Source: Kiritimatiellia bacterium (GTDB taxonomy: Bacteria > Verrucomicrobiota > Kiritimatiellia > RFP12 > UBA1067). Taken from it: a stretch of 45,930 nt of DNA. The position numbers were made by a program, and so were the translations under genes. Where the stretch lies: positions 1 to 45,930 of the forward strand of contig CAAFYT010000069.1 in NCBI GenBank assembly GCA_900767325.1, written 5' to 3'. This document shows, piece after piece, positions 1 through 45,930 of the stretch; position 1 is the first letter of the stretch, and each line of letters opens with the position of its first letter. The notes beneath the pieces are model-generated. The model did not search any database, was not told the DNA's origin, and saw nothing but the letters and a program-made list of their open reading frames with translations.

Positions 1-275
1 AGAGCCCTACGGATCGGAGTTTCTAACCTTCCAGCAGTAGTATTAACTCCGATGGTTGGCAAAGGGGCTTCACTAACGTTCCGCCTAAGCTTCGCACCTT
101 TTCAACCGCTTTATTTTGCCTTCAGCATATTTTGGGGTGCGCACCACCTCCAATCCTGTTAATCTTGTTAATCCTGTCCAAATCCCACCTCCACCTCAAC
201 CTCCACCTCCAACTTCTCCCTCTCCCTACTTTTTCACCTTACCTTTTACCTTTTTACTTTCCCCAAACTTTCCCC

Positions 276-305
276 TTGACGAAGCGACATTAATTTTGAT
301 ATTAT
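276..305 (+). promoter_or_regulatory. Candidate sigma70-type promoter of the giant surface-protein gene (TTGACG, 18-nt spacer, TGaTATTAT)
   Basis: TTGACG at 276-281 and a TG-extended TATTAT at 297-305. It lies about 200 nt upstream of ATG 512 and immediately after a G-free tract. Confidence 0.4.
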
Positions 306-511
306 GTTCCCATAATTGACGAAGGTGTGTCTTGCGCCTTCCGAGATTAATGTATGACGATACTGAAAACATTGGCTAAAAACGCATTTGGGGTTGCGCG
401 GGGCGAAGTCCCGCGTGTCCTTCGCGTTGCGGTCTGTGGTCGCGGTAGAGTTTTAATTGAAAGTTAAACTGATAAGTAATGAACCACAAAACAAACAAAG
501 GAGAAAAAGCA

Positions 512-3500
512 ATGAGTAAACTCAAGTCACTGATTGTCGCGACGCTCGCGTTTGCGGCATCGTTCGTCACGGGCTCCGCGCTCGCGGCCACCCCAGTTGC
601 CGTGTGGAGCGGGAATTTTGCGGGGGCTGAAACTGGCGTTGCCAGCGGTAAGTACACCTTGAAGGCGAACGGTAATACCGTGGCCGACGATGGTAGCGCG
701 ATTACGATTTCGTCGAACGTAGGCGTGCTCGTGGATTGGACGGATCGCTCCGATTTTTCGACTGCTGGCAACATTACGGTGATTGTCAAGTACAGCGATT
801 ACACGGTTGGTGCGAATAACGGTGCGGCGGCGACGTTGTGGGCGGGAAGTGCTACTGCTAACAAAGATATAGTCGGTCCGTTTACGACGGCCTCGACGGG
901 CATTCTCAACAACATCTGGAACGGCGCGGCTGATGGTCGCGGAACGAAAGAGAACAAGGTTTTACCGGCATCTGGCGTCTTCTCGTTCGATTATTCCGGC
1001 AACACCGCGCCCAAGGGTTCCACGACTTACATCGAGAACAACGGAACCTTTGAGGAAGCTTGCTCCGGAAATGGAACTCTCTACACCTCGACCAAGGATT
1101 TCTACGGCCTTGCGGTCGGTGGTTCGCGCAACGCGTACAACAACTTGAAGGCGCTGACGGGAATGAAGATTCTCGGCGTCGCCATTTTCAATGAGCGGCT
1201 CACAGTTGATGAAATTGCCGCCTATGAGTTCCCGGAACGCAAATACTGCGTCTATTCTCAGGGAACTGCGAGCGGTTGGGGCGGCAACTGCAATTATAAC
1301 AACAATTTGAATGCTATCAAGCTTCCCGAGACGGATGCGGCTCCAGCTGGAACCAAGGTTGAAGTGACGAAGCTTGAGATTGCGCAGTCACCAGGAGGTA
1401 ATACTGACGACAACCGTCCGACGCGCATCGCCATCACCGTCGATGGAAAGACTACGACCTCTGCCGATTTTGTCAGCGGCGGAACCATTCCTGCCAGCGG
1501 CGGCAACAATCCGGTTAAGCTTACCTACAATTTCCCCGAAGGGTGCGTGCTGACGGTTGGTACGCAGGCGACCATCAAGTGGCTTAAGGCGGATGGTTCG
1601 GAAATCACCTCTATTCGTTATGCGGCGAGCAACGATGCCACCGGACGCTTCCTTTTGGTCAATAATGGTAGTGCTAATTATTCGCCTATTGCCTTGCTTT
1701 ACGGATATGCGCTCAACATCCGCACCGGCAAGGTGATCAACTTCAACATCCAGAATACTGGTAGCGATGGTTCGGTTTCCGGTAAGGGTGCGCAGACGAC
1801 GCTGATCGGCTCAATGCCCGAGGCGAGCTGGAACAACAACGGTTCCACCAAGATGGGGACGATTTCCTCCGGCATTAAGATTTACAACACCAACGACGGG
1901 ACGACCGAGGATACGAACATGTCGGTTGGAGTCGGCAACTATTTGTCGGGCTGCGGCAATTATGCGTATTATGGCGATGGTGGAACGGGTACCACTGGCA
2001 ATCTTCCTAACGACTATTATTACCTGCACACGTTCCAGACCTATCGCAATTACGGCAACCCCGATTCTGGAATTGAAGCATCCAACATCAAGTTGACCGG
2101 CATTCCGTTCGAGAAGTACGATGTGATCGTTTACTTCAACGGTAGCTACAAGGACGGCTCAAACGAGAAGTTCCACAAGGTCAACATTACGTGCAACGGC
2201 GTGAGCCGCGATTACACCGTCGATGCGAATGGCGCGTTCATCGCCGGCACTGCCGATTGGGGCGCGACCCGTCAGGTCTCTTCGGCTTATGGCGTCAATG
2301 CGGCGGTCTTCACCGATGTGGCCACCGCCGATTTCGAACTCAAGTTGGCCGAAAAGTACGCCAATATCGCGGCGTTCCAGGTCGTCGAGCGGGTCATCCC
2401 TCGTGTAACGTCGAAGGCGACGATTAGCGAGGATACCAACTGGTCGGAGATTCAGTGGGATCCTGCGGTTGAAGATTTCTCCACGACCAAGCTTGAACTG
2501 ACGGTCGAGAACAACGCCAAGATCACGCTTGACGAGATTGTTACTTGCGTTGGCCTTGCCATCAACGGCGTTTCGACGTTTGATGTGGCGGAAGACCTTT
2601 ACGAGGATGGTTGCTGGGAGAAGCAATTCCTTAGCGCGAAGTCCTTTACGAGCACGGGCACGATTTCGTTTGGCGCGCTCAAGGAGGGCTTCTATGGTGC
2701 ATTCACCCAGACCGAAAAGGGTATTTCGCTTCGCGCCCAGAACAAGGAAGTAATCTCCATCAACATCGCCGGTGGTAGCGGCGGTGGCGCGGGCGGCGAT
2801 TCGCCCGCCGCAAACTTGGTGAGCGGCACTGGTTTCTATGGCATCGCGCCGACCGTTGGCGATAGCTGGAACAACATCAATCGTCAGTGGCAGAGCGGCG
2901 GCAATCAGACGATCACGATTGACGGCCCGAACGCATACGACGGCAAGGACGTAATTAAGCGCGAGACGATGTCGCTTTCGGCGACGGGTAAGAATACCTG
3001 GCAGGCGGGCTCGATCAGCAATCCGTTCCTGCGCGGCTATCTCGACGATGGTAGCGGCGTGACGGTCGAGGTGCACGGCGTTCCGTATACCGAGTACGAC
3101 GTAATCGTCTATGCGACTTCGGATAGCGCTAGCATTGCGCTTGCCCCGATTACGATTAATGGTAAGCAGTACACCTTCAAGAATGGTGCGACCACGGAAG
3201 GTAGCGATGTTTGGGGACAGGGCCTGTATGCGACGCCGGAGATCGGTAAGAACGCGCTTCGCGTTAACGGTTGCACGGGCGACACCATAACGATTAACGC
3301 GGTGCGTACGGGTGGTCGTGCGACGCTTTGCGGCGTGCAGGTCATCAACAAGGGCGAGGTCGTTCTTAAGGAGGACTTCTCGGCGACGATTACCGACAGC
3401 ATCAAGTTCAGCGATATTACTTGGGATGGCGGCAAGACGTTTAAGGAAGGTCAGCTCAACGAGGTTGTCATTACCGTTGGCGATGGCACCGACGAGGAAG

Positions 3501-6500
3501 TCAACCTTACCTTTGACAATCCTGACATGATGCTCGGTAAGATTACGGTCGTAAGCTCGCGTCCGATTCGCTTTACGGCGACCAAGGCGTTGCCGAACGT
3601 CGGTCAGTTCATTACTGATGGCTGCACGGGCGGAATTGTCTATGCCTGGCCGGTTTCGGCGCTTACGACTTCCGCAGAGGGCGTGACCTACGCTGGCGGT
3701 GCTGGTACGGTTGAAACTCCGGCGACGATGAACTTCGCGGTTGCAAATGGCTCGATGACCTTGAAGGATGCGACTTATTATCTCGGCACGAGCTATTCGG
3801 GCGTGCAGTCGACCGTCAATATGATTGATGCAACGATCTTCGCTAACGGCGATATGGGCTTTGGCGTCGGTCAGGCCAATTTCAACCTCTCGGGCACGAC
3901 CAAGCTCACTTCCGAGAAGGTTGTTCTCTCGCAAGGTGGCGGTGGTCGCACCGCGAATCTGACCCTGAGCGATTCGGCGGAAGTCATCGTCACGGGTTCG
4001 TCGATTGTCGACTCCAACCAGTCCTCGATTATGTTCGGTCACTACGCCGGACCTTCAACCTTCACGATTGAGGATTCAGCGAAGTTCACCGCCGAGGACG
4101 CGCAGGTGCTCGTCGGCAAGACAGGTGGCGATCAGACGATCAACATCAATGGCGGCGTCTTCACGGCGAAGGGCATCAAGGCCTCGGCTGGTGCGACTGG
4201 CACGAATGCGCTTAACCTGAATGACGGCGAGTTGAAGCTCGGCGAGTATGGTATTACTACCTACAATGCCGCGCGTACGATTTCGGTAACCGTCGATGGC
4301 AATGCGAAGATTACCTCGACGGCGGCGATGCCGATTACGCAGGCGCTTACGATCAACGCCGATAAGACGCTGACGCTTGACGCGACGGCGGGCGACATCG
4401 TTATTTCGGGCACGGTTGTCAACAACGGCACGATCAAGGTCGTTGGCGGCAACGTCATCTTCATGCCTGGCACGGCCAACGGTACGATCGTCGAAGAGGG
4501 CGGTAAGGCGCTTTACGGCTATATCGTCTCCATCAACGATTGCGGCAAGTTCACGATTCCGGAAGGCAAGACCGCGGAGAATATCCGCCTCTTTGATGGC
4601 GCTGGTAACGTGATTCCGTTCACCGACAACAAGGATGGCACCGTCTCCTATGAGTGGAAGATCACCGGTGGCGCTTGCTGGTGGGATTACGAGTTCAATG
4701 GCAATGGCGATAATGACGGCACCGATGGCAGGGCACTCAGCTGGGATAACGATCGTCCGTTTAAGGGTGATGAATATGTAGACGGCGAGAAGGTGCACGT
4801 TCCTACGCGTCCTTGGCGTGACGTTAGTAGCTGGCCGACTACCGCGACGTTTGTGATGTATGGTACGATGCCAAGCGATGACAATAGGTATTATGTTGTG
4901 TTCGGTTCGACGACGCATGGCTTGTGCAATGCGATATTCCTTGCGACTGACAAAGTTAGCGAAGACAAGGTCGTGCTTTGCAAGGCCTACGGACGGAGCG
5001 GGACTGAGGAAGATTTGACTAAACTTTGCACGATGACCGTGCCGAATGCGCAAACCGCCGACCACCTTTATGCGTTTGTGCTCAAGAACACCGACACGCA
5101 GACTATCATCGACATCTATCTCGACGGTGAACTCCTGCAGTCCTATCCGTTTGGCGAGATCATCAATCTCGGTACCGGATTCCAGATTGCGTCTCCACAC
5201 GGCGGTCCAGTAGTTGGCTATGAACGTCCGGACGATGCTGATGAGGCACTGCTTGATTGGCTCCGCGTGTACGATGTCGAGCTAACGAAGGAGGTTCTCG
5301 AGAGGTACGCGGTTCTCTATCCGTATGTCTCGCCGAATGGCTCGTATCAGCGCACGGTGACGGAAGATGCTGATTGGTCGGCGACTGACGCGTGGACCAA
5401 GGAAGGCACCGAGCCGGCCGAGACGGCGGATGAGCCGGCGGCGGGCGCGACGGTCAAGCTTGCGATCGATAACGATGACGCGACGACGACCATCGCTATC
5501 AACCTCGCGGACGATGTGATCTACGAGGCCATTCAGATCAATGGCGACGATGTCGAGTTCGTGCTCGCCGAGGGCGAGGAGTTCGGCGGTATCGCCAAGT
5601 CGACTGGCCGCGTTACGGCGAATGCGAACATCACCTTCGCGTATAATGCGTTCTCGATGGCGGGTGCGCCGCTCACGGTCAAGCAGGGTATGACCGTAAC
5701 CTTCGATCTCTCGATGGTCGATATGACCAAGTTCTTCTCGACCCAGACGTATGACCTCACGGGCTACCTCACGCTTGAGGATGGCGCGGAAGTTACCTTC
5801 ATCGTTCCGGAAGAGCTTCACGGCCGCACGGCTGAGGCGACGATTGATCCGGTTACCAAGCACTATGTGCTGACCGTCACGGCGCCGAACTATCCGTTCG
5901 TCTATGAAGATGGAGTGTGGACTTGGGGTACGCAGGTAATTGACGAGGAAACCATCAACGCGCATCCGGAAGTTCTCCGTTCGATCAAGAGCGATCTTGA
6001 AATGGCGCTTGGCACGAGCGATTACTCGGTCGAGAACGGCGCGACCTTGACGCAGACCGATGCGAGCGCGACGGGCACGATCACGATCAACGAGGGCGGC
6101 ACCTTTGATGTTAACGGTGTAATTGATACGGCGCTCAAGATCGTCCTGAACGGCGGTTCGCTCATTAACGATGGTAGCGACATCGACGCGGGCAAGAAGC
6201 AGTATGTTTCCATTACCCAGACGGCCGCCTCGACCATCGGCGGTTCGGGTGAATTCGGCTACGTCCTCAGCGGTTATGGCGAGAACACGCTCGATCTCGG
6301 CGGCGCGACGCTGACCAAGATGGATGACAACACCTTCTCGCTCTGCAACGCGACGGTTCAGAACGGCACGTTGAAGGTAGCGGATGGTGTGCTTGCGATT
6401 GCCAACAAAGCGGTGACGATTGCGGATACCGCCACTATCGAAGGCGTGGAAGGCGCGGTTCTGAGCGTTGGATCTTCCATCAGCGACTTCACGCTCACGG

Positions 6501-9500
6501 GCGCGATTACGCTCGCGGGTGCGGGCACGTTCGGCACGATTACGCTCGACGATGCGGCGCTTGATATTGACACGGTTCGCGGCTTGACGGTTGCGGGCGA
6601 GGGCTCGATCAAGGCGACGATCACGGCGGACGAAATGGCTGGTGGCTCGGTCGTCGTCTTCACGAAGGCGGAAGACGCTACGATCAGCTCGGTCACGCTC
6701 TATGATGAGGCCGGCGAGGTGCTTTCTGGCTACACCGCCGACTACGACGAAGACGGCAACTACATCGCCAACTTCTCGGTCACCTTCACGGTTGCGTCGA
6801 TTGATGGCGCGACGGCGGCGTTTGACGAGGGCTACGTGATTGGCGAGGATGATTCGGTCACCGTTCCGTATGGTGCAACCGCGACGCTCGTCTATACGGC
6901 CAATGAGGGCAAGCTCTTCAACGATGGCAAGACCACCGTGACTGTCCTGATCGAAAACATCACCGATGCGGCCACGGCCGAGCTCACGATCGCTGCGGCA
7001 ATCGCAGATAAGTCCACGGTTGATGCAGAGGCGAAGATTGGCTCGACGCTCTATCTCACGCTCGCGGATGCGTTCGCGGTGGATGGTCAGAAGTACATCG
7101 TGCTCTTGAAGGATGTCGAGCTTACCGACTGGATCGTCGTTGATTCGGTGGCGGCGCTTGAACTTAACGGATTCACCATCAGCCAAAGCGCGTCTTGGGC
7201 GCCGGCCGAGACGTCGCACGATCACCTCTTCTGTGTCACTTACGGTGGTACGTTCAGTGTGCTGAACGCATACGAAGAGGGCGGTACGATTGATGCGACT
7301 GGCAATGGCGATCTCTATGGCGCGATCAAGATGACCAAGAAGGGTGACGTCCGTCAGGGCGAAGAACTCGCGTCGCTAACGGTCTTCAGCGGTACGATTA
7401 TCGGTAACACTGCGGCGATTAGTGGCAATGGTACTCGCCACGGCACGTCGGTTACAATTGGCGATGATTACGGTTCTACGCTGATTAAGGCGGTTGTCGC
7501 GAACGACAGCGTCGGTATCTTCAATCCGCAGGACGGCACGGTTACCATTACTGGCGGTACGATTGAAGGCGCGATGGGCATCATCATCAAGAGCGGCTCG
7601 CTCCTGATGACCGGCGGTAAGGTCGTCGCGAATGGTGAATACGCTGAGTGGGTGAAGTCCAACAACGGCTTCAATAACACTGGTGACGCCATTGAGATTG
7701 ATAACATCGGTTATCCAGGCGAGGTTGCAGAGGTTCTCATTGGTGGCGATGTGATTGTTGAGTCTGCGAATGGCGCGGCGGTTGCCTCGCGTGCGGACGG
7801 TGCCTACACCCCGATTACCGGCTTCATCGCTGGTGGTAAGTTCAAGGGTGCGATCGATACCGATACTTCGCTCATCAAGACGACTGAAACTGGCATTGGT
7901 AAGTGGGTGACTGACGAGGACGGCTACAAGGTTCCGGCGGAAGATCCTGCGATGGCCAAGATCGGCACCAAGCTCTACTTGACGCTCGCCGAGGCAGTCA
8001 CTGCGGCGACGGATAACGATGAAGTTACGCTTCTCGCAAGCTGCGCGGGCGACGGCATCAAGATCGACAAGTCGATTACGATTGACTTCGGTGGCTTCAC
8101 CTATACGGTCGACGCCAGTCTCGTTGGTTCGCCGAGCACGCAGTCGCAGGCGTTCAACCTCGTGAGGGGCAACACCATCACCTTGAAGAACGGTACGATT
8201 ACCTCGACGGTTGCGCGTATGCTCGTTCAGAACTACGCGAGCTTGACGCTCGAAGATATGACCCTCGATGGCACGAACCTCGCGGCCAAGGACGGCAAGG
8301 GCAAAGACTACGTTGCCGATACGCTCTCGAACTGCGCTGGCGATACCGTGATTACGGGTGACTCCGTCATCAAGGCGCGCGTCCTCGACGGACAGAAGAG
8401 CTTCGCGTTCGACACCTACTATCAGGCGGGTAAGTACGAGGATGCGACAGTCACGGTCGATGGCGCGACAATCAACGGCAATGTTGAGCTCGCGGGTGGT
8501 AGCTTGACGCTTACGGCTGGCACGCTCAACGGCGAGCTCGTCGAAGGCGCTAACATCGAGAAGGGCGTTGTTACCAAGGACGACGCTTTCGAGGCCGCGG
8601 CTCCGGCTGGCTACGAGTGGAAGGATGGCGTGCTTACCGCGATCTATCCGGCGGCGAAGGTTGAGCCGACGACGGTCGATGGCTTTGACTACGCGTTCAT
8701 CTACACGGCGTTGAATGATGCGCCGAAATACGACGATGCGGTTGCGTCCTTCGTCATTACGCCCACGACGGCGGTTCCGGCTGACACCATCAAGGTCGGC
8801 GGCAAGTTCGCAACGATGGGTTGGAACATCTTCAACCTCCCGGCGATTGGCGCGGGCGAGAGCTACACGATTACCGAAGCGACTTGGGCGGAGGTTAAGG
8901 ATATCTCGCCGTTCACTTGCGGCGCGGCTTCCATCGCGCTTGAGAAGGATACGGAAGTTACCCTTACCCTCAAGCTTGGCGACGATGTGATCGACACGCA
9001 GACGGTTACGCTCAAGGCGGCGAAGGTTCTCCCGACTGCGATTGTTGCGGAAGCCGAGGTTACGGGTCTCGACAAGGCGGCGACCTTCACGCTCGACAAC
9101 AAGGGCATCAGCTACGATGACTGGAACGCTGACTTCATGATCACGCTCGACAAGGATGTCGAGGCGGGTCAAATCACGCTCGGCGGTGACTATGGCGAGT
9201 ATGGTCTTGTCACGTTCCCGGCTCCGGCCTTCACGGCTGGCGAGGCCCAGGGCGTTATGGCGATGATCGGCAAGACGATCACCGTTGCCGAGCTCGACGA
9301 GTTCGTTCAGGAGTTCACCTGCGGTATCAAGAACAACACCTTCCCGACCGAGTTCGGCGTTTCGGTGCAGCTCGTGATCACCGATGGTGAGACGACGATC
9401 GACATCGGCGAGCCGTTCGAGGCGACGATCCCGGCGGCGAAGGTTCTCCCGGAGGCGTCGGTCACGCCCGTCACGGTCGAGGGTCTCGACAAGGCGGCGA

Positions 9501-10750
9501 TGTTCGGCCTCGTGGATAAGGGCGTTGGCTACGATGATTGGAACGCCGACTTCACGATCACGCTCGATCAGGATGTTGCGGCGGGTCAGATCTCGCTCGG
9601 CGGCGCCTATGGCCAGTATGGCCTCATCACGTTCCCGGCTCCAGAATTCAAGGCGGGTGTGCCGCAGAACGTCATGGCGCTCTACGGCGATAAGGTCACC
9701 GTTGCTGAGCTCGATGCCATCAAGCTCTTCGTCTGCGGCATCAAGAACAACACCTTCCCGACCGAGTTCGGTGTTTCGGTGCAGCTCGTCATCTACGATG
9801 GTGAGACGACGATCGACATCGGCGATGCGTTCGAGGCGACGATCCCGGCGGCGAAGGTTCTCCCGACGGCTTCGGTTGCGGCGACCACGCTCGAAGGTCT
9901 CGACACGGCGGCTACCTTCACGCTCGAGAGCAAGGGCATCAACTACGACGACTGGAACGCCGACTTCACGCTCACGCTCGACAAGGATGTCGAGGCGGGT
10001 CAGATCTCGCTTGGCGGAATCTATGGCGAGTATGGCCTCGTCAAGTTCCCGACTCCGGCTCTCACGGCGGGTCAGGCCTATGGCGTTATGGAGCTCTTCG
10101 GTCAGACGATTACCGTTGCCGAGCTTGCCGAGTACGTCAAGGAGTTCACCTGCGGCGTCAAGAACAACACGTTCCTTGAGAACCTCGGCGTCACGGTGCA
10201 GCTCGTGATCACCGATGGTGAGACGACGATCAAAATCGGCGATGCGTTCGAGGCGACGGTTGAAGCGGTTGAGCCGTTCGATCCGGAAGTTCCTCAGACC
10301 TACAATACGCCGGAAGCGGCGCAGGAGGCGGCTGATACGATCAACGACAACAAGCTCACCATGATCAACATCCCGACCGTTGTGACCGACAAGCAGGCCT
10401 ATGTTGACCTCTTCGAGGCGGTCGCCGAGGGAACGACGGTTACGGTGCAGCTCACGGAAGATGCCAAGGGCGAAATCGCGGAAGAGCTCAAGAATGCCGA
10501 TGCGGCGGCGACGATTCTCACGCCGGACGAGGACGGCAAGGCGACCATCATCGCGAAGCCGGGTCTCTGGTACGGCATCAAGGCCGAGGGCTCGCTCTAC
10601 GATATGCCGACTGCCGAGGGTCAGAACTGGGAGCAGGCCACCGATGACACCGTCGCGGTCAAGGTTCCGGTTGTCACCGATTCTGAAGGCAACAAGGCCA
10701 AGGCCGCGTTCTTCCAGGCGACTTGCTCGGCGAAGGCGCCGACCAAGTAA
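512..10750 (+). CDS. Giant secreted/cell-surface protein (3412 aa), adhesin-like with ConA/LamG-like and beta-helix-like modules
   Basis: Uninterrupted ORF that opens at 479. AAGGAG lies 7 nt upstream of ATG 512. Signal peptide MSKLKSLIVATLAFAASFVTGSALA. Two LamG-like domain ends (GVAIFNERLTVDEIAAYEF; LDWLRVYDVELTKEVLERY). Duplicated YDVIVY modules and AKIGxxLYLTLAxA caps, plus three C-terminal tandem repeats. Confidence 0.9.
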   Translation: MSKLKSLIVATLAFAASFVTGSALAATPVAVWSGNFAGAETGVASGKYTLKANGNTVADDGSAITISSNVGVLVDWTDRSDFSTAGNITVIVKYSDYTVGANNGAAATLWAGSATANKDIVGPFTTASTGILNNIWNGAADGRGTKENKVLPASGVFSFDYSGNTAPKGSTTYIENNGTFEEACSGNGTLYTSTKDFYGLAVGGSRNAYNNLKALTGMKILGVAIFNERLTVDEIAAYEFPERKYCVYSQGTASGWGGNCNYNNNLNAIKLPETDAAPAGTKVEVTKLEIAQSPGGNTDDNRPTRIAITVDGKTTTSADFVSGGTIPASGGNNPVKLTYNFPEGCVLTVGTQATIKWLKADGSEITSIRYAASNDATGRFLLVNNGSANYSPIALLYGYALNIRTGKVINFNIQNTGSDGSVSGKGAQTTLIGSMPEASWNNNGSTKMGTISSGIKIYNTNDGTTEDTNMSVGVGNYLSGCGNYAYYGDGGTGTTGNLPNDYYYLHTFQTYRNYGNPDSGIEASNIKLTGIPFEKYDVIVYFNGSYKDGSNEKFHKVNITCNGVSRDYTVDANGAFIAGTADWGATRQVSSAYGVNAAVFTDVATADFELKLAEKYANIAAFQVVERVIPRVTSKATISEDTNWSEIQWDPAVEDFSTTKLELTVENNAKITLDEIVTCVGLAINGVSTFDVAEDLYEDGCWEKQFLSAKSFTSTGTISFGALKEGFYGAFTQTEKGISLRAQNKEVISINIAGGSGGGAGGDSPAANLVSGTGFYGIAPTVGDSWNNINRQWQSGGNQTITIDGPNAYDGKDVIKRETMSLSATGKNTWQAGSISNPFLRGYLDDGSGVTVEVHGVPYTEYDVIVYATSDSASIALAPITINGKQYTFKNGATTEGSDVWGQGLYATPEIGKNALRVNGCTGDTITINAVRTGGRATLCGVQVINKGEVVLKEDFSATITDSIKFSDITWDGGKTFKEGQLNEVVITVGDGTDEEVNLTFDNPDMMLGKITVVSSRPIRFTATKALPNVGQFITDGCTGGIVYAWPVSALTTSAEGVTYAGGAGTVETPATMNFAVANGSMTLKDATYYLGTSYSGVQSTVNMIDATIFANGDMGFGVGQANFNLSGTTKLTSEKVVLSQGGGGRTANLTLSDSAEVIVTGSSIVDSNQSSIMFGHYAGPSTFTIEDSAKFTAEDAQVLVGKTGGDQTININGGVFTAKGIKASAGATGTNALNLNDGELKLGEYGITTYNAARTISVTVDGNAKITSTAAMPITQALTINADKTLTLDATAGDIVISGTVVNNGTIKVVGGNVIFMPGTANGTIVEEGGKALYGYIVSINDCGKFTIPEGKTAENIRLFDGAGNVIPFTDNKDGTVSYEWKITGGACWWDYEFNGNGDNDGTDGRALSWDNDRPFKGDEYVDGEKVHVPTRPWRDVSSWPTTATFVMYGTMPSDDNRYYVVFGSTTHGLCNAIFLATDKVSEDKVVLCKAYGRSGTEEDLTKLCTMTVPNAQTADHLYAFVLKNTDTQTIIDIYLDGELLQSYPFGEIINLGTGFQIASPHGGPVVGYERPDDADEALLDWLRVYDVELTKEVLERYAVLYPYVSPNGSYQRTVTEDADWSATDAWTKEGTEPAETADEPAAGATVKLAIDNDDATTTIAINLADDVIYEAIQINGDDVEFVLAEGEEFGGIAKSTGRVTANANITFAYNAFSMAGAPLTVKQGMTVTFDLSMVDMTKFFSTQTYDLTGYLTLEDGAEVTFIVPEELHGRTAEATIDPVTKHYVLTVTAPNYPFVYEDGVWTWGTQVIDEETINAHPEVLRSIKSDLEMALGTSDYSVENGATLTQTDASATGTITINEGGTFDVNGVIDTALKIVLNGGSLINDGSDIDAGKKQYVSITQTAASTIGGSGEFGYVLSGYGENTLDLGGATLTKMDDNTFSLCNATVQNGTLKVADGVLAIANKAVTIADTATIEGVEGAVLSVGSSISDFTLTGAITLAGAGTFGTITLDDAALDIDTVRGLTVAGEGSIKATITADEMAGGSVVVFTKAEDATISSVTLYDEAGEVLSGYTADYDEDGNYIANFSVTFTVASIDGATAAFDEGYVIGEDDSVTVPYGATATLVYTANEGKLFNDGKTTVTVLIENITDAATAELTIAAAIADKSTVDAEAKIGSTLYLTLADAFAVDGQKYIVLLKDVELTDWIVVDSVAALELNGFTISQSASWAPAETSHDHLFCVTYGGTFSVLNAYEEGGTIDATGNGDLYGAIKMTKKGDVRQGEELASLTVFSGTIIGNTAAISGNGTRHGTSVTIGDDYGSTLIKAVVANDSVGIFNPQDGTVTITGGTIEGAMGIIIKSGSLLMTGGKVVANGEYAEWVKSNNGFNNTGDAIEIDNIGYPGEVAEVLIGGDVIVESANGAAVASRADGAYTPITGFIAGGKFKGAIDTDTSLIKTTETGIGKWVTDEDGYKVPAEDPAMAKIGTKLYLTLAEAVTAATDNDEVTLLASCAGDGIKIDKSITIDFGGFTYTVDASLVGSPSTQSQAFNLVRGNTITLKNGTITSTVARMLVQNYASLTLEDMTLDGTNLAAKDGKGKDYVADTLSNCAGDTVITGDSVIKARVLDGQKSFAFDTYYQAGKYEDATVTVDGATINGNVELAGGSLTLTAGTLNGELVEGANIEKGVVTKDDAFEAAAPAGYEWKDGVLTAIYPAAKVEPTTVDGFDYAFIYTALNDAPKYDDAVASFVITPTTAVPADTIKVGGKFATMGWNIFNLPAIGAGESYTITEATWAEVKDISPFTCGAASIALEKDTEVTLTLKLGDDVIDTQTVTLKAAKVLPTAIVAEAEVTGLDKAATFTLDNKGISYDDWNADFMITLDKDVEAGQITLGGDYGEYGLVTFPAPAFTAGEAQGVMAMIGKTITVAELDEFVQEFTCGIKNNTFPTEFGVSVQLVITDGETTIDIGEPFEATIPAAKVLPEASVTPVTVEGLDKAAMFGLVDKGVGYDDWNADFTITLDQDVAAGQISLGGAYGQYGLITFPAPEFKAGVPQNVMALYGDKVTVAELDAIKLFVCGIKNNTFPTEFGVSVQLVIYDGETTIDIGDAFEATIPAAKVLPTASVAATTLEGLDTAATFTLESKGINYDDWNADFTLTLDKDVEAGQISLGGIYGEYGLVKFPTPALTAGQAYGVMELFGQTITVAELAEYVKEFTCGVKNNTFLENLGVTVQLVITDGETTIKIGDAFEATVEAVEPFDPEVPQTYNTPEAAQEAADTINDNKLTMINIPTVVTDKQAYVDLFEAVAEGTTVTVQLTEDAKGEIAEELKNADAAATILTPDEDGKATIIAKPGLWYGIKAEGSLYDMPTAEGQNWEQATDDTVAVKVPVVTDSEGNKAKAAFFQATCSAKAPTK
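9017..10261 (+). repeat. Three in-frame tandem repeats of 138-139 aa (417/414/414 nt) inside the giant gene
   Basis: Each unit starts GCGGCGAAGGTTCTCCC (AAKVLP...) at 9017, 9434 and 9848. Each contains DDWNADF...GQI(T/S)LGG.YG.YGL..FP...FTCG(I/V)KNNTF...VQLVI.DGETTI.IG. A degenerate fourth copy precedes them at about 8650-9016. Confidence 0.9.
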
Positions 10751-10775
10751 GCCAATCGGCTTAAAGCCAAAGCAC

Positions 10776-10807
10776 AAGGAGCGGGTTTCCCCGCTCCTTT
10801 GCTTTTT
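10776..10807 (+). terminator. Rho-independent terminator of the giant gene
   Basis: Perfect 10-bp stem AAGGAGCGGG / CCCGCTCCTT with a TTTC loop, followed by TGCTTTTTAT. It lies 26 nt after stop codon 10750. Confidence 0.8.
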
Positions 10808-10847
10808 ATCTATTGGACAAGAGCACTATCCCTCTATCTCAATTTCG

Positions 10848-10922
10848 TGTAACAACTTTATCGTTGCTTTTGGCTGAAAAAGTTGTTACAATACACTCGA
10901 ATTTTGTATAATAGTTGTTACA
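10848..10922. promoter_or_regulatory. Operator-like repeats (TGTAACAACTTT / AAAGTTGTTACA inverted pair plus a third AGTTGTTACA) overlapping the fic promoter
   Basis: 12-bp perfect inverted repeat at 10848-10859 and 10879-10890. Third direct copy at 10913-10922. TACAAT (10887-10892) and TATAAT (10907-10912) -10 boxes abut the copies. Confidence 0.5.
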
Positions 10923-10931
10923 CTGCTCAAA

Positions 10932-11852
10932 ATGAAGTCTGGAAAGCCCTTTCAATCGGTTCTTGAGCCGTATGCAGCGGAAATAAAAGAACTCGTCCAG
11001 AGCGGAATGAGTGTTCGAGCGCTCGCCGCCGAAATCAAAGCCCGACACGATATTTCAATCTCGCACAACTCCATTGCCTCGTTCATTCGCACTCATTCTT
11101 TGCGAAGGCGAAGCTTCTTGGATGGTGTGCGCCCGGAGCACCGTGCGGAACTTTTAGGGGCGATTCGGGCGCAATGGACGCATGACTCCACCGCCATTGA
11201 AGGCAATACGCTGTCTTTGGGCGATACGATGATTCTTCTCAAGTATGGCCTTACCGTAAATGGCAAGCCGCTCAAAGATCACCAAGATGTCATCAACCAC
11301 GCAAATGGTGTTGATTTGGTTTTGCGTTTGACGGAAAAAGACGCGATTGACGAGCAAGATCTTTTTGATTTGCACAAGTTGGTCATGGCATCTGCCGACT
11401 TCGATATTTACAAGCCAATTGGCGCTTGGAAGCGCGAGGACAATGGTACCTATGGAGTGGTTAACGGAAAGAGCGTTTATATGGCGTATGCTCCCGCAGA
11501 CGAGACGCCGAAGTTGATGCGTGAGTGGTTGAAGAGGTTTAATTGTTATTTAAGTCGTCCGCTTAGCGAACAGGATGCGCTCGATGCCTACATCAAATCG
11601 CATCTCGAATTTGTGCGCATTCATCCGTTTTTCGATGGTAACGGTCGTATGGCGCGTCTGCTTGCCAATTTGCCGGTGTTGCGCGCAGGATACCCGCCGA
11701 TTGTCGTTCCAATGGAACGGCGGAGCGAGTATATTCGCGCGTTGTGGGACTATCAGCACACAGGAGATTCGGGGTTTCTTGCATCCTTCCGCAAGTTACT
11801 TGCCGATTCCTGGCAACTCACATTACGCCTCGTACACGAACGCGAAAATTGA
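10932..11852 (+). CDS. Fic/DOC family protein with an N-terminal HTH-like segment and an intrinsic inhibitory motif
   Basis: Fic motif HPFFDGNGRMAR at 11622-11657. Inhibitory (S/T)xxxE(G/N) motif STAIEGN at 11187-11207. N-terminus SGMSVRALAAEIKARHDISISHNSIASFIR resembles a resolvase-type HTH. Confidence 0.85.
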   Translation: MKSGKPFQSVLEPYAAEIKELVQSGMSVRALAAEIKARHDISISHNSIASFIRTHSLRRRSFLDGVRPEHRAELLGAIRAQWTHDSTAIEGNTLSLGDTMILLKYGLTVNGKPLKDHQDVINHANGVDLVLRLTEKDAIDEQDLFDLHKLVMASADFDIYKPIGAWKREDNGTYGVVNGKSVYMAYAPADETPKLMREWLKRFNCYLSRPLSEQDALDAYIKSHLEFVRIHPFFDGNGRMARLLANLPVLRAGYPPIVVPMERRSEYIRALWDYQHTGDSGFLASFRKLLADSWQLTLRLVHEREN

Positions 11853-11932
11853 GATAAGAGGTCTTGTTTCATTTTCAACTGCCGCACTTAGGTTTAGGAT
11901 AAATAGAAGGATCGCTTGTTCCAATTTTGACA

Positions 11933-11954
11933 AAACGGGAATCGATTCCCGTTT
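11933..11954. promoter_or_regulatory. Perfect 22-bp palindrome AAACGGGAATCGATTCCCGTTT (operator and/or fic terminator hairpin)
   Basis: Perfect dyad followed by GGTATT. A third half-site AAACGGGAAT lies at 11965-11974. The same CAAAACGGGAA word recurs at 13194-13204. Confidence 0.5.
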
Positions 11955-11997
11955 GGTATTGTAAAAACGGGAATTGTGTGCTACAATACGCAACAAC

Positions 11998-13143
11998 ATG
12001 GAGTATATAGCACGAAAAATTGAGTCGCAAATTGTCAGACGCCTTTCGTCTGGCAAAATAAATGTCGTATATGGTCCGCGGCAAAGCGGGAAAACGACAA
12101 TGGTCAAACATCTGGTTGAGGAGCAGAAGCTAAATGCACTTTGGCTTGACGCCGATTTGCTGGATGTGCGCGAGTTGCTGGTAAACATGTCTCCTGAGAA
12201 ATGGAGCTCAATCATTGGCGGTCACGATACCTTGGTTATCGATGAGGCGCAACGAGTCGAGGGGATTGGACTTGCGTTGAAGATTCTCGTTGATCACATC
12301 AAGGGTGTCAAGGTTGTGGTCACTGGTTCCAGCGCGCTCGATCTTCGCAATCGTTTGGACGAACCGCTGACGGGTCGTGCGTTTTCGTATGTTTTGCTGC
12401 CGCCGTCGTTTTGCGAGTTGGCGGATGCGGGTGATTCTCTTTCGGAGGCGCGCGCGTTGGAGCAGCGACTGGTTTACGGATCCTATCCCGGGGTTTTGGC
12501 GGATCGGGAAGATCGTGATTTCACGCTGATGTCGCTTGCTTCCAGTTATCTCTACAAAGACGTTCTCATCGTCGATGGTATCGCCAAATCTGCGGTGTTG
12601 GACAAGTTGGTTCGTGCACTTGCCTTTCAAATCGGGCAGGAAGTATCGTATCAGGAGCTTGGCGAGCTTGTCGGAGTGGATCGAAAGACGGCGGAGAAAT
12701 ACGTTGATTTGTTGAAGAAGTGTTTTGTCGTGTTCGAGCTTCCCGCCTATGCGAGAAACTTGCGCAATGAAATAAAAAAGTCGCGCAAAATCTATTTCCA
12801 CGACCTTGGCATCCGCAACGCCGCCATCGGCAATCTTTTGCCGCTTTCGTCGCGTGCGCAAGAGGAAGTTGGGCATCTTTGGGAGAATTACCTCATTGCC
12901 GAGCGATACAAGTTGAATGTAAACGCAACGATTCCGCCGAGAATGTTCTTTTGGCGTACGAAGGCGCAACAGGAGGTAGATTATCTGGAGGAATGTGCAG
13001 AGGGGCTTTTCGCGTGGGAAATGAAGTGGAATGCGAAAAAGGCGATTGGGGAATTGCCGTTGGCGTTTAGGAAGTCTTATCCGGAGGCGCGCACGGGATT
13101 CGTCTCGCCAGCAAACGCGAGAGATTTTCTGACCTTGCCGTAA
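11998..13143 (+). CDS. AAA+ ATPase with a DUF4143-like C-terminal region
   Basis: Walker A GPRQSGKTT and Walker B-like LVIDEAQ. The overall layout is typical of the AAA_14/DUF4143 family. ATG 11998 is preferred over the TTG at 11974 because TGcTACAAT lies at 11979-11987. Confidence 0.8.
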   Translation: MEYIARKIESQIVRRLSSGKINVVYGPRQSGKTTMVKHLVEEQKLNALWLDADLLDVRELLVNMSPEKWSSIIGGHDTLVIDEAQRVEGIGLALKILVDHIKGVKVVVTGSSALDLRNRLDEPLTGRAFSYVLLPPSFCELADAGDSLSEARALEQRLVYGSYPGVLADREDRDFTLMSLASSYLYKDVLIVDGIAKSAVLDKLVRALAFQIGQEVSYQELGELVGVDRKTAEKYVDLLKKCFVVFELPAYARNLRNEIKKSRKIYFHDLGIRNAAIGNLLPLSSRAQEEVGHLWENYLIAERYKLNVNATIPPRMFFWRTKAQQEVDYLEECAEGLFAWEMKWNAKKAIGELPLAFRKSYPEARTGFVSPANARDFLTLP

Positions 13144-13211
13144 AGTCAGGAAGAAATTGAGACAAGACACCATCCCAATTTTGGAAGGTTTGGCAAAACG
13201 GGAAAGGGATA

Positions 13212-13220
13212 TGGTATAAT
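13212..13220 (+). promoter_or_regulatory. Extended -10 box TGGTATAAT, 7 nt before ATG 13228 (leaderless-type)
   Basis: Exact TGnTATAAT. No room remains for a Shine-Dalgarno sequence. Confidence 0.6.
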
Positions 13221-13227
13221 AGCCACT

Positions 13228-16044
13228 ATGAGAAAAATCGCGATGGTGGTATTGTGCGGGCTCATGGCCTTTGGTGCGTTCGCCGGAGAGGTTACCGTCG
13301 TCAAGACGTTGGACGAGTTTGCGGCCGCGCTGACGAATAAGAGCGTTACGGAAGTGCAAATCCCCTTTGGCGTGGATATCGCCATTCCGAGCGGCAAGAA
13401 GCTGACCGTCCCCGTCGCAAAGTCCGTGACGGTCGATGGACGGCTTTTGGTTATTGGTTCGCTTGTGAACAATGGCGCTGTCGCTGGCTCGGGTTCCTAC
13501 GCGACCGCCTTTACCAAGATCGTGCAAGGCGCGGTCGTTACGCCGACGAATGCCTTTGCGAGCTACCCTGCCTTCAGGTATCGCACAACGAAAACGACCT
13601 CGGTTATCGGGTCGCTTACCGGAAACAAGCCCACGTGCGCGAAGGCGCCGAAGGTCTGTTTCATCGAGGGCTTGGAGAAGTATGTCGAATCGAAGGTCTC
13701 CTCGCCGGCTGCTGCCGTTTGCACGGTCGATTCGTCGACCGCGCTCAACTCCTATGTCTCTATCGACAGCGTGCACGAGAAGCTCGCCGAGGCATTCCAC
13801 GCGGCCTATCCGAATCCGACAGCGACTCCGCCGGCGAACAAGTTCGTCGTTCTGCTGAAGGGCAGCCAATCGATCGACCAGGCCGCCCTGAGCGCGCTCA
13901 ATCCCGCTTGGACGACCGAAAAGGGTCACATCGGAAAGGGCTTTCGCGTCGATTGCCTGGCCTATGCGTTCACGATCAAGAGCCCAGTTGCGAATTCCAC
14001 GGTCTATCTCGTCAACGGCACGACGATTTCGCACGGCACGAACACCGCCTATACGAATTGGAGCACGGAATACATTATCGGCTGCACGACGAAGGCGAGT
14101 GTCGCCATTAACTGCAATTCGGCAAGCGCAACGAGCCGCGTTGAGCTTTACGACTGCAAGGACTTCGCAACGGCCAACCAGGGCTCGGCCGACTTGACTT
14201 TGAACAACAAGGGCTATTATGTCTTCACCGGCGGACCTTACACCATTCCGGAGAAAACGCTCAACCTCAGGGTCGTCGGCGGTTCCTACACGACCGATCC
14301 GACGGCACTTTGTCCGGCGGGCTACGTCGGGGAGTTCGATGGCGCGAATTACGAGGTCGTCAAGAAGAGCGTGGACTACAGCTTCTTCATCGGCGACGAG
14401 GGAGTCGAGGCGAATCGGTTCGCCACGCTTGCGGACGCGGTTCAGGCGGCGAATGGGGCAACGATCAAGCTCGCGAAGGACGCGGCGGTATCGTCCGATC
14501 TGATCGTTGGCGCGAAGGCGGTTGTCGATCTCAACGGCTTCCGGCTTTCGGGCCCCGGCGAGATCGTCGTTGCCGCCGCGGGCGATCTTACGCTTGTCGA
14601 TTCGTCCATCTACAAGGGCGCGACCGGCACGTGCGCGAACGCAATCGACGTTGCCGGCTCGCTGACGATTGCCTACGGCGCGTATTCCGGCGCGATTCGG
14701 CTGAGGGCCGGTTCGGCGGCAACGACTTACGCCGGCTCCTTCGCGCTCGCGTTCGCCATCGATCCGGGCGCGACGGCTGCTTTCAGGGGCGGCAGATTCC
14801 CGCTGTCAGTCGGGCCCTATCTCGGCGAGGGCTATCAGGAGATGAAGATCGGCTCGCAGTATTGCGTCGGGCGCAGACTTTTCGGCACGCTCACGAAGAA
14901 AGGCGGCTCCAACACGAAGGACGAGGACTTCGATGTCCGCTACGTCGGCGATTCGGCGCTTTACGAGAGCTACTTGGCGCAGCCCGCGTTCGATTCGGAT
15001 TCGGCGGCGTTCTTCGCTCACGCCGAGGCGGACTCGGCGATTTCGCCGCTCGGGAGTTTCACGATCGACGTCATCGTCAACTTCGATCGAGACATGGGCT
15101 CCAATACGCTGAAGTTCTACTACACGATCTTCGGCACGCTCTTGCCGGTGGAAATTCCGGCGAAAACGGAATATCGCCTCTTCTACCATATCATGAAGGA
15201 TTATCTCGCCGAGCTCGGCGGCTCGCAGATCCAGCTGTCGCGCTTTTTGGGGAGCGAGTTCAATAATGCTCTGCCGATTGGGATTGGCAACGAAACGAGC
15301 GCACCCGAAAACATCGGCGCGATTTGCGACATCGAGATCTGCCTCTACAACGGCAACTCCAAGGTCGTTTCGCTCGGCAAGACCAAGGTTACGCTGGGCG
15401 CGCGGGCGAATGTCGCGTACATCACGAGAAACGGCTCGCCGAAGTTCCATTCCGCGCTTTCGCTCGCGGTTCAGGCGGCGGCGGAAGGCGAGACGATCGT
15501 CTTGGCCCGCGAGAGCGCGGAGGGCGTGACGGTCGCCAAGGCGATCACGATCGACACCAAGGGCTTCGCGGTCGATGGCGTTGTCGCGGGCAAGGGATAT
15601 TCGGCTCGGGTCGAGGGCGAGAGGATCGTCTTCGCGAAGAGCGATTGGCCGGAGGAATGGGCGGATATTCCGGCGGATGACGCGGTCAAGGCGAGGTTCG
15701 CCGGGTGGCGCGCGGAGAAGGGCGCAGGAGCCGACCTCACGACGGACTCCGCCAAGCAGGCGTTCCTTCTGGACGTTGCCGCCGATGCGCCGATACCGGC
15801 GCTGAGGGTCGAGAAGATCGCGGCTGCGGAAGGCGTTGCGGAGATCGCGGTCAGCGCCGCCGGAGCCGATCTCGGGCGAATCAATGGCGTTTTCTTCGCC
15901 GAGGCGGGCGAAACGCCGGGCGAACTCAAGCCGCTGGCGCTTTCGGAAAAAGAGGTGGACTATGTCGCGGGCAAGGCGATCGTGACGTTCGTCTCCGGGC
16001 GGTTCTTCAGGGCCGCAATCGGCTTTACCGGGGCGCATCCCTGA
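13228..16044 (+). CDS. Secreted surface protein (938 aa) of unknown function
   Basis: Signal peptide MRKIAMVVLCGLMAFGAFAGE. It shares cap-like modules with the giant protein (RFATLADAVQAANGATIKLAKD...DLNGFRLSG; FHSALSLAVQAAAEGETIVLAR...DTKGFAVDG). High GC3 throughout. Confidence 0.85.
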   Translation: MRKIAMVVLCGLMAFGAFAGEVTVVKTLDEFAAALTNKSVTEVQIPFGVDIAIPSGKKLTVPVAKSVTVDGRLLVIGSLVNNGAVAGSGSYATAFTKIVQGAVVTPTNAFASYPAFRYRTTKTTSVIGSLTGNKPTCAKAPKVCFIEGLEKYVESKVSSPAAAVCTVDSSTALNSYVSIDSVHEKLAEAFHAAYPNPTATPPANKFVVLLKGSQSIDQAALSALNPAWTTEKGHIGKGFRVDCLAYAFTIKSPVANSTVYLVNGTTISHGTNTAYTNWSTEYIIGCTTKASVAINCNSASATSRVELYDCKDFATANQGSADLTLNNKGYYVFTGGPYTIPEKTLNLRVVGGSYTTDPTALCPAGYVGEFDGANYEVVKKSVDYSFFIGDEGVEANRFATLADAVQAANGATIKLAKDAAVSSDLIVGAKAVVDLNGFRLSGPGEIVVAAAGDLTLVDSSIYKGATGTCANAIDVAGSLTIAYGAYSGAIRLRAGSAATTYAGSFALAFAIDPGATAAFRGGRFPLSVGPYLGEGYQEMKIGSQYCVGRRLFGTLTKKGGSNTKDEDFDVRYVGDSALYESYLAQPAFDSDSAAFFAHAEADSAISPLGSFTIDVIVNFDRDMGSNTLKFYYTIFGTLLPVEIPAKTEYRLFYHIMKDYLAELGGSQIQLSRFLGSEFNNALPIGIGNETSAPENIGAICDIEICLYNGNSKVVSLGKTKVTLGARANVAYITRNGSPKFHSALSLAVQAAAEGETIVLARESAEGVTVAKAITIDTKGFAVDGVVAGKGYSARVEGERIVFAKSDWPEEWADIPADDAVKARFAGWRAEKGAGADLTTDSAKQAFLLDVAADAPIPALRVEKIAAAEGVAEIAVSAAGADLGRINGVFFAEAGETPGELKPLALSEKEVDYVAGKAIVTFVSGRFFRAAIGFTGAHP

Positions 16045-17191
16045 TCTTCGGCGAAGTGGGCGTCTGGGATGCGGCTTTGTCCAGCTGGAGGCGAAGGGCG
16101 TGGTCGCGGTAGAGCTGCAGGAGCCCCTGGATCGCGAGGCCGTTCTGCGCGTAGAGACGCGATGGATTGTGGTCGTGGCCGAACATGCGGCTCGCCATGA
16201 CGCGAACCGGGCGGGAGATGTCTTCGGGGGGCAGCCAATCCGGAATCGATGCGATGCGTTCCTCGGCGAGGGCGAAGGGCACGATGACGTTGCAGAGAAT
16301 GGCCGCCGCGCGGCCGCGCCCCATGTAATGCCGACCGCAAATGGCGGCGATCAGTCGGCGACACGCGCCCTTGGAGAAATCGGCGAGATCGATGGCCTCG
16401 ATCATGGGCGTTGACGTGAAGATGTGGGCGGCGTCGACTAGCCGTTTCTTCGGCAGATTGCTGGGGCGGCAGCTTTCGTAGTCCCAATCCTCGAATCCAC
16501 CGGCCGCGAGCAGGGCCTCTTCGGCGATCTTTGCGTTTCGCAGCAGGCAGGCGAGCGGCACGCGTTCGGAGACATGGCGAAACTGGGCGGAGTTCTTCTT
16601 GTAGCCGAGAGCGGTCATGACCTCTTCGTAGAAGACCTGTCGGCGCATGTTCCGTCGCGCACCCAGCCGCCCCAGGATGCGCCGCGCCTTCATCCGCAAC
16701 CGATGCTTGCCGGCCAATTGGAGCAGGCGGCGCGCGGCCTCGGGGTCGCCTGCGGTCAGCTCCGTTCGCGTACGCTCCGCGTCCGAGATGTGCGCGTAGG
16801 GATAGGCGGTCAGGTCGATCTGCTCCGGCGCGAATGCGCTCTTCGATTGCATGAAACGGCCCAGCCAGAGCGAAATCGCCTCGGGCGGGAGCGTCTTGGG
16901 AGCCGGGCCATCGTGCCAGGTCACATGGGCGATCACGTTCCGATAGCGCGGATCGGAGCCGTGCCGATGGAAGTCCCAATCGGCGGGGCAGAGGTGTATT
17001 TCGACATCGCCGACGCGTCGCCTGCCGCCGATCTCCAGAACGGCGTCCCTGAAATCAGGGCCTGCCTCAAGATTCCATTCGCCGGGGGTTATGACCTTTA
17101 CCTCGACCTCCTGCGGCGTGTAGAGCTTCGCCGGACGAAGGGCGTTGTCAAACCAGATTGCCTGGATGTGTCGTTCAGTCAGAGTTTTCAT
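16025..17191 (-). CDS. DUF2851 family protein
   Basis: MKTLTERHIQAIWFDNA...GEWNLEAGPDFRDAVLEIGG...GDVEIHLCPADWDFHRHGSDPRY matches the DUF2851 N-terminal signature as I recall it. The ATG at 17191 overlaps the recA-like stop region by 17 nt. Confidence 0.7.
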   Translation of the reverse strand: MKTLTERHIQAIWFDNALRPAKLYTPQEVEVKVITPGEWNLEAGPDFRDAVLEIGGRRRVGDVEIHLCPADWDFHRHGSDPRYRNVIAHVTWHDGPAPKTLPPEAISLWLGRFMQSKSAFAPEQIDLTAYPYAHISDAERTRTELTAGDPEAARRLLQLAGKHRLRMKARRILGRLGARRNMRRQVFYEEVMTALGYKKNSAQFRHVSERVPLACLLRNAKIAEEALLAAGGFEDWDYESCRPSNLPKKRLVDAAHIFTSTPMIEAIDLADFSKGACRRLIAAICGRHYMGRGRAAAILCNVIVPFALAEERIASIPDWLPPEDISRPVRVMASRMFGHDHNPSRLYAQNGLAIQGLLQLYRDHALRLQLDKAASQTPTSPKIRDAPR

Positions 17192-18095
17192 GGTGGGTGG
17201 TTTCGCGCGGAATGCCGCAGGAATAGAGGAGATCGAACTCGGCGTCCGCAAGGGCGGGTTGGGGCTCGGCCCTGCCGGAGGTTCCGGCCCTGCCGGCGGC
17301 TCCGGCCCTGCCGGCGGAAGTGTTCTTCACCACGCGGACGCGGGTGCGATTGCCGATGATGACGCCGGATGGAGCGCTGATCATTCCGATGCGCTGGACC
17401 TGCAGCCGACAGGCGGCGCGGAGCTTCAGGGCCTTGCCGCCGGGCGTCATTTCGGGGTTGCCGGCCAGCGCGCCGATCCGATCCCTCACCTGGTTGAGGA
17501 AAATGCAGAGCGTGTTGGATTTCGCCAGGGCCGAGGCGATCCTCCGCAACGCCTGCGACAGGATGCGCGCCTGCAAGCCGCTGGCAGGGTCGAAACCATC
17601 GATTTCGGCCTGCGGCGTGAGCGCGGCAACGGAATCGACCACGATGACGTCGACCGCACCGGATTTCGCCATCCGCTCGCAGATCGTAAGGGCTTCCTCG
17701 GCGCTGGTTGGCTGCGCGACGATGAGGTCGTCGAGATCCACGCCGATGCGTTTCGCATAGGCGGGGTCGAGAGCGTGCTCCACATCGATGTAGACGCTGG
17801 CTCCGGCCCTGCCGGTGGTTCCGGCCCTGCCGGCGGCTCCGAGCTGCTGTGCGGAGGCGATCACGCCGAGGGCGAGAGTGGTCTTGCCCGAGGATTCGTG
17901 GCCGAAGAACTCGACGATCCGCCCCCTCGGCAGTCCGCCGCTACCGAGGGCCTTGTCCAGCGGCCGGCATCCCGTGGGAATGACCTTTGGCGATTTCCTG
18001 AACGAGTCGCCCAGGTGGCCAATGGACGAGTTGCCGAATTCGCGCCGGATGAAGCCGAGCACTTCGTCGAGCGTCATGGCGAGCCGGGGGATCAT
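17175..18095 (-). CDS. recA: RecA-family recombinase core (306 aa) lacking the C-terminal domain, with two in-frame repeat insertions
   Basis: Collinear with E. coli RecA: GRIVEFFGHESSGKTTLAL, YIDVEHALDP, SGAVDVIVVDSVAALTPQAEI, NQVRDRIGALAGNPEMTPGGKALKL, TRVRVVKN. It ends about 15 aa after AEFDLLY. ATG 18095 forms an ATGA overlap with the yraN stop; an alternative ATG lies at 18077. Confidence 0.8.
   Translation of the reverse strand: MIPRLAMTLDEVLGFIRREFGNSSIGHLGDSFRKSPKVIPTGCRPLDKALGSGGLPRGRIVEFFGHESSGKTTLALGVIASAQQLGAAGRAGTTGRAGASVYIDVEHALDPAYAKRIGVDLDDLIVAQPTSAEEALTICERMAKSGAVDVIVVDSVAALTPQAEIDGFDPASGLQARILSQALRRIASALAKSNTLCIFLNQVRDRIGALAGNPEMTPGGKALKLRAACRLQVQRIGMISAPSGVIIGNRTRVRVVKNTSAGRAGAAGRAGTSGRAEPQPALADAEFDLLYSCGIPRETTHHENSD
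17263..17321. repeat. 18-nt tandem repeat GGCCCTGCCGGNGGNTCC x3 inside the recA-like gene
   Basis: Units at 17268-17285, 17286-17303 and 17304-17321. They encode SAGRAG-AAGRAG-TSGRAE, inserted where RecA has KNKIAAPFKQAEF. Confidence 0.9.
17799..17840. repeat. The same 18-nt unit x2 at a second site in the recA-like gene
   Basis: Units at 17805-17822 and 17823-17840. They encode AAGRAG-TTGRAG, inserted between AQQLG and SVYIDVEHALDP, where E. coli has REGKTCAFID. Confidence 0.9.
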
Positions 18096-18535
18096 GACTG
18101 CTCCCAGTGGACGAAACGATCGGGCATCGCGAACAGGCGCACATTGCGGATGTGGTCGATGACGGGGCTCCCGTTCTCCGGAACGCCATGGATCTCCACG
18201 ACGTCGAACCTGATCGCTCCGAGCCACCTGTTGATGCGCCGCCAGGCGTTGCAGGCCCGCAGGAGGTTCTTGCGTTTCTGGCGCGTGATGCTTCGCAGGC
18301 GGTGCGCGTATTGCGAGAAGGAGGCGTGCTGCTTGACCTCGATGAAGACCATCGTATCGCGCGGACGATCCCAGGCGATGATGTCGATCTCCAGGCGGTT
18401 GTCCCTTTCGCACGGGCGGGAGTTGCGCTCGATTATCTCGTAGCCGTGGCAACGGAGGTAGTCCGTTGCCACGCGTTCGCCCCATTTGCCGTGGGCGACG
18501 CCGATGTTTTCGGCCTTGTGCGGGCGAAGCGTCAT
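18092..18535 (-). CDS. yraN: YraN family (UPF0102) PD-(D/E)xK endonuclease-like protein
   Basis: GERVATDYLRCHGYEIIERN...EIDIIAWD...MVFIEVK is the characteristic YraN core. ATGA overlaps occur at both ends (18532-18535 and 18092-18095). Confidence 0.8.
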   Translation of the reverse strand: MTLRPHKAENIGVAHGKWGERVATDYLRCHGYEIIERNSRPCERDNRLEIDIIAWDRPRDTMVFIEVKQHASFSQYAHRLRSITRQKRKNLLRACNAWRRINRWLGAIRFDVVEIHGVPENGSPVIDHIRNVRLFAMPDRFVHWEQS

Positions 18536-19107
18536 TCGGCGGCCTCGGCTTCGCGTGCGGTGCGTTCGGGGCTCCGCTTTTCGATCAGCATGGGGATGCC
18601 GAAGCAGACGATGGAGATGGAGCCGGATATCGCCTCGCAGAGTCCGAGGGCTTCGGTCGGGCTGAACAAGATGTGCGAGAAGCGGTCCTCGCTGCCGTCC
18701 GTGGAGGTTCGGCGAAGCTCCAGCGAGTAGCCGGAATCCATGTTGGCGCAATGGTGCAGCTTGATGTGGGTCGTTGTGCGCGGGGTTCTGTGGAAGAGTC
18801 CCTTGCCGTCGTTGATCGCCTCGCATTCTCCCCGCAGAACCTGGAGGATGCCGCACAAGTCGATGAAGTTGAGCTTGACGCAGATCGCGTGCTCCCAGTC
18901 GAAGCGCGGGAACGTCGGGTTGGGGGCGTTGCGGTTGCCGATCGTCAGCTGGTTGGCGACGTTCATCATGATCGAGCCGTCGCTCGAGTCGTGCGCGGGG
19001 TGGAGAGTCAGTTGCACGGCGCAACCGGTTCCCTTGCCGTTGGCATGGTAGAACGACAGACTCGGGCGATACGTTCCGATGCGGGAGGTGTCGGGTTTTT
19101 TCTGCAT
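18532..19107 (-). CDS. Hypothetical 191-aa protein, possibly a Whirly/PUR-alpha-like ssDNA-binding fold
   Basis: ATG 19107 with a purine-rich RBS. Two successive four-strand-plus-helix patterns. FDWEHAICVKLNFIDLCGILQVL and RFSHILFSPTEALGLCEAISG resemble the Whirly segments DWSRKQVFSLSVTEIGTLVSL and IPITKAEFAVLISAFNF. The fold call is inference only. Confidence 0.6.
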   Translation of the reverse strand: MQKKPDTSRIGTYRPSLSFYHANGKGTGCAVQLTLHPAHDSSDGSIMMNVANQLTIGNRNAPNPTFPRFDWEHAICVKLNFIDLCGILQVLRGECEAINDGKGLFHRTPRTTTHIKLHHCANMDSGYSLELRRTSTDGSEDRFSHILFSPTEALGLCEAISGSISIVCFGIPMLIEKRSPERTAREAEAAE

Positions 19108-19154
19108 GGTGGGGTTTCCTTTCGTTTTGTCTGTTTGTTTTTGTTCGGGACGAG

Positions 19155-20705
19155 TCAAACCCAGAAGGAGTTTTCCTCGCCATCGAGTTTGCGATAGGCC
19201 AGAGCGCCGAAGATGTGCTCGTCGCGCACGGATTCGGATTCGGCGAGGTCGGCGAGCGTTCGCGCGACGCGGAGCACCTTGTCGTAGGCGCGGGCGGAGA
19301 GGTTGAGGCGTTCGATCATCCGGACGAGCCGCGAGCAGTCGGCTGCGGTGAAGCGGCAGGCGTCGGGCAGGTCGCGGCTTCTGACCTCGGCGTTGGTGTG
19401 AACGCCGGAAAGGCCTTTGTAGCGCGCGCTCTGGCGGGCGCGGGCGGCGAGCACGCGTTCGCGTATGGTGCGGCTGTCTTCGCCCCTTGCCATGACCGGC
19501 AACCGCTCGACCTCGACCGGAGGAACCTCGATCTGGATGTCGATTCGGTCGAGCAGCGGGCCCGAGACGCGGCTTTGGTACTTGATGATGGCGCTCATCG
19601 GGCAGCGGCAGGAGTGGCGGCGGTCGTTGTAGTAGCCGCAGGGACAGGGGTTCATGGCCGCGACCAGCATGAACTTGGAGGGGAAGTCGTAGGCGGCGGC
19701 GGCGCGCGACACGGCAACATGGCCGTCTTCGAGCGGCTGGCGCAGAACCTCGAGCGCGGCGCGCGGAAACTCCGCGAATTCGTCGAGGAAGAGAACTCCG
19801 CGATGCGCGAGCGAGACTTCTCCCGGCACGGGACGCGAGCCACCGCCCAGGAGGGCGATGGAGCTTACCGTGTGGTGCGGGGCGCGGAATGGACGCTTCC
19901 TGACGAAGCCCTCCACGCCTTTCGAGAGCCCGGCGACCGAATGGATGCGGGAGACCTCGATCGCCTCGTCGACGCTCAGCGGGGGGAGAATGGAGGGAAT
20001 GCGGCGCGCGAGCATCGTCTTGCCGGAGCCGGGCGAACCGATCATCAGGATGTTGTGGCCTCCCGCGACGGCGACCTCGATCGCCTTGCGCGCGTCGGTC
20101 TGGCCCTTGATGTCCGCGAAATCGTCCGCGAAATCGTCCGCGCCATCGATCAGGGCGCCGAGATCGGTGAAGCGCGGTTCGATCGTGCATTCGCCATTGA
20201 GGAACATCACCGCCTCCTGCAAGGTGCCGACGGGAATCACGTCGATGCCGGAAACGACGCTTGCCTCGCGTGCGTTTTCACACGGCACGAGGATGGCCCG
20301 CTTGCCGATGCGGCGCATTTCGAGGACCATCGGCAGAACGCCGTGGACCTTTCGGACCTCGCCGGAGAGCGCGAGCTCGCCGACCAGGGCGAATTCGTCC
20401 AGATGCTCGTTGCGGATGCGCCCGGTTGCCTTCAGGAGACTGACGGCGATCGGCAGGTCGAAACTCGGACCTTCCTTCTTCAGGTCCGCCGGGGCGAGGT
20501 TGACGGTGATGTCATATTCCATCTTCCTGGCGGCGAGGCCCTGATTCCGGAGTGCGGTCGGGATGCGATCCTTCGCCTCCTTCACCGCCGCATCGGGGAG
20601 ACCGACGATAGCGAACTGACTGACGCCGATGGAGGAATTGACCTCGATCTCGACTGCACGCGCCTCCACGCCGTAGATCGCGGCGGAATAGCATTTTGCC
20701 AACAT
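19155..20705 (-). CDS. comM: YifB/ComM family Mg-chelatase-like AAA+ ATPase
   Basis: N-terminus MLAKCYSAAIYGVEARAVEIEV. Walker A GSPGSGKTM and Walker B VLFLDEF. C-terminal region RAYDKVLRVARTLADL. AAGGAG RBS before ATG 20705. Confidence 0.9.
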   Translation of the reverse strand: MLAKCYSAAIYGVEARAVEIEVNSSIGVSQFAIVGLPDAAVKEAKDRIPTALRNQGLAARKMEYDITVNLAPADLKKEGPSFDLPIAVSLLKATGRIRNEHLDEFALVGELALSGEVRKVHGVLPMVLEMRRIGKRAILVPCENAREASVVSGIDVIPVGTLQEAVMFLNGECTIEPRFTDLGALIDGADDFADDFADIKGQTDARKAIEVAVAGGHNILMIGSPGSGKTMLARRIPSILPPLSVDEAIEVSRIHSVAGLSKGVEGFVRKRPFRAPHHTVSSIALLGGGSRPVPGEVSLAHRGVLFLDEFAEFPRAALEVLRQPLEDGHVAVSRAAAAYDFPSKFMLVAAMNPCPCGYYNDRRHSCRCPMSAIIKYQSRVSGPLLDRIDIQIEVPPVEVERLPVMARGEDSRTIRERVLAARARQSARYKGLSGVHTNAEVRSRDLPDACRFTAADCSRLVRMIERLNLSARAYDKVLRVARTLADLAESESVRDEHIFGALAYRKLDGEENSFWV

Positions 20706-20765
20706 GTTCCAAGCTCCTTTCCGTTCCTTCGGGGAACGCGGAACAGTATGGCATTTTTCCTAAGG

Positions 20766-20857
20766 GCGTGGCGTGAAGACGGCGTGAGTTTTGCGTGTGT
20801 TTTTCTTCACGCCGTCTTCACGCGCGCTTCACGCCGTCTTCACGCGCGCTTCACGCC
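20766..20857. promoter_or_regulatory. 11-bp-phased array: GCGTG x3 (20771, 20782, 20793) then CACGC x5 (20808, 20819, 20830, 20841, 20852)
   Basis: 22-nt unit CTTCACGCCGTCTTCACGCGCG x2.4 at 20805-20857, with an inverted copy at 20771-20788. It sits between the response-regulator stop (20858) and a TGcCATACT -10 (20745-20753, minus strand) upstream of comM. Confidence 0.75.
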
Positions 20858-21538
20858 TTACTTGACGAGGTAGTAACCCGCGCCGATGACGTTGACGATC
20901 ATCTCGCCGGCCTTGCCAAGCTTTCGGCGCAGGTTTTTCATGTGGGTTCTGAGCGAACTGACTTCGCCAACGTAGCCCTCGCCATGCAAGGCGGCGAAGA
21001 GGGTTTCAAGCGGAACGATTTCGCCGCGCTTTGCGTTGAGCGAGCGGATGAGACAGGTTTCGTGAGCCGTGAGCTGTTCTTTGCGGGAGCCCTCGACAAC
21101 CATCCGCGAATCGAGATCGATTGTCACCGCGCCGAGTACGATGCGGCTGGAGGAGGAGATTCGGGGCGGAATGGAACTTGCGCGAGCGAGTGCGCGGCGG
21201 ATGCGCGCGATGAGAACGGAGTTGTCGGCCGTCTTCGAGATGTAGTCATCCGCGCCGAGGCCGATGCCGCGAACTTCGTCGGCATCGGAGGTAAGGGCGG
21301 TCAGGAAGATGATCGGAACGTCTCGGTCGATCTTTCGCATCTTCTCGCAGGCGCAGAAGCCGTTCGTGCGCGGCATCATCACGTCCATGAGAACGAGATC
21401 CGGGCGGCTTTCGGAGAACTTGACGAGCGCCTCTTCGCCATTTCGGGCGGTCGTTACGCCGTAGCCCTCGCCCGTGAGGAGGGTGCGCAGCGCGGTGCGG
21501 ATCGCCGATTCGTCCTCGACTACGAGAATCGTTCGCAT
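20858..21538 (-). CDS. OmpR/PhoB-family response regulator
   Basis: Receiver domain MRTILVVEDE...DLVLMDVMMP...ADDYISK. Winged-helix output LTAHETCLIRSL...SSLRTHMKNLRRKL...GAGYYL. Confidence 0.9.
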   Translation of the reverse strand: MRTILVVEDESAIRTALRTLLTGEGYGVTTARNGEEALVKFSESRPDLVLMDVMMPRTNGFCACEKMRKIDRDVPIIFLTALTSDADEVRGIGLGADDYISKTADNSVLIARIRRALARASSIPPRISSSSRIVLGAVTIDLDSRMVVEGSRKEQLTAHETCLIRSLNAKRGEIVPLETLFAALHGEGYVGEVSSLRTHMKNLRRKLGKAGEMIVNVIGAGYYLVK

Positions 21539-21542
21539 CGCG

Positions 21543-22748
21543 TCAATCGGCGGGGTCGAACACGAGCTTCGCGCGCCAATCGCCCGAGAGCTCCGGCCAC
21601 TTCGTGACGAGCGCAAAGTCGTCCGCCACGAACACTTCGAACCCTTCCGGCGCAGAGATGAGTCGCCGCCCCTTGGCCGCCTTTTCGAAGATGATCGGCA
21701 GCGGCCTTTCGCCCTCTTGCCAACGCGGCAGCGGCGCGCGCGCGGCGCCGATCTTCTGCGCGGGGTCGCCATAGAGAACCGTTCCGTCGAGATCCCAGAG
21801 CTTGCCCATCCAATCCTTGCTTTTCGGCTTTGTCGAGGGGAGGGTGCGGATCAGGTTCTGGTTCGCCGTGTACCAGCTTTCGGTCAGCGGCAGCCGGAGG
21901 GTGCTGAAGTAGTGCCAGGTTCCCCACCCGATTTCGCCGTACCACGTTTCCTTTATATAGCCGAAGAACTGGTTGACCTTTCCCCAGCCGAGAGCCGTCA
22001 TGGCCATATTGAGGGCGGGGGACGAAGCCGCAGGGGAAAGTTGCGGAGGGGTGTGGGCGTTGTCGGCGATGAGGCAGTTGCCGGGGGCGATCCATACTTT
22101 TTCGCGCGTGGGCGCGGCGAGTGCCGAGCCGGCGGATGTGCGAAAGCCCGTTGAGGTTGAGGCAGGAGGGAAGAGATTGCCCTTCGAGAAGGGCATTTCG
22201 AGGTTGAATTGGGTTGCGTGGGACGAGGTTACGATGAGGTCGGGGTCGAGTTCGTTCCAACGTTGGGCGAAGATGCCCGAGATGTCGCCCTCGGGGGTTG
22301 CGTCGCGTGCGGCATCGGAGAAGCACATGACCTTGCCGGTTGCGAGGTCTTGGCTGACGCCGGTCGTCGCGAGGATGTTTCGGATCTCGCGGGGTTCGGA
22401 GGAGGTGGCGATGCGCAGCGCGTCCGTCGAAGTCGGGGCGGAGAGAATCGACCAGATGGCGTCGTGGAAGGGATCGTCATCGAGCTCGCGCATCATGCGA
22501 TGGAGGGCGAAGCAGGTCTGGGCGTCGAACTCGTCCGAACGAAGGACGAAGCAGCAGTAACGCGGCGCGGCGGCGCGGATTTCGGCGAGGGCGTTGGTCA
22601 CGGAGGCGGTCGAGAGCGTCGTCACGGCCATGTCCGCGTGCTTGGCGGCGAGGGCGCTGGCGACATTGGCCCAGTCGGGCAGACGGGCGGTCGAGGTCGA
22701 GAGCACGATGAGGAGGGAGGCTGCGAAGAAGCAGGAGTTGTTTTTCAT
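21543..22748 (-). CDS. Secreted hypothetical protein (401 aa)
   Basis: Signal peptide MKNNSCFFAASLLIVLSTSTA from ATG 22748. The stop lies 4 nt before the response-regulator start. An ordered His (VTSSHATQF) then Cys (APGNCLIAD) weakly recalls clan CD peptidases; this was not tested. Confidence 0.7.
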   Translation of the reverse strand: MKNNSCFFAASLLIVLSTSTARLPDWANVASALAAKHADMAVTTLSTASVTNALAEIRAAAPRYCCFVLRSDEFDAQTCFALHRMMRELDDDPFHDAIWSILSAPTSTDALRIATSSEPREIRNILATTGVSQDLATGKVMCFSDAARDATPEGDISGIFAQRWNELDPDLIVTSSHATQFNLEMPFSKGNLFPPASTSTGFRTSAGSALAAPTREKVWIAPGNCLIADNAHTPPQLSPAASSPALNMAMTALGWGKVNQFFGYIKETWYGEIGWGTWHYFSTLRLPLTESWYTANQNLIRTLPSTKPKSKDWMGKLWDLDGTVLYGDPAQKIGAARAPLPRWQEGERPLPIIFEKAAKGRRLISAPEGFEVFVADDFALVTKWPELSGDWRAKLVFDPAD

Positions 22749-22754
22749 GGCGGT

Positions 22755-22763
22755 ATTATAGCA
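22755..22763 (-). promoter_or_regulatory. Extended -10 TGCTATAAT (minus strand), 6 nt before ATG 22748 (leaderless-type)
   Basis: The reverse complement of 22755-22763 reads TGCTATAAT. It lies back to back with the plus-strand TGGTATAAT at 22780-22788. Confidence 0.55.
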
Positions 22764-22779
22764 TATTTCGAGTGAATTA

Positions 22780-22788
22780 TGGTATAAT
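22780..22788 (+). promoter_or_regulatory. Extended -10 TGGTATAAT for the long greA gene
   Basis: Exact TGnTATAAT. It is followed by a 36-nt leader with GGGAGGAG before ATG 22825. Confidence 0.55.
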
Positions 22789-22824
22789 ACACGCCGCTTC
22801 AATTTCAACAAACGGGAGGAGATT

Positions 22825-24840
22825 ATGGCGGATATGGAGAGGGTTGTGGCGGAACTTGCGGAATGCGCGGGCAAGCAGGACTTCGATCGCGCGTTCGAGC
22901 TGGTCTGCGAGAACCAGGCGGAGTTGGCGAAGAAACTTCAACCGGAGGGGCTTAAGGATACGTTGAGGAAGTGTACGGCGTCGCGGCTGATCGGTTCCTT
23001 CATCGAAAGCATCGATTGGGCCGGCAGCGAGCCGGGCGAGGCGCTGGTTCGGCTCGAGAAGCTCATCGGCTTCAAGCCGGATTCCCTCGTTTTGAGCAAG
23101 GCGTGGGGGCTTGGCACGGTTCGTCGGATCGACGATTTCTACCGGCGCATCACGGTTGACTTCAAGACGCGCAAGGGCCATCAGTTCACCTACGCGGCGG
23201 CGGCGGACATGCTGACTTTGGCGCCCGAGAACCACATCCTCGTCTTGCGCCAGGCCGATCCGGCGGCCTTCGAGAGCCTGCTGAAGGAGAAGGTCGGCGA
23301 GTTCATCAAGCGCGTGTTGCAGAGCTATGGCGACATGACGCTCACGCGGCTGGAGGATGTCTGCGTGCAGAACGGATTCGTCAAGCCGCAGAACTGGAAG
23401 CGTTTCTGGGACGCGGCGCGCGCGGAGCTTGCCCGCGACGAGCTCGTCGAGATTCCGGCGAAGCGCGCGGAGCCGATTCGTCTCAGGGCCTCGGCGGAGA
23501 ACTACGGCGAAGGGTGGCTTTCGGCCTTCTCGAAGGAGACCGATCCGAAGCTCATCCTCTCCCTCGTGCGCGAATACGTGGCGCAGGGCAAGATGAAGGA
23601 CGCCGACGCGGCGACGCGCGCGGCGATCGAGAGCCGGCTCGTCTTCGCGGTCACGGCGGCGAGCAAGACCGATGACGCGCTCTACGCGCGCCTCGCCTCG
23701 CTCGTCACGAAACTCGGCTTCGCGAATCCGCCGGCCGAGCGGATGCGCGAGTATCTGCGCGAGCGCAAGCGCTATGTCAAGGCGGCGCGGCTTCTGCCGG
23801 CGCGCGAAGTCGGCGACATGATCGCGTTCCTCGCGGCGGACGACGCGGCGAAGGCGCGGCTCTACAAGGCGTTGGGCGAACTCTGCTTCGCGGCCGTCGC
23901 GGAAGTCGTCCAGCGCTTCGGCGGCGAGACGGCGTGTCGCGCGGCGATCGGCGAGCTGATGCGGCAGCCCAAGGCTCCGCCGACGCTCGTGACGCTCATC
24001 GTCGGGAAGTACGAGCAGTTCAGGATCTGGAAGGAACTGCCGCCGCTCGTCACGCTGCTGACGCATGCGATCGCGCTCGGCGAGGGGCGTCAGGGCGGCG
24101 AGACGCTGAAGATGCAGAACATCATCCGCCGGCTCTTCGGCGACAGGAAGTGGCTCGAGAAGATGTTCGCGGCGCTCGAACCGGCCGATCAGGCGCTCTT
24201 CTTCGAGCGCTTCCAGGCCTCGATCGCCTGGGATCCCTCGACGCACCACGCCACGGTCGTTCGCATGACGAAGATCGCGCCTGCGCTCGAGGCGCATCTC
24301 GTCAAGGCCGAGAAGAAGCGCGAGTACGCGCGCGTGACCTCGTATCGCAGCTTCGGCCTTCGCAAGCAGGAGTATCTCAAGCTCATCAACGAGGAGATGC
24401 CGGCGAACGTCAAGCGCATCGAGTTCGCGAAGAGCTACGGCGACCTTTCCGAAAACGCCGAGTACCAATACGCGAAGGACGAGCAGCGCGCGCTGATGCA
24501 GAAGCAGACGCTGATGCAGGCCGATCTCGAGGCGGTGAAGCCGACGGACTTCGCCGACGCCACGACCGACGAGGTCATGCCGGGCGTGACGGTCGTCGTT
24601 TCGGGGGCGCTCGGCGAGAAGACGTGGACGATCCTCGGCGAGTGGGATAACGACCTCGACCGGGGCATTCTCTCCTCGAAGACCCGCGTGGCGCAGGGTA
24701 TGCTGGGCAAGAAGGTCGGCGACAACTTCGAGCTGCCGGATGCGGAGGGCAACCTCACGTTCGCGACGGTGAAGGAGATTCGTCCGCTTTCCGACGAGAT
24801 TCGGGAGTGGATGAAGCTGCCGCCGGGAGTGCAGATCTAA
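22825..24840 (+). CDS. greA: Long-form transcription elongation factor GreA (about 510-aa N-terminal extension plus a complete GreA module)
   Basis: The C-terminal ~155 aa carry the GreA signature YGDLSENAEYQYAKDEQ and the globular domain (VTVVV...ILGEWD...ILSSKTRVAQGMLGKKVGD). The N-terminal part is unassigned; aa 91-140 look Tudor/CarD-like. Confidence 0.8.
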   Translation: MADMERVVAELAECAGKQDFDRAFELVCENQAELAKKLQPEGLKDTLRKCTASRLIGSFIESIDWAGSEPGEALVRLEKLIGFKPDSLVLSKAWGLGTVRRIDDFYRRITVDFKTRKGHQFTYAAAADMLTLAPENHILVLRQADPAAFESLLKEKVGEFIKRVLQSYGDMTLTRLEDVCVQNGFVKPQNWKRFWDAARAELARDELVEIPAKRAEPIRLRASAENYGEGWLSAFSKETDPKLILSLVREYVAQGKMKDADAATRAAIESRLVFAVTAASKTDDALYARLASLVTKLGFANPPAERMREYLRERKRYVKAARLLPAREVGDMIAFLAADDAAKARLYKALGELCFAAVAEVVQRFGGETACRAAIGELMRQPKAPPTLVTLIVGKYEQFRIWKELPPLVTLLTHAIALGEGRQGGETLKMQNIIRRLFGDRKWLEKMFAALEPADQALFFERFQASIAWDPSTHHATVVRMTKIAPALEAHLVKAEKKREYARVTSYRSFGLRKQEYLKLINEEMPANVKRIEFAKSYGDLSENAEYQYAKDEQRALMQKQTLMQADLEAVKPTDFADATTDEVMPGVTVVVSGALGEKTWTILGEWDNDLDRGILSSKTRVAQGMLGKKVGDNFELPDAEGNLTFATVKEIRPLSDEIREWMKLPPGVQI

Positions 24841-24858
24841 GACGGAAGGAGGTGCGCG

Positions 24859-25680
24859 ATGACCAAGAAGCAGGCGAAAGGGAAATTGGCGACGAAGGCG
24901 AAGCCGAAGCCGAAGGTGAAGGGGAAGGACGTGGTGAGGTCGAAGGCGAAGCCGAAGTCGAAGGGAGTGACGAAATCGAAGGCGAAGCCGAAGGTGACAG
25001 GAAAGCCGAAGCCGAAGGCGAAGGTCGCGGCGAAGAAGCCGACGGTAAAGAAGCCGACGGTGAAGGCGGAGGAGAAGAAGCTCGCCAATCGCGTTCCTCC
25101 GCGCATCGAGAAGCGCCTTTCGGAGGGGGATATTCGGCCGCCCGAGGAGTACGTTCCGGTTGATACGGCGAAGGCGGTGGCGTTCGGGATGTCGATCGTG
25201 CAGGAGATGAAGCGGACGGTGGCGCGTGCGGATGCGGTGCGTGCGGCGAAGGCGGCGAAGGAGGCGGAGGAGATTCGCCTTGGGTCGCGGCCGACGTCGC
25301 GGGATCGCAAGAAGTCCACGCTGCGGTTCTCGTCGGCAGACCTCAAGGAGTTCAAGAAGCTGCTCGTCGAGGCGCGAGTGCATGCGTCGAGGAACGTGGC
25401 GTCGATCCGTTCCGTTGGTTTCAGCGAGACGGATGACCACGAAGCGGACGGCGGAGACGGTACGGCGCAGACGCTGCGGTTGCAGGCGTTGGGGCAGGTC
25501 GGCACGATCAACCGCACGATCCAGCAGATCGACGAGGCGTTGCATCGCATCAGCGATGGGACGTATGGCGTGTGCGCGTCGTGCGGGCAGCTCATCCGCA
25601 AGAAGCGGCTTCTGAACCAGCCGTTCGTTCTGACGTGCATGGAGTGCCAACAGGCGATGGAGAGCGAGCCGCGCACGTGA
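24859..25680 (+). CDS. DksA/TraR-family C4 zinc-finger protein with a Lys/Pro-rich (histone H1-like) N-terminal tail
   Basis: Zinc finger CASCGQLIRKKRLLNQPFVLTCMEC. The first ~75 aa are KAKPKPKVKGK...KKPTVKKPTVK. GGAAGGAGG RBS. Confidence 0.85.
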   Translation: MTKKQAKGKLATKAKPKPKVKGKDVVRSKAKPKSKGVTKSKAKPKVTGKPKPKAKVAAKKPTVKKPTVKAEEKKLANRVPPRIEKRLSEGDIRPPEEYVPVDTAKAVAFGMSIVQEMKRTVARADAVRAAKAAKEAEEIRLGSRPTSRDRKKSTLRFSSADLKEFKKLLVEARVHASRNVASIRSVGFSETDDHEADGGDGTAQTLRLQALGQVGTINRTIQQIDEALHRISDGTYGVCASCGQLIRKKRLLNQPFVLTCMECQQAMESEPRT

Positions 25681-26141
25681 AGCGGTTCGTCGTCGTGTTC
25701 GCGGTGGTGGCGAACCTCGTCCTGGCGGATGCGGTTGTGAAGGAGCTTGCGCGCGGATACTTGAGCGGCGCATCGGGGGAGCGGCGCGTCGTCGAGGTCG
25801 TCAAGGGGGTGTTCAATCTGGCGTATGTGGAGAACCGGGGTTGTGCGTGGGGGATGCTGCAGGGGCAGGTCTGGCCGCTCGGGGCGTTCGGGATCGTGGC
25901 GTTGGTGTTTCTCGTGTGGATGCGGCGGAAAGTGTTCGGCGGGGATCGTCTGGGGGCGGTTGCCGAGCCGCTTCTTTACGCCGGGATCGTGGGGAACGCG
26001 ATCGACAGGTTTGCGCGCGGGTATGTGATCGACATGCTCGATTTTCACCTTGGGGCGCATCATTTTCCGTGCTTCAATCTTGCGGATGCGTTCATCTGCA
26101 GCGCGGTCGGGCTGTTGCTCGTTTCCGCCCGGCGCGGGTAA
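25677..26141 (+). CDS. lspA: Lipoprotein signal peptidase II
   Basis: NLAYVENRGCAWGM, GNAIDR and FPCFNLADAFI motifs. GTG 25677 overlaps the dksA-like stop (GTGA). Confidence 0.85.
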   Translation: MKRFVVVFAVVANLVLADAVVKELARGYLSGASGERRVVEVVKGVFNLAYVENRGCAWGMLQGQVWPLGAFGIVALVFLVWMRRKVFGGDRLGAVAEPLLYAGIVGNAIDRFARGYVIDMLDFHLGAHHFPCFNLADAFICSAVGLLLVSARRG

Positions 26142-26144
26142 TTT

Positions 26145-26153
26145 TGGTATAAT
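26145..26153 (+). promoter_or_regulatory. Extended -10 TGGTATAAT, 8 nt before ATG 26162 (leaderless-type)
   Basis: Exact TGnTATAAT directly after the lspA stop (26139-26141). No SD is possible. Confidence 0.6.
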
Positions 26154-26161
26154 ACGATATT

Positions 26162-28009
26162 ATGGCGAAGGACTATGGAGAGGCCAGCATCAAGACGCTG
26201 GATCCCGTGACGCACATTCGGACGCGTCCGGGGATGTACGTTGGCGAGCCGGGAACGGGCGCGATGTACCACGATTGCATCTACATCCTGATGAAGGAGG
26301 TGATCGACAATTCGGTGGACGAGTTCGTGATGGGCGAGGGCAAGCGCATCGACGTGACGGTCAACTACGACACCGGCGAGACGAGTGTGCGCGACTACGG
26401 GCGCGGCATCCCGCTCGGCAAGGTCGTCGAGTGCGTCAGCCAGATGAACACGGGCGGCAAGTTCGACACCGACGCCTTCCAGTTCTCGGCGGGCATGAAC
26501 GGCGTCGGAACGAAGGCGGTGAACGCGCTCTCGGAGTTCTTCGAGGTGAAGAGCTTCCGCGAAGGCGAGTGCGCGGAGGCGTATTTCGAGGAAGGGCGGC
26601 TGAAGTCGAAGAAGCGCGCGAAGCAGAAGGCGGCCGCGCGCAATGGGACGTTCATCCGCTACAAGCCCGATGTCAAGGTTCTGAAGAAGTTCAAGGTCCG
26701 CGAAGAGCACGTCGTTCGGCGAATGAAGATGTACTGCTATGTGAACGCCGGGCTGACGATCAATTTGAACGGACAGGAGATCTGCTCCGATCACGGGCTC
26801 GCCGATCTCATCGCCGACGAAGCGCAGTTCGAGAAGCTCTACGCGCCGTTTCACGTCAAGACGAAGAACCTCGAGATCATCTTCACCCACACGAATCGCT
26901 TCGGCGAGGAGTACCATTCGTTCGTCAACGGCCAGTACACGACGGATGGCGGCACGCATCTCACGGCGTTCAAGGAGGCGCTCACGAAGGCGCTGAACGA
27001 ATATGACTCGAAGAAGAAGTTCGACGGCGACGACATTCGCGACGGGCTCATCGGCGCCGTCTCGCTGCGGATCATCAATCCCGTCTTCGAGGGGCAGACG
27101 AAGATCAAGTTCGTGATGAACGACATCAAGGCCGATCTCGTGGGCGAGATGAAGAAGGAGATCCTCTCCGCGCTCCACCGCTCGAGCGCCGAGACCGAGA
27201 AGCTCATCGCGAAGATCGAGGAGACGGGCAAGATCCGTTCGCAGCTCAACACCATCAAGAAACAGGCGCGCGAGCGCACGCAGGCGACGCAGGTGCGCGT
27301 GCCGCAGCTGAAGGACTGCAAGAACCACCTCCGCCTCGACAAGGTGGACAAGAAGACCGGCCGGGCGGAGGGCGAGGAGACGATGATCTTCCTCACCGAG
27401 GGCCAGTCCGCCGGCGGCACCCTCGGCAACGCGCGCGACGCGATGAACCAGGCGGTCTTCTTCCTCCGCGGCAAGCCGCTCAACACGTTCGGCGTCGGCA
27501 AGGAGGTTCTCTACAAGAACGAGGAGTTCTTCAACCTCATCAAGACGCTCGACATCGAGGAGACGCTGGAGCATCTGCGCTACGGGAAGATCATCTTCGC
27601 GACCGATGCGGATGTCGACGGGCTCCACATCCGGATGCTGCTGACGACGTTCTTCATGCGCTTCTACCGTCAGCTCGTCGCCGACGGGCGCGTCTACATC
27701 CTGGAAACGCCGCTCTTTCGCGTGCGGAACAAGAAGGAGCAGCACTACTGTTTTTCGGAGGAGGAGCGCGAGGCGGCGATCAAGGCCTGCGGGCGCGGTT
27801 GCGAGATCACGCGCTTCAAGGGCCTCGGCGAACTGAACGCGACGGAGTTCAAGGACTTCATCGGCAAGGATATGCGTCTGACGAGCGTCACCTGCGCTGA
27901 CGATGTGGACGTCGAGAAGACGATCAAGTTCTACATGGGCGCGAACACGCCGGAGCGCAAGGACTACATTATGGAGTCGCTCGTCTGCGACGCCGCGGAA
28001 TTCTGCTGA
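26162..28009 (+). CDS. parE: Type IIA topoisomerase subunit B (ParE/GyrB family, short form)
   Basis: RPGMYVG, the GHKL ATPase region, Toprim EGQSAGG, FLRGKPLN and DADVDGLHI. Confidence 0.85.
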   Translation: MAKDYGEASIKTLDPVTHIRTRPGMYVGEPGTGAMYHDCIYILMKEVIDNSVDEFVMGEGKRIDVTVNYDTGETSVRDYGRGIPLGKVVECVSQMNTGGKFDTDAFQFSAGMNGVGTKAVNALSEFFEVKSFREGECAEAYFEEGRLKSKKRAKQKAAARNGTFIRYKPDVKVLKKFKVREEHVVRRMKMYCYVNAGLTINLNGQEICSDHGLADLIADEAQFEKLYAPFHVKTKNLEIIFTHTNRFGEEYHSFVNGQYTTDGGTHLTAFKEALTKALNEYDSKKKFDGDDIRDGLIGAVSLRIINPVFEGQTKIKFVMNDIKADLVGEMKKEILSALHRSSAETEKLIAKIEETGKIRSQLNTIKKQARERTQATQVRVPQLKDCKNHLRLDKVDKKTGRAEGEETMIFLTEGQSAGGTLGNARDAMNQAVFFLRGKPLNTFGVGKEVLYKNEEFFNLIKTLDIEETLEHLRYGKIIFATDADVDGLHIRMLLTTFFMRFYRQLVADGRVYILETPLFRVRNKKEQHYCFSEEEREAAIKACGRGCEITRFKGLGELNATEFKDFIGKDMRLTSVTCADDVDVEKTIKFYMGANTPERKDYIMESLVCDAAEFC

Positions 28010-28012
28010 AAA

Positions 28013-30208
28013 ATGGGAAAGAAAGAGAACAAGAACAATCAGCCGCCGAGTTTGTTTGACAATCTCGAGCTGTTCGCCGCGCCGAATGCGGTTGAAAAGG
28101 GAACGAAGGCGGAGAAAAAAGGCGAAGCGCCGAAAGCGGCGAGTGCCCCGACCAAAGGGCTGACCGGGTCGGGGCCGATGCGCGAGCTCTACGACTTCAA
28201 CTTCCGGCAGTACTCGGCGTATGTGATCTGCGACCGCGCGATTCCGGCGGTCGAGGACGGCCTCAAGCCCGTGCAGCGGCGCATCCTGCACTCGCTCTGG
28301 GAGAATGACGATTGTCGCTCAACGAAAGACGCTATCATCGTCGGCCATGCGATGCAATACCATCCCCATGGCGATGCTTCGATCGGCGATGCGCTGTGCG
28401 TTCTGGCGAACAAGCTTTGGGGCGAGGGCAAGGGCTATCTCATCGACGGGCAGGGCAACTACGGTTCGCTCTACACCGGCATGAAGCACGCGGCGACGCG
28501 TTACATCGAGTGCCGGCTGACGGAACTCGCGCGGAAGGAGGTCTTCAACGCGAAGACGACCGAGTTCGTGCCGAACTACGATGGCCGCAAGGAGGAGCCG
28601 GTCTATCTGCCGGCGAAGATTCCGCTTCTGCTCATGCTGGGCGCGGACGGAATCGCAGTCGGGCTTTCGACGTCGATCCTGCCGCACAATTTCATCGAGC
28701 TTTTAGAGGCGGAGATCTGCGCCATTCAGAAGAAGCCCTTCGAGCTGTATCCCGATTTCCAGCTCGGCGGCGTGATGGATGCGAGCGACTATCAAGATGG
28801 GCTCGGCAAGGTCAAGGTTCGCGCGCGCATCGAGAAGGCGGATAAAAATCGGCTGGTGATCACCGAGCTGCCGTGGGGCGAAACGACCGATTCGATCGCG
28901 GAGTCCATCGAAGAGGCCATCCGAAAGAAGAAGGTTCCGGTCAGGAAGCTTCACGATCTGACCAGCGCGTCGGTTCGGATCGAACTCGAGCTCCAATCCG
29001 GCGAAAGCCAGGAGAAGGCAATTGTCGCGCTCTATGCGTTCACGACTTGCGAGAAGTCGATCGCCTCGCGGCCCGTGGTGCTTTCTGGTGGGCGGCCGAA
29101 GCTGATGACCGTCAGCGAGATCATCAAGACGAACGCAGAACGGCTGACGGCGCTCACCAAGCGCGAGCAGGAGATTCGCCTGAAGGAGCTCGACGATCTT
29201 TTCCATGCGCGCACGCTCGAACGCATTTTCGTCGAGGAGCGGATCTACAAACGCATCGAGAAGGAAAAGACGATGGAGGGCATCATCGCGGCGGTGAAGG
29301 ACGGCTTCAAGCCGTTTCGCAAGGAGCTGCGCCGCGATGTCACCAACGACGACGTCGAGCGGCTTCTCAAGCTGCAGATCCGGCGCATTTCGCAATTCGA
29401 CATCGACAAGAACCGCGCGGAGATCGAAGCGATCCGGAATGAAGAGCGGCAGGTCAAGGACAATCTCGTGCACTTGCGCGCGTTCGTCGTCAACTACCTC
29501 AAGGGGCTCATCAAGCAATACAAGAAGCAGTATCCGCGCTGCACCGAGATCGCGCGAGGCGCGTTCAAGCAGGTGGACGTCAAGGCGATCACCGCGAGCG
29601 AGCTGACGATCCGGTGGGATAAGGAGAACGGCTTCGTCGGGTCGTCTCTTCGCGGCGGCGACGAGCTCTTCAAATGCTCTTCGCTCGACGAGCTGATCTT
29701 CATCTGGAAGGATGGGCGATTCAAGAAGATGCAGCCGGACGAGAAGATCTTCGTCGACAAGGACCTCCTGAGCGTGCTGCGCTACGATCAGGAGAAGGAG
29801 CGCGACACGCGCGACTTCACGCTCGTCTACGAAGAGGGTTCCTACGGCTTCAGCTACATCAAGCGCTTCACGTTCGGCGGCCTCATCCGCAACAAGGAGT
29901 ACCATCTCGCGCCGGCGAAAGGCAAGACGAAGATCCTCTTCCTGCAAGAGGGCTGTCCGGAAACGCTCTACGTGAAATACAAGCCGGCGAAGGGCCAGAA
30001 GATCCACCAGCAGTACTTTCTGCCGCGCGAGAAGGTCGAGCGCCTCAATGCGGAGACGCGAAAGCCCGAGAAGCGCGAAGTGGTTGAGATCCGCGGCGCC
30101 GGAACGAAAGGCAAGCAGCTTTCGAGCAAGTCGATCGCCCGAATCGCCTCGGCCAAGGGATCGTGGTGGGATGAGTCGGAGCCGCCCTCCAAGGGCATCT
30201 TGGATTGA
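28013..30208 (+). CDS. parC: Type IIA topoisomerase subunit A (ParC/GyrA family, short C-terminal domain, basic N-terminal extension)
   Basis: RAIPAVEDGLKPVQRRIL and YHPHGDASI. Catalytic Tyr context AATRYIECRL. It starts 3 nt after the subunit B stop. Confidence 0.85.
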   Translation: MGKKENKNNQPPSLFDNLELFAAPNAVEKGTKAEKKGEAPKAASAPTKGLTGSGPMRELYDFNFRQYSAYVICDRAIPAVEDGLKPVQRRILHSLWENDDCRSTKDAIIVGHAMQYHPHGDASIGDALCVLANKLWGEGKGYLIDGQGNYGSLYTGMKHAATRYIECRLTELARKEVFNAKTTEFVPNYDGRKEEPVYLPAKIPLLLMLGADGIAVGLSTSILPHNFIELLEAEICAIQKKPFELYPDFQLGGVMDASDYQDGLGKVKVRARIEKADKNRLVITELPWGETTDSIAESIEEAIRKKKVPVRKLHDLTSASVRIELELQSGESQEKAIVALYAFTTCEKSIASRPVVLSGGRPKLMTVSEIIKTNAERLTALTKREQEIRLKELDDLFHARTLERIFVEERIYKRIEKEKTMEGIIAAVKDGFKPFRKELRRDVTNDDVERLLKLQIRRISQFDIDKNRAEIEAIRNEERQVKDNLVHLRAFVVNYLKGLIKQYKKQYPRCTEIARGAFKQVDVKAITASELTIRWDKENGFVGSSLRGGDELFKCSSLDELIFIWKDGRFKKMQPDEKIFVDKDLLSVLRYDQEKERDTRDFTLVYEEGSYGFSYIKRFTFGGLIRNKEYHLAPAKGKTKILFLQEGCPETLYVKYKPAKGQKIHQQYFLPREKVERLNAETRKPEKREVVEIRGAGTKGKQLSSKSIARIASAKGSWWDESEPPSKGILD

Positions 30209-30233
30209 ACGGGAAAAGTTCACGCAAGGAGGA

Positions 30234-32783
30234 ATGACCATGAAAGGAATCTGCACGGCATTGGCGTTGGCGCTGATCGCGCCGCTCGCGCGGGCGGAAC
30301 GAACGACCTTCGACTTCGATTGGAAGTTCAAGTACTTCGGCAAGGGCGATCCGGAAAGTTATGGCAAGGGCTACGGCGGAGCAGACGAGGTCGCGCAGAT
30401 CGGCTACGACGACAAGGACTTCGCCGCGGTGCAACTGCCGCACGACTGGGCGATCGAGAGTCCCTTCCTCGCCGACGAACCGAACGAGACGGGCAAGTTG
30501 CCGTGGAACGGATTCGGCTGGTATCGCAAGATGCTGCGGATACCGTCGTCCTTCAACGCGCAGAAAGACCGCTACTACCTCGATTTCGACGGCGTGATGT
30601 CGTCGCCGAAGATCTATGTCAACGGGAAGCTGGCGGGCGAGTGGGCCTACGGGTACGCGTCGTTTCGCGTGGACATCACGCCATTCATCCACTCGGGCGA
30701 CAACGTCGTCGCCGTGATCGCGAGCAACAGGCCCCGCTCGACGCGGTGGTATCCGGGAGCCGGCATCTACCGGCATGTCTGGCTCGACCACGTCGAGTCC
30801 ACGCACATCGCGAAGTGGGGCGTGCAGGTCGTGACTTCCGACATCAGCAAGACCGCCGCGAAGGCCACGATCACGACCACAGTCGAGAACACCGGAAATG
30901 GCGATCGCAACGTGACCGTGCAGCAGGTTCTCAAGGGTGTGAAGGGCGAGCCGGCGAAGTTGAAGATCCCCGCCAATTCGTCCGCCTCGGTCACGCAGAC
31001 GCTCACGATCCCCTCGCCGCGGCTCTGGAGCGTGGAGACACCCGAGCTCTACAAGCTCCAGACGCTCGTGAAGGAAGGCGCGCGGACGATCGACAGCGAG
31101 ACGACGACCTTCGGGGTGAGGACGATCGAGTGGAAGGAGGAGGGGTTCTTCCTGAACGGCAAGCGCGTGATGCTCAACGGCGTGTGCGAGCATCACGATC
31201 TCGGTCCGCTCGGCTCGGCGTTCTACGCGCGCGGCTACGAGCGCAAGATCCGCAAGCTCAAGGCGATGGGCTGCAATTCGATTCGTATGACGCACAATCC
31301 GCCGGCGCCCGAGGTGCTGATGCTCTGCGATCGGATGGGGATGCTGGTGATCGACGAGCTCTTCGACATCTGGAAGCACCAGAAGTACGACAAGGTCAAC
31401 GGCTACCACCGGTTCTGGCCGGAGTGGTGGAAGAAGGACGTCCGCAACTTCGTGATGCGCGACCGCAACCATCCCTGCGTCATCGCCTGGAGCGGCGGCA
31501 ACGAGATCGCCGAGATCACGACGAGCGACGGCATCGGCATCTCGAACGATCTGCGCGCCGAATTCAAGAAGTACGATACGACCCGCCCCTACACGGTCGG
31601 CACGAACGCGCAGAGCGGCATGAACAACGGCTTCCAGGAGACGGAGGATGTGTTCGGCTTCAACTACAAGCCGCATAGCTACGGGCGCTTCCACGAGATC
31701 AATCCCGGCAAGCCCCTCTACGGCTCGGAGACGGCCTCGAACTTCAACACGCGCGACTTCTACGCCTTTCCGCTCGGCTGGGGCAATGGCAGCGGCCAGC
31801 AGAACTTCCAGGTCAGCTCCTATTGCACGGGCGGGCCCGGTTGGGGAAACTGCTCCGACATCGACTTCAAGGCGCAGAAGATGTATCCGAAGTGCGCGGG
31901 GCAATACGTCTGGACGGGCTTCGATTATCTCGGCGAGCCGACGCCCTACAATCAGGACCGCTCGAACGCCGGCAACTTCCGCGACCTGCCCGAGGCCGAA
32001 CAGAAGCGGATGATGGAGATGCTGAACAAGACGGGCAACAAGGCGCCCAGTCGCAGCTCCTATTTCGGCATCCTCGATCTCGCGGGTTTTCCGAAGGACA
32101 TCTACTACCTCTTCCAAAGCGTCTGGGCGCCCGAGATCGCGCAGGCCCACATTCTTCCGCACTGGAACTGGCCGGGGCGCGAGGGGCAGGTCACGCCCGT
32201 CATGGTGTTCACGAGCGGCGACGAGGCGGAGCTCTTTCTCAACGGCGAGAGTCTCGGCGTGCGGCGGCGTGGAGACGGCGGAACCTTTTCGCAGAACGGC
32301 ATCACGGTCGGCAAGAACGAATTCCGCTTCGTCTGGGAAGACGTCAAGTACCAGCCGGGCAAGCTGCTCGTCAAGGTGAAGAAGAACGGGCGGCCGTGGG
32401 CGGAGGCGAAGCGCGTGACGACGGGTCCGTCGGCCGCGCTTGTCGCCGACATCGACCGCAAGGTTCTGCGGGGCGATGGACGCGATCTCGCCTACATCGA
32501 GCTGGCGACGGTCGATAAGGACGGCAACGTCGTTCCCACCGATTGCCGCGAGGTCGAGTTCGCCGTGAGCGGACCCGCGAAGCTGATCGGATTCTGCAAC
32601 GGCAATCCCGTGGATTGGACCTGTCTGCAGAATCCCAGCCAGAAGTTCTTCAACGGGCGGATCGTGGCGGTTCTGCGCGGCGAGCGCGACGGCGCGGGCA
32701 AGGCCGAGGTGATCGTCAAGGCGAAGGGGCTGCCGGCGCTTCGTCTGCCCTTCGAGATCACGGGCGCGAAGAAGAGGCGCTGA
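30234..32783 (+). CDS. Secreted glycoside hydrolase family 2 enzyme (beta-galactosidase-like)
   Basis: AAGGAGG RBS with ATG 30234. Signal peptide MTMKGICTALALALIAPLARA. GH2 blocks FRVDITP, GIYRHVWL, NGVCEHHD, NSIRMTHNPP, NHPCVIAWSGGNE and YGSETAS. Confidence 0.85.
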   Translation: MTMKGICTALALALIAPLARAERTTFDFDWKFKYFGKGDPESYGKGYGGADEVAQIGYDDKDFAAVQLPHDWAIESPFLADEPNETGKLPWNGFGWYRKMLRIPSSFNAQKDRYYLDFDGVMSSPKIYVNGKLAGEWAYGYASFRVDITPFIHSGDNVVAVIASNRPRSTRWYPGAGIYRHVWLDHVESTHIAKWGVQVVTSDISKTAAKATITTTVENTGNGDRNVTVQQVLKGVKGEPAKLKIPANSSASVTQTLTIPSPRLWSVETPELYKLQTLVKEGARTIDSETTTFGVRTIEWKEEGFFLNGKRVMLNGVCEHHDLGPLGSAFYARGYERKIRKLKAMGCNSIRMTHNPPAPEVLMLCDRMGMLVIDELFDIWKHQKYDKVNGYHRFWPEWWKKDVRNFVMRDRNHPCVIAWSGGNEIAEITTSDGIGISNDLRAEFKKYDTTRPYTVGTNAQSGMNNGFQETEDVFGFNYKPHSYGRFHEINPGKPLYGSETASNFNTRDFYAFPLGWGNGSGQQNFQVSSYCTGGPGWGNCSDIDFKAQKMYPKCAGQYVWTGFDYLGEPTPYNQDRSNAGNFRDLPEAEQKRMMEMLNKTGNKAPSRSSYFGILDLAGFPKDIYYLFQSVWAPEIAQAHILPHWNWPGREGQVTPVMVFTSGDEAELFLNGESLGVRRRGDGGTFSQNGITVGKNEFRFVWEDVKYQPGKLLVKVKKNGRPWAEAKRVTTGPSAALVADIDRKVLRGDGRDLAYIELATVDKDGNVVPTDCREVEFAVSGPAKLIGFCNGNPVDWTCLQNPSQKFFNGRIVAVLRGERDGAGKAEVIVKAKGLPALRLPFEITGAKKRR

Positions 32784-33714
32784 TCTCCGCCCACTTCGGC
32801 CGGGGCGCGCGGATCGCGATCGGCGCGCCGCTGCTCGGATGGAGGAAGGCGGCGGCGAGGGCGTGCAGGCAATGTCCCGACTGGCCCTCGACCGCGAACG
32901 CGCCGTAGAGCCGGTCGTTCACGATGTGCAGTCCCGCGAGCGCGAGTTGCGCGCGGATCTGATGCGTGACGCCCGTGCGGATGGTGACTTCCAGAAGCGT
33001 GCGCTCCTCGTTTTCGTTCCAGACGCGTCCGATCGGCTGGAACGCCGTGACCGCGTGCAGCGGTCTCAGCCGCGCGCATTGTCCGCGCGTCAGGCGGTTG
33101 TGGTGCGCGTCGATCATCCGGCAGAAGGGCAGCGTGGGATCGTGCACGAGATCGTTCTCCAGGGTCGCGCCGGCGGCGACGGCGCCTTCGACGAGCGCGA
33201 GATAGGTCTTTTCCACGGCCTGCCGCGCGAACTGTCCGCGCAGATTTTCGAACGCCTCGGCCGTCCGCGCGACGAGAACGAGTCCGGAAGTATCCGCGTC
33301 GATGCGATGGACGGCTCCCGCCAGAAGCGGCTGGTCGCCGAGCATGCGGCACTCCGGATAGCGCGCGGCGACGGCGTTCATCAGCGTTCCCGTTTCGCGG
33401 CAGCTGAGCGGCTGAACCGGCATCGCGCTCGGCTTGTCGAAGGCGAGGAGGGCGGCATCCTCGAAGATCGGCTTCGGACACTCTCCGGCGGGCCGCACGA
33501 GATTGTCCTTCGCCTCCAGAAGCTCCGCGACGCGGATGACGTCGCCCGATCTCAGCTTGGTTCCCTTCGGCGCGGCGCGTCCGTTCACCAGCACCGCGCC
33601 GCGTTCGATCGCGTCCCGGACGAAGGCGCGCGTGGAGGAGGGGAAGGACGCAAGAAGGGCGGCATCCAAACGAATGCCGCCCTCATTCACCGTGATCTCA
33701 CGGCCCTCAATCAT
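32758..33714 (-). CDS. rluD: RluA-family 23S rRNA pseudouridine synthase (S4 domain plus catalytic domain, RluD-like)
   Basis: The catalytic motif HRIDADTSGLVLVART, an N-terminal S4-like segment, and C-terminal HQIRAQLA...G..IVND.LYG. Confidence 0.8.
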   Translation of the reverse strand: MIEGREITVNEGGIRLDAALLASFPSSTRAFVRDAIERGAVLVNGRAAPKGTKLRSGDVIRVAELLEAKDNLVRPAGECPKPIFEDAALLAFDKPSAMPVQPLSCRETGTLMNAVAARYPECRMLGDQPLLAGAVHRIDADTSGLVLVARTAEAFENLRGQFARQAVEKTYLALVEGAVAAGATLENDLVHDPTLPFCRMIDAHHNRLTRGQCARLRPLHAVTAFQPIGRVWNENEERTLLEVTIRTGVTHQIRAQLALAGLHIVNDRLYGAFAVEGQSGHCLHALAAAFLHPSSGAPIAIRAPRPKWAEISASSSRP

Positions 33715-33904
33715 ATTGGTTCATGATGGACGGCGCGATGGGCGCGATGCCCTCCCAATTCTTGTTGGAGGCCCAGGGAAGGTCGCTGTCTTCGGCGGTG
33801 TCGGCGATGCAGCCCGCGAGAAGCGCGAGCGCCGCCGCCGCGAAGAAAGCCCCGATCGCGCGCGCGCCGCGCGCCGGACGGTCAGTCTGCGAAGATGATG
33901 TCAT
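33707..33904 (-). CDS. Small putative lipoprotein (65 aa)
   Basis: Lipobox LLAGC follows a hydrophobic stretch (AIGAFFAAAALALLAGC). GC3 is high. It overlaps both neighbouring genes (23 nt and 8 nt). Confidence 0.5.
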   Translation of the reverse strand: MTSSSQTDRPARGARAIGAFFAAAALALLAGCIADTAEDSDLPWASNKNWEGIAPIAPSIMNQYD

Positions 33905-35018
33905 TGATTTCGAGCTTGGCCTGTTCCCAGGCGCTGAGGATGTCGCAAATCACGTAGTTCTTGCCCTTGACCTCCTGGCGGAGCTTGATGCGCCCGACGA
34001 ATTCGCCGGCCTCGCCCGCATAGCCGGGCCGCCGCACGCCGAGTTCGATCGCGGGGAGCGGATGGGAGAGATCGTCGCCCTTGAGATCCTTCATCGCCTC
34101 GTCGCTGAACGCGATGATCGCGAACATGTTCTCGTTGTCGACCTCGATGATCTTGCCCTTGTCGCCCGCCGGCAGCGACTCGACCGATGCCAGGCCGGAC
34201 GACTTCGCGCCGGAGGTCGGAACCATCTCCTTCATCATCTTCTTGAGCTGTTCGATGAGCTTGTTGGCCTTCGCCAGCTCCTCGGACTTCGCCTCGACCT
34301 CTTCGGCCTTCGTCGCGACCTCGTCCTTCAGCGAGGTGACTTCGCTGTTGAGTTCGTCGATCTGCGAGTTCTTGCGGGTGATCTGGTTTTCGAGCTCGGC
34401 CTTCTCGCTTTCGAGGGAGGCGATCTTCTCGTTGCGCTCGACGATGGTGACCTTGTCTTGCCGCGCTTCGCCCTTGAGCTTGTTGAGCTCGGTCACGACG
34501 CCTTCGAGCTTGCCGTGCAGATCGACGAGCGCCGCGCGCGTGTTGTTGAGCCGCGCCTGCTGCTTCTTGGCGCTCTCGAAGAGCCCGGCGAGCATCTTGT
34601 CGGCATCGCTGCCCGCGATCAGGTAGCCGTTGGCGCCGTTGGGGATCGGCTTGCCCTCGGCATCGAGCTGGTAGATGTTGCGCAGGGTTCCGATCAGCCC
34701 GGCGTTGCTGTTCTTCCAGTCGTACGTCGCGAGGTTCTGCTTTTCGAGCTCGGCGGGATAGTCGGCGAGCAGATTCTCCATGTTGGGCGAATCGACGAGT
34801 TCGGCCTCGACCGCGTCGGCGTCCTTGTTGATCGTCGCGACGTCTTTCGCCGGATCGGCCTTCTCGATGGTGTTGGCGACCTTGAAGATGTAGTCGCGCA
34901 GCGTCGTGTTGCGGTCGGTCAGTTCCGCGCGCTTGGCATTGAGCTGAATTTCGAAAAACAACGCGACCCCGGCGACAACCAGGAACACGTAAACGAGAAC
35001 GTGTAGTGCTTTGTTCAT
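33882..35018 (-). CDS. Membrane-anchored coiled-coil protein (378 aa) of unknown function
   Basis: ATG 35018. N-terminal TM helix LHVLVYVFLVVAGVALFF. Long heptad-like region (ELNKLKGEARQDKVTIVERNEKIASLESEKAELENQI...). Small C-terminal beta-rich domain. Confidence 0.75.
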   Translation of the reverse strand: MNKALHVLVYVFLVVAGVALFFEIQLNAKRAELTDRNTTLRDYIFKVANTIEKADPAKDVATINKDADAVEAELVDSPNMENLLADYPAELEKQNLATYDWKNSNAGLIGTLRNIYQLDAEGKPIPNGANGYLIAGSDADKMLAGLFESAKKQQARLNNTRAALVDLHGKLEGVVTELNKLKGEARQDKVTIVERNEKIASLESEKAELENQITRKNSQIDELNSEVTSLKDEVATKAEEVEAKSEELAKANKLIEQLKKMMKEMVPTSGAKSSGLASVESLPAGDKGKIIEVDNENMFAIIAFSDEAMKDLKGDDLSHPLPAIELGVRRPGYAGEAGEFVGRIKLRQEVKGKNYVICDILSAWEQAKLEINDIIFAD

Positions 35019-35060
35019 GGTATCTCTCTCTTGGCCCTTTCGAATTACCGAAGAGAATGA

Positions 35061-36567
<1,507 letters not shown>

Positions 36568-36570
36568 TCC

Positions 36571-37446
36571 GTGTCGCTCGCGCGCGGCAAGTACGGAATC
36601 GAGTACAACCCGAGGCCGCTCGACAACGAGCCCTCGGGGCTCGGACTCCTCATCGCCGCGATCGCGCTCGTCGCCGCCGCCTCGTTCGCGTGGCGGATGA
36701 TCGCGCATAGACGCGCTGCGTCGGACGCCGCCTCCCTCGACTCCTTTGCGACTACGAACGAGTATTCAGCCGCAAAGGGGGTGAAGGTGAACGAGGAGGT
36801 GAAGTCGAAGGTGAACGAGGAGGTGAAGTCGAACGAGGAGGCGAAGTCGACTTCCCTCTCGCATCGTCCGGCGAACGTGCGGAATCTGCTGATGCGGCTG
36901 GCGGAGGCCGAGAAGGCGGGGGACATCGAGCTGGAGGCCTCGACGATCGAGACGCTGCGCGCGCTGCCGGGTTCGCCGGTCGCCGATCTCGACGATGCGC
37001 TGGCGCGTCGTCTCGGCGCGCTCAACGTGAAGCGGCTTTTCGAGAAGCACAACGCGCAGTGGGTGAAGACGGTCGTCGTGAAGCGCGGCGACACCGCCTC
37101 GCGCCTCGCGGCGGCGAACGGTTCGACCGTCGCCTCGTTCGCGCGGCTCAACGGCGGCGACATCGACCGCGTGGTGCTCGGCGCGAAGGTTCTGGTGATG
37201 AACCATCCGCGCTTCAATCTCGTGTTCCACCGGCGCACGCGCACGGCCGACTTGTCGCTGAACGGAAAGTTCTTCAAGCGCTACGACCTCGCCTCCGCCG
37301 TGACCGGGGCGGCGGGCGCCTATGCGGTGGGCGAAGTGCGCCGCGAACTCTGGAAGCAGATCGGCGCGGACTTCGCCGCCGAGGACCGCAAGGAGATCGA
37401 GACGCTGCTGCCGGTCGGTTCGAGCGTGCTCGTTTCGGAGATGTAG
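36571..37446 (+). CDS. Membrane-anchored LysM-domain protein
   Basis: TM helix [19 protein letters not shown]. LysM-like [42 protein letters not shown]. Contains the VNEEVKS tandem repeat. Confidence 0.7.
36783..36848 (+). repeat. 24-nt tandem repeat GAAGGTGAACGAGGAGGTGAAGTC x2.75 inside the LysM gene
   Basis: Two identical units at 36783-36806 and 36807-36830, then an 18-nt partial unit. Together they encode [22 protein letters not shown]. Confidence 0.9.
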
Positions 37447-37449
37447 GCG

Positions 37450-38031
37450 ATGCGCATTACGGGCGGAGAGCAGGGCGGCAGGGTGATCGCGGTTCCGAAG
37501 GGACGCGACATCCGCCCCACGCAGGATCGCGTCCGCGAGGCGCTCTTCGACATCCTCGCGCCGGAACTCGTCGGGGCGGACTTCCTCGACCTCTTCGCGG
37601 GGTCCGGCGCGGTCGGGCTGGAGGCGCTCTCGCGCGGCGCGCGGCGCGTCGTATTCGTCGAGTCGAACCGCCGCCATCTGGACGTTCTGAAGGGCAATCT
37701 CGCCGCGCTGGGCGCGCCGCCGGACGCCGTCGAGACGGTCTGTGCGGACGCCTACCGCTATCTCGCGCGCGCGTCCGGCGCGTCCTTTTCGATCGTCTTC
37801 GCCGATCCGCCCTATGCGCTCGGCGAGACGCGCGGCTACGCGCCGGTTCTCGCGCTCGTCGCCGCGCGGAACGTCGTGCGCGCGGGGGGGCTCTTCATCG
37901 CCGAAATGACGGCGGCGCAGCGCGCCGAGGCGGCGGACGGCTGGGAGCTTCTCAGGGACCGCACCTACGGCAAGACGCGGATCTGCATCTGGAGGAGAGA
38001 ACAGGAAAAAGGAGAGGAGAGACATCCATGA
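37450..38031 (+). CDS. rsmD: 16S rRNA (guanine966-N2)-methyltransferase RsmD
   Basis: [33 protein letters not shown] and FADPPY. Confidence 0.85.
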
Positions 38032-38492
38032 GAGACGACCTGAACGACTTGCGCGCGCTCGGCAGGAAGGTGCGCGCCCCGCGGGACTACGATCCGTCTG
38101 TTCTGGACGCATTCGAGAACCGGCATCCTTCCCGCGACTACTGGGTGACCTTCACCGCGCCCGAATTCACGACGCTTTGTCCGAAGACGGGTCAGCCGGA
38201 CTTCGCCACGCTGACGATCCGCTACATACCGGCGAAGAAGCTCGTGGAGTCGAAGTCGCTCAAGCTCTATCTCTTCGGCTTCCGCAACCACGGCGACTTC
38301 CACGAGGACGTCGTGAACGTCGTCTTCGACGATCTCTGGAAGCTGCTGAAGCCGAAGTACATGGAGGTCTACGGCGCGTTCGCGCCGCGCGGCGGCATAT
38401 CCATCGACCCGTTCGTGAACGGCGGTTCGACGGCGGCGATGAAGGCGCTCGCTCGCGCGCGGTTCGCGGCGTGGCGGGGTGTGAGGGGGTAG
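38028..38492 (+). CDS. queF: NADPH-dependent 7-cyano-7-deazaguanine reductase (unimodular QueF)
   Basis: [16 protein letters not shown] contains the catalytic Cys. [21 protein letters not shown] is the QueF motif. ATGA overlap with rsmD. Confidence 0.85.
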
Positions 38493-38495
38493 GCG

Positions 38496-39614
38496 ATGCG
38501 CGTTTGGGGAATCACGGGAACGAACGGCAAGACCACGACGGCGTGGATTCTCGCGGACTTCATCGGCGCCGAGCGGCCGTGCGGACTGATCACGACGGTC
38601 GAGGTTTCGACGCGTTCGCGCACCTTCTCGACCGGCTACACGACGCCGCCGCTCGATCGGCTCAAGGAGATCTTCGCCGAGATGGAGGCGAACGGCTGCA
38701 CGGACTGCGTGATGGAGGTGTCGTCCCACGCGATCCATCAGCATCGCACGGGCAACACGCTCTTCGCGGGCGGCGCGTTCACGAATCTCTCGGAGGACCA
38801 TCTCGACTACCACAAGACGATGGAGGCGTATTTCGACGTGAAGCTCGACTTCGCGCGACAGATCGCGCGTGCGCGCGGCTCCTCTCCGGCGCCGAATCTG
38901 GGCCGGGGGAACCTGCCGCCTTACGCGGTGTGTCTGGACGGCGGCTTTGGCGCGGAGATGTTCGCGGCGGTCGGGAAGCTGCCGCTCAATGCGCTGCCGG
39001 TTACGGTGCGTGCGCCGCGTTACGACTTGAAGGAGCTGCAGCTCGCGGGCGACTACAACAAGCAGAACGTGCTGCTCGCGGCGACGCTCGCCGAGGCCGC
39101 GGGGATCAGTCGCGCGACGATCGCGCGGCGCATACCGTCCCTGCGGCCGCGCTGGGGACGGTTGGAGCGGGTGGAGAACGAGCGCGTTTCCGCCGCGGTC
39201 TACGTCGATTTCGCCCACACGCCCGACGCCTTGGAGAAGGTCTTGACGGCGGCGCGGGGATTCTGCGGCGGGGCGCTTTGGGTGGTGTTCGGCGCGGGCG
39301 GCGATCGGGACAGCGCGAAGCGTCCCCTAATGGGGGCGGTGGCGGCGCGGCTGGCGGATCGGATCGTCGTCACGAGCGACAATCCGCGCAGCGAGGCGCC
39401 GTTGCAGATCATCGGGCAGATACTCGAGGGGATCGGGGCGCGCGAGGCGACGGTCGAGCCGGATCGGCGCGAGGCGATCTACTTTGCGTTGCGCGAGGCG
39501 TTGCCGGGCGATGTCGTGATCATCGCGGGCAAGGGACACGAAACGACGCAGGAGATCGCCGGCGTGAAGCGTCCATTCGATGACCGCGCGGTTGTCAGGG
39601 GGTTTCAGGAATGA
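38496..39614 (+). CDS. MurE-like Mur ligase lacking the N-terminal UDP-binding domain (372 aa)
   Basis: It begins directly at the P-loop GITGTNGKTTT. It also has MEVSSHAIHQHR, FTNLSEDHLDYH, GAGGDRD and the MurE-type DNPRSE motif. No upstream coding space exists for domain 1. Confidence 0.75.
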   Translation: MRVWGITGTNGKTTTAWILADFIGAERPCGLITTVEVSTRSRTFSTGYTTPPLDRLKEIFAEMEANGCTDCVMEVSSHAIHQHRTGNTLFAGGAFTNLSEDHLDYHKTMEAYFDVKLDFARQIARARGSSPAPNLGRGNLPPYAVCLDGGFGAEMFAAVGKLPLNALPVTVRAPRYDLKELQLAGDYNKQNVLLAATLAEAAGISRATIARRIPSLRPRWGRLERVENERVSAAVYVDFAHTPDALEKVLTAARGFCGGALWVVFGAGGDRDSAKRPLMGAVAARLADRIVVTSDNPRSEAPLQIIGQILEGIGAREATVEPDRREAIYFALREALPGDVVIIAGKGHETTQEIAGVKRPFDDRAVVRGFQE

Positions 39615-40273
39615 ACGGCCCGATCATCGCAGTCCTCCGCGGAGTCGACTCCACTTCCACTTCGACTTCATCTTCGACTTCCCCTTCGACTTCCCATCTT
39701 ATCGCGGCGCTTGCGGAGGGGGGTATTCGGACGGTTGAGTTGGCGTTTTCGGCGTCGGCGCGGGAGAGTTGGCGGGGGACGGCGCGGCTGATCGGCTCTC
39801 TTGTGCGGCGGTTTGGGGGCGAAGTCGAGATTGGCGCGGGGACGGTTCTATTTGCGGAGCAGGTTGAGTTGGCGGCGGAGGCGGGGGCGCGGTTCATGGT
39901 TTCGCCGGTTGTGGACGAGGGGATCATTCGTTTGGCGCGGGGGAGGGGGCTTGAGGTATTGCCGGGGGCGTTCACGCCGACGGAGATTGCGCGGGCGGCG
40001 TCGGCTGGGGCGGGGGCTGTGAAGGTGTTTCCGGCGGGGGCGGTTGGGCCATCGTACATTCGCGCGTTGTCCGCGCCGCTTTCGCATGTTTCGTTTTGGG
40101 CGTTTGGGGGGGTGACGCTTCAGAGCATTGGGGCGTATCGGTCGGCGGGGTGTGTTGGTGTGGGCATCAGCAGTCCGTTCCTCGACCGCGTGGCTCTCTC
40201 GCGCGGCGATTTCGCCTCCATCTCCACCACCGCCCGTCGTTTCGTGTCGGCGTGGGAAGGACAACGGATATGA
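39611..40273 (+). CDS. eda: KDPG/KHG aldolase (Eda family) with a 15-aa Ser/Thr insertion
   Basis: GIRTVELAF, GAGTV, GARFMVSP, PGAFTPTEI, and KVFPA with the catalytic Lys. ATGA overlaps at both ends. Confidence 0.85.
   Translation: MNGPIIAVLRGVDSTSTSTSSSTSPSTSHLIAALAEGGIRTVELAFSASARESWRGTARLIGSLVRRFGGEVEIGAGTVLFAEQVELAAEAGARFMVSPVVDEGIIRLARGRGLEVLPGAFTPTEIARAASAGAGAVKVFPAGAVGPSYIRALSAPLSHVSFWAFGGVTLQSIGAYRSAGCVGVGISSPFLDRVALSRGDFASISTTARRFVSAWEGQRI
39650..39694 (+). repeat. CTTCGACTTCNN-type 12-nt repeats encoding STSTSTSSSTSPSTS inside eda
   Basis: TTCGACTTC occurs at 39661, 39673 and 39685. It is the complement of the GAAGTCGAA words seen in the dksA-like and LysM genes. Confidence 0.85.
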
Positions 40274-41556
40274 CTTGCGGAAATTGGCGTCTTGGGGTCG
40301 AGATTGGTCGCGGGGCATTTGGCGTTGTGCACCATGCGCTCGGGCCAGATGGCGAGAGCGTTGCCATAAGGGTTTGCCGTCGCGCGGACATTGGCGATGA
40401 AAGCTACGCGCGCGAGATTCGCGGTGCGAAGCTCTATGGAACGATACCCCGTTGCGAGGGGCTGCTCTACATGCGGGAGATTGTCGAGACGGACTGGGGC
40501 TTTTACGCCGTTTTCGACCTTGCGGACGACGAATTCGGGGGCGTCTTGGAGTCGACGGGGAACTATCGCCCGAAGACGCTTGCCAAGGTCATCGCCGGAG
40601 AGAAGGCATTGCGTCTGGAGGAGTGCATCGGGCTTGCGATCTCGCTGGCTCGTGGACTGATGGTTCTCCAAAGACACCATCTTCTGCATCGCGACATCAA
40701 GCCGGGGAATGTTCTTTATGTTGGCGGGCGAGCGGTGCTGGCTGATCCGGGGTTGCTCATCGAGGAGGCCGAAGCCGCGTCGCTTGTCGGCACGCCGGGC
40801 TATGTTCCACCGGAGCGGTTCACCGACTCCGCAAGCGATGTCTATAGTCTTGGGCTTACGCTCAAGGCCGCGAGCTTTGGGCGGCAGGTTGATGATCTCA
40901 GCAAGGGACCGGCAATGGAGGCCGACACGGGTGCGGCCTGTTTTCCCGCTTGGTGGCGAATTCTCAACAAGGCGACGGATCCTGTCGCCTCGCGCCGCTA
41001 TCGGTCGGCGAAGGCACTTGCTAAGGATCTTTACCTTTTGCGCTACTGGATGATGTTTGCGAGTTTGTTTCGTAGCAGGTTGCTGGTTGTCGCGATTGTG
41101 GTTCTGTCTGTTTTGTCCGTGATGGCGGCACTTTATTTGCGGAGCTTCATGAGCAAGTCAAAGTACGATGACTTTGTGTCGCGGGCGGATCAAGAGAGAA
41201 AGTCGGTTGCTGAAAAGGCCTTGGCCGATTTCGTGGATAAACGCGTGGCGGAAGATATGCCGGACATCAGGCGGGGCATCAAGGAAGCATATCTGTCAAC
41301 GCTCAACATGATGCGTGATGAGCTTGCGGACAAGAAAAAGGAAATTGCGGAATTTGAAGATCAAATCGCCGAGAGCGAGAAGGATATCAAAGAGGCGGAA
41401 GAAGCGGGCGACAAGAGCCGTAAGGAAGCCATAGAATACAACTTGAGACACAAGAAGAAGTTGCTTGGATTTGTGCAAAAACGCGCGGCTGAACTTGAAC
41501 GGGATATTCCTGCTTGGGAGAAGAAGATCTCTACTTTTGAGGAGAAGCACAAATGA
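40270..41556 (+). CDS. Membrane-anchored Ser/Thr protein-kinase-like protein with atypical catalytic motifs
   Basis: GRGAFGVV, HRDIKPGN and GTPGYVPPE are present. VAIK is VAIR (AGG at 40369-40371) and DFG is DPG (40744-40752). TM helix LLVVAIVVLSVLSVMAALYL, then a Lys/Glu coiled coil. Confidence 0.8.
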   Translation: MTCGNWRLGVEIGRGAFGVVHHALGPDGESVAIRVCRRADIGDESYAREIRGAKLYGTIPRCEGLLYMREIVETDWGFYAVFDLADDEFGGVLESTGNYRPKTLAKVIAGEKALRLEECIGLAISLARGLMVLQRHHLLHRDIKPGNVLYVGGRAVLADPGLLIEEAEAASLVGTPGYVPPERFTDSASDVYSLGLTLKAASFGRQVDDLSKGPAMEADTGAACFPAWWRILNKATDPVASRRYRSAKALAKDLYLLRYWMMFASLFRSRLLVVAIVVLSVLSVMAALYLRSFMSKSKYDDFVSRADQERKSVAEKALADFVDKRVAEDMPDIRRGIKEAYLSTLNMMRDELADKKKEIAEFEDQIAESEKDIKEAEEAGDKSRKEAIEYNLRHKKKLLGFVQKRAAELERDIPAWEKKISTFEEKHK

Positions 41557-42191
41557 CCTATCGGCATTTTAATAACGAGACGACGCGCTCCAGCGTGCTG
41601 AAGGCGGTTGCGAATGTCGGAAACGAAGCCGCGTGGGCGCGGTTCTTCGATCTCTACGCGGGTTTTGTTTTTACGATTGCGCGCAGCCGAGGGCTTTCGG
41701 CGGAGGATGCGGATGATGTCGTGCAGGGGGTTTTCGTCGATCTGTCGCGCCAGATGCCAACATTCGACTACGACCGCGCGCGGGGCAAGTTTCGTTCGTA
41801 TCTTTTCGGCCTTGTCAATTGGCGCATTACCGACAAGTTGAAGGCGAACAAGCGCGAGAGCGATTCGAAGGCCGCATATCTCAACGAGACTGCGGTATCT
41901 GCGGGCGATGCGGCCTTCTTTGAGCGCGAGTGGCAGGAAGCGGCGTTGAACGAAGCCCTGCGGCGGTTGAAGGCGGAGGTGAACGCCGATCATTTCGCCG
42001 CGTTCGTCGAAAGCACCGTCGAAGGCATCGACACCGAATCGGTCGTGAAGCTCCACGGTCTGACGCGCGACAATCTCTACCAGATCCGCACGCGCCTTAC
42101 CGCCAAGCTGAAGCCCCTCGTCGCCGAAGTCCTCAAAGAAATGAACGAAGGCAAGATGCCGCGAATGAATGGCGGCGATCCGCGGTCTTGA
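41553..42191 (+). CDS. ECF-type sigma-70 family factor
   Basis: Region 2-like FFDLYAGFVFTIARSRGLSAEDADDVVQGVFVDL...SYLFGLVNWRITD. Region 4-like VKLHGLTRDNLYQIRTRLTAKL. ATGA overlap with the kinase gene. Confidence 0.75.
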   Translation: MTYRHFNNETTRSSVLKAVANVGNEAAWARFFDLYAGFVFTIARSRGLSAEDADDVVQGVFVDLSRQMPTFDYDRARGKFRSYLFGLVNWRITDKLKANKRESDSKAAYLNETAVSAGDAAFFEREWQEAALNEALRRLKAEVNADHFAAFVESTVEGIDTESVVKLHGLTRDNLYQIRTRLTAKLKPLVAEVLKEMNEGKMPRMNGGDPRS

Positions 42192-43083
42192 TGGCCTCGG
42201 CGATTGCCGAGATGAGACCATCATTGTTCTCTTCGTCAAGCCAGGACCATTGTCCATTGGGGTTGAGCTCGAGGAACCACAGTTCGCCATTCTTCCGAAT
42301 GAAGTCGAACCGCCCGAAGCGATAGCCCGTCTCCGCCATAAAGCCGCGAATGGCGGATTGCTCGGCTGAAGAAAGCGCGCACAACTGCCAGCGGGAGGGA
42401 TTTTCGAGAGAGGCCTTTCGCACATCGTCGCATTCCGTGATTTCTGATCGCGGATAGCGGTAGGCAAAGAGTCTGTCATTGACAGAAACAACAGTTACCT
42501 CATCTTCGCCATCGACTTTTTCCTGAACAAACCATGGATAAGCGAGATCCAAAAGGTGGGGATCAACCTCTTTGACCAAAAACAACTTGCCGGCACCGAT
42601 GGATGCTCCTGTCAAGGCCTTTACAACCCAACGGCCATGATTCAGTTCCTTTGGCAATGTGCCATGGAAAATGTGCCAGTCTGAAACGTTGAAATAATTT
42701 TTTGCGACCTTCATCTGCCGTATCTTGCCATAGGTTTGGTCGCGGCAAACAACAAGGCGAGTGAGCCGTTGCGACTCGCATTCACGATAAAAATCCCTGA
42801 AAAGCTCAAGAGTTTCGTTGCGACACCAATTCTCGGGGCTTCCATTTTTGGGAATGTCAATCGTTTTGAGGTAAATGGGCTTCCTGAGGTAAAAGGACGA
42901 AAGCGTTTTGGAGTTGATGAGCGCGTGGGTTTGGACGTTTGTGATTTCAAATCCGTCGTGGAAAAAATGCCATGAGTAGTCTTCGGGTTTGTCTATGTTG
43001 AACCGAAAAACATCTGACTCGTTCAAGTGTGGGATTAGAATGTTGCTTGCGCCATCTTGACTGCAAGTGAGAATGAAGATCAT
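42133..43083 (-). CDS. MvdD/RimK-type ATP-grasp ligase (candidate graspetide macrocyclase)
   Basis: N-terminus MIFILTCSQDGAS compares with MvdD MTVLIVTFSRDNES. C-terminus YRFGRFDFIRKNGELWFLELNPNGQWSWL compares with MvdD YGAIDMIV...IFLEINPVGEFFWL. AAGGAG RBS before ATG 43083. GC is lower than the surrounding sequence. Confidence 0.75.
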   Translation of the reverse strand: MIFILTCSQDGASNILIPHLNESDVFRFNIDKPEDYSWHFFHDGFEITNVQTHALINSKTLSSFYLRKPIYLKTIDIPKNGSPENWCRNETLELFRDFYRECESQRLTRLVVCRDQTYGKIRQMKVAKNYFNVSDWHIFHGTLPKELNHGRWVVKALTGASIGAGKLFLVKEVDPHLLDLAYPWFVQEKVDGEDEVTVVSVNDRLFAYRYPRSEITECDDVRKASLENPSRWQLCALSSAEQSAIRGFMAETGYRFGRFDFIRKNGELWFLELNPNGQWSWLDEENNDGLISAIAEAIKTADRRHSFAASCLRSFL

Positions 43084-43116
43084 AGGCGATGGGCTCCTTG
43101 CATGAGGTGGGGAAAG

Positions 43117-43163
43117 GAGGTGGCGTTTTACCGCCACCTCATAGCGCTAATCTTGCGATTAGC
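43117..43163 (-). promoter_or_regulatory. Two hairpins between the precursor and the ATP-grasp gene (attenuator or partial terminator candidate)
   Basis: GCTAATC-TTGC-GATTAGC at 43146-43163. GAGGTGGCG-(6 nt)-CGCCACCTC at 43117-43140, followed on the minus strand by CUUUCCCC. Confidence 0.5.
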
Positions 43164-43179
43164 AACCTTTGCGGACAGA

Positions 43180-43290
43180 TTAGCAGAAATCCTGCCAATC
43201 ACTTCCACCAGCAGTTTGACTTATGGTTGCGTTGACAGAGCCCGTCCCAACGGGAATCGTCACGGTCGTCGCAATGTCTATAGGTGTCAT
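43180..43290 (-). CDS. 36-aa candidate graspetide precursor MTPIDIATTVTIPVGTGSVNATISQTAGGSDWQDFC (absent from the ORF track)
   Basis: Hand translation of the minus strand. GAAAGGAAAG RBS 5-6 nt upstream of ATG 43290, TAA stop at 43180-43182. Located between the ABC and ATP-grasp genes. Thr/Ser plus Asp rich. SDWQDF resembles the microviridin core PSDWEEY. Confidence 0.6.
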   Translation of the reverse strand: MTPIDIATTVTIPVGTGSVNATISQTAGGSDWQDFC

Positions 43291-43347
43291 TGTTTCTTTC
43301 CTTTCTTGTTTTGCTTTGGTTAACCAAACGCAGCGGACACTCGCCCG

Positions 43348-45015
43348 CTACATAATGATATACGAACGATCTTCGTTGGTCTGACAGAAAATTTTCGCGT
43401 CGCACAATTCGTCCAGTTCGGCGTCGTGTCCGGCGAGGAGAATGATGCGTCCTGGGCGAAGCCGCGCGACGAGGCCGGCGAATGTTCTGCGAGACGCAAC
43501 GTCGAGATGGTTCGTGGCTTCGTCCAGGACAAGAATGGATGGGTTGCGGATGATGGCGCGGGCGATGGCGAGGCGTTGCCGTTCGCCGCCCGAAAGCATG
43601 CGGTGGCGCGCGCCGATGCGTGTTTGGAGTCCATCGGGGAGGCGCTTTACGACGGCTTCGAATCCGCTGAGAGCGAGCGCCTTGTCGATATCTGGTTGCG
43701 TGTAGGCAGGGTCTCGCAGGGTGATGTTGTCCCGAATTGTTCCATCGATGATGAGGTTGTCTTGGCAAACGACGGCGAGGCGCTTGCGGAAAACGGCGGG
43801 GTCGAGCGAGGCGAGAGGACTGCCGTTGACGAGAACCTGGCCTTTCTGCGGCTCCAAGGCACCGAGGGCGAGCTTGAGGAGTGTGGATTTTCCCGTGCCG
43901 TTGGATCCGAAAAGTCCAATCACGGAATTCGTGTGGATTGTGGTGGAAAAATCGCGGATTACAGGGCAATTGGGTTCCTTTGGATAGGCGAATGTAACAT
44001 GGTCAAATGCGAGAGAGCTGAGGGCGTTGGGGCGAATGGCGCCCTGTTTGATCGGCGGGCGGTCAAGTACTTCGTTCAGCGAATCAACGCCTTCGCGCAA
44101 GGCGGCGAGGTCGGGAAGCAATCCAATGACGCCCTGGATGGATTGAAACGCCGCGATGAAGAGCATTTGGTAGAGAACGACGTCGCCAACGGGTATGGAG
44201 CCATTCGCCGCAAGCGAGCCCGCAATGCCGAGTACGGCGACTTCGCCTCCGATGAGAAGGGCACCGAGGAGGAATCCGAAGCGGCTGGCGAGCGCATCGG
44301 CAATGTCGTTGCCGTTGCGTAGCCCCTCCAGCGCGGTGCGTGGTGCATCGGCGAAGCGCCGCTCGGCATCGTGGAGACGGAGGAAGGGGAGGGACTGGAG
44401 GAATGCGAAGAGGGCGCAGAACGAGGCATCGTTCTGGCGCCTGACGCGATGGGAGTTCGCGGCGAAACATCGCACAAACGGCGAGAAGAGGGCAACGACG
44501 AGCGGAAAGAACGCCACAAAGGCGACAGAGAGGATCGTCGAGCGCGAATAAAGAGCGACGCCAGATGAAAGCATCATCACCGTGGCCTGGAGCAACTGCG
44601 GGTAAAGCCCTCGAACGAATCCGCCGATAGCGTAAGCATCGCGCGTCAGCTTGGCGACGATTTCGCCGTTGGCGATGTCGACGAGGTGGCAGGGCGGGAG
44701 AGCCATCGTCGCATCAAGAACGCGGAACTGGAGATCTTGCTCAACTGCGCGGGAGCGGGCGGCGATGTAGCGTTGGAGAACGGGGGCGAGCGCGGCCTTG
44801 GCGAGAAGAAGGAGGGCGAGGACGATGAATGGACCGCTGAACGGCTGGCGGCAAACGAGTGCATCGACGAATCGTCCAGTGGCGAAGGGCGCGGCGACGC
44901 CGATCAAGGTGAGTAAAACCAGGAGTGGCGAATAGGCGAGGAGAACGCCTGGCGATGAGGCAAGGACGGCGAAAAGGAATCTTCCGCGCTTCAGGTTTGT
45001 TCTGAACGAGTTCAT
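43348..45015 (-). CDS. ABC transporter with fused permease and ATPase (exporter type, no peptidase domain)
   Basis: ATG 45015 (MNSFRTNLKRG). N-terminal TM region. Walker A GSNGTGKST, signature LSGGERQR and Walker B ILVLDEAT. Confidence 0.85.
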   Translation of the reverse strand: MNSFRTNLKRGRFLFAVLASSPGVLLAYSPLLVLLTLIGVAAPFATGRFVDALVCRQPFSGPFIVLALLLLAKAALAPVLQRYIAARSRAVEQDLQFRVLDATMALPPCHLVDIANGEIVAKLTRDAYAIGGFVRGLYPQLLQATVMMLSSGVALYSRSTILSVAFVAFFPLVVALFSPFVRCFAANSHRVRRQNDASFCALFAFLQSLPFLRLHDAERRFADAPRTALEGLRNGNDIADALASRFGFLLGALLIGGEVAVLGIAGSLAANGSIPVGDVVLYQMLFIAAFQSIQGVIGLLPDLAALREGVDSLNEVLDRPPIKQGAIRPNALSSLAFDHVTFAYPKEPNCPVIRDFSTTIHTNSVIGLFGSNGTGKSTLLKLALGALEPQKGQVLVNGSPLASLDPAVFRKRLAVVCQDNLIIDGTIRDNITLRDPAYTQPDIDKALALSGFEAVVKRLPDGLQTRIGARHRMLSGGERQRLAIARAIIRNPSILVLDEATNHLDVASRRTFAGLVARLRPGRIILLAGHDAELDELCDAKIFCQTNEDRSYIIM

Positions 45016-45235
45016 GGCTTCACTCTGATATACGAAGGTCGCTTGGAGGTCTGACAACGATCGGAGTATTGCAAAAGGAACGGAAGAGGTGATTTTTGCA
45101 TTTTGTTGGAGAAACAACTGAAAGCATCGGAGCAAAAGTCCATAATATGCGGCGTCGCGAGGCAAGCGGCGTCAGGCTTGAGTCGAGCGTGGCCGAGAAA
45201 TGTGCCGATGCGACGAAACGGAAAGGAAAACGAAC

Positions 45236-45361
45236 ATGAACACGATTACCTGGATCTGCGTGAGCATTGTGGCGCTCATTGTGGTCGCGAGTGTCATCGG
45301 GTGCTGCCGGCGTAGGTGCTGGCGCAACAAGAACTGCCGCTCCGGCGGCGCTTGTCCCTGA
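45236..45361 (+). CDS. Small 41-aa membrane peptide with a Cys/Arg-rich tail (MNTITWICVSIVALIVVASVIGCCRRRCWRNKNCRSGGACP)
   Basis: AAGGAAA RBS. Very high GC3 (33 of 40 codons end in G or C). One TM helix. A strong terminator follows, 26 nt downstream. Not in the ORF track because it is shorter than 60 aa. Confidence 0.5.
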   Translation: MNTITWICVSIVALIVVASVIGCCRRRCWRNKNCRSGGACP

Positions 45362-45387
45362 CATGGGCCAAATATACTGATACGCCT

Positions 45388-45426
45388 GGCTCGGCATCGC
45401 CTCTTGGCGGTGCCGAGCCGCTTTTT
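45388..45426 (+). terminator. Rho-independent terminator (14-bp stem, TCTT loop, T5 tail)
   Basis: GGCTCGGCATCGCC-TCTT-GGCGGTGCCGAGCC followed by GCTTTTT. Confidence 0.8.
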
Positions 45427-45633
45427 CCCTGTACATCCCGTCATTCACTGTGACGAGCTCAAGCCCCGGGATCGTGAGTTGGGCGAACTCGCGGTGCGGG
45501 GGTTCCTTCATCCCGTAAAATAAGGGCGGAATCAACATCCCGCCCGCTCAACTGCCGAACTTAGTCTAAACGGCTGATGATTCGGTTGCCGCCGCCGAGG
45601 TGCGAATGAAGAGTGCCAAGGGTGTATGATGAA

Positions 45634-45782
45634 CGTTATATAACGGTTGTGTGCGCGATATATGACGGATGGTTGAGCGTTATAATAACTGTTGGTTTTG
45701 CGTTATATTACGGTTTCTTAGACGGTATATGACGCATTGACAAATTCTATATAATATGATAGAATGTCTTATATAACAGTTT
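45634..45782. repeat. Seven ~22-bp-phased copies of a CGTTATATAACGGTT-like box overlapping a promoter
   Basis: Copies start at 45634, 45656, 45678, 45701, 45723, 45746 (degenerate) and 45768. The core is the palindrome GTTATATAAC and variants. Confidence 0.75.
45737..45765 (+). promoter_or_regulatory. Sigma70-type promoter TTGACA-17 nt-TAGAAT with an upstream TG
   Basis: TTGACA at 45737-45742 and TGATAGAAT at 45757-45765. It is embedded in the phased box array upstream of ATG 45804. Confidence 0.6.
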
Positions 45783-45803
45783 GATCGATACCAGGAGGGA
45801 ATT

Positions 45804-45930
45804 ATGATCTATGCAAGTACGATAGGGTATGCCACGACGCCGAGCAATTCGAAGTTGCTGGAGGGCAAGGTGAAGCATATTGGACGAATCCGCCACAATA
45901 ATACGCTCACGAAGGATGTGATCATCGGGC
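45804..45930 (+). CDS. 5' end of an unknown gene (MIYASTIGYATTPSNSKLLEGKVKHIGRIRHNNTLTKDVIIG...), truncated by the window edge
   Basis: AGGAGGG RBS 4-5 nt upstream of the ATG. The frame stays open to the end of the window. Confidence 0.55.
   Translation, partial: MIYASTIGYATTPSNSKLLEGKVKHIGRIRHNNTLTKDVIIG

Follow-up and report, generated by a model that had tools for sequence, protein, structure and literature searches.

A conserved comM–Whirly–yraN operon in Kiritimatiellia with a probable role in natural transformation or general D-loop processing

Operon layout

A gut member of the Kiritimatiellia has a five-gene operon on the minus strand consisting of comM, a gene for a Whirly-like 191-aa protein, yraN, a truncated recA and a DUF2851 gene. 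The question raised by this locus is whether these genes form a working unit, and for which process. The window, which is the whole stretch of DNA analysed, is 45,930 nt long. The genes of the operon are as follows:

19155..20705, minus strand: comM, operon gene 1, YifB/ComM hexameric AAA+/MCM-type helicase, 516 aa (TIGR00368, Pfam)
18532..19107, minus strand: Whirly-fold 191-aa protein, predicted single-stranded DNA (ssDNA) binder (AF2 model and Foldseek)
18092..18535, minus strand: yraN (UPF0102, PD-(D/E)xK ssDNA endonuclease), 147 aa (PF02021)
17175..18095, minus strand: truncated, divergent recA allele, ATPase core only, 306 aa (PF00154)
16025..17191, minus strand: DUF2851 protein, last gene of the operon, 388 aa (PF11013)

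The sequence and the ORF list place all five genes on the minus strand where the first-pass annotation had put them, and the junctions it described match the sequence exactly. There is a 47-nt gap between comM and the Whirly gene (19154..19108), the Whirly stop and the yraN start share ATGA at 18535-18532, the yraN/recA junction is an ATGA at 18095-18092, and the recA stop overlaps the DUF2851 start by 17 nt (17191..17175). The 3' end of the DUF2851 gene overlaps a convergent 938-aa gene by 20 nt.

Conservation of the locus

The first-pass annotation had made its reading depend on the arrangement not being unique to one strain. The comM–Whirly–yraN order is found in 44/44 GTDB Kiritimatiellia species loci with enough flank, so that comM and yraN co-occur and are adjacent in 44 species. 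The recA gene is next in order in most of these loci and DUF2851 is present in about two thirds; all five genes are found in 22 of the 44, and others are interrupted by an insertion or have a recA that is frameshifted or degenerate. Since the same co-directional gene order is kept in 44 species-level genomes despite differing flanks, the arrangement is not due to chance. Other loci carry the genes in different orders. The distant lineage L066/L067 has Whirly–DUF2851–comM–comEC–yraN with a Whirly protein that is about 35% identical, L064 has a Whirly–yraN pair, L071 has regulator–Whirly–yraN–YiiD_C–RuvC and the phage-like L061 has yraN–Whirly ... exonuclease–RecT.

It is very unlikely that the gene order is inherited synteny of unrelated housekeeping genes, with the Whirly-fold protein and DUF2851 unconnected to ComM/YraN/RecA. 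The main-type loci all belong to one class, so shared ancestry alone could preserve their order; 8 species also lack DUF2851 at the locus and 3 lack recA there, and the DUF2851 gene of Akkermansia has a context unrelated to the operon. However, the linkage outlasts both rearrangement (L066, L031) and a protein identity of 35-40%. The overlap of the Whirly and yraN genes is conserved (4-17 nt, in the window and relatives alike), the phage-like contig also has the Whirly–yraN pair, and the promoter module is the same no matter which gene comes first in the operon. A conserved, tightly packed unit for recombination and ssDNA processing is supported, which bears out the dedicated unit that the first-pass annotation had suggested. 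Its tie of the 191-aa protein and DUF2851 to comM/yraN is likewise seen across lineages, even after gene-order rearrangement.

Promoter and candidate regulator

The operon is preceded by the following features:

20706..20860, minus strand: promoter/leader region
20805-20859: five GTGAAG repeats with 11-nt spacing, in the promoter
20771-20787 / 20807-20823: perfect 17-bp inverted repeat, in the promoter
20753-20745: extended -10-like TGCCATACT
20738-20733 / 20727-20722: leader hairpin, which shows covariation
about 20722-20714: SD GGAAAGGAG
20858..21541, minus strand: OmpR/PhoB-type response regulator gene, immediately upstream of the operon (Response_reg and Trans_reg_C)

The same promoter architecture is found upstream of the operons of relatives, with hexamers that are lineage-specific. 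At least three in-register hexamers occur upstream in 26 of the 44 loci, a result matched by 0/200 shuffles per locus. These features suggest that the operon would have its own promoter, in which the hexamers at 11-nt spacing would take the place of a -35 box. The candidate activator is probably the response regulator of the OmpR type whose gene often lies just upstream, and in L071 the Whirly gene is itself directly preceded by a gene for a homologous regulator. A homologous regulator is immediately upstream of comM in 12/46 loci, and this limited adjacency counts against the regulator as activator.

ComM and YraN

The ComM protein belongs to the ComM/YifB family with a TIGR00368 score of 581 bits (cutoff 362) over residues 6-505. 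Its three-domain architecture of PF13541 (Lon-like ChlI N-domain), PF01078 (Mg_chelatase AAA+) and PF13335 (Mg_chelatase_C) is complete. The median identity of comM to 45 relatives is 72.6%, which is the level found among the relatives themselves, and 1/180 clade-invariant residues is changed. YraN belongs to the PF02021 family (70.9 bits against a gathering score of 23.6); every score against the NCBIfam sub-models of YraN is below its cutoff. The catalytic residues D51 and E66-V-K68 are present and are conserved in the alignment of relatives, and 0/26 clade-invariant residues are changed. The Whirly gene has at most 1 such change in the window lineage. Since comM, Whirly and yraN are under normal constraint in this lineage, their sequences argue that the three genes are functional.

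ComM and YraN have been described as a helicase/nuclease pair that processes the D-loops made by RecA in natural transformation (Hardy et al., bioRxiv 10.1101/2024.02.06.579203). The same preprint reports that YraN is an ssDNA endonuclease which is needed for transformation and which interacts and co-evolves with ComM, and that both proteins are transformation-specific in the three species tested. The module is therefore not wholly undescribed, contrary to the first-pass annotation; since the pair appears in a preprint of 2024-26, the ComM/YraN/RecA core is already known, and it is the link to the Whirly-fold family and to DUF2851 that appears to be new.

Whirly-fold protein and DUF2851

The 191-aa protein has no matches in Pfam, NCBIfam, PHROG or PADLOC. 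Its AlphaFold (AF2) model (pLDDT 85) has two beta-beta-beta-beta-alpha repeats, and the top 23 Foldseek matches in the PDB are all Whirly-fold structures (MRP1/2, AtWHY1-3, StWhy2/PBF-2) with E values of 6e-7 to 1e-3 and TM scores of 0.55-0.72. Since these top matches are solely Whirly-fold structures, the description of the protein as Whirly-like holds at the level of the predicted fold. The Pfam Whirly model PF08536 does not match the window protein, which places it outside that family by sequence. Two distant members of its own family reach E values of 1.3e-3 and 7e-3 (16.6-19 bits, under the cutoff of 23), and a profile of the family run against PDB sequences matched only MRP1 and StWhy2, with a best E value of 0.027. 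The family comprises 595 clusters at 50% identity. Acidic C-terminal ends in '...PF', similar to the tip of SSB, are found in 5/150 family representatives; the Kiritimatiellia members have tails in VAA or AAA and no such tip.

The DUF2851 protein scores 125.6 bits against PF11013 (gathering score 25), which makes it a member of that family, and its best match runs over profile positions 1-216 of 375. The relatives' proteins have a C-terminal HPDCxxC motif that the window protein lacks. The AF2 model (pLDDT 81) has no significant fold match in the PDB, and neither fold nor profile searches support a nuclease function. In most relatives, and in the rearranged operon L066 too, the gene keeps its link to the operon. 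DUF2851 would be a conserved accessory factor, possibly a nuclease.

The 191-aa protein may found a bacterial family, so far unrecognised, of ssDNA binders with a Whirly fold. This family would be the dedicated partner of YraN and, with DUF2851, the missing component of ComM/YraN D-loop processing in natural transformation. This proposal is tentative and somewhat more likely to be wrong than right. Whirly and RecA are known to be functionally paired in plant organelles, and the proposal, if true, would extend this pairing to bacteria. The Whirly-fold protein could then keep the unspecific YraN off the incoming strand, or target it to the displaced strand.

The combination of a Whirly-type sensor with a PD-(D/E)xK nuclease could also point to a mobile element or an anti-phage defence module such as Shedu type 1A, in which an sPC4/Whirly-fold domain is fused to a nuclease of this type, and Whirly-fold homologues are found on 5 IMG/VR contigs. 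This possibility is extremely improbable, as PADLOC gave only weak generic P-loop matches (<=21.7 bits) for the five operon proteins, the locus is chromosomal and lies amid housekeeping genes at the same place in every species of the clade, and the composition of the operon is not atypical within the window.

Truncated recA

The window RecA retains the ATPase core (PF00154, 286 bits). It scores 294.9 bits against TIGR02012 over model positions 6-248 of 321, which is less than the cutoff of 325.3 and leaves it outside the RecA equivalog; the RecA_C domain (PF21096) has no match. The alignment with relatives indicates that the protein ends just past the core and that the C-terminal domain is deleted. 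The shortened RecA was taken by the first-pass annotation as part of the module, but the RecA proteins encoded at the same operon position in relatives are full-length and canonical (TIGR02012, 493-508 bits) and the operon of some lineages is without recA. A shortened form is thus not supported as part of the design.

The Walker A (GHESSGKT), Walker B and catalytic Glu (E96-equivalent) are kept. Loop L1 has a 2-aa deletion, loop L2 carries the changes V209A/F211A, and Thr stands in place of the K250 equivalent. The identity of the window recA to relatives is 64.7% compared with 84.8% among the relatives. A total of 25/147 clade-invariant residues are changed, among them those equivalent to F203, K250 and F217/Y218 of E. 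coli, compared with <=5 in any other species and with 0-1 in comM, yraN and Whirly. The gene also contains two tandem repeat arrays:

17798..17841, minus strand: array 1, 18-nt unit, 2.4 copies (TRF, motif search and alignment)
17263..17317, minus strand: array 2, same 18-nt unit as array 1, 3.1 copies (TRF and motif search)

Array 1 encodes an insertion of (A/T)xGRAG hexapeptides behind the Walker-A helix, and array 2 sits directly after the VVKN motif. The repeat unit is found in none of the relatives' loci, and the copy number of both arrays differs in the strain variant P0429.

It is improbable that this RecA is a functional mini-recombinase without the C-terminal domain (CTD), selected for the module and tuned for ssDNA integration. 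Four assemblies of two strain variants carry an intact ORF (identical in three independent assemblies, with the variant in the fourth), the ATPase motifs are retained, the pN/pS is 0.44, which is below 1 and is drawn from 9 substitutions only, and L020 and L031 also keep ORF-intact RecA-like remnants at the recA position. However, close relatives all have a full-length RecA, the number of changed clade-invariant residues far exceeds that of any other species and the array copy number varies between strains. The remnants in L020 and L031 have lost Walker A and the recA of L047 is frameshifted, which fits repeated decay. By sequence comparison the window recA is a lineage-specific, fast-evolving truncated derivative, and most likely this copy is decaying or re-purposed and not an essential design element. 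The gene in this lineage would have lost constraint on the DNA-binding loops and the subunit interface.

Proposed function

The operon is probably a chromosomal Kiritimatiellia locus that serves natural transformation at its recombination step or, in broader terms, the processing of D-loops during homologous recombination. From the roles given in the literature, RecA would pair incoming single-stranded DNA with the chromosome, the ComM hexameric helicase would extend the D-loop, and YraN, interacting with ComM, would nick the displaced strand. The Whirly-fold protein, which is translationally coupled to YraN, is predicted from its modelled fold to bind single-stranded DNA and to work with YraN. 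It would direct or restrain the unspecific cleavage by YraN, or coat one of the two strands, displaced or incoming. Should this genome have no recA other than the decaying one, a RecA-dependent role of its well-conserved neighbours is harder to maintain.

The same genes could serve general recombinational repair or replication-fork rescue together with the housekeeping RecA. In that case ComM would drive branch migration, YraN would be the nuclease that processes structures, and the Whirly-fold protein would give SSB-like protection. The recA in the operon of relatives is indeed the canonical one, ruvC adjoins the Whirly–yraN pair in L071, and plant Whirly proteins have a role in organelle genome maintenance (PMC3245945). 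The 45.9-kb window, where only some neighbours are annotated, shows no comEC, dprA, comEA or pilus genes. However, the transformation-specific roles of ComM and YraN in three species count against general repair, as does comEC, the DNA-import channel, which another Kiritimatiellae genome (the rearranged L066/L067) has within its version of the operon, so a role restricted to repair is unlikely.

Comparison with known systems

The preferred reading, D-loop processing in transformation or recombination, is closest to the ComM/YraN system (Hardy et al.; ComM of Vibrio and Acinetobacter). The operon likewise has an intact, normally constrained comM and yraN, which are co-directional and by appearance co-transcribed, with recA adjacent and, in a related lineage, comEC within the operon. 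It differs in that comM and yraN are always separated by a Whirly-fold gene and are usually accompanied by DUF2851. The described system has neither of these two proteins.

The 191-aa protein shares its two predicted beta-beta-beta-beta-alpha repeats with StWhy2/PBF-2, AtWHY1-3 and trypanosome MRP1/MRP2, and has a GKGTG motif where the KGKAAL motif region sits. The plant Whirly and trypanosome MRP1/MRP2 proteins bind single-stranded nucleic acid and modulate recombination or annealing. Unlike these, the 191-aa protein is bacterial and its sequence similarity to them is not significant. Its predicted role of coating or handing over ssDNA near RecA resembles that of SSB and of SsbB and DprA, the ssDNA binders dedicated to transformation, but the folds of SsbB and DprA (OB or Rossmann-like) are unrelated to the Whirly fold, and the acidic SSB tip is shared by some family members but not by those of the Kiritimatiellia operon. 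Shedu type 1A also combines a Whirly-type ssDNA-binding module with a PD-(D/E)xK nuclease, whereas the operon has two separate, translationally coupled genes, no DUF4263 and a housekeeping rather than a defence context.

Like archaeal RadB, ImuA and C-terminally truncated RecA mutants, the window RecA consists of the ATPase core with no C-terminal domain, and the RecA remnants of L020 and L031 look like ImuA-like inactive cores. The window RecA does not represent an ancient family of paralogues; it is 65% identical to the canonical RecA of sister species and arose by a recent deletion.

Operon content and setting

The window has five minus-strand genes at 16025-20705. The ORF list and the sequence agree with the gene coordinates of the first-pass annotation, and the sequence bears out its junctions (a 47-nt gap, ATGA, ATGA and a 17-nt overlap). 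Family scans assigned four of the five proteins.

20705..19155, minus strand: comM, ComM/YifB (TIGR00368, 581 bits)
19107..18532, minus strand: gene for a 191-aa protein without any family model match
18535..18092, minus strand: yraN, YraN/UPF0102 (PF02021, 70.9 bits)
18095..17175, minus strand: recA-like gene, 306 aa, with the RecA ATPase core (PF00154, 286 bits)
17191..16025, minus strand: DUF2851 gene (PF11013, 125.6 bits)

The catalytic motifs of YraN are intact in the alignment. The linker of ComM, between its N-terminal Lon-like domain and its AAA+ domain, is encoded in part by a perfect 12-nt tandem repeat (20112-20142, 2.6 copies) which gives DDFADDFAD. The stop region of the DUF2851 gene overlaps by 20 nt (16025-16044) with the 3' end of a convergent plus-strand gene (13228-16044) for a 938-aa adhesin-like protein, so there is no terminator space between the two.

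The window, a chromosomal contig, belongs to an uncultured member of the Kiritimatiellia found in metagenomes of gut or rumen type. The neighbouring genes are ordinary and encode an OmpR-type response regulator, a GreA-like protein, topoisomerase subunits, a GH2 glycosidase and adhesin-like proteins; it is unlikely that the operon is a defence or mobile-element module. No tRNAs or Rfam families were found in the window. A giant ORF (479-10750, 3423 aa), in which a 414-nt unit is repeated in tandem 2.9 times at 9065-10258, probably encodes a surface adhesin-like protein. The stretch at 10932-13143, with a Fic/DOC-family gene and an AAA_14/DUF4143 ATPase gene, has a G+C content of 0.49-0.51 versus about 0.62 around it and may be a small acquired island. 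Immediately downstream of the GreA-like gene is a long, imperfect CGAAGG array (24872-25024, about 22 copies, 36- and 48-nt superperiods).

Conservation of the gene linkage

One genome per GTDB species was scanned, which gave 44 homologous loci, and gene order was read by searching their six-frame ORFs with the window proteins. All loci with a class-level name are Kiritimatiellia or Kiritimatiellae. The remaining loci are labelled uncultured bacterium, Verrucomicrobia or Lentisphaerae, and three are in bins named for unrelated taxa. Since those loci carry the same operon, the odd labels are read as misassignment or bin contamination.

The neighbourhood search supports conserved linkage. The order comM–Whirly–yraN, where Whirly denotes the gene for the 191-aa protein, is present in every one of the 44 loci with sufficient flank, and recA follows yraN in most. 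The full five-gene order occurs in 22 loci, recA is followed by an unrelated gene in 8, and yraN is followed directly by the DUF2851 gene in the 3 without recA (L044, L045 and L048). One locus (L031) has its DUF2851 gene upstream of comM. The flanking genes vary among loci. In the window the Whirly gene and yraN share 4 nt, and three relatives have a 17-nt overlap.

The linkage also recurs in more distant arrangements. Another Kiritimatiellae genome (L066/L067) has a Whirly protein that is about 35% identical, in the operon Whirly–DUF2851–comM–comEC–yraN. One locus (L064) contains the Whirly–yraN pair alone, and another (L071) has the order response regulator–Whirly (with an SSB-like tip)–yraN–YiiD_C–RuvC. 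On a phage-like IMG/VR contig (L061) the order is yraN–Whirly–GP88, after which come genes for an exonuclease and a RecT-type annealing protein. Therefore, Whirly and YraN form the most stable pair. Pure synteny, in which the genes would be neighbours without a functional reason, is unlikely because the linkage outlasts rearrangement as well as deep divergence.

The Whirly-fold protein

The 191-aa protein had no significant match in Pfam, NCBIfam, PHROGs, PADLOC or the PDB sequence profiles, and only the fold search succeeded. Its AlphaFold model, built with 36 homologues, has a pLDDT of 85 and consists of two beta-beta-beta-beta-alpha repeats. The 23 best Foldseek matches in the PDB are all Whirly-fold entries (E 6e-7 to 1e-3, TM 0.55-0.72), including T. 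brucei MRP1/MRP2, Arabidopsis WHY1-3 and potato StWhy2/PBF-2; Pur-alpha ranks next. The model thus places the protein as Whirly-like at the fold level. The sequence evidence is weak and points in the same direction: a broad family profile against all PDB sequences retrieved MRP1 (E 0.027) and StWhy2 only, and two distant family members match the Pfam Whirly model below threshold.

An exhaustive HMMER search found 595 cluster representatives at 50% identity, so the family is sizeable, and it has no Pfam model. Acidic C-terminal tips ending in PF occur in 5 of the best 150 of the 595 representatives. These tips (P0299, P0302, P0342, P0348 and P0370) have the form ...(L/M/V)PF, for example DDEELPF, and resemble the protein-recruiting tip of bacterial SSB. 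A member of the same acidic-tip group, P0419 from L071, has yraN and ruvC downstream. The operon members in Kiritimatiellia end in VAA or AAA.

Homologues that are 40-48% identical occur on phage-like contigs (L061, 3219-9213, from IMG/VR; L057, 6890-10148). The L057 homologue adjoins a gene for a PcfJ-like protein, and most neighbours on the two contigs have no Pfam or PHROG match. Almost no such matches were found among the neighbours in the IMG/VR loci L057-L060. A tblastn search with two family members found no match in INPHARED or PLSDB, and several distant members are on contigs too short to give gene context. Whirly-type folds are usually described as plant-specific. The predicted structure and the family search suggest that they also form a sizeable stand-alone family in bacteria and phages. 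The literature search found no stand-alone bacterial Whirly-fold protein tied to recombination; the bacterial Whirly-type domains it returned are the N-terminal domains of Shedu nucleases.

The DUF2851 protein

The N-terminal alpha-beta-beta-beta-alpha-beta unit of DUF2851 has the invariant residues E6, D46, D62, E64 and H66 (E6 / GPD46F / D62-x-E64-x-H66). These residues suggest a putative metal-dependent nuclease, while the fold and profile comparisons were negative. The AF2 model had no significant match in the PDB (best, MjOgg glycosylase, E 0.25). A PD-(D/E)xK reading was supported neither by the N-terminal domain profile against PDB sequences nor by hhalign against the YraN alignment (probability 0.2). 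No paper giving DUF2851 a function was found in the literature searched. The C-terminus of the window protein (16028-16100) lacks an HPDCxxC motif that is near-invariant in relatives.

The truncated recA allele

The first-pass annotation counted a shortened RecA among the parts of a suggested dedicated module. A mini-RecA as a designed part does not hold up, since relatives carry a canonical full-length RecA in the same slot (315-341 aa with RecA_C, TIGR02012 493-508 bits). The window protein lacks the C-terminal domain and scores 294.9 bits, below the RecA equivalog cutoff of 325.3. The allele stops just past the ATPase core, where a clean deletion joins recA to the DUF2851 start region. It is real: the identical truncated protein is present in three independent assemblies, and the truncation is shared by a strain variant (P0429, L070). 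The gene also contains two repeat arrays.

17798-17841, in frame: 18-nt repeat array encoding (A/T)xGRAG hexapeptides
17263-17317, in frame: 18-nt repeat array with the identical unit, encoding (A/T)xGRAG hexapeptides

The unit is GCCGGCAGGGCCGGAnCC and the arrays are 519 nt (173 codons) apart. It was found nowhere else in the 46-kb window and in none of the relatives' loci. Each array is shorter by one hexapeptide in P0429, so the arrays behave like variable-number repeats. Recombination between them would remove the ATPase core in frame.

Sequence identity and constraint of the operon genes (median % identity, window vs relatives; median % identity among relatives; clade-invariant positions altered in the window)
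comM: 72.6; 72.2; 1/180
Whirly: 55.5; 55.4; 0/23
yraN: 60.7; 60.0; 0/26
DUF2851: 56.1; 60.9; 5/79
recA: 64.7; 84.8 (minimum among relatives 72.7); 25/147

ComM, Whirly and YraN are under normal constraint. The alignments indicate that constraint is lost in the recA allele and, among the operon genes, only there; the divergence of DUF2851 appears mild relative to recA. At most 5 of the recA invariant positions are altered in any other species. Among those altered in the window are the counterparts of E. coli F203 in loop L2, of K250, and of F217/Y218 at the subunit interface. Loop L1 has a 2-aa deletion in the alignment. Between the two strains pN/pS is 0.44 for recA and 0.16 for DUF2851, each on 9 substitutions only. 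P0430 was considered as a closer full-length relative and set aside, as its internal duplication makes it uninformative.

Other lineages also have damaged copies. L020 (3053-3856) and L031 (7831-8544) have RecA-like remnants with intact ORFs and no Walker A (TIGR02012 140 and 74 bits), recA is frameshifted in L047 (6203-7203), and the slot is empty in L044, L045 and L048. The comM–Whirly–yraN genes are intact in all six of these loci. The loss of invariant residues weighs against a functional mini-RecA maintained by selection, although such a protein is possible. Given the damaged copies elsewhere and the lost constraint, the short RecA is best read as one case of repeated decay, possibly re-purposing, of the operon recA. 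Since RecA is, to our knowledge, otherwise nearly universal, its repeated decay beside constrained neighbours is unusual.

Promoter, leader and regulator

20706-20860, minus strand: promoter/leader module upstream of comM
20858-21541, minus strand: OmpR/PhoB-type response regulator gene, directly upstream of comM

The window promoter has five GTGAAG hexamers at an exact 11-nt spacing, and an inverted copy forms a 17-bp perfect hairpin (fold z = -6.1). Toward comM the hexamers are followed by an extended -10-like box, TGCCATACT, the leader hairpin and the Shine-Dalgarno sequence. Relatives show this layout ahead of the operon too, regardless of the upstream gene. The hexamer is lineage-specific (most commonly CTTAAG; also CGTAAC, GCAACG, TCAAGA and TGAGACA), and across the window and relatives the repeats stand partly as an inverted repeat, with an extended -10-like TGnCATA(A/C)T after them. 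At least three exact hexamers in the 11-nt register occur in 26 of 44 loci and in 0 of 200 shuffles per locus. The module was seen before the first operon gene in L003, L006, L014, L016, L030, L034, L042, L044-L046, L064 and L071; in L064 and L071, which lack comM, it is directly before the Whirly gene. A consensus promoter and terminator scan gave nothing useful.

A structured 5' leader (20706-20744, minus strand) lies between the -10 box and the start codon, and 30 loci have homologous leaders. Its inner hairpin of 6-7 bp is just upstream of the Shine-Dalgarno sequence GGAAAGG. By pair counts, this hand-specified hairpin is 80% paired versus 45-61% in slid controls, and its 24 double-sided changes were reached by 0 of 500 shuffles. 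The covariation is thus clear in the sequences compared. RNAalifold on the leader alignment returned no structure, and the leader matched no Rfam family. In an outer stem, the transcript 5' end appears to be paired with a segment before the ATG.

Genes for homologous response regulators adjoin the operon in 12 of 46 loci, and in L071 one lies directly upstream of the Whirly gene. No histidine kinase gene adjoins the regulator in the window. The 11-nt-spaced repeats, which replace a -35 box, are like pho-box-type activator sites, and the regulator may control the operon.

Proposed function and relation to the known system

According to a recent preprint, Legionella, Acinetobacter and Vibrio need YraN, a PD-(D/E)xK ssDNA endonuclease, for natural transformation; YraN co-evolves with ComM and interacts with it, and the two mature the D-loop made by RecA through nicking of the displaced strand (10.1101/2024.02.06.579203). 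The same preprint notes that YraN cleaves any ssDNA and must somehow be targeted, and that the final resolution of the D-loop is unexplained. In the published scheme RecA forms the D-loop, ComM extends it and YraN nicks the displaced strand; what is proposed here past linkage and fold is inference. The Whirly-fold protein would bind ssDNA and work with YraN in stoichiometric amounts. Its part may be to hand the displaced strand to YraN, to protect the incoming strand from cleavage by YraN, or to give the pathway an SSB-like platform. DUF2851 would be an additional processing factor. A role in general recombinational repair instead of transformation is plausible, though less likely. It is favoured by ruvC next to the L071 pair and by the canonical recA, and opposed by the transformation-specific phenotypes of ComM and YraN and by comEC within the L066 operon.

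In this D-loop scheme for transformation, the existing model does not explain how YraN is confined to the displaced strand and does not name the final resolver. The Whirly-fold protein, conserved and translationally coupled to yraN, and the conserved DUF2851 are two concrete, testable candidates for both gaps. The finding would supply the first functional context for DUF2851 and for the Whirly-fold family.

The first-pass annotation proposed an undescribed module. The core, ComM and YraN with RecA, is a known system (10.1101/2024.02.06.579203), so the proposal appears to stand for the Whirly and DUF2851 partners only; that paper mentions neither. Unlike the described ComM/YraN system, which has no Whirly-like protein or DUF2851, this operon has both, and four features appear to be new: a Whirly-fold gene always placed between comM and yraN, DUF2851 as a recurrent partner, a promoter with phased repeats, and a recA that has decayed repeatedly at the operon locus.

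Follow-up and report, generated by a model that had tools for sequence, protein, structure and literature searches.

The window, that is, the whole 45.9-kb stretch of DNA that we analysed, carries a recA gene on its minus strand, between a YraN gene and a DUF2851 gene. The genes of the locus and the features within recA, in the direction of transcription, are as follows:

19155..20705, minus strand: ComM/YifB Mg-chelatase-like AAA ATPase, in conserved gene order, used as the rate control
18092..18535, minus strand: YraN/UPF0102 gene, the conserved upstream neighbour of recA
17175..18095, minus strand: recA coding sequence without the C-terminal domain, 306 aa plus stop, open reading frame intact
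17880..17903, minus strand: Walker A motif (P-loop) GHESSGKT, residues 65-72, with a clade-typical His
17798..17841, minus strand: minisatellite insertion 1, peptide AAGRAGTTGRA, 2.4 copies of an 18-nt unit
17574..17609, minus strand: loop L1 region, AEIDGFDPASGL, where relatives read EIDGEIGDAHVGL
17436..17495, minus strand: loop L2 region, NQVRDRIGALAGNPEMTPGG
17412..17432, minus strand: subunit-interface helix ALKLRAA, with F217L and Y218R (E. coli numbering)
17263..17317, minus strand: minisatellite insertion 2, peptide SAGRAGAAGRAGTSGRAEPQ, 3.1 copies of an 18-nt unit
17202..17243, minus strand: last RecA-homologous segment, AEFDLLYSCGIPRE, ending at residue 298, about E. coli Y271
17178..17201, minus strand: non-homologous tail TTHHENSD (last 8 residues), not RecA sequence
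16025..17191, minus strand: DUF2851 gene (388 aa), directly downstream of recA, a neighbour conserved in relatives

We compared the 306-aa product with protein family profiles and with E. coli RecA structures. The results showed that it passed the cut-off of Pfam PF00154 (RecA) with 286.4 bits against 27 (E = 2.8e-85), its residues 9-261 aligning to profile positions 3-245 of 262. E. coli RecA structures were matched at E values of about 1e-73, from chain positions ~10/11 to 252/253. Identity was about 52% to E. coli RecA and 62-67% to orthologs of the clade. With TIGR02012 the product scored 294.9 bits over profile positions 6-248 of 321, below the curated cut-off of 325.3, because positions 249-321 are unmatched. 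The 306-aa open reading frame is a genuine RecA. An AlphaFold model, built from a 25-sequence clade alignment, had a mean pLDDT of 55, too low for use. Membership in ImuA-, RadB- or KaiC-like families was ruled out, as the scores fell far under the cut-offs (37.7 bits for ImuA, cut-off 150; 39.7 for RadB, cut-off 172; at most 17 for KaiC).

The first-pass annotation had described the gene as a RecA core that lacks the C-terminal domain, stops near E. coli residue 270 and is overlapped by DUF2851, and all three points were borne out. PF21096 (RecA_C), present in every canonical relative compared, had no match in the 306-aa product, and in the alignment the homology stops at about Y271. The boundary between core and C-terminal domain in E. 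coli RecA lies at 269/270 (PMC13076628). The deletion junction falls between 17202 and 17201, beyond which the tail is a read-through, in a different frame, of a 10-nt spacer and the 5' end of DUF2851, up to the recA stop codon at 17175-17177. The resulting tail peptide, ...GIPRETTHHENSD, would be diagnostic. DUF2851 starts with the ATG at 17191 and overlaps the end of recA by 17 nt; in the relatives L009 and L011 the stop codon of recA lies right next to the DUF2851 ATG or overlaps it. At the other end, the recA ATG (18095) overlaps the YraN stop codon (ATGA). The loss at the 3' end of recA amounts to about 185 nt, or 56-69 codons, of C-terminal domain.

A sequencing or assembly artefact masking a full-length recA, or a C-terminal domain hidden at the junction, would undo this description, and both were looked for. 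The same junction and tail occurred in six assemblies (the window, L001, L002, L006, L014 and L015), which derive from at least five samples and different assemblers and represent three haplotypes with 1-2.4% nucleotide divergence; L001 and L002 encode a protein identical to that of the window. The repetition of the junction in six assemblies therefore effectively rules out an assembly error. Three-frame translation across the junction, and tblastn with the C-terminal domains of four relatives against the window, found no coding remnant of the domain in any frame, which ruled out a frameshift masking it. Nothing was found that supports an artefact, and we give that explanation a negligible chance. 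The truncation is real and fixed in the lineage, and among 5.8 billion protein clusters there was no full-length allele above 67% identity. A search for more alleles in JGI metagenomes returned no match to the protein patterns or to the two-unit repeat DNA pattern.

The gene order ComM-hypothetical protein-YraN-RecA-DUF2851 was shared with the Kiritimatiellae relatives L003-L005, L008/L009 and L011/L012. Relatives encode at this locus a full-length RecA of 326-339 aa with RecA_C; L010 has an identical upstream order and lacks DUF2851. Neighbour-joining trees of RecA and of ComM both placed the window lineage as sister to L009. Since the recA slot is the one that holds the full-length recA of the relatives, the gene is a positional ortholog, not a paralog. 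The earlier suggestion of a specialised paralog is disfavoured by this conserved slot and by the sister grouping with L009 in both trees. The gene is the vertically inherited recA ortholog of an uncultured Kiritimatiellae species.

The terminal branch of recA measured 0.329, compared with 0.048-0.104 in the orthologs, and was thus roughly 4-fold longer. For ComM the corresponding branch was 0.115, within a range of 0.101-0.162 in the orthologs, a normal rate. The rate acceleration is specific to recA. An acceleration of this kind fits relaxed constraint after redundancy: a canonical recA elsewhere in the genome would leave the syntenic copy free to degenerate or to co-polymerise as a modulator. 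Two pieces of background count in the same direction, namely that a few bacteria, such as Myxococcus, have two recA genes and that in E. coli truncated fragments of RecA interfere with the wild-type protein. However, tblastn found no second recA in the window or in the examined parts of related contigs, and the relatives examined carry a single recA at this locus. The protein database gave no match at 70-90% identity that could represent a recent duplicate, and a scan of GTDB-representative genomes returned only an unrelated Halieaceae RecA. We consider a redundant copy unlikely.

Within the core, the ATPase motifs were retained: besides GHESSGKT, the product has the Walker B sequence VIVVDSV, IDVEHALD with the catalytic Glu, and LNQV with Gln194. 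The N-terminal oligomerisation helix was also kept. It had been read as 12-18 aa shorter than in E. coli, whereas residue 9 aligns with E. coli residue 10-11 and the N-terminus exceeds that of clade relatives by 1 aa. The His of the P-loop, singled out at first as an oddity of this gene, proved invariant in the 24 clade relatives that were aligned (24/24).

Other parts of the core have changed. Insertion 1 adds 11 aa in frame, relative to the relatives, between the post-P-loop helix and strand beta-2. Insertion 2 adds 18 aa in frame at a beta-hairpin turn right after K248-N249, in place of K250-V-A-A; K248 is retained, and K250 has become Thr, followed by the insertion. We take K248 and K250 to be the trans-acting lysines of RecA. 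Both insertions encode AGRAG-type peptides, each is one unit shorter in haplotype L006, and all internal indels of recA are in frame. Loop L1 differs from that of the relatives by a 2-aa deletion and G160F. Loop L2 keeps Q194, R196 and the GNPE..GG residues, and carries K198R, V201A, M202L, F203A and T208M. In the helix that follows L2, F217L and Y218R alter subunit-interface residues, the role of F217 being taken from the literature; K250 is an interface residue as well. The repeat insertions, the L1 deletion and the substitutions at F217, Y218 and K250 had gone unmentioned in the first-pass annotation. Residues important in E. coli RecA have thus been hit in this lineage (K250T, F217L, Y218R, F203A and G160F, together with the L1 deletion). 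In E. coli, large C-terminal truncations and changes at F217 or K250 cripple recombination.

These features could mark an early-stage pseudogene, whose function went with the 3' deletion, whose frame is still open because the event is recent or because translation is coupled to DUF2851, and which no longer supports homologous recombination. The loss of the C-terminal domain, the roughly 4-fold longer branch, the K250T, F217L, Y218R, L1 and L2 changes at functionally important positions, the hypervariable repeat insertions within the core and the TIGR02012 score under its cut-off are all consistent with decay. To set against these, we scored conservation over 45 diverse RecAs taken from a search of 1.84 billion cluster representatives, in which short matches were indistinguishable from contig-end fragments and so uninformative on other RecAs without the C-terminal domain. 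The results showed that substitutions were far from uniform. Of the 53 columns in which conservation reached 95%, 51 were unchanged and the two substitutions, M171L and K198R, were conservative, whereas about 24% of the columns conserved at 70-85% had changed (12/49).

Polymorphism pointed the same way. With the L014/L015 haplotype added and the repeats separated from the core, the RecA-homologous part showed two nonsynonymous and six synonymous changes among the three haplotypes (n = 8; P = 0.005, or P = 0.022 under a transition-only expectation), and the repeat inserts showed five nonsynonymous and no synonymous changes. Between the window and L006 alone, recA differed by five nonsynonymous and four synonymous changes, too few when taken alone. 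Pairwise omega for recA was 0.28, near the values of the adjacent genes. No frameshift or stop occurred in recA in any of the six assemblies (0/6). Translational coupling alone would not yield a core ratio of 2 to 6, and the ratio therefore counts against a pseudogene, an outcome that we think somewhat unlikely. The mostly synonymous polymorphism in the core after the truncation suggests purifying selection, and the gene looks maintained. As for the minimal RecA and the decaying gene between which the first-pass annotation had not chosen, both are conceivable, and the retained invariant residues together with this ratio lean towards a maintained protein.

We favour the explanation, at a probability of roughly 0.55, that the gene is a recA ortholog which lost its C-terminal domain by deletion and encodes a constrained but altered recombinase, attenuated or differently regulated. 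A deletion of about 185 nt fused the RecA core, just past the residue that matches E. coli Y271, to the region where DUF2851 begins. The same lineage also gained the two copy-number-variable insertions, the L1 deletion and the substitutions in L2 and at F217, Y218 and K250. The recA gene is probably still translated within a ComM-YraN-recA-DUF2851 operon, under purifying selection. The truncated protein should remain able to bind ATP and to form polymers on single-stranded DNA, since it retains the N-terminal helix, P-loop, Walker B motif and catalytic Glu along with most residues of the DNA loops. Some of the altered residues couple ATP hydrolysis between adjacent subunits. With the C-terminal domain lost and the coupling residues altered, an attenuated or differently regulated recombinase, rather than a wild-type one, is to be expected.

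A bolder reading, which we hold tentatively and think unlikely, is that the species has no other RecA and that the truncated protein is a functional minimal recombinase of natural origin, able to do without the C-terminal domain, in which the AGRAG loops partly replace the lost functions and the fast evolution is compensatory. In that case the Arg-bearing loop of insertion 2, which replaces K250, might supply a trans-acting positive charge at the ATP interface, and one or both AGRAG loops might give a secondary DNA contact. The changes in L1, L2 and at F217 and Y218 would then be compensatory adaptation and not decay.

Returning to the altered recombinase that we favour, we compared the window protein with known systems. 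Like canonical RecA (E. coli; TIGR02012; PF00154 plus PF21096), it has the helix, the P-loop, Walker B, Glu96 (EHALD), Gln194, K248 and most of L1 and L2, and it occupies the genomic slot of the relatives' recA. Unlike canonical RecA, it lacks the C-terminal domain and tail, has two insertions, evolves about 4-fold faster and carries K250T, F217L, Y218R, F203A and the 2-aa L1 deletion. Engineered E. coli truncations include deltaC17, RecA5327/deltaC25 and larger fragments, and the active ones lose only 17-25 residues. They resemble the window protein in that C-terminal sequence modulating duplex-DNA access and regulation is gone, whereas the window RecA has lost the folded domain entirely, from about residue 271 on, and its truncation is natural, fixed in the lineage and accompanied by many core changes. 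A gateway model for the RecA C-terminal domain was reportedly put forward by Kurumizaka in 1996.

Core-only proteins such as archaeal RadB, phage Sak4 and ImuA are likewise RecA-fold ATPases of comparable size with no C-terminal DNA-binding domain; unlike them, the window protein still has the N-terminal helix that is specific to RecA, and it arose recently from a bona fide recA. [quoted passage not shown] A literature search on natural RecAs without the C-terminal domain, or on recA of Kiritimatiellae, found nothing relevant.

Few bacterial proteins are as highly conserved as RecA. Its C-terminal domain is regarded as part of the apparatus that lets in and captures duplex DNA (gating and capture, in E. 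coli) and that docks regulators, and the effects of losing it are, to our knowledge, known from engineered E. coli mutants. If the gene is decaying, which would be the more ordinary outcome, it would represent recA loss in a Kiritimatiellae lineage and would bear on work that takes recA for a universal marker and on estimates of MAG completeness. The gene may, however, not be dead and may encode a naturally occurring "minimal" RecA. If it is maintained, it would be a natural experiment on which of the functions of RecA a bacterium that is not an endosymbiont can lose or re-wire, and would show the compensating changes that accompany the loss of the C-terminal domain.

The recA ORF and the two minisatellite insertions inside it are located as follows.

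17175-18095, minus strand: recA ORF, 306 aa
17798-17841: insertion 1, between strand beta-2 and the helix that follows the P-loop, +11 aa
17263-17317: insertion 2, at the hairpin turn directly after K248-N249, +18 aa in place of K250-V-A-A

The product of this ORF is unmistakably RecA. Residues 9-261 matched Pfam PF00154 (2.8e-85; profile positions 3-245 of 262) and positions 10/11 to 252/253 of the chains in E. coli RecA structures (~1e-73). The TIGR02012 score (294.9 bits, profile positions 6-248 of 321) fell below the curated cut-off of 325.3 bits, since nothing matched the final quarter of the profile. The alignment showed that homology to the clade relatives runs past the repeat insertion up to AEFDLLYSCGIPRE, where the relatives read AEFDILYSCGISRE, and then ends. 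This last stretch is equivalent to E. coli G267-Y271, the boundary between the core (34-269) and the C-terminal domain (CTD, 270-335) (PMC13076628). The terminal TTHHENSD comes from translation continuing across 10 spacer nucleotides and into the 5' end of DUF2851 in a different frame. RecA_C (PF21096), present in every close relative, was not detected in the window RecA, and tblastn with the CTDs of four relatives found no CTD remnant anywhere in the window; together with the end of homology at about Y271, these results bear out the first-pass annotation of a RecA core without its CTD. The N-terminal helix, described there as shortened, proved to be full length, aligning from E. coli residue 10-11 and extending one residue beyond that of the clade relatives, and the supposedly peculiar GHESSGKT is invariant in 24 of 24 aligned relatives.

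A sequencing or assembly artefact concealing a full-length RecA is highly improbable, since the same junction and tail recur in other assemblies. Two of these from ENA, L001 and L002, encode an identical RecA protein, and L001 shares 99.94% nucleotide identity with the window over 20.9 kb. The junction and tail are also present in two further haplotypes, L006 (Logan run SRR25429144; 97.6% nucleotide identity) and L014/L015 (ERZ27247193, ERR6929714). Among 5.8 billion protein clusters we found no allele at 67%-94% identity and no full-length version, and the JGI metagenomes yielded no further copy of the window RecA. The truncated recA is a genuine structural variant, seen reproducibly, of a protein that is otherwise very conserved; it was found in one species-level lineage known from metagenomes only. 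Elsewhere in the contig, an AAA_14/DUF4143 gene (11974-13143) between the genes for a 938-aa protein and Fic occurs in the window and in L001 but not in L014 (L014 5747-5854), a presence/absence polymorphism within the species. The giant ORF (479-10750, 3423 aa) contains a 414-nt tandem repeat (9065-10258; 2.9 copies, 79% matches), and its homologous segment in L014 has ~93% nucleotide identity versus 98.5-99.8% for the adjoining genes.

The best ComM relatives were 78% identical to the window ComM, and one at 75% carries the NCBI name "Kiritimatiellae bacterium"; the window was therefore placed in Kiritimatiellae. In the related loci L003-L005, L008/L009 and L011/L012, the order ComM, ~190-aa hypothetical, YraN, RecA, DUF2851 is conserved around a full-length RecA of 326-339 aa with RecA_C; L010 has the same upstream order and lacks DUF2851. 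Because it occupies this conserved slot, the window gene can be identified as the recA positional ortholog, which argues against the specialised paralog proposed earlier. The loss amounts to ~186 nt relative to the sister lineage L009 (56-69 codons depending on the relative) and is exactly the CTD. In the neighbour-joining trees of ComM and of RecA alike, the window branched with L009, consistent with vertical descent. The block shared with the relatives (window 18092-20705) places recA on the same strand as ComM/YifB, the ~190-aa uncharacterised protein and the YraN/UPF0102 predicted nuclease. A ComEC-type 'Competence' gene lies two genes upstream in L003-L005, where the window lineage has an unrelated 401-aa ORF.

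The window recA is part of an operon in which the start and stop codons of adjacent genes overlap: its ATG overlaps the YraN stop codon (ATGA), and its last 17 nt overlap DUF2851 (16025-17191), whose ATG is at 17191. DUF2851 directly follows recA in the same three groups of relatives, and its start codon often overlaps the stop of recA (in L009 and L011 the recA stop codon adjoins or overlaps the ATG of DUF2851). In many bacteria recX occupies this position, which suggests DUF2851 as a candidate functional partner of RecA.

We then compared evolutionary rates. ComM of the window was 72-78% identical to its relatives (71-78% among themselves), whereas RecA was 62-67% identical (74-83% among themselves). 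The terminal branch of the window was 0.329 for RecA versus 0.048-0.104 in relatives, and 0.115 versus 0.101-0.162 for ComM, an approximately 4-fold acceleration specific to recA. Conservation was scored on a diverse set of 45 full-length RecA representatives. Of the 53 columns conserved at >=95%, the window RecA had changed 2, both conservatively, and it had changed 5 of 37 at 85-95% and 12 of 49 at 70-85%; the corresponding numbers in four relatives were 0, 0-4 and 1-3. Constraint is relaxed, and evolution is not neutral. An early pseudogene, to which we give perhaps one chance in four, has to be weighed against the differences among the three haplotypes, all of which are truncated, so that these differences arose after the truncation. 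The RecA-homologous part showed two non-synonymous (V203M, V245A) and six synonymous changes (P = 0.005 under a neutral expectation of 74% non-synonymous; P = 0.022 if only transitions are assumed, with 66% expected). In the pairwise comparison of the window with L014, omega was 0.28 for recA and 0.16-0.58 for those neighbours that differ non-synonymously (DUF2851, the 938-aa protein, Fic); no such differences were seen in YraN or a partial hyp191 fragment. Within the repeat inserts, all five changes were non-synonymous. These counts are small, but they suggest that the core is still under selection at the protein level and that the inserts are not. It is unlikely, though less so than an artefact, that the gene is redundant and a canonical recA lies unseen elsewhere in the genome; no second recA was found within the 45,930-nt window. 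We favour a maintained, altered RecA, with a probability of roughly 0.55.

Both insertions are in frame and derive from one 18-nt unit, GCC GCC GGC AGG GCC GGA (AAGRAG), whose core CCGGCAGGGCCGG is a small palindrome. The two arrays lie 530 nt apart, also in L001, L002, L006, L014 and L015, and copy number varies between haplotypes, L006 having one unit fewer at both sites. A 13-mer of the repeat occurs five times in the window, always within recA (chance expectation 0.1), and was not found in nine related loci; the two-unit pattern was not found in JGI contigs. This twin minisatellite and the evidence that constraint is retained make the truncated recA more interesting than a plain pseudogene. 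A separate perfect 22-nt tandem repeat (2.4 copies, CTTCACGCCGTCTTCACGCGCG) lies upstream of ComM in intergenic sequence at 20805-20857.

By descent the protein is a RecA, but it lacks two defining features, the CTD and the K250/F217 interface, and scores below the TIGR02012 cut-off. RadB, Sak4 and ImuA, core-only members of the RecA superfamily, have a similar architecture, but the window RecA is not one of them. Engineered E. coli RecA truncations are alike, but the active ones remove far less. In the searchable literature we found no account of a RecA ortholog that naturally lacks a CTD, a weak negative. Protein P0003, encoded on a 2.6-kb ENA contig, is a 427-aa Kiritimatiellae-type RecA with ~100 core residues duplicated internally (GV.LA.L..SQP...TNQVREKIG twice), reflecting either a genuine tandem duplication or a chimeric assembly.

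The window RecA consists of the N-terminal helix and ATPase core, with ATP-binding motifs intact and DNA loops mostly kept. Loop L1 has a 2-aa deletion and G160F, loop L2 carries K198R, V201A, M202L, F203A and T208M, and F217L, Y218R, K232S, K245R and K250T lie at or near the interface. In E. coli, changes at F217 and K248/K250 have severe effects. These residues lie at the subunit interface coupling ATP hydrolysis between protomers (K248-gamma-phosphate contact and Phe217 literature cited in PMC2632893). Judging from the retained motifs, the protein may still bind ATP and polymerise on single-stranded DNA through its N-helix/core contact. The missing CTD has been proposed to gate the access of duplex DNA, to capture it and to dock regulators; its gating role is reportedly the gateway model of Kurumizaka (1996). 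With the CTD lost and the ATP interface altered by K250T, F217L and a large loop, the window RecA likely hydrolyses ATP and pairs DNA differently from canonical RecA, and is probably less efficient.

Follow-up and report, generated by a model that had tools for sequence, protein, structure and literature searches.

Plant Whirly proteins (WHY1/2/3 and PBF-2 p24; Pfam PF08536) bind single-stranded DNA (ssDNA) largely irrespective of its sequence and prevent the microhomology-mediated repair of resected DNA (PMC3245945). They are marked by a KGKAAL motif, the second lysine of which is needed for assembly into 24-mers (PMC3245945). Whirly has been described as a plant-specific or eukaryotic addition to organelle nucleoids (PMC4758235, PMC9070903, PMC3245945), and a review of the PC4-like fold lists no bacterial Whirly (PMC7549692). 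The fold class itself is already known in bacteria and phages, from Borrelia Pur-alpha, YdbC, the N-terminal domain of Shedu and the jumbo-phage protein ChmC. The first three, together with PUR-alpha, adopt the PC4-like superfold and bind single-stranded nucleic acids; the bacterial PUR/PC4-like proteins are single-unit domains that dimerise. Trypanosome MRP1/MRP2 and ChmC, the latter a phage use of the fold, are RNA binders that form tetramers with arginine/lysine-rich faces; MRP1/MRP2 bind guide RNA and assemble into a heterotetramer. In the literature that we searched, there is no account of a large bacterial or phage family with sequence-level homology to plant Whirly, nor of a Whirly-like gene fixed between comM and yraN.

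The second system of relevance is the ComM/YraN pair. According to the available part of the preprint by Hardy et al. (bioRxiv 10.1101/2024.02.06.579203), YraN is a PD-(D/E)XK ssDNA endonuclease that is required for natural transformation, binds the ComM helicase and has co-evolved with it. YraN is proposed there to nick the displaced strand of the D-loop that RecA makes during transformation; as it cleaves ssDNA indiscriminately, it must, in the authors' view, be targeted. The system is described with two components, and no third partner of ComM/YraN appears in that part of the text.

Both genes are found, intact and linked, in the window analyzed here (the whole stretch of 45,930 nucleotides from a Kiritimatiellia contig), where the Pfam domains of ComM are complete and the cluster adjoins recA (Table 1). 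Unlike the described pair, the window carries a third conserved gene between the two, termed X below, which overlaps the yraN reading frame. X starts with the ATG at 19107 and stops with the TGA at 18534-18532 on the minus strand; its product begins with MQKKPD and finishes with AEAAE. The open reading frame listing fuses X into a 552-aa frame, which merely reflects a lack of in-frame stops in the GC-rich DNA upstream. The homologues share the same starting methionine as X in the alignment.

Table 1. Coordinates of the comM-X-yraN-recA cluster in the window, predicted elements of X, and residues of X paired with plant Whirly
Feature	Position	Strand	Plant Whirly counterpart	Basis
comM/yifB, 516 aa, upstream of X with a 47-bp spacer	19155..20705	(-)		Pfam ChlI + Mg_chelatase + Mg_chelatase_C, E 1.6e-94
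Gene X, 191-aa Whirly-fold protein (predicted)	18532..19107, including stop codon	(-)		Translation, homologues, AlphaFold2, Foldseek, hhalign
KGTGCA in the beta1-beta2 hairpin of X, residues 25-30	19018..19035	(-)	KGKAAL (possible)	Low-confidence hhalign extension
First predicted beta-beta-beta-beta-alpha unit of X, residues 16-91	18835..19062	(-)		DSSP of model, invariant columns
Second predicted beta-beta-beta-beta-alpha unit of X, residues 104-169, ending with invariant F-G	18601..18798	(-)		DSSP of model
ATGA overlap, X stop / yraN start	18532..18535	(-)		Read from sequence
yraN, 147 aa, UPF0102, PD-(D/E)XK nuclease family	18092..18535	(-)		Pfam UPF0102, E 1.2e-19; EID...EVK signature in translation
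ATGA overlap, yraN stop / recA start	18092..18095	(-)		Read from sequence
recA, 306 aa, aberrant copy	17175..18095	(-)		Pfam RecA, E 3e-85; alignment with relatives
DUF2851 gene, last conserved cluster member	16025..17191	(-)		Pfam DUF2851, E 4e-36
X F69-D70-W71			Y-D-W	Profile-profile alignment
X G93..E96			G..(E/D)	Profile-profile alignment
X F105-H106			F-H of FFHDP	Profile-profile alignment
X EP..GY			EP..G(H/Y)F	Profile-profile alignment
X E152			Conserved E of (K/R)AEF	Profile-profile alignment

X is a real, conserved gene. A word-indexed search of 5.8 billion proteins returned 427 relatives, and an exhaustive profile search of 1.84 billion cluster representatives returned 593 clusters at E≤1e-3, 146 of them at E≤1e-30. 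Forty-two columns are invariant across 34 close relatives. None of the relatives found has an informative name or a Pfam domain, with one exception by score (P0266, discussed below). Searches of Pfam, NCBIfam, PHROGs and PADLOC with X itself were negative, apart from a chance Pfam match to PM0188 (E = 0.19). By phmmer X retrieves nothing from the PDB, Whirly chains included, and the family profile finds only a chance stretch of isoamylase among the PDB sequences.

The cluster is tightly packed. The translational coupling of X to yraN and recA, asserted in the earlier note, is confirmed by the ATGA overlaps at both junctions, and the ATG of the DUF2851 gene (17191) falls within the 3' end of recA. 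The recA copy of the window looks degenerate when aligned with its relatives. Thus, the operon may be partly impaired in this organism, and other carriers may represent the comM-X-yraN-recA system better. The rest of the window is ordinary chromosome, encoding topoisomerase subunits, a GreA-like protein, a Mur ligase, GH2 and Fic. X was also considered as a component of a defense system; this assignment was rejected on account of the lack of a PADLOC match and the ordinary chromosomal surroundings.

The gene order was compared across 45 close loci (L001-L048 minus a 597-bp fragment and two short contigs), which represent 43 species-representative genomes and two contigs; the pattern-based genome scan covers close relatives only. 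The order comM-X-yraN is present in every close Kiritimatiellae locus with enough flank, and the overlap of X and yraN in relatives is 17 nt. yraN is followed by recA in all but three of the close loci, where DUF2851 comes directly after yraN. Wherever a genome has a taxon label, it reads Kiritimatiellae or, for older records, Verrucomicrobia/Lentisphaerae; the sources, where named, are rumen or gut samples. The comM-X-yraN order recurs in a member that is 43% identical to X and in many metagenomic loci, with recA next in many of them. Variant orders are X-yraN-ComEC (L061), X-DUF2851 and X..yraN, the DUF2851 gene lying either after recA or directly after X. The placement of X next to recombination genes was pointed out correctly from the single sequence, and is conserved in more than 60 loci.

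More distant members of the family, at 30–45% identity, reside in mobile DNA. One belongs to a prophage block with the order HTH-...-X-DUF1351-YqaJ-RecT-...-RusA, with ArdC nearby, and another lies on a phage-like contig that also encodes RecT. A third is carried by a phage in which DpnD-PcfM, PcfJ and a portal gene are also present, and a further one adjoins a 2004-aa ART-PolyVal protein. In three loci (L052-L054), the X-family gene directly follows a canonical SSB gene. A Pfam census of 104 neighbors in loci without comM gave DUF2851 (4), PcfJ (2), HTH_3 (2), RuvC and a DnaG zinc ribbon. The neighbors in many of these loci are unrelated housekeeping genes, which counts against a recombination role for X.

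X could be compared with the OB-fold SSB, SsbB and DprA, which usually handle ssDNA in transformation, as ssDNA binding during recombination is also the role proposed for X (see below). However, the OB-fold SSB (PF00436) has an unrelated fold, and X has no Pfam SSB match. Replacement of an OB-fold SSB by X was rejected on account of the separate canonical SSB gene of L052-L054; since X lies next to SSB there, it does not simply replace it.

The company of SSB, ArdC, PcfJ, DpnD-PcfM and the giant ART-PolyVal protein would also suit a protection or anti-defense factor of the leading-region type, derived from a mobile element and captured by the chromosome, which would shield transforming DNA rather than act at the D-loop. 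The X-yraN-ComEC arrangement is in line with this reading. Nevertheless, searches of mobile-element and defense collections were negative: in addition to PADLOC and PHROGs, no carrier was found among INPHARED phages (tblastn with the prophage relative P0251 as query) or PLSDB plasmids (tblastn with X as query), and IMG/VR yielded no match to a degenerate QV[FL]RGE.ESI DNA pattern or in two single-protein scans. We regard this explanation as quite unlikely; it overlaps with an ssDNA-accessory role rather than excluding it.

The structure of X was predicted as a single chain with AlphaFold2 from a 34-sequence alignment (mean pLDDT 86.5, pTM 0.77). According to DSSP, the first half of the model consists of strands 16-21, 29-36, 45-55 and 75-79 and helix 81-91, and the second half of strands 104-107, 111-120, 126-135 and 141-148 and helix 150-169. 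The model thus reproduces the two blocks recognized by eye in the earlier note, each with four strands and a helix; the peptides quoted there are FDWEHAICVKLNFIDLCGILQVL (residues 69-91) and RFSHILFSPTEALGLCEAISGSI (residues 143-165). The first unit holds the invariant FDW (18895-18903) and the LQVxRGExE helix/loop. A model of the prophage relative P0251, which is 37% identical to X, was built from a separate alignment (pLDDT 89.5) and has identical topology. Both models display the order of the Whirly domain, b-b-b-b-a-b-b-b-b-a, with two four-stranded sheets and two helices.

A Foldseek search of the PDB with the X model gave 22 matches at E≤1e-3, all of which are plant Whirly or trypanosome MRP1/MRP2. 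The Whirly entries are 4koo, 4kop, 4koq, 1l3a, 3n1h and 3r9y/z from Arabidopsis and potato (WHY1/2/3 and PBF-2). The best E-value is 4.9e-7, and the target-normalized TM score reaches 0.78 (0.62-0.78 for plant Whirly). P0251 retrieves the same list. Whirly is the best and nearly exclusive structural match, with MRP1/2 ranking second behind it in both searches (E = 6e-6, TM 0.52-0.72). In a viral structure library, the top match is a protein that is auto-annotated in UniProt as 'Whirly transcription factor [uncultured Caudovirales phage]'. The likeness to MRP1/MRP2 and ChmC is at the level of the fold, and ChmC differs in having beta3-alpha units, compared to beta4-alpha units in X.

X had been described as having a Whirly/PUR-like repeat. 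The Whirly part holds, by fold as well as by profile, while the PUR part is the weaker half: PUR-alpha is a distant third behind MRP1/2, with human and fly PUR-alpha at E = 4e-3 to 5e-2 in the X search and PURA chains at E = 1e-3 to 5e-2 and TM 0.35-0.46 over the searches with X and P0251, and Borrelia Pur-alpha is matched only at E>0.2. Membership in the PUR-alpha family was rejected on this weak structural match and on the lack of a Pfam PurA match. X is also a two-unit chain, in contrast to the single-unit bacterial PUR/PC4-like proteins. As for the repeat, the two halves of X have no detectable sequence similarity (score 26, compared to 23±4.6 for shuffles), and the repeat, as judged from the model, is structural only.

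The relationship to Whirly is also detectable by sequence profiles. We compared an alignment of 75 diverse X-family members (A2) and a narrow Kiritimatiellae alignment (A1) with alignments built from the Whirly sequences of PDB chains (A3 and A5), using hhalign. A2 matches plant Whirly with a probability of 91.6-91.7% and an E-value of about 8e-7 over 111 columns. The score of 45.0 compares with 8.8-20.7 for 30 column-shuffled Whirly profiles and 12.2 for a reversed profile. The diverse alignment is needed for this match, as A1 alone gives a probability of 2.4%. When scanned singly, 13 of the 75 family members match the Pfam Whirly model PF08536 weakly, and one of them, P0266, clears the gathering score (25.9 vs. 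23 bits). X itself does not match PF08536 even at E≤1.

The Whirly segments with which X had been aligned by eye are real, being present in PDB chains 4koo, 4koq and 1l3a, and the proposed register is recovered by the profile-profile alignment, which sets FDW on YDW and SPTEAL on T(K/R)AEF. Elements shared with plant Whirly are (F/Y)DW, G..E, FH, EP..G(Y/H), (A/T)E(F/A) and a terminal G, at an overall identity of about 15%. Within the Whirly superfamily, the X family forms a distant branch of prokaryotic proteins, related by homology and not only by analogy. Since A1 misses Whirly and X misses PF08536, this branch is distant enough for most of its members to be invisible to current annotation.

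Proteins with the Whirly fold can bind RNA instead of DNA, as MRP1/2 and ChmC do, which counts against ssDNA binding by X. If X were an RNA binder like these proteins or PUR-alpha, its place in a recombination cluster would be a lineage-specific accident. The close second rank of MRP1/2 in both fold searches and the preference for RNA of ChmC, a phage tetramer with the Whirly fold, are consistent with this possibility. On the other hand, the sequence homology of X is to plant Whirly (the comparison was made with Whirly, not with MRP), and neighbors that function in DNA recombination recur in two unrelated settings, comM/yraN/recA in the chromosome and RecT/YqaJ/RusA/SSB in phages. An RNA-binding function is accordingly given a low probability.

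The Kiritimatiellae clade of X shows an unusual density of conserved histidine, cysteine and acidic residues (H21, H36, H39, D40, E96, H106, H119 and several cysteines), of which H21, E96 and H119 are conserved family-wide. These residues could form a site in an enzyme or a metal-binding protein that re-uses the fold. However, D70, E96, H106 and E152 are common to plant Whirly, which is not an enzyme, the cysteines and the LHPAHD motif are not kept beyond the Kiritimatiellae clade, and no enzyme is present among the Foldseek matches of X or P0251. Such a function seems very improbable.

X departs from plant Whirly in several respects. KGKAAL is matched no more than loosely, by a possible equivalent, KGTG(C/S)A; K25, G26, G28 and A30 are conserved in the family, but hhalign pairs the two motifs solely where its alignment extends with zero confidence, and the second-position lysine is missing in X. 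The model is of low confidence beyond helix 150-169 (pLDDT 39-53), and many relatives end just past the conserved FG. In many family members, the C-terminal helix on which the Whirly tetramer is built is short, predicted with low confidence or absent, and X has no clear third helix for tetramerization. Given the poor prediction of the tail and the relatives that end after FG, a tetramerizing helix-loop-helix in X is doubtful. The proteins also differ in charge: the plant Whirly domain is basic, with a pI of about 9, whereas X is near-neutral (pI 6.75; family median 5.9-6.6), which calls for caution regarding nucleic-acid binding. Lastly, X occurs in bacterial and phage hosts and, in Kiritimatiellae, is encoded within a comM-yraN-recA operon. 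A link to RecA-dependent DNA maintenance is common to both.

The near-neutral pI, unlike that of nucleic-acid binders, is also consistent with a function of X through protein contacts, without DNA binding, as a subunit that would regulate or chaperone YraN (and ComM) and keep the nuclease idle until the complex is on a D-loop. The strict translational coupling of X with yraN fits such a subunit, as does the control proposed for YraN, a nuclease that cuts any ssDNA, in the available part of the preprint (bioRxiv 10.1101/2024.02.06.579203). However, many family members occur without yraN, in phages, in mobile elements or beside DUF2851, and all solved structures among the significant Foldseek matches are nucleic-acid binders. 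We consider this the main rival and an unlikely one, though it ranks ahead of RNA binding, protection of incoming DNA and an enzymatic role.

Our preferred reading, which we put at slightly better than even (roughly 55%), is that X is a divergent prokaryotic Whirly that serves as an ssDNA-binding accessory of a ComM/YraN/RecA module for recombination or natural transformation. Because ComM and YraN are reported as a helicase/nuclease pair that matures D-loops, we infer a third, ssDNA-binding component. Nucleic-acid binding by X, its partner proteins and its step of action are inferred; gene order, together with the overlap of reading frames, is what points to a putative interaction of X with ComM or YraN. 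In Kiritimatiellae, X would be co-translated with the YraN ssDNA endonuclease from a gene located between those of the ComM branch-migration helicase and RecA. It could coat or hold ssDNA at the D-loop made by RecA, whether this is the displaced parental strand or the incoming one, and either present this strand to YraN or shield it from YraN. As plant Whirlies do in organelles, X may also counter spurious annealing, and a role in limiting microhomology-mediated rearrangement, a parallel drawn in the earlier note, is conceivable. The relatives in phages and mobile elements might do the same job for recombination of the RecT/YqaJ type or for incoming ssDNA.

A more specific version of this proposal is that X is a third subunit of ComM/YraN, an ssDNA clamp of the Whirly type, tagging the displaced strand for YraN, and that the family is the stock from which the plant organellar Whirly arose. 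We offer it tentatively, as a possibility with the odds against it.

X is a candidate for the open point in the ComM/YraN system, namely, how a nuclease that cuts ssDNA unspecifically is directed to particular strands of the D-loop or kept away from them. It adjoins bacterial equivalents of genes with which plant Whirlies cooperate in RecA-dependent repair. The practical reach is limited, as the hosts are uncultured Kiritimatiellae of the rumen and gut. Several hundred sequence clusters in bacteria and phages with the Whirly fold and detectable homology provide a testable route to the origin of Whirly. If a prokaryotic stock of Whirly is confirmed, Whirly would be a further case of a phage- or bacteria-derived protein in organelle DNA maintenance, and the view of Whirly as a plant-specific 'eukaryotic' invention would be overturned.

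The recA copy of the window (17175–18095, minus strand) is aberrant. An 18-bp tandem repeat, GGCTCCGGCCCTGCCGGC, is present as in-frame insertions of the same unit at two sites of the gene, adding AGRAG-type peptides to the encoded protein. Loop L1 has lost two residues, loop L2 reads GALAGNPEMTPGG, and the entire C-terminal domain (~65 residues) is missing, with the start codon of the DUF2851 gene located inside the 3′ end of recA. The window copy shares 66–68% identity with its relatives, compared to 84% between two of these relatives, whereas the identity drop for the remaining genes of the operon is just 3–9 points.

Repeat-containing and neighboring features of the window
Feature	Position	Strand	Description
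414-bp repeat unit	9065–10258		inside ORF 479–10750 (+); 2.9 copies, 79% matches
DUF2851 gene	16025–17191	-	last gene of the conserved cluster
GGCTCCGGCCCTGCCGGC repeat in recA	17263–17317	recA on -	3.1 copies
GGCTCCGGCCCTGCCGGC repeat in recA	17798–17841	recA on -	2.4 copies
Intergenic stretch, response-regulator gene/comM	20706–20857		repeat array inside
AT-rich repeat stretch	45620–45790		five or six copies of a ~22-bp CGTTATATAACGGTTG-like unit

DUF2851 is a family of unknown function. In loci lacking comM and yraN (L081, L084, L089 and L094), its gene also directly follows X, which encodes the Whirly-fold protein, and therefore DUF2851 may be an additional functional partner.

Repeats are also found elsewhere in the window. 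Five GCGTGAAG(A/C) direct repeats with a period of 11 bp (20804–20857) lie ~20 nt from a 15-nt inverted copy (GGCGTGAAGACGGCG/CGCCGTCTTCACGCC). Located upstream of the comM-X-yraN-recA cluster and immediately past an OmpR-type regulator gene, these elements could together constitute a terminator or a regulator-binding array. The AT-rich stretch, each unit of which contains a TATA-centered palindrome, looks like an operator or iteron array; an ORF begins shortly downstream of it, at 45805. The 414-bp repeat is enclosed by a 3423-residue open reading frame, whose product is presumably a repetitive surface protein.

Relatives of X in mobile elements (L049:1284–2180 and L050:5280–11294) are found near ArdC-N/MPTase-PolyVal and a 2004-residue ART-PolyVal protein; such proteins are characteristic of DNA entering cells in single-stranded form. 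In another locus, from one NCBI metagenome-assembled genome (L061:7001–9174), X and yraN overlap by 17 nt, and the gene after them encodes a ComEC/Rec2-type ‘Competence’ protein rather than RecA. This arrangement links the X-yraN pair to DNA uptake.

Follow-up and report, generated by a model that had tools for sequence, protein, structure and literature searches.

The closest described systems are the graspetide clusters. The microviridin cluster mdnA-E (graspetide group 1) brings together a precursor, an ATP-grasp macrocyclase and an ABC transporter in one small cluster, with a second ligase, a GNAT acetyltransferase and a PFFARFL leader. In the plesiocin (PsnB), chryseoviridin (CdnC) and PruB-type systems, a single ATP-grasp enzyme makes Thr/Ser-to-Asp/Glu esters on a leader-bearing precursor. 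Regulated peptide systems such as Staphylococcus agr and nisin (nisRK with PnisA/PnisF) link a modified exported peptide to its exporter, a membrane sensor kinase and a transcription factor; these autoinduced systems have separate inducible promoters for the structural gene and the transport genes, and the regulator operon nisRK looks constitutive. Kinase-associated ECF groups without anti-sigma factors are also an established kind (PMC7826278). The ECF43 systems (EcfP/PknT of Vibrio parahaemolyticus and EcfK/PknS of Xanthomonas citri) co-encode an ECF sigma factor with a single-pass membrane Ser/Thr kinase and no anti-sigma factor, and control polymyxin resistance or a type VI secretion system. 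In their published mode of activation, a phospho-Thr replaces the charge missing from an uncharged sigma2.2 region (QTTA, with the phospho-acceptor Thr).

The window analysed here is a 45,930-nucleotide stretch of Kiritimatiellia DNA. An ORF check of the window located the three minus-strand ORFs of the original prediction, in the order ABC exporter, 36-aa ORF and ATP-grasp ligase, and we uphold its reading of them as an exporter, a precursor peptide and a single graspetide-type ligase. Its view of a minimal three-gene unit proved too narrow, since the locus also includes a convergent pair of genes for a Ser/Thr kinase and an ECF sigma factor, as well as two ECF-type promoter copies. We consider it likely that the locus is a graspetide cluster, a five-gene module for making and exporting a graspetide-type peptide under its own sigma factor. 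Its features are as follows.

40270 to 41556, plus strand: membrane Hanks-type Ser/Thr kinase, 428 aa (Pfam Pkinase, 1.4e-17)
41553 to 42191, plus strand: ECF-type sigma factor, 212 aa (Pfam Sigma70_r2, 9e-10; TIGR02937)
42133 to 43083, minus strand: graspetide-type ATP-grasp ligase, 316 aa, predicted macrocyclase (NCBIfam, PDB and Foldseek matches)
43117 to 43163, minus strand: two stem-loops between precursor and ligase, read from the sequence
43180 to 43290, minus strand: precursor peptide gene, 36 aa, MTPIDIATTVTIPVGTGSVNATISQTAGGSDWQDFC; leader approximately residues 1-18, core approximately residues 19-36
43348 to 45015, minus strand: ABC exporter, 555 aa, half-transporter with fused TMD and NBD (Pfam ABC_membrane and ABC_tran)
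43359 to 43386, minus strand: precursor promoter TGTCAG-N16-CGTATA, exact pattern match
45029 to 45056, minus strand: exporter promoter TGTCAG-N16-CGTATA, exact match, ending ~14 nt upstream of the ABC ATG

The ABC gene lies immediately 5' of the ligase in 46 of 47 distinct related loci, and a homologous small ORF sits in the same position, directly 5' of the ligase, in ~60 distinct Kiritimatiellia loci. Given these counts, the exporter-small ORF-ligase arrangement is far beyond chance. The original prediction had pointed to the neighbourhoods of homologues as the place to look for a conserved small ORF, and on this point it stands; its guess of a PVC-like host was also right, the close relatives all being Kiritimatiellia or Verrucomicrobiota MAGs, a host range that differs from those of the PsnB, CdnC and PruB-type systems.

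The ligase begins with MIFILTCSQD, common to all its homologues, and has no match in Pfam. Its NCBIfam matches at E below 0.001 are RiPP ATP-grasp maturases only (TIGR04187 1e-21, MvdC 3e-16, MvdD 1e-8), confined to the C-terminal half and far under the curated cut-offs (for the equivalogs, MvdC 59 bits against 425 and MvdD 35 bits against 475); RimK and GshB family models gave no match at E below 0.1. Sequence matches in the PDB are MdnB, AMdnB, PruB, CdnC and MdnC, with MdnB, AMdnB and MdnC the nearest solved relatives. A Foldseek search with an AF2 model (pLDDT 71) placed graspetide macrocyclases at ranks 1-26 (E 7e-15 to 3e-8) and RimK only at rank 27. PsnB, CdnC and PruB are strong matches by fold, at a sequence identity of only 14-24%. 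Confidence is low in segments 67-87, 108-114 and 159-169, so the model does not resolve the substrate-binding region. Every family member has the motifs FGRFDF and FLELNPNGQW (containing ELN), which align to corresponding segments of MdnB and AMdnB. By sequence and modelled fold, the nearest relatives of the ligase are all graspetide macrocyclases, not RimK or GshB; it groups with RiPP macrocyclases and not with the ATP-grasp enzymes of primary metabolism. The proposed label "MvdD-like" holds at superfamily level and fails beyond it, given the low MvdC and MvdD scores and the lack of a microviridin leader, core Lys and second ligase.

The ~60 loci yielded 56 distinct precursor peptides, in which the leader MTPxDIAT is invariant and the core is hypervariable, Ser/Thr-rich and terminated by two or three Asp. 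At 32-47 aa these peptides are very short, and each has one core without repeats. In 55 of the 56, 2-3 Asp lie within the final 10 residues. Ahead of this stretch every peptide has 3-11 Ser/Thr, with conserved Ser/Thr positions found 5-12 residues before the Asp residues, and Lys is present in five only. The commonest core type is ...[IVM]DDxNTWD; the nearest relative of the window precursor (L007) has the core NGTISQTFNGQDWQDFC, and even Verrucomicrobiota loci with ligases 34-47% identical keep the leader and the ...DDW core logic. The window C-terminus SDWQDF resembles PSDWEDF of microviridin (RODEO dataset listing), but the family departs from microviridin in its leader, in the core type of most members, in having one ligase and no acetyltransferase, in its dedicated kinase and sigma factor, and in a core without Lys, so that no lactam is expected. 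Compared with the PsnB, CdnC and PruB-type peptides, it differs in leader and core motifs, in its shortness and in having a single core in place of repeats.

Spurious ORFs are plentiful in this GC-rich window and the peptide is annotated in no database, its exact sequence being absent from a collection of ~15 billion proteins; the ORF is uncalled as a gene on two sibling contigs, hence its earlier description as unannotated was correct. A chance ORF next to a primary-metabolism enzyme is nevertheless extremely improbable. In addition to its conservation, the ORF has a coding-type substitution pattern, with leader entropies of 0.30, 0.28 and 0.98 at the first, second and third codon positions, variation thus piling up at third positions. 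A Shine-Dalgarno-like sequence precedes 58 of 59 precursor copies, and the ORF has its own promoter and a hairpin on its 3' side. Core distances co-vary with ligase distances (Mantel r=0.41, p=0.0005), a correlation that persists after controlling for the kinase domain. The 36-aa ORF is a real gene; its conservation and co-variation with the ligase, together with the affinity of the ligase to RiPP maturases, contradict the chance-ORF reading.

It is also conceivable that the enzyme extends or tails the acidic C-terminus of the peptide in the manner of RimK, or ligates another molecule to it, with no cyclisation. RimK structures are significant fold matches (E ~6e-8), and the precursors end in an acidic motif, the kind of C-terminus that RimK uses as substrate. 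We consider this very unlikely, since every better match by HMM, sequence and fold is a macrocyclase, RimK and GshB models are without a match at E below 0.1, and the spacing of Ser/Thr upstream of Asp and the leader/core layout fit the graspetide pattern.

Between precursor and ligase, the first stem-loop reads GCUAAUC-GCAA-GAUUAGC and the second GAGGUGGCG-GUAAAA-CGCCACCUC, followed by CUUUCC. A strong hairpin is found in this region in 61 of 64 distinct loci (mean z -4.5 versus shuffles), with stems that vary in sequence among loci and pairing that is preserved. The stem-loops are predicted to act as a leaky terminator or a transcript-stabilising hairpin.

The low GC content of this region had been taken as a sign of horizontal acquisition. 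The dip is real (0.46-0.53 over 42200-43400 versus 0.60-0.70 over most of the 6 kb before it) and limited to ligase and precursor, with a further dip at 41000-41600 corresponding to the Lys/Glu-rich kinase tail; the genes flanking the module also vary among loci. However, in 38 of 45 related loci the ligase has a lower GC content than its flanks, and its value follows host GC (0.375 where the genome is at 0.44, 0.60 where it is at 0.65). Neither the co-transcribed ABC gene (0.56-0.63) nor the sigma gene is depleted, and the module occurs across the whole bacterial class at 54-81% identity, which fits long residence. Low ligase GC is characteristic of the gene family and not evidence of recent transfer, and a recently acquired island of ligase and precursor is very unlikely.

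Pfam searches of the exporter returned the two ABC domains and no C39 peptidase domain, as anticipated, and the stop-to-stop frames of related ABC genes (mostly 559-615 aa) are too short for one. The start at 45015 agrees with a public gene call of 555 aa and has a conserved promoter ~15-40 nt upstream. Best-matching models were CydD, MsbA, TAP and the NHLM exporter, all below cut-offs. The locus contains neither a leader peptidase gene nor an immunity gene.

The motif TGTCAG-N16-CGTATA lies ahead of both exporter and precursor in nearly every locus. Of 48 distinct loci, 47 have both boxes ahead of the ABC gene, and in 45 of these 47 the spacing is fixed. A copy ~300 nt 5' of the ligase start is present in most Kiritimatiellia loci; in the window, this copy is inside the last ABC codons, ~70 nt upstream of the precursor ATG. 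We counted 169 motifs in 2.84 Mb of locus DNA versus ~5 expected in random sequence by our own arithmetic, clustered in front of the genes for the ABC exporter, the precursor and a conserved small RNA of related loci that is driven by the same promoter. Copies are confined to loci with ligases at least 46% identical, except for two in a pair of near-identical human-gut loci (ligase 42%). The geometry of the motif fits ECF-class promoters, in which a T-tract follows the -35 hexamer and the -10 element is CGTA (PMC5758882). Across loci, 39 have both the motif and sigma/kinase, 35 neither, six the motif only and two sigma or kinase only; motif presence tracks sigma/kinase presence across clades, and from this co-occurrence we infer that the sigma factor reads the motif.

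The sigma factor exceeds the TIGR02937 sigma70-ECF cut-off (55 bits versus 42.9) and is 60-70% identical between loci, nearly always adjoining the kinase, with a conserved N-terminus (MTYRHFNNExTRSSV). Its gene overlaps the kinase stop by 4 nt and the ligase 3' end by 59 nt, tail-to-tail, and has no adjacent anti-sigma gene. The kinase, called as 428 aa on sibling contigs, comprises an N-terminal kinase domain with conserved HRDIKPGN, DPG and PPE motifs, a single TM helix (LVVAIVVLSVLSVMAALYL) and a Lys/Glu-rich coiled-coil tail of 138 aa with a predicted extracytoplasmic location; this architecture is common to ~45 homologues with tails of 23 to 570 aa. Akkermansia-type loci have a kinase of the same architecture with precursor and ligase, but another DNA-binding partner. 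In most Kiritimatiellia loci the pair lies within 5 kb in varying position and orientation, and it most likely regulates the module. Its operon has a housekeeping-type promoter (TGGTATAAT) and no ECF motif. Unlike in ECF43, the invariant sigma2.2 region keeps acidic residues (EDADDxVQ), so the ECF43 activation mechanism does not apply; the target here is a RiPP operon, and the kinase gene comes first and is translationally coupled to the sigma gene. Among the homologues compared, only in the window kinase is the catalytic beta3 Lys an Arg (K34R), and both window promoters have GTCAGACC in place of GTCAGATT; the window copy of the module may therefore be differently regulated or partly inactive.

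As in agr and nisin, peptide, exporter, membrane kinase and transcription factor are genetically linked, with separate regulated promoters for precursor and exporter, a regulator operon that looks constitutive, as in nisRK, and a small RNA output in related loci; a Hanks kinase and sigma factor replace the histidine kinase and response regulator, and the peptide is modified by an ATP-grasp enzyme. The exported graspetide might thus be a self-produced pheromone, sensed by the kinase, with the sigma factor switching on exporter, precursor and small RNA. A fixed leader with cores that are hypervariable between close relatives is typical of pherotypes, and the recurrence of the kinase architecture in the Akkermansia-type loci points the same way. 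Such a role, which is compatible with the biosynthetic scheme, is possible but doubtful: with relatedness accounted for, kinase tail and core show no significant co-variation (partial r 0.05-0.08), different core classes accompany near-identical tails, the coiled-coil tails have no recognisable ligand-binding fold, and hypervariable cores equally fit antagonism or protease targeting.

In the graspetide scheme that we favour, the membrane kinase would activate the sigma factor on a signal from outside the cytoplasm, and the sigma factor would then recognise both promoters and, in related genomes, also drive the small RNA. The precursor would be transcribed from its own promoter; probably only a fraction of these transcripts continues past the hairpin into the ligase gene, so that precursor would be made in excess over the enzyme. 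As for ring chemistry, we infer that the ligase binds the conserved leader and, with ATP, turns Asp side chains near the C-terminus (D31, D34) into acyl-phosphates, to be joined to hydroxyls of Ser/Thr that precede them by a few residues (T22, S24, T26 and S30 are candidates). One or two macrolactone rings would result, with esters rather than amides expected because Lys is absent. The half-transporter, expressed from the second promoter copy, would export the product; as it lacks a peptidase domain, the short leader would be cut by an unlinked protease or kept.

No description of the peptide or ligase family was found among the family models, papers and datasets searchable in the analysis, consistent with the original prediction. 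The exporter-precursor-ligase trio, with its own kinase, sigma factor and common promoter motif, was found in dozens of gut and rumen Kiritimatiellia genomes, and appears to represent an undescribed family of exported modified peptides in these bacteria. By analogy with characterised graspetides, the role we rate most likely, although tentatively, is that of an extracellular or periplasmic protease inhibitor; a self-produced signal would be the next likeliest.

The three minus-strand open reading frames of the candidate cluster were present at their predicted positions, and the core interpretation of the original prediction, namely an exporter, a precursor and a graspetide-type ligase, was judged to be right. 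The cluster had also been described as a minimal three-gene unit, which proved too narrow, as a linked kinase and sigma factor pair and two promoter copies enlarge it to a regulated module of five genes, in which two promoters are defined and an attenuator-like hairpin is present. The features discussed below are the following.

40270-41556, plus strand: membrane Hanks Ser/Thr kinase, convergent with the ligase and overlapping the sigma factor gene by 4 nt
41553-42191, plus strand: ECF sigma factor, 212 aa, convergent with the ligase
42133-43083, minus strand: ATP-grasp ligase, with the N-terminus MIFILTCSQD, as in all homologues
43117-43163, minus strand: intergenic hairpin between precursor and ligase
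43180-43290, minus strand: precursor ORF of 36 aa, encoding MTPIDIATTVTIPVGTGSVNATISQTAGGSDWQDFC
43359-43386, minus strand: precursor promoter motif, within the last ABC codons and ~70 nt before the precursor ATG
43348-45015, minus strand: ABC exporter, with ABC_membrane and ABC_tran domains and without a peptidase domain
45029-45056, minus strand: exporter promoter motif, an exact copy, upstream of the ABC ATG
45387-45420: terminator after a 41-aa ORF (hairpin stem of 15 bp, followed by a T-run)

The public gene call for the ABC protein comprises 555 aa from the ATG at 45015, and the only domains found in it were ABC_membrane and ABC_tran, in agreement with the predicted lack of a peptidase domain. 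The 36-aa ORF was likewise correctly described as unannotated, with no gene called at this position on two sibling contigs from independent assemblies, and a search of a collection of ~15 billion proteins did not find the exact peptide.

The ligase had no match in Pfam, and its NCBIfam matches with E<0.001 were all RiPP ATP-grasp maturases (TIGR04187, 1e-21; MvdC, 3e-16; MvdD, 1e-8; grasp-with-spasm, 2e-5). All of these matches covered the C-terminal half only, with scores far under the curated cut-offs; TIGR04187, the SAV_5884-type ATP-grasp RiPP maturase, scored 77 bits against a cut-off of 350 and matched residues 150-298 only, the MvdC equivalog reached 59 bits (cut-off 425) and the MvdD equivalog 35 bits (cut-off 475). 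The sole significant PDB sequence matches were MdnB, AMdnB, PruB (9bou), CdnC and MdnC. An AlphaFold2 model based on an input of 24 family members (pLDDT 71) returned graspetide macrocyclases as its top 26 Foldseek matches (E 7e-15 to 3e-8), with RimK appearing from rank 27. The segments FGRFDF and FLELNPNGQW (E-x-N), which in the ATP-grasp fold would hold the Mg- and ATP-binding residues, do not vary among 24 members of the ligase family, and both have aligned counterparts in MdnB and AMdnB. A primary-metabolism identity of the RimK or GshB type was rejected, since no RimK or GshB model in NCBIfam or Pfam matched the ligase at E<0.1 and every graspetide ligase outranked RimK among the fold matches. 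The agreement of HMM, PDB sequence, fold and motif matches thus places the ligase with the peptide macrocyclases, as predicted, and among these it forms a distant branch captured by no current family model.

An exhaustive profile search of 1.84 billion representative proteins, clustered at 50% identity, returned 132 clusters when E<=1e-30 was required and 690 with E<=1e-10, and a word-indexed search returned 321 ligase relatives with 57-81% identity. No Pfam domain was recorded among the 120 relatives listed from the latter search, and their sole source name was 'hypothetical protein [Kiritimatiellae bacterium]'. A scan of genome contigs with the single ligase sequence found nothing; an alignment-based scan did find related loci, and 166 were fetched.

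Of 47 distinct Kiritimatiellia loci (ligase at least 54% identical), 46 have the ABC gene directly ahead of the ligase, and the expectation of a conserved small ORF was borne out, with a homologue sitting between the two genes in Kiritimatiellia-clade loci. The 56 distinct precursor peptides recovered, ranging from 32 to 47 aa, have a nearly invariant MTPxDIAT N-terminus, a Gly-rich junction, e.g. G(S/E/D)(G/V)N, and a hypervariable Ser/Thr-rich middle with 3-11 Ser/Thr upstream of the Asp residues. Their C-terminus is acidic, with two to three Asp among the last ten residues in 55 of the 56 and a DD pair in 48, and Lys occurs in just five. The window peptide falls in a small subclass with the pattern ...T-x-x-G-x-D-W-x-x-(W/F)-(D/C), and is most closely related to the peptide of related locus L007, with NGTISQTFNGQDWQDFC. 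Codon entropy in the leader (0.30, 0.28 and 0.98 by position) indicates variation mainly at third positions, and a Shine-Dalgarno-like sequence is found ahead of 58 of 59 precursor copies. An ORF just upstream of the ligase was also found further afield in the Verrucomicrobiota, where the ligase is 34-47% identical (Opitutales, lineages from human gut and lakes, and Akkermansia); its leader again contains the element (M/L)(S/T)P..(V/I)A, and (I/V/M)DDW closes its core. We interpret the 36-aa ORF as a real precursor gene. Pairwise distances between cores and between ligases are correlated (Mantel r=0.41, p=0.0005), unchanged when controlling for the kinase domain, which is the pattern expected of an enzyme and its substrate. 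Precursor and ligase are separated by a strong GC-rich hairpin in 61 of 64 loci (mean z -4.5), often followed by a U-rich tract. In RiPP clusters a hairpin after the structural gene is a common way of making its transcript in excess, and the hairpin here is probably attenuator-like.

Several features shared with known graspetides were found, including an MdnB/MdnC/PsnB-type ATP-grasp ligase beside the precursor (by HMM, PDB sequence and fold), intact ATP-grasp motifs, and a conserved leader followed by a core with hydroxyl donors and Asp acceptors, the last both in the 56 peptides and in the distant clades. By every feature testable in sequence the family is one of graspetides, with cross-links that are predicted, and the module would work like single-ligase omega-ester peptide clusters. 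Microviridins (graspetide group 1) have a PFFARFL leader, a TxKxPSDx(E/D)(D/E) core with Lys, a pair of ligases (MdnB, MdnC) and an acetyltransferase of the GNAT type. In contrast, the module described here has another leader, a core without Lys, a single ligase and no acetyltransferase among its neighbours, and its likeness to microviridins is confined to the SDWxDF tail. A microviridin identity was rejected on the leader, Lys, ligase number, acetyltransferase and MvdC/MvdD scores alike. A known anti-phage system was also rejected in the absence of a system-specific PADLOC match, the PADLOC models giving only generic kinase and ABC-ATPase domain matches and nothing for the ligase or sigma factor.

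The GC content is 0.46-0.53 across 42200-43400, compared with 0.60-0.70 in most of the preceding 6 kb, and the ABC gene (0.56-0.63) lies outside the dip. This low GC had been taken as an argument for horizontal acquisition, a reading that did not survive comparison with 45 related loci. Ligase GC is below that of the flanks in 38 of these (mean offset 4.6 points) and scales with host GC, and the ABC and sigma genes are undepleted; the dip is therefore a property of the gene family and does not signal recent acquisition, and recent horizontal transfer was rejected.

Homologues of the kinase and sigma factor (60-70% identical) lie <5 kb from the ligase in most Kiritimatiellia loci, usually convergent with it and sometimes upstream or on the same strand, so that the linkage survives rearrangement. 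Conserved in the kinase family are HRDIKPGN, PPE and, as a variant of DFG, DPG; its members have a single TM helix and a coiled-coil tail, rich in Lys and Glu, that is extremely variable (23-570 aa). Alone among 45 family members, the window kinase has Arg (AGG, 40369-40371, plus strand) at the catalytic beta3 Lys (K34R), a substitution reproduced in two other, independent sibling assemblies. Because substitutions at the beta3 Lys usually cripple kinases, the window kinase may be inactive or atypical. With this substitution and the promoter differences given below, the window copy of the module may be differently regulated or partly disabled. The kinase start (40270) overlaps by 4 nt the end of a KDPG-aldolase-family gene (39611-40273), a neighbour that is unconserved elsewhere; given this overlap, the window kinase/sigma pair may be co-transcribed with a metabolic gene.

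The sigma factor is recognised by the ECF model (TIGR02937, 55 bits, above the cut-off of 42.9) and by Pfam Sigma70_r2, and no anti-sigma gene adjoins it. Kinase-associated ECF groups without an anti-sigma factor are already known (PMC7826278). ECF43 systems likewise have a co-encoded Hanks kinase and no anti-sigma factor, and the kinase-sigma pair is conserved across the loci studied here. In ECF43 the sigma2.2 DxxD is replaced by an uncharged QTTA with a phospho-acceptor Thr, and phospho-Thr supplies the missing charge (PMC13147305). The sigma factor here, in contrast, keeps an acidic sigma2.2 (EDADDxVQ, invariant in 52 family members), so that the charge-replacement mechanism does not apply and the ECF43 phospho-switch was rejected. 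From its conserved N-terminal extension, MTYRHFNNExTRSSV, we infer only a candidate acceptor site. The 3' ends of the ligase and sigma ORFs share 59 nt (42133-42191), and a convergent overlap of 12-80 nt (mode 80) was found in 40 of 45 loci so arranged; read-through from the induced operon would thus be antisense to the sigma/kinase mRNA.

A k-mer analysis of the regions upstream of the ABC gene in 48 distinct loci identified two boxes in 47, with fixed spacing in 45 of these 47: TGTCAG(ATT)-N16-CGTATA. ECF-class promoters have a -35 hexamer, then a T-tract, and a CGTA -10 (PMC5758882), and TGTCAG-N16-CGTATA has the geometry of this class. A second copy, ahead of the precursor, was found in most Kiritimatiellia loci. 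Over both strands of the 2.84 Mb of locus DNA retrieved, 169 copies of the motif were counted, where random sequence would by our own arithmetic give ~5. Its copies are confined to loci with a ligase at least 46% identical, except for two from a pair of human-gut loci that are nearly identical to each other and have a ligase at 42%. Across clades the motif goes together with the sigma/kinase pair, the two being both present in 39 loci and both absent from 35, with the motif alone in six and a sigma or kinase gene alone in two. Both window promoters have GTCAGACC, compared with GTCAGATT in other loci, and at 45050-45056 and 43380-43386 (minus strand) they read TGTCAGACC, compared with TGTCAGATT in 45 of 48 related loci. 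The sigma4 region of the window sigma factor has IRTRL, compared with the family consensus IRKRL, and the occurrence of the same change in both window promoters hints at co-evolution with the sigma factor. Kinase upstream regions lack the motif and often carry an extended -10 (TGGTATAAT); the kinase/sigma regulators look constitutively expressed. Genes behind further motif copies are heterogeneous (an HtrA-like protease in related locus L016, ABC-F, DUF-type ATPases), and many genes near such copies sit behind a small RNA and not directly behind the motif. No coherent set of extra protein-coding regulon genes was found behind the other motif copies, and the protein regulon that we propose is accordingly limited to the exporter and precursor/ligase.

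The candidate small RNA, ~90-130 nt, is driven by TGTCAG-N16-CGTATA in related loci only (e.g., on the minus strand, L003 ~3850-3974, L005 ~2150-2278 and L008 ~4780-4901), with three copies in L031 and two each in L035 and L077. A conserved hairpin, CCGGCUGAGAGAGCCCGG, lies ~24 nt past the -10 box and is followed by a long GC-rich hairpin with a U-run; the motif stood at a fixed distance in 26 of 29 instances, and one covarying pair was found in the hairpin. Directly 3' of the small RNA is a second conserved non-coding element of ~150 nt, situated after a TGGTATAAT extended -10 box and containing ...CAGAUUUCCCGCGCGG...GGGACGCGUCGCAAGAAAGCCUGAGAAAC...GUAAAGACGCAC..., sometimes in several copies per contig (L003, L005, L008, L014, L020, L029, L031, L035, L038, L098 and L106). 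A comparison of the window and seven related loci with Rfam identified no family, and neither element had a match there, and neither the small RNA hairpin nor the second element is in the window. A decayed module was observed at L077 6869-7141 (a contig shared with L022), where what is left of the ABC protein (50 aa) adjoins the C-terminal 47 aa of a ligase beside an intact sigma/kinase pair, with four promoter-motif copies nearby.

Loci of the Akkermansia type (L054, L055, L056, L058 and L064-L066, from Akkermansia and related MAGs; e.g. L056 4188-7939) encode a 72-aa precursor and a ligase without an ABC gene, the cores reading ...VNFTYTF...QRMDDANLA or ...GSFS...VDDWHLA. Around seven such loci encode a kinase that is likewise built of a TM helix and a coiled coil, and here an HTH-like protein of 111 aa stands in place of the sigma factor, and the TGTCAG/CGTATA motif is absent from the Akkermansia-type loci.

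Elsewhere in the window, a 41-aa ORF divergent from the ABC gene (45236-45361, plus strand) encodes one TM helix and a Cys/Arg-rich tail (MNTITWICVSIVALIVVASVIGCCRRRCWRNKNCRSGGACP), and a gene-caller ORF of 172 aa on the minus strand (45020-45538) looks spurious. An AT-rich array at 45634-45781, with five or six CGTTATATAACGG-like units at 22-23-nt spacing, is iteron- or operator-like; downstream of it come a strong promoter of the sigma-70 type (45737-45765) and an ORF running from 45805 off the contig. The left part of the window is filled by a 3423-aa open reading frame (479-10750, plus strand).

We propose that the sigma factor, controlled by the kinase, would drive the exporter and precursor promoters. 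The ligase would bind the MTPxDIAT leader and link Ser/Thr to Asp within the C-terminal core, closing one or two macrolactones, with D31 and D34 as predicted acceptors in the window peptide and T22, S24, T26 and S30 as candidate donors. The ABC half-transporter would then export the product, its leader being either cut by an unlinked protease or kept. Both the macrolactone chemistry and the regulatory links of the module are what we infer. Protease inhibition is the commonest activity among characterised graspetides, and the window peptide tail, SDWQDF, resembles the microviridin tail PSDWEDF. The linked sensor suggests a signalling role for the product, to which co-variation of kinase tail and core lends no support (Mantel r=0.10, p=0.045; partial r 0.05-0.08, not significant), tail distances being near saturation at 0.85; the idea of the kinase tail as a peptide receptor found no support in either the tail comparison or the Mantel test with the core. 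We consider it improbable, if worth stating, that the graspetide is a cell-to-cell signal in Kiritimatiellia and, with a different DNA-binding partner, in Akkermansia-type Verrucomicrobiota, such that the linked Hanks kinase would sense the exported macrolactone peptide and activate its dedicated ECF sigma factor by a non-ECF43 mechanism, possibly at the N-terminal TRSS, with the sigma factor then turning on exporter, precursor and small RNA. If this is true, no graspetide pheromone would have preceded it, nor any quorum-sensing-like peptide circuit that pairs a Ser/Thr kinase with a sigma factor, and its hosts would be bacteria abundant in the gut and rumen.

The latest graspetide survey reports 43 groups with >20,000 predicted members (RODEO 2026, PMC13097080). 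Its main text and that of Makarova 2022 (PMC8939145) mention neither these taxa nor Ser/Thr kinases or sigma factors as co-occurring genes, and the searched parts of the supplements of both contained no match for the taxa, accession MBR1920478 or the peptide motifs, an absence that is no proof. Literature on graspetides with Verrucomicrobia or rumen, or on Akkermansia with ATP-grasp and RiPP, yielded nothing relevant. The module is apparently an undescribed graspetide family. As graspetides are well studied, one further family is only moderately surprising; this one was missed by current models, with no Pfam match, sub-threshold NCBIfam scores, 'hypothetical' labels and a peptide gene that was never called. 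It is widespread in poorly understood, largely uncultured Kiritimatiellia of the rumen and gut, is abundant among the PVC bacteria of these habitats, and has a recognisably related form in Akkermansia. The ~60 natural cores on one fixed 8-residue leader motif constitute a ready substrate panel for engineering a compact macrocyclase. The circuit is unusually explicit, comprising a kinase/sigma pair, a sharp motif before both exporter and precursor and, in relatives, a small RNA, and it offers an experimental handle on the role of graspetides in their producers, as well as on Hanks kinase control of ECF sigma factors with a normal sigma2.2 surface.

Follow-up and report, generated by a model that had tools for sequence, protein, structure and literature searches.

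Marinostatin, plesiocin (PsnA/PsnB) and thuringinin are graspetides for which one ATP-grasp enzyme makes all links, namely esters between Thr/Ser and Asp/Glu side chains that are formed without Lys. The microviridins (MdnA with MdnB/MdnC; MvdE with MvdC/MvdD) combine an N-terminal PFFARFL leader with a C-terminal TxKxPSDxE(D/E) core that includes Lys, and are processed by two ATP-grasp ligases and a GNAT. A further branch, the SAV_5884-type systems (TIGR04187; Makarova cluster 2; PruB/prunipeptin-type), occurs in actinobacterial hosts and is partnered by XRE/DUF397 or PIMT proteins. Salinispora cluster-2 precursors carry a (S/N)PLDLT leader segment and a ..WDDKD end, according to the accessible parts of a survey of 174 graspetide families (PMC8939145). 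The same parts of that survey describe characterised graspetides as protease inhibitors and list XRE-, AcrR- or OmpR-type proteins as cluster regulators, where these are known (PMC8939145).

A second group of systems is relevant with regard to regulation. In ECF43-type pairs, it is established that the ECF sigma factor is phosphorylated by its partner Ser/Thr kinase (PMC7826278, PMC13147305). EcfP/PknT from Vibrio parahaemolyticus and EcfK/PknS from Xanthomonas citri each comprise an ECF sigma factor and a transmembrane Hanks-type kinase, lack an anti-sigma factor, and have their targets nearby behind a conserved −35/−10 motif.

Here, we describe a locus from a Kiritimatiellia bacterium in which features of both groups meet. 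The window, that is, the whole stretch of DNA that was analysed, spans 45,930 nucleotides (contig CAAFYT010000069.1, forward strand). A sequence-only reading of it had proposed a RiPP precursor adjoining one ATP-grasp peptide maturase, a proposal that is supported by the present analysis. We consider it likely that the 36-codon ORF concerned encodes a graspetide precursor whose side chains are cross-linked by the ATP-grasp ligase, with export by the adjacent transporter and control by an ECF sigma factor and a kinase as outlined below; judging from sequence comparison, the neighbouring ATP-grasp enzyme most likely staples the peptide into rings.

The locus shares with the microviridins the division into N-terminal leader and C-terminal core as well as a homologous ATP-grasp macrocyclase (profile E-values of 1e-32 to 1e-39 against MdnC, MdnB and AMdnB), whereas the likeness to the microviridin S-D-W motif is seen in the window peptide alone, and PFFARFL leader, TxKxPSDxE(D/E) core, Lys, second ligase and GNAT are all lacking. 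With marinostatin, plesiocin and thuringinin it has the single ligase in common, and PsnB is among the structural matches; however, PsnB matches less well than microviridin-type ligases do, leader motif and core signature differ, and the family cores are single-copy rather than repeated. The SAV_5884-type model is the best NCBIfam match of the ligase, PruB (9bou) is among its top sequence and fold matches, and the leader and end of the Salinispora cluster-2 precursors echo the [ST]PxD[IL] and DDxxxWD motifs of the present family. Here, in contrast, the hosts are gut and rumen Kiritimatiellae, the precursors are much shorter, and the partners are an ABC exporter, an ECF sigma factor and a Ser/Thr kinase. 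Among named systems, the microviridin-type ligases and the actinobacterial SAV_5884/PruB branch stand closest. As for regulation, the likeness to the ECF43-type pairs extends to nearby targets behind a −35/−10 motif, except that the targets in the window would be a RiPP cluster.

In the accessible parts of the 174-family survey (PMC8939145), text and supplements alike, neither the motifs of this family nor Kiritimatiellae appear, and the same applies to those of the 2026 RODEO update, which distinguishes 43 groups (PMC13097080). The accessible tables of the latter list no co-occurrence with Sigma70_r2 for any group and give co-occurrence with a protein kinase at only about 18 %, in two groups (PMC13097080); in what is accessible of both surveys, an association of sigma factors with graspetides is not listed (PMC8939145, PMC13097080). 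As far as these portions reach, a graspetide family of gut and rumen Kiritimatiellae with its own sigma factor and kinase is thus apparently undescribed.

A conserved precursor gene

The precursor gene lies on the minus strand at 43180..43290, and its translation, read from 43290 to 43180, is MTPIDIATTVTIPVGTGSVNATISQTAGGSDWQDFC (36 aa). Position and translation agree exactly with the sequence-only reading, as do the counts of three Ser, three Asp and zero Lys or Glu; Thr, by contrast, occurs seven times and not eight times as had been stated. Short ORFs are plentiful in the GC-rich window (99 ORFs with 25 aa or more touch the 8 kb around it), so that a frame of 36 codons is insignificant when taken alone, and it is the conservation across related loci that makes it more than a product of chance.

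In all, 43 genome loci with relatives of the ligase were gathered, every one from a metagenome-assembled genome. Where labelled, nearly all of these loci are assigned to Kiritimatiellae or Verrucomicrobia, a few bearing the labels Lentisphaerae, Opitutae or Selenomonadaceae instead, and the source, where named, is the ruminant gut. Wherever the region upstream of the homologous ligase is intact (37 loci), a small ORF of the same family is present at a distance of 55–120 nt from this ligase (186 nt in one case), and starts with MTP(N/S/D/Q)(D/E)(I/V)AT in most of them, with MAP- or MSTP- variants in three. A metagenome scan with a DNA pattern of the conserved upstream region returned 73 loci, 60 of which encode the same peptide type. 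Conservation next to homologous ligases, proposed earlier as a check on the ORF, is thereby borne out. Distant ligase relatives (27–43 % identity) are likewise preceded by a small ORF (42–67 aa) with a [ST]PxD[IL] segment (e. g., MNPLDLST, SPLDLARP, SPIDLLEP, and SPTDITPS) and a C-terminus that is both Thr-rich and acidic.

The substitution pattern is that of a coding sequence. Across the coding sequences of the precursor set, which comprises 83 distinct peptides (including that of the closest relative, L118), leader codons 3 and 5–8 have zero or near-zero entropy at codon positions 1 and 2 as against 0.6–1.7 bits at position 3. In the DDxxTWD motif at the C-terminus, which was evaluated for the 27 sequences with a TWD end, the codons for DD, T and the last D vary essentially at the third position only. 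Such variation, restricted to third positions, is a signature of selection on the encoded peptide.

The exact 36-aa window peptide is absent from a collection of 15 billion proteins, which means that it was not called as a gene in its record, and the precursor has no match in Pfam or NCBIfam. This missing gene call, together with the abundance of short ORFs in the GC-rich window, might suggest a chance open frame in an intergenic regulatory region. The conservation data in effect refute that explanation: more than 90 loci retain frame, start, length class, and motifs, substitutions are limited to third codon positions, a ribosome-binding site (AAAGGAAAG; 43296..43304, minus strand) is situated 8 nt upstream of the start codon, and gene callers did annotate homologous ORFs in two of the loci (L117 and L118). 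The 36-codon ORF is a genuine conserved gene.

A divergent homologue of graspetide synthetases

The gene following the precursor (42133..43083, minus strand) encodes an ATP-grasp peptide ligase of 316 aa that starts with MIFILTCSQDG. It is the one ATP-grasp gene in the window, as the sequence-only reading had claimed. Pfam has no match for the ligase, and its matches to the NCBIfam models of ATP-grasp RiPP maturases are partial and far below threshold. The best of them, to TIGR04187 (SAV_5884), has a score of 76.9 bits (E 1.5e-21) and spans residues 168–316 alone, that is, the C-terminal half, and stays well below the cut-off of 350 for this subfamily. The models for MvdC (score 59, E 4e-16, cut-off 425) and MvdD (score 34.7, E 1e-8, cut-off 475) follow, and the ligase is nearer to the amide-forming MvdC/MdnB than to MvdD/MdnC.

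Homologues number in the hundreds, and a search of 1.84 billion cluster representatives retrieved 4,467 clusters at E ≤ 1e-3, of which 129 reach E ≤ 1e-30. When a profile of 108 sequences from the broader family was compared with the PDB, the matches were full-length throughout: AMdnB (7.6e-39), MdnB (2.8e-37), CdnC (1.1e-36), MdnC (7.5e-32), and PruB (3.1e-27). Variation is absent or almost absent from the columns of the ATP-grasp signature, namely K155, E272, N274, and the FGRxDF...ELNPNGQW block. An AlphaFold (AF2) model of the ligase built from the same 108-sequence alignment reached a pLDDT of 96.7 and a pTM of 0.92, and was preferred over a model from an 18-sequence alignment (pLDDT 58.6), which was set aside. 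In a fold search with this model, the top 29 PDB matches are all graspetide synthetases (AMdnB, PruB, MdnC, CdnC, MdnB, and PsnB), and RimK and D-Ala-D-Ala ligase (Ddl) rank below them. The global TM-scores of these matches are only about 0.45, which we attribute to differing open and closed states of a multi-domain enzyme.

The ligase is a divergent ATP-grasp enzyme and a full-length homologue of the characterised graspetide synthetases, by sequence as well as by fold, and it adjoins a short peptide with a conserved leader and a core of Thr/Ser and Asp. Since its scores stay below every curated family cut-off and Pfam has no match, a different ligase chemistry is nevertheless conceivable. The small protein might be a conserved secreted peptide or bacteriocin that stays unmodified, with the ATP-grasp enzyme acting elsewhere, such as in RimK-like C-terminal amino-acid addition or in immunity. 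RimK and Ddl do occur in the fold-search list, if lower down; however, the best matches in sequence and structure are all RiPP macrocyclases, the pairing of precursor and ligase is invariant even in distant relatives without the ABC, sigma factor, and kinase genes, and the composition of the cores in donor and acceptor residues is typical of graspetides. Taken together, we regard an unmodified product as quite improbable.

Leader and core of the precursors

The window peptide consists of a leader of roughly residues 1–17, which contains MTPxDIAT, and a core of roughly residues 18–36, which ends in TAGGSDWQDFC. The leader motif of the family is MTPxDIAT, located at the very N-terminus, with [ST]PxD[IL] as its broader form. 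In its place the microviridins have PFFARFL, the absence of which had been noted for the window peptide and extends to all 83 family precursors. A conserved G-x-G-(N/S)-(I/V) segment is found at residues 15–19.

The 83 distinct peptides were sorted into four core classes: class A, ..STNFTYTF(x)nMDDANTWD (39 peptides); class B, ..TGTQSFVGQNWTIDDANQxG (20 peptides); class C, ..WSTMATYC(x)nVPDDQRSWD (16 peptides); and class D, the type of the window, ..[ST]x[SQ]T[LAFMC][GN]G[QKS]D[WF][NQ][QD][WFY][DCM]S? (8 peptides). In all of them, a stretch rich in Thr/Ser leads into a variable-length loop and an invariant Asp, after which come three variable residues and an aromatic residue followed by D or G. 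The invariant Asp corresponds to Asp31 in the window and is mostly the second Asp of a DD pair, which gives the family signature, a run rich in T and then D(D)xxx[W/F][D/G]. Among the eight class-D peptides, Thr26 and Asp31 never vary and Trp32 hardly does, whereas Asp34 is replaced by Gln in five of the eight, and these five have an Asp two residues further on.

The sequence-only reading had likened the end of the window peptide to the microviridin core. Accordingly, the peptide might be a variant precursor of the microviridin class (group 1), with a T-x-x-x-S-D-W-x-D core that is cross-linked in microviridin fashion minus the Lys amide, that is, as a marinostatin-type ester-only cage. SDWQD does resemble the microviridin SDWEE locally, and the ligase is distantly related to both MdnB and MdnC. 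The SDW(Q/E)(D/E) motif, however, is not a family feature and is missing from 75 of the 83 precursors, which instead end in D-D-x-x-x-[W/F/C/L/M]-[D/G]; even within class D, Ser30 is confined to the window and L118 (other members have Q or K) and Asp34 is Gln in most. Moreover, the Thr–Ser spacing is one residue shorter than in microviridin, and Gln33 stands where Glu12, the ester partner of Ser9, would be expected. The window peptide does not conform to TxKxPSDx(E/D)(D/E) with its Lys, and the two paralogous ligases of the MdnB/MdnC kind, recognisable as MvdC/MvdD equivalogs, are not found: the window encodes no second ligase and no GNAT, and the MvdD and MvdC equivalog scores (34.7 and 59) compare with cut-offs of 475 and 425. 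The homology of its enzyme and the layout of its genes place the locus among the graspetide clusters. Without the leader, core, second ligase, and GNAT of a microviridin cluster, it is not one of these, and we deem a precursor of the microviridin class very improbable; judged by its sequence, the peptide may be called microviridin-like only loosely.

The terminal Cys, to which attention had also been drawn, is incidental. In the closest relative, L118, whose ligase is 81 % identical and whose peptide ends in ...ISQTCGGSDWQDFM, it is replaced by Met, and in others by D, S, or G. Better founded was the suggestion that the lack of Lys points to ester bonds: no core among the 83 precursors has a conserved Lys, so that ester rather than Lys-amide links would be expected throughout the family.

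In a neighbor-joining tree of the ligases the core classes are interleaved, class D appearing in three separate lineages, which fits leader-directed enzymes that tolerate varied cores. Similar tolerance has been noted for other graspetide branches in the accessible parts of the 174-family survey (PMC8939145).

Proposed cross-linking and activity

For a graspetide biosynthesis at this locus, we propose that the MTPxDIAT segment serves as the leader that docks on the adjacent ligase. The enzyme would then phosphorylate the carboxylates of core Asp residues (Asp31 and a second Asp) to acyl phosphates, which may be attacked by Thr/Ser hydroxyls to yield two omega-ester (lactone) rings. In the window peptide, the likeliest links would be Thr26–Asp31 and an outer ring from Thr22 or Ser24 to Asp34, the former being favoured as the sole donor/acceptor pair conserved across class D. 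By analogy to the ester-only graspetides with a single ligase, a nested two-ring topology on the adjacent DD acceptors is plausible for most family members.

Leader removal, if any, may take place near the G-x-G-(N/S)-(I/V) segment by a protease encoded elsewhere, as no leader peptidase is encoded in the cluster. A protease encoded outside the cluster is common among graspetides, according to the accessible parts of the 174-family survey (PMC8939145). With regard to activity, our best guess is a secreted protease inhibitor or an effector between bacteria whose core is hypervariable; such variability would equally be compatible with antagonism or signaling.

Exporter, sigma factor and kinase

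The genes for ABC exporter, precursor, and ligase follow one another in this order on the minus strand, and those for kinase and sigma factor converge on them from the plus strand. The exporter (43348..45015, minus strand; about 555 aa from the ATG at 45015) has fused transmembrane and ATPase domains (PF00664 and PF00005) and lacks a C39 peptidase domain. It immediately precedes the precursor in 33 of the 37 loci whose ligase is complete (34 when the truncated L042 is included), and that of L118 was called as 555 aa. The modified peptide would be exported by this co-transcribed transporter.

The sigma factor gene (41553..42191, plus strand; 212 aa) encodes an ECF-type member of the sigma-70 family, with matches to Sigma70_r2 (Pfam) and to TIGR02937, the latter at 55 bits over residues 27–187 and thus above the cut-off of 42.9 for the sigma70-ECF superfamily. 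The gene converges on that of the ligase, and its start overlaps the stop codon of the kinase gene (ATGA). The kinase (40270..41556, plus strand; Pkinase match) is a membrane Ser/Thr protein kinase composed of a cytoplasmic Hanks-type domain, one transmembrane helix, and a variable tail predicted as a K/E-rich coiled coil. Family-wide, its HRD motif is preserved, and DPG stands in place of DFG. In the window kinase, the position of the catalytic beta3 Lys is occupied by Arg, where at least 90 % of 37 homologues have Lys, and the kinase, and hence regulation in this particular genome, may therefore be impaired.

About 30 of 37 loci have the kinase and sigma factor genes within 6 kb. The layout takes at least four forms: the pair may lie downstream, either convergent or co-directional, or upstream, either co-directional or divergent. 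That the linkage has outlasted such rearrangement argues for functional coupling. Several kinase–sigma paralogues occur per genome, which is a caveat to the linkage. As in the ECF43-type systems, the two genes are neighbors and an anti-sigma factor is lacking, so that in its pairing the couple is ECF43-like. We therefore propose, by reference to these systems, that the linked membrane kinase controls the sigma factor.

Promoter-like motifs of the cluster

Typical ECF promoters have a CGT-containing −10 element at a distance of 15–16 nt from the −35 element. Two promoter-like motifs of this type are present on the minus strand: TGTCAGA-N15-CGTA(TA) (43361..43386), which precedes the precursor and falls within the 3′ end of the exporter gene, and TGTCAGACC-N13-TTCGTATATCA (45031..45056), 16 nt 5′ of the exporter ATG. 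A loose form of the pattern has three matches in the window as compared to 0.18 expected; the third has another spacing, and the two with the 26-nt geometry both fall within this cluster. Nearly all related loci have the motif at a distance of about 300 nt from the ligase start, on its upstream side, and most have it again at about 1,980 nt. A generic scan for sigma-70 promoters and terminators gave no convincing site for the cluster, and a literature search on the TGTCAGA motif yielded nothing useful. From their co-localisation we infer that both promoters, that of the exporter and that of the precursor, are read by the adjacent sigma factor. A sub-threshold Rfam match (flg-Rhizobiales) inside the sigma factor gene was taken as chance.

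This wiring also admits another role for the product. The modified peptide could be an autoinducer that is exported and sensed, directly or indirectly, by the membrane kinase, which would phosphorylate the ECF sigma factor and thus turn on transcription of exporter and precursor from the peptide's own promoters; the result would be a graspetide quorum-sensing loop in which the four core classes would serve gut Kiritimatiellae as pherotypes. The tight linkage of the kinase–sigma pair to the peptide genes across rearrangements, the ECF-type promoters preceding exporter and precursor, and the hypervariability of both the peptide cores and the extracytoplasmic tails of the kinases (50–370 aa, extremely variable) are in line with this scenario. 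However, direct sensing predicts covariation, and the kinase tail type does not track the peptide class: L017, L018, and L038 share one tail type and have class B, A, and C peptides, respectively, and L002 and L040 have a common tail, yet peptides of class A and C. Furthermore, the tails are low-complexity, K/E-rich coiled coils rather than recognisable ligand-binding domains, and no ECF-type motif was found upstream of the kinase–sigma operon in the window. Autoinduction thus appears unlikely, and we favour the secreted inhibitor or effector put forward above, under the control of sigma factor and kinase.

While the diversity of graspetides is already known to be vast, it is the regulatory wiring and the compact, core-tolerant system that are new here. 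The family adds a new leader motif, which sits at the extreme N-terminus, as well as a new core signature; closely related ligases serve four core classes that are interchangeable. As far as the accessible parts of the two surveys extend (PMC8939145, PMC13097080), wiring by an ECF sigma factor and a Ser/Thr kinase with a readable promoter motif is found here for the first time for a graspetide cluster. The family is abundant in ruminant gut Kiritimatiellae, which are poorly studied and largely uncultured. Owing to this abundance, its short precursors and core-tolerant ligase offer a compact, testable system for RiPP enzymology, which is also suited to learning the targets of kinase-controlled ECF sigma factors in the PVC superphylum.

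Hairpins and palindrome of the precursor transcript

The precursor transcript is predicted to start with a stem-loop of 11 bp with a GAGU loop (43328..43353, minus strand). In 73 of 77 loci this hairpin begins 11 nt past the C of CGTA, that is, at the predicted 5′ end of the transcript, and its loop reads GNGU across loci. Covarying pairs support the stem (CG/UG/UA, GC/CG/AU, and AU/GU/GC), while the 100 % pairing of the inner five pairs is partly by construction, as the hairpin search required them.

The spacer between precursor and ligase contains a GC-rich hairpin with a 9-bp stem that is followed by CTTTCCCC (43117..43140, minus strand) and a second, small hairpin (43146..43163). A strong GC-rich hairpin is present in this spacer in all 64 distinct loci (64/64), usually with a T-run after it, and resembles an attenuator or a leaky terminator. 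No Rfam family covers the hairpins of the 5′ UTR or the spacer. The 272-nt region of the precursor transcript has a folding z of −4.05. Together, the hairpins look like the usual RiPP layout, with a stabilised, abundant precursor mRNA and partial read-through into the enzyme gene; 5′ stem-loop and leaky terminator would thus keep the precursor mRNA above that of the ligase.

Between the 5′ hairpin and the ribosome-binding site lies a perfect palindrome of 12 bp, TTGGTTAACCAA (43316..43327, minus strand). It is nearly invariant across loci, and distant loci have CCTGATCAGG and CCTAATTAGG in its stead.

Possible Origin and Mobility of the Module Core

Over the ATP-grasp ligase gene and the precursor gene (window 42400..43400), the GC content drops to 0.46-0.48, as compared to 0.60-0.73 in the flanking housekeeping genes, a difference suggesting that this core part of the module came from a relative of lower GC content. 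Three distant ligase relatives (loci L119, L120, and L121) have precursors of 64-67 amino acids and are neighboured by genes for a phage-type integrase, a DDE transposase, and toxin-antitoxin systems; exporter, sigma factor, and kinase are all absent at these loci. This setting points to mobility of the minimal precursor-ligase pair.

Locus Variants

The arrangement of the module also varies among related loci. On the metagenome contig Ga0256405_10108020 (L046), one ligase gene is preceded by two differing precursor genes in tandem, which shows that multi-precursor clusters exist in this family. Contig DGHT01000045.1 harbors two sites approximately 30 kb apart (L016 and L042). At one of them, the exporter-precursor-ligase set is intact, with neither a sigma factor nor a kinase gene within 6 kb; at the other, a sigma-kinase pair adjoins short exporter and ligase fragments and apparently represents a decayed second module. 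In the window, the sigma factor and ligase genes are convergent and share 59 bp at their 3' ends (42133..42191), and comparable overlaps occur at further loci, for example, L012.

Regulatory Sequence Elements

A divergent copy of the promoter motif TGTCAGATT-N13-CGTA is frequent in related loci, where it lies on the opposite strand approximately 2,000 nt upstream of the ligase start (e.g., L002, L004, and L025) and points away from the exporter promoter. In L025 and L029, the motif occurs up to five times in 13 kb. It probably belongs to a larger regulon or is used by several sigma factors that are paralogues.

Two further elements stand out in the window. Close to the contig end, approximately 570 nt upstream of the exporter promoter, four copies of the 22-bp unit TGAGCGTTATATAACGGTTGGT form a tandem array (45630..45715), each unit containing the palindrome CGTTATATAACG; the array looks like a putative set of protein-binding sites. 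The second element, the perfect palindrome TTGGTTAACCAA (43316..43327), is located between the 5' hairpin of the precursor transcript and the ribosome-binding site and may act as an operator or form a small RNA hairpin. It is nearly unchanged across related loci, and in distant ones (L034, L035, and L117) other palindromes, CCTGATCAGG and CCTAATTAGG, take its place.

Kinase and Adjacent Reading Frame

The membrane Ser/Thr kinase of the window (40270..41556) carries the motif VAIR, that is, Arg at the position of the beta3 'VAIK' lysine; Lys occupies this position in at least 90% of 37 kinase homologues. The enzyme may be weakened in the Kiritimatiellia genome carrying the window. DPG instead of DFG is found throughout the kinase family. 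Finally, the open reading frame 39611..40273 contains short tandem repeats (39645..39695; periods of 6, 12, and 18 nt), which encode a STSTSSSTSPSTS insert near the N-terminus of the product.
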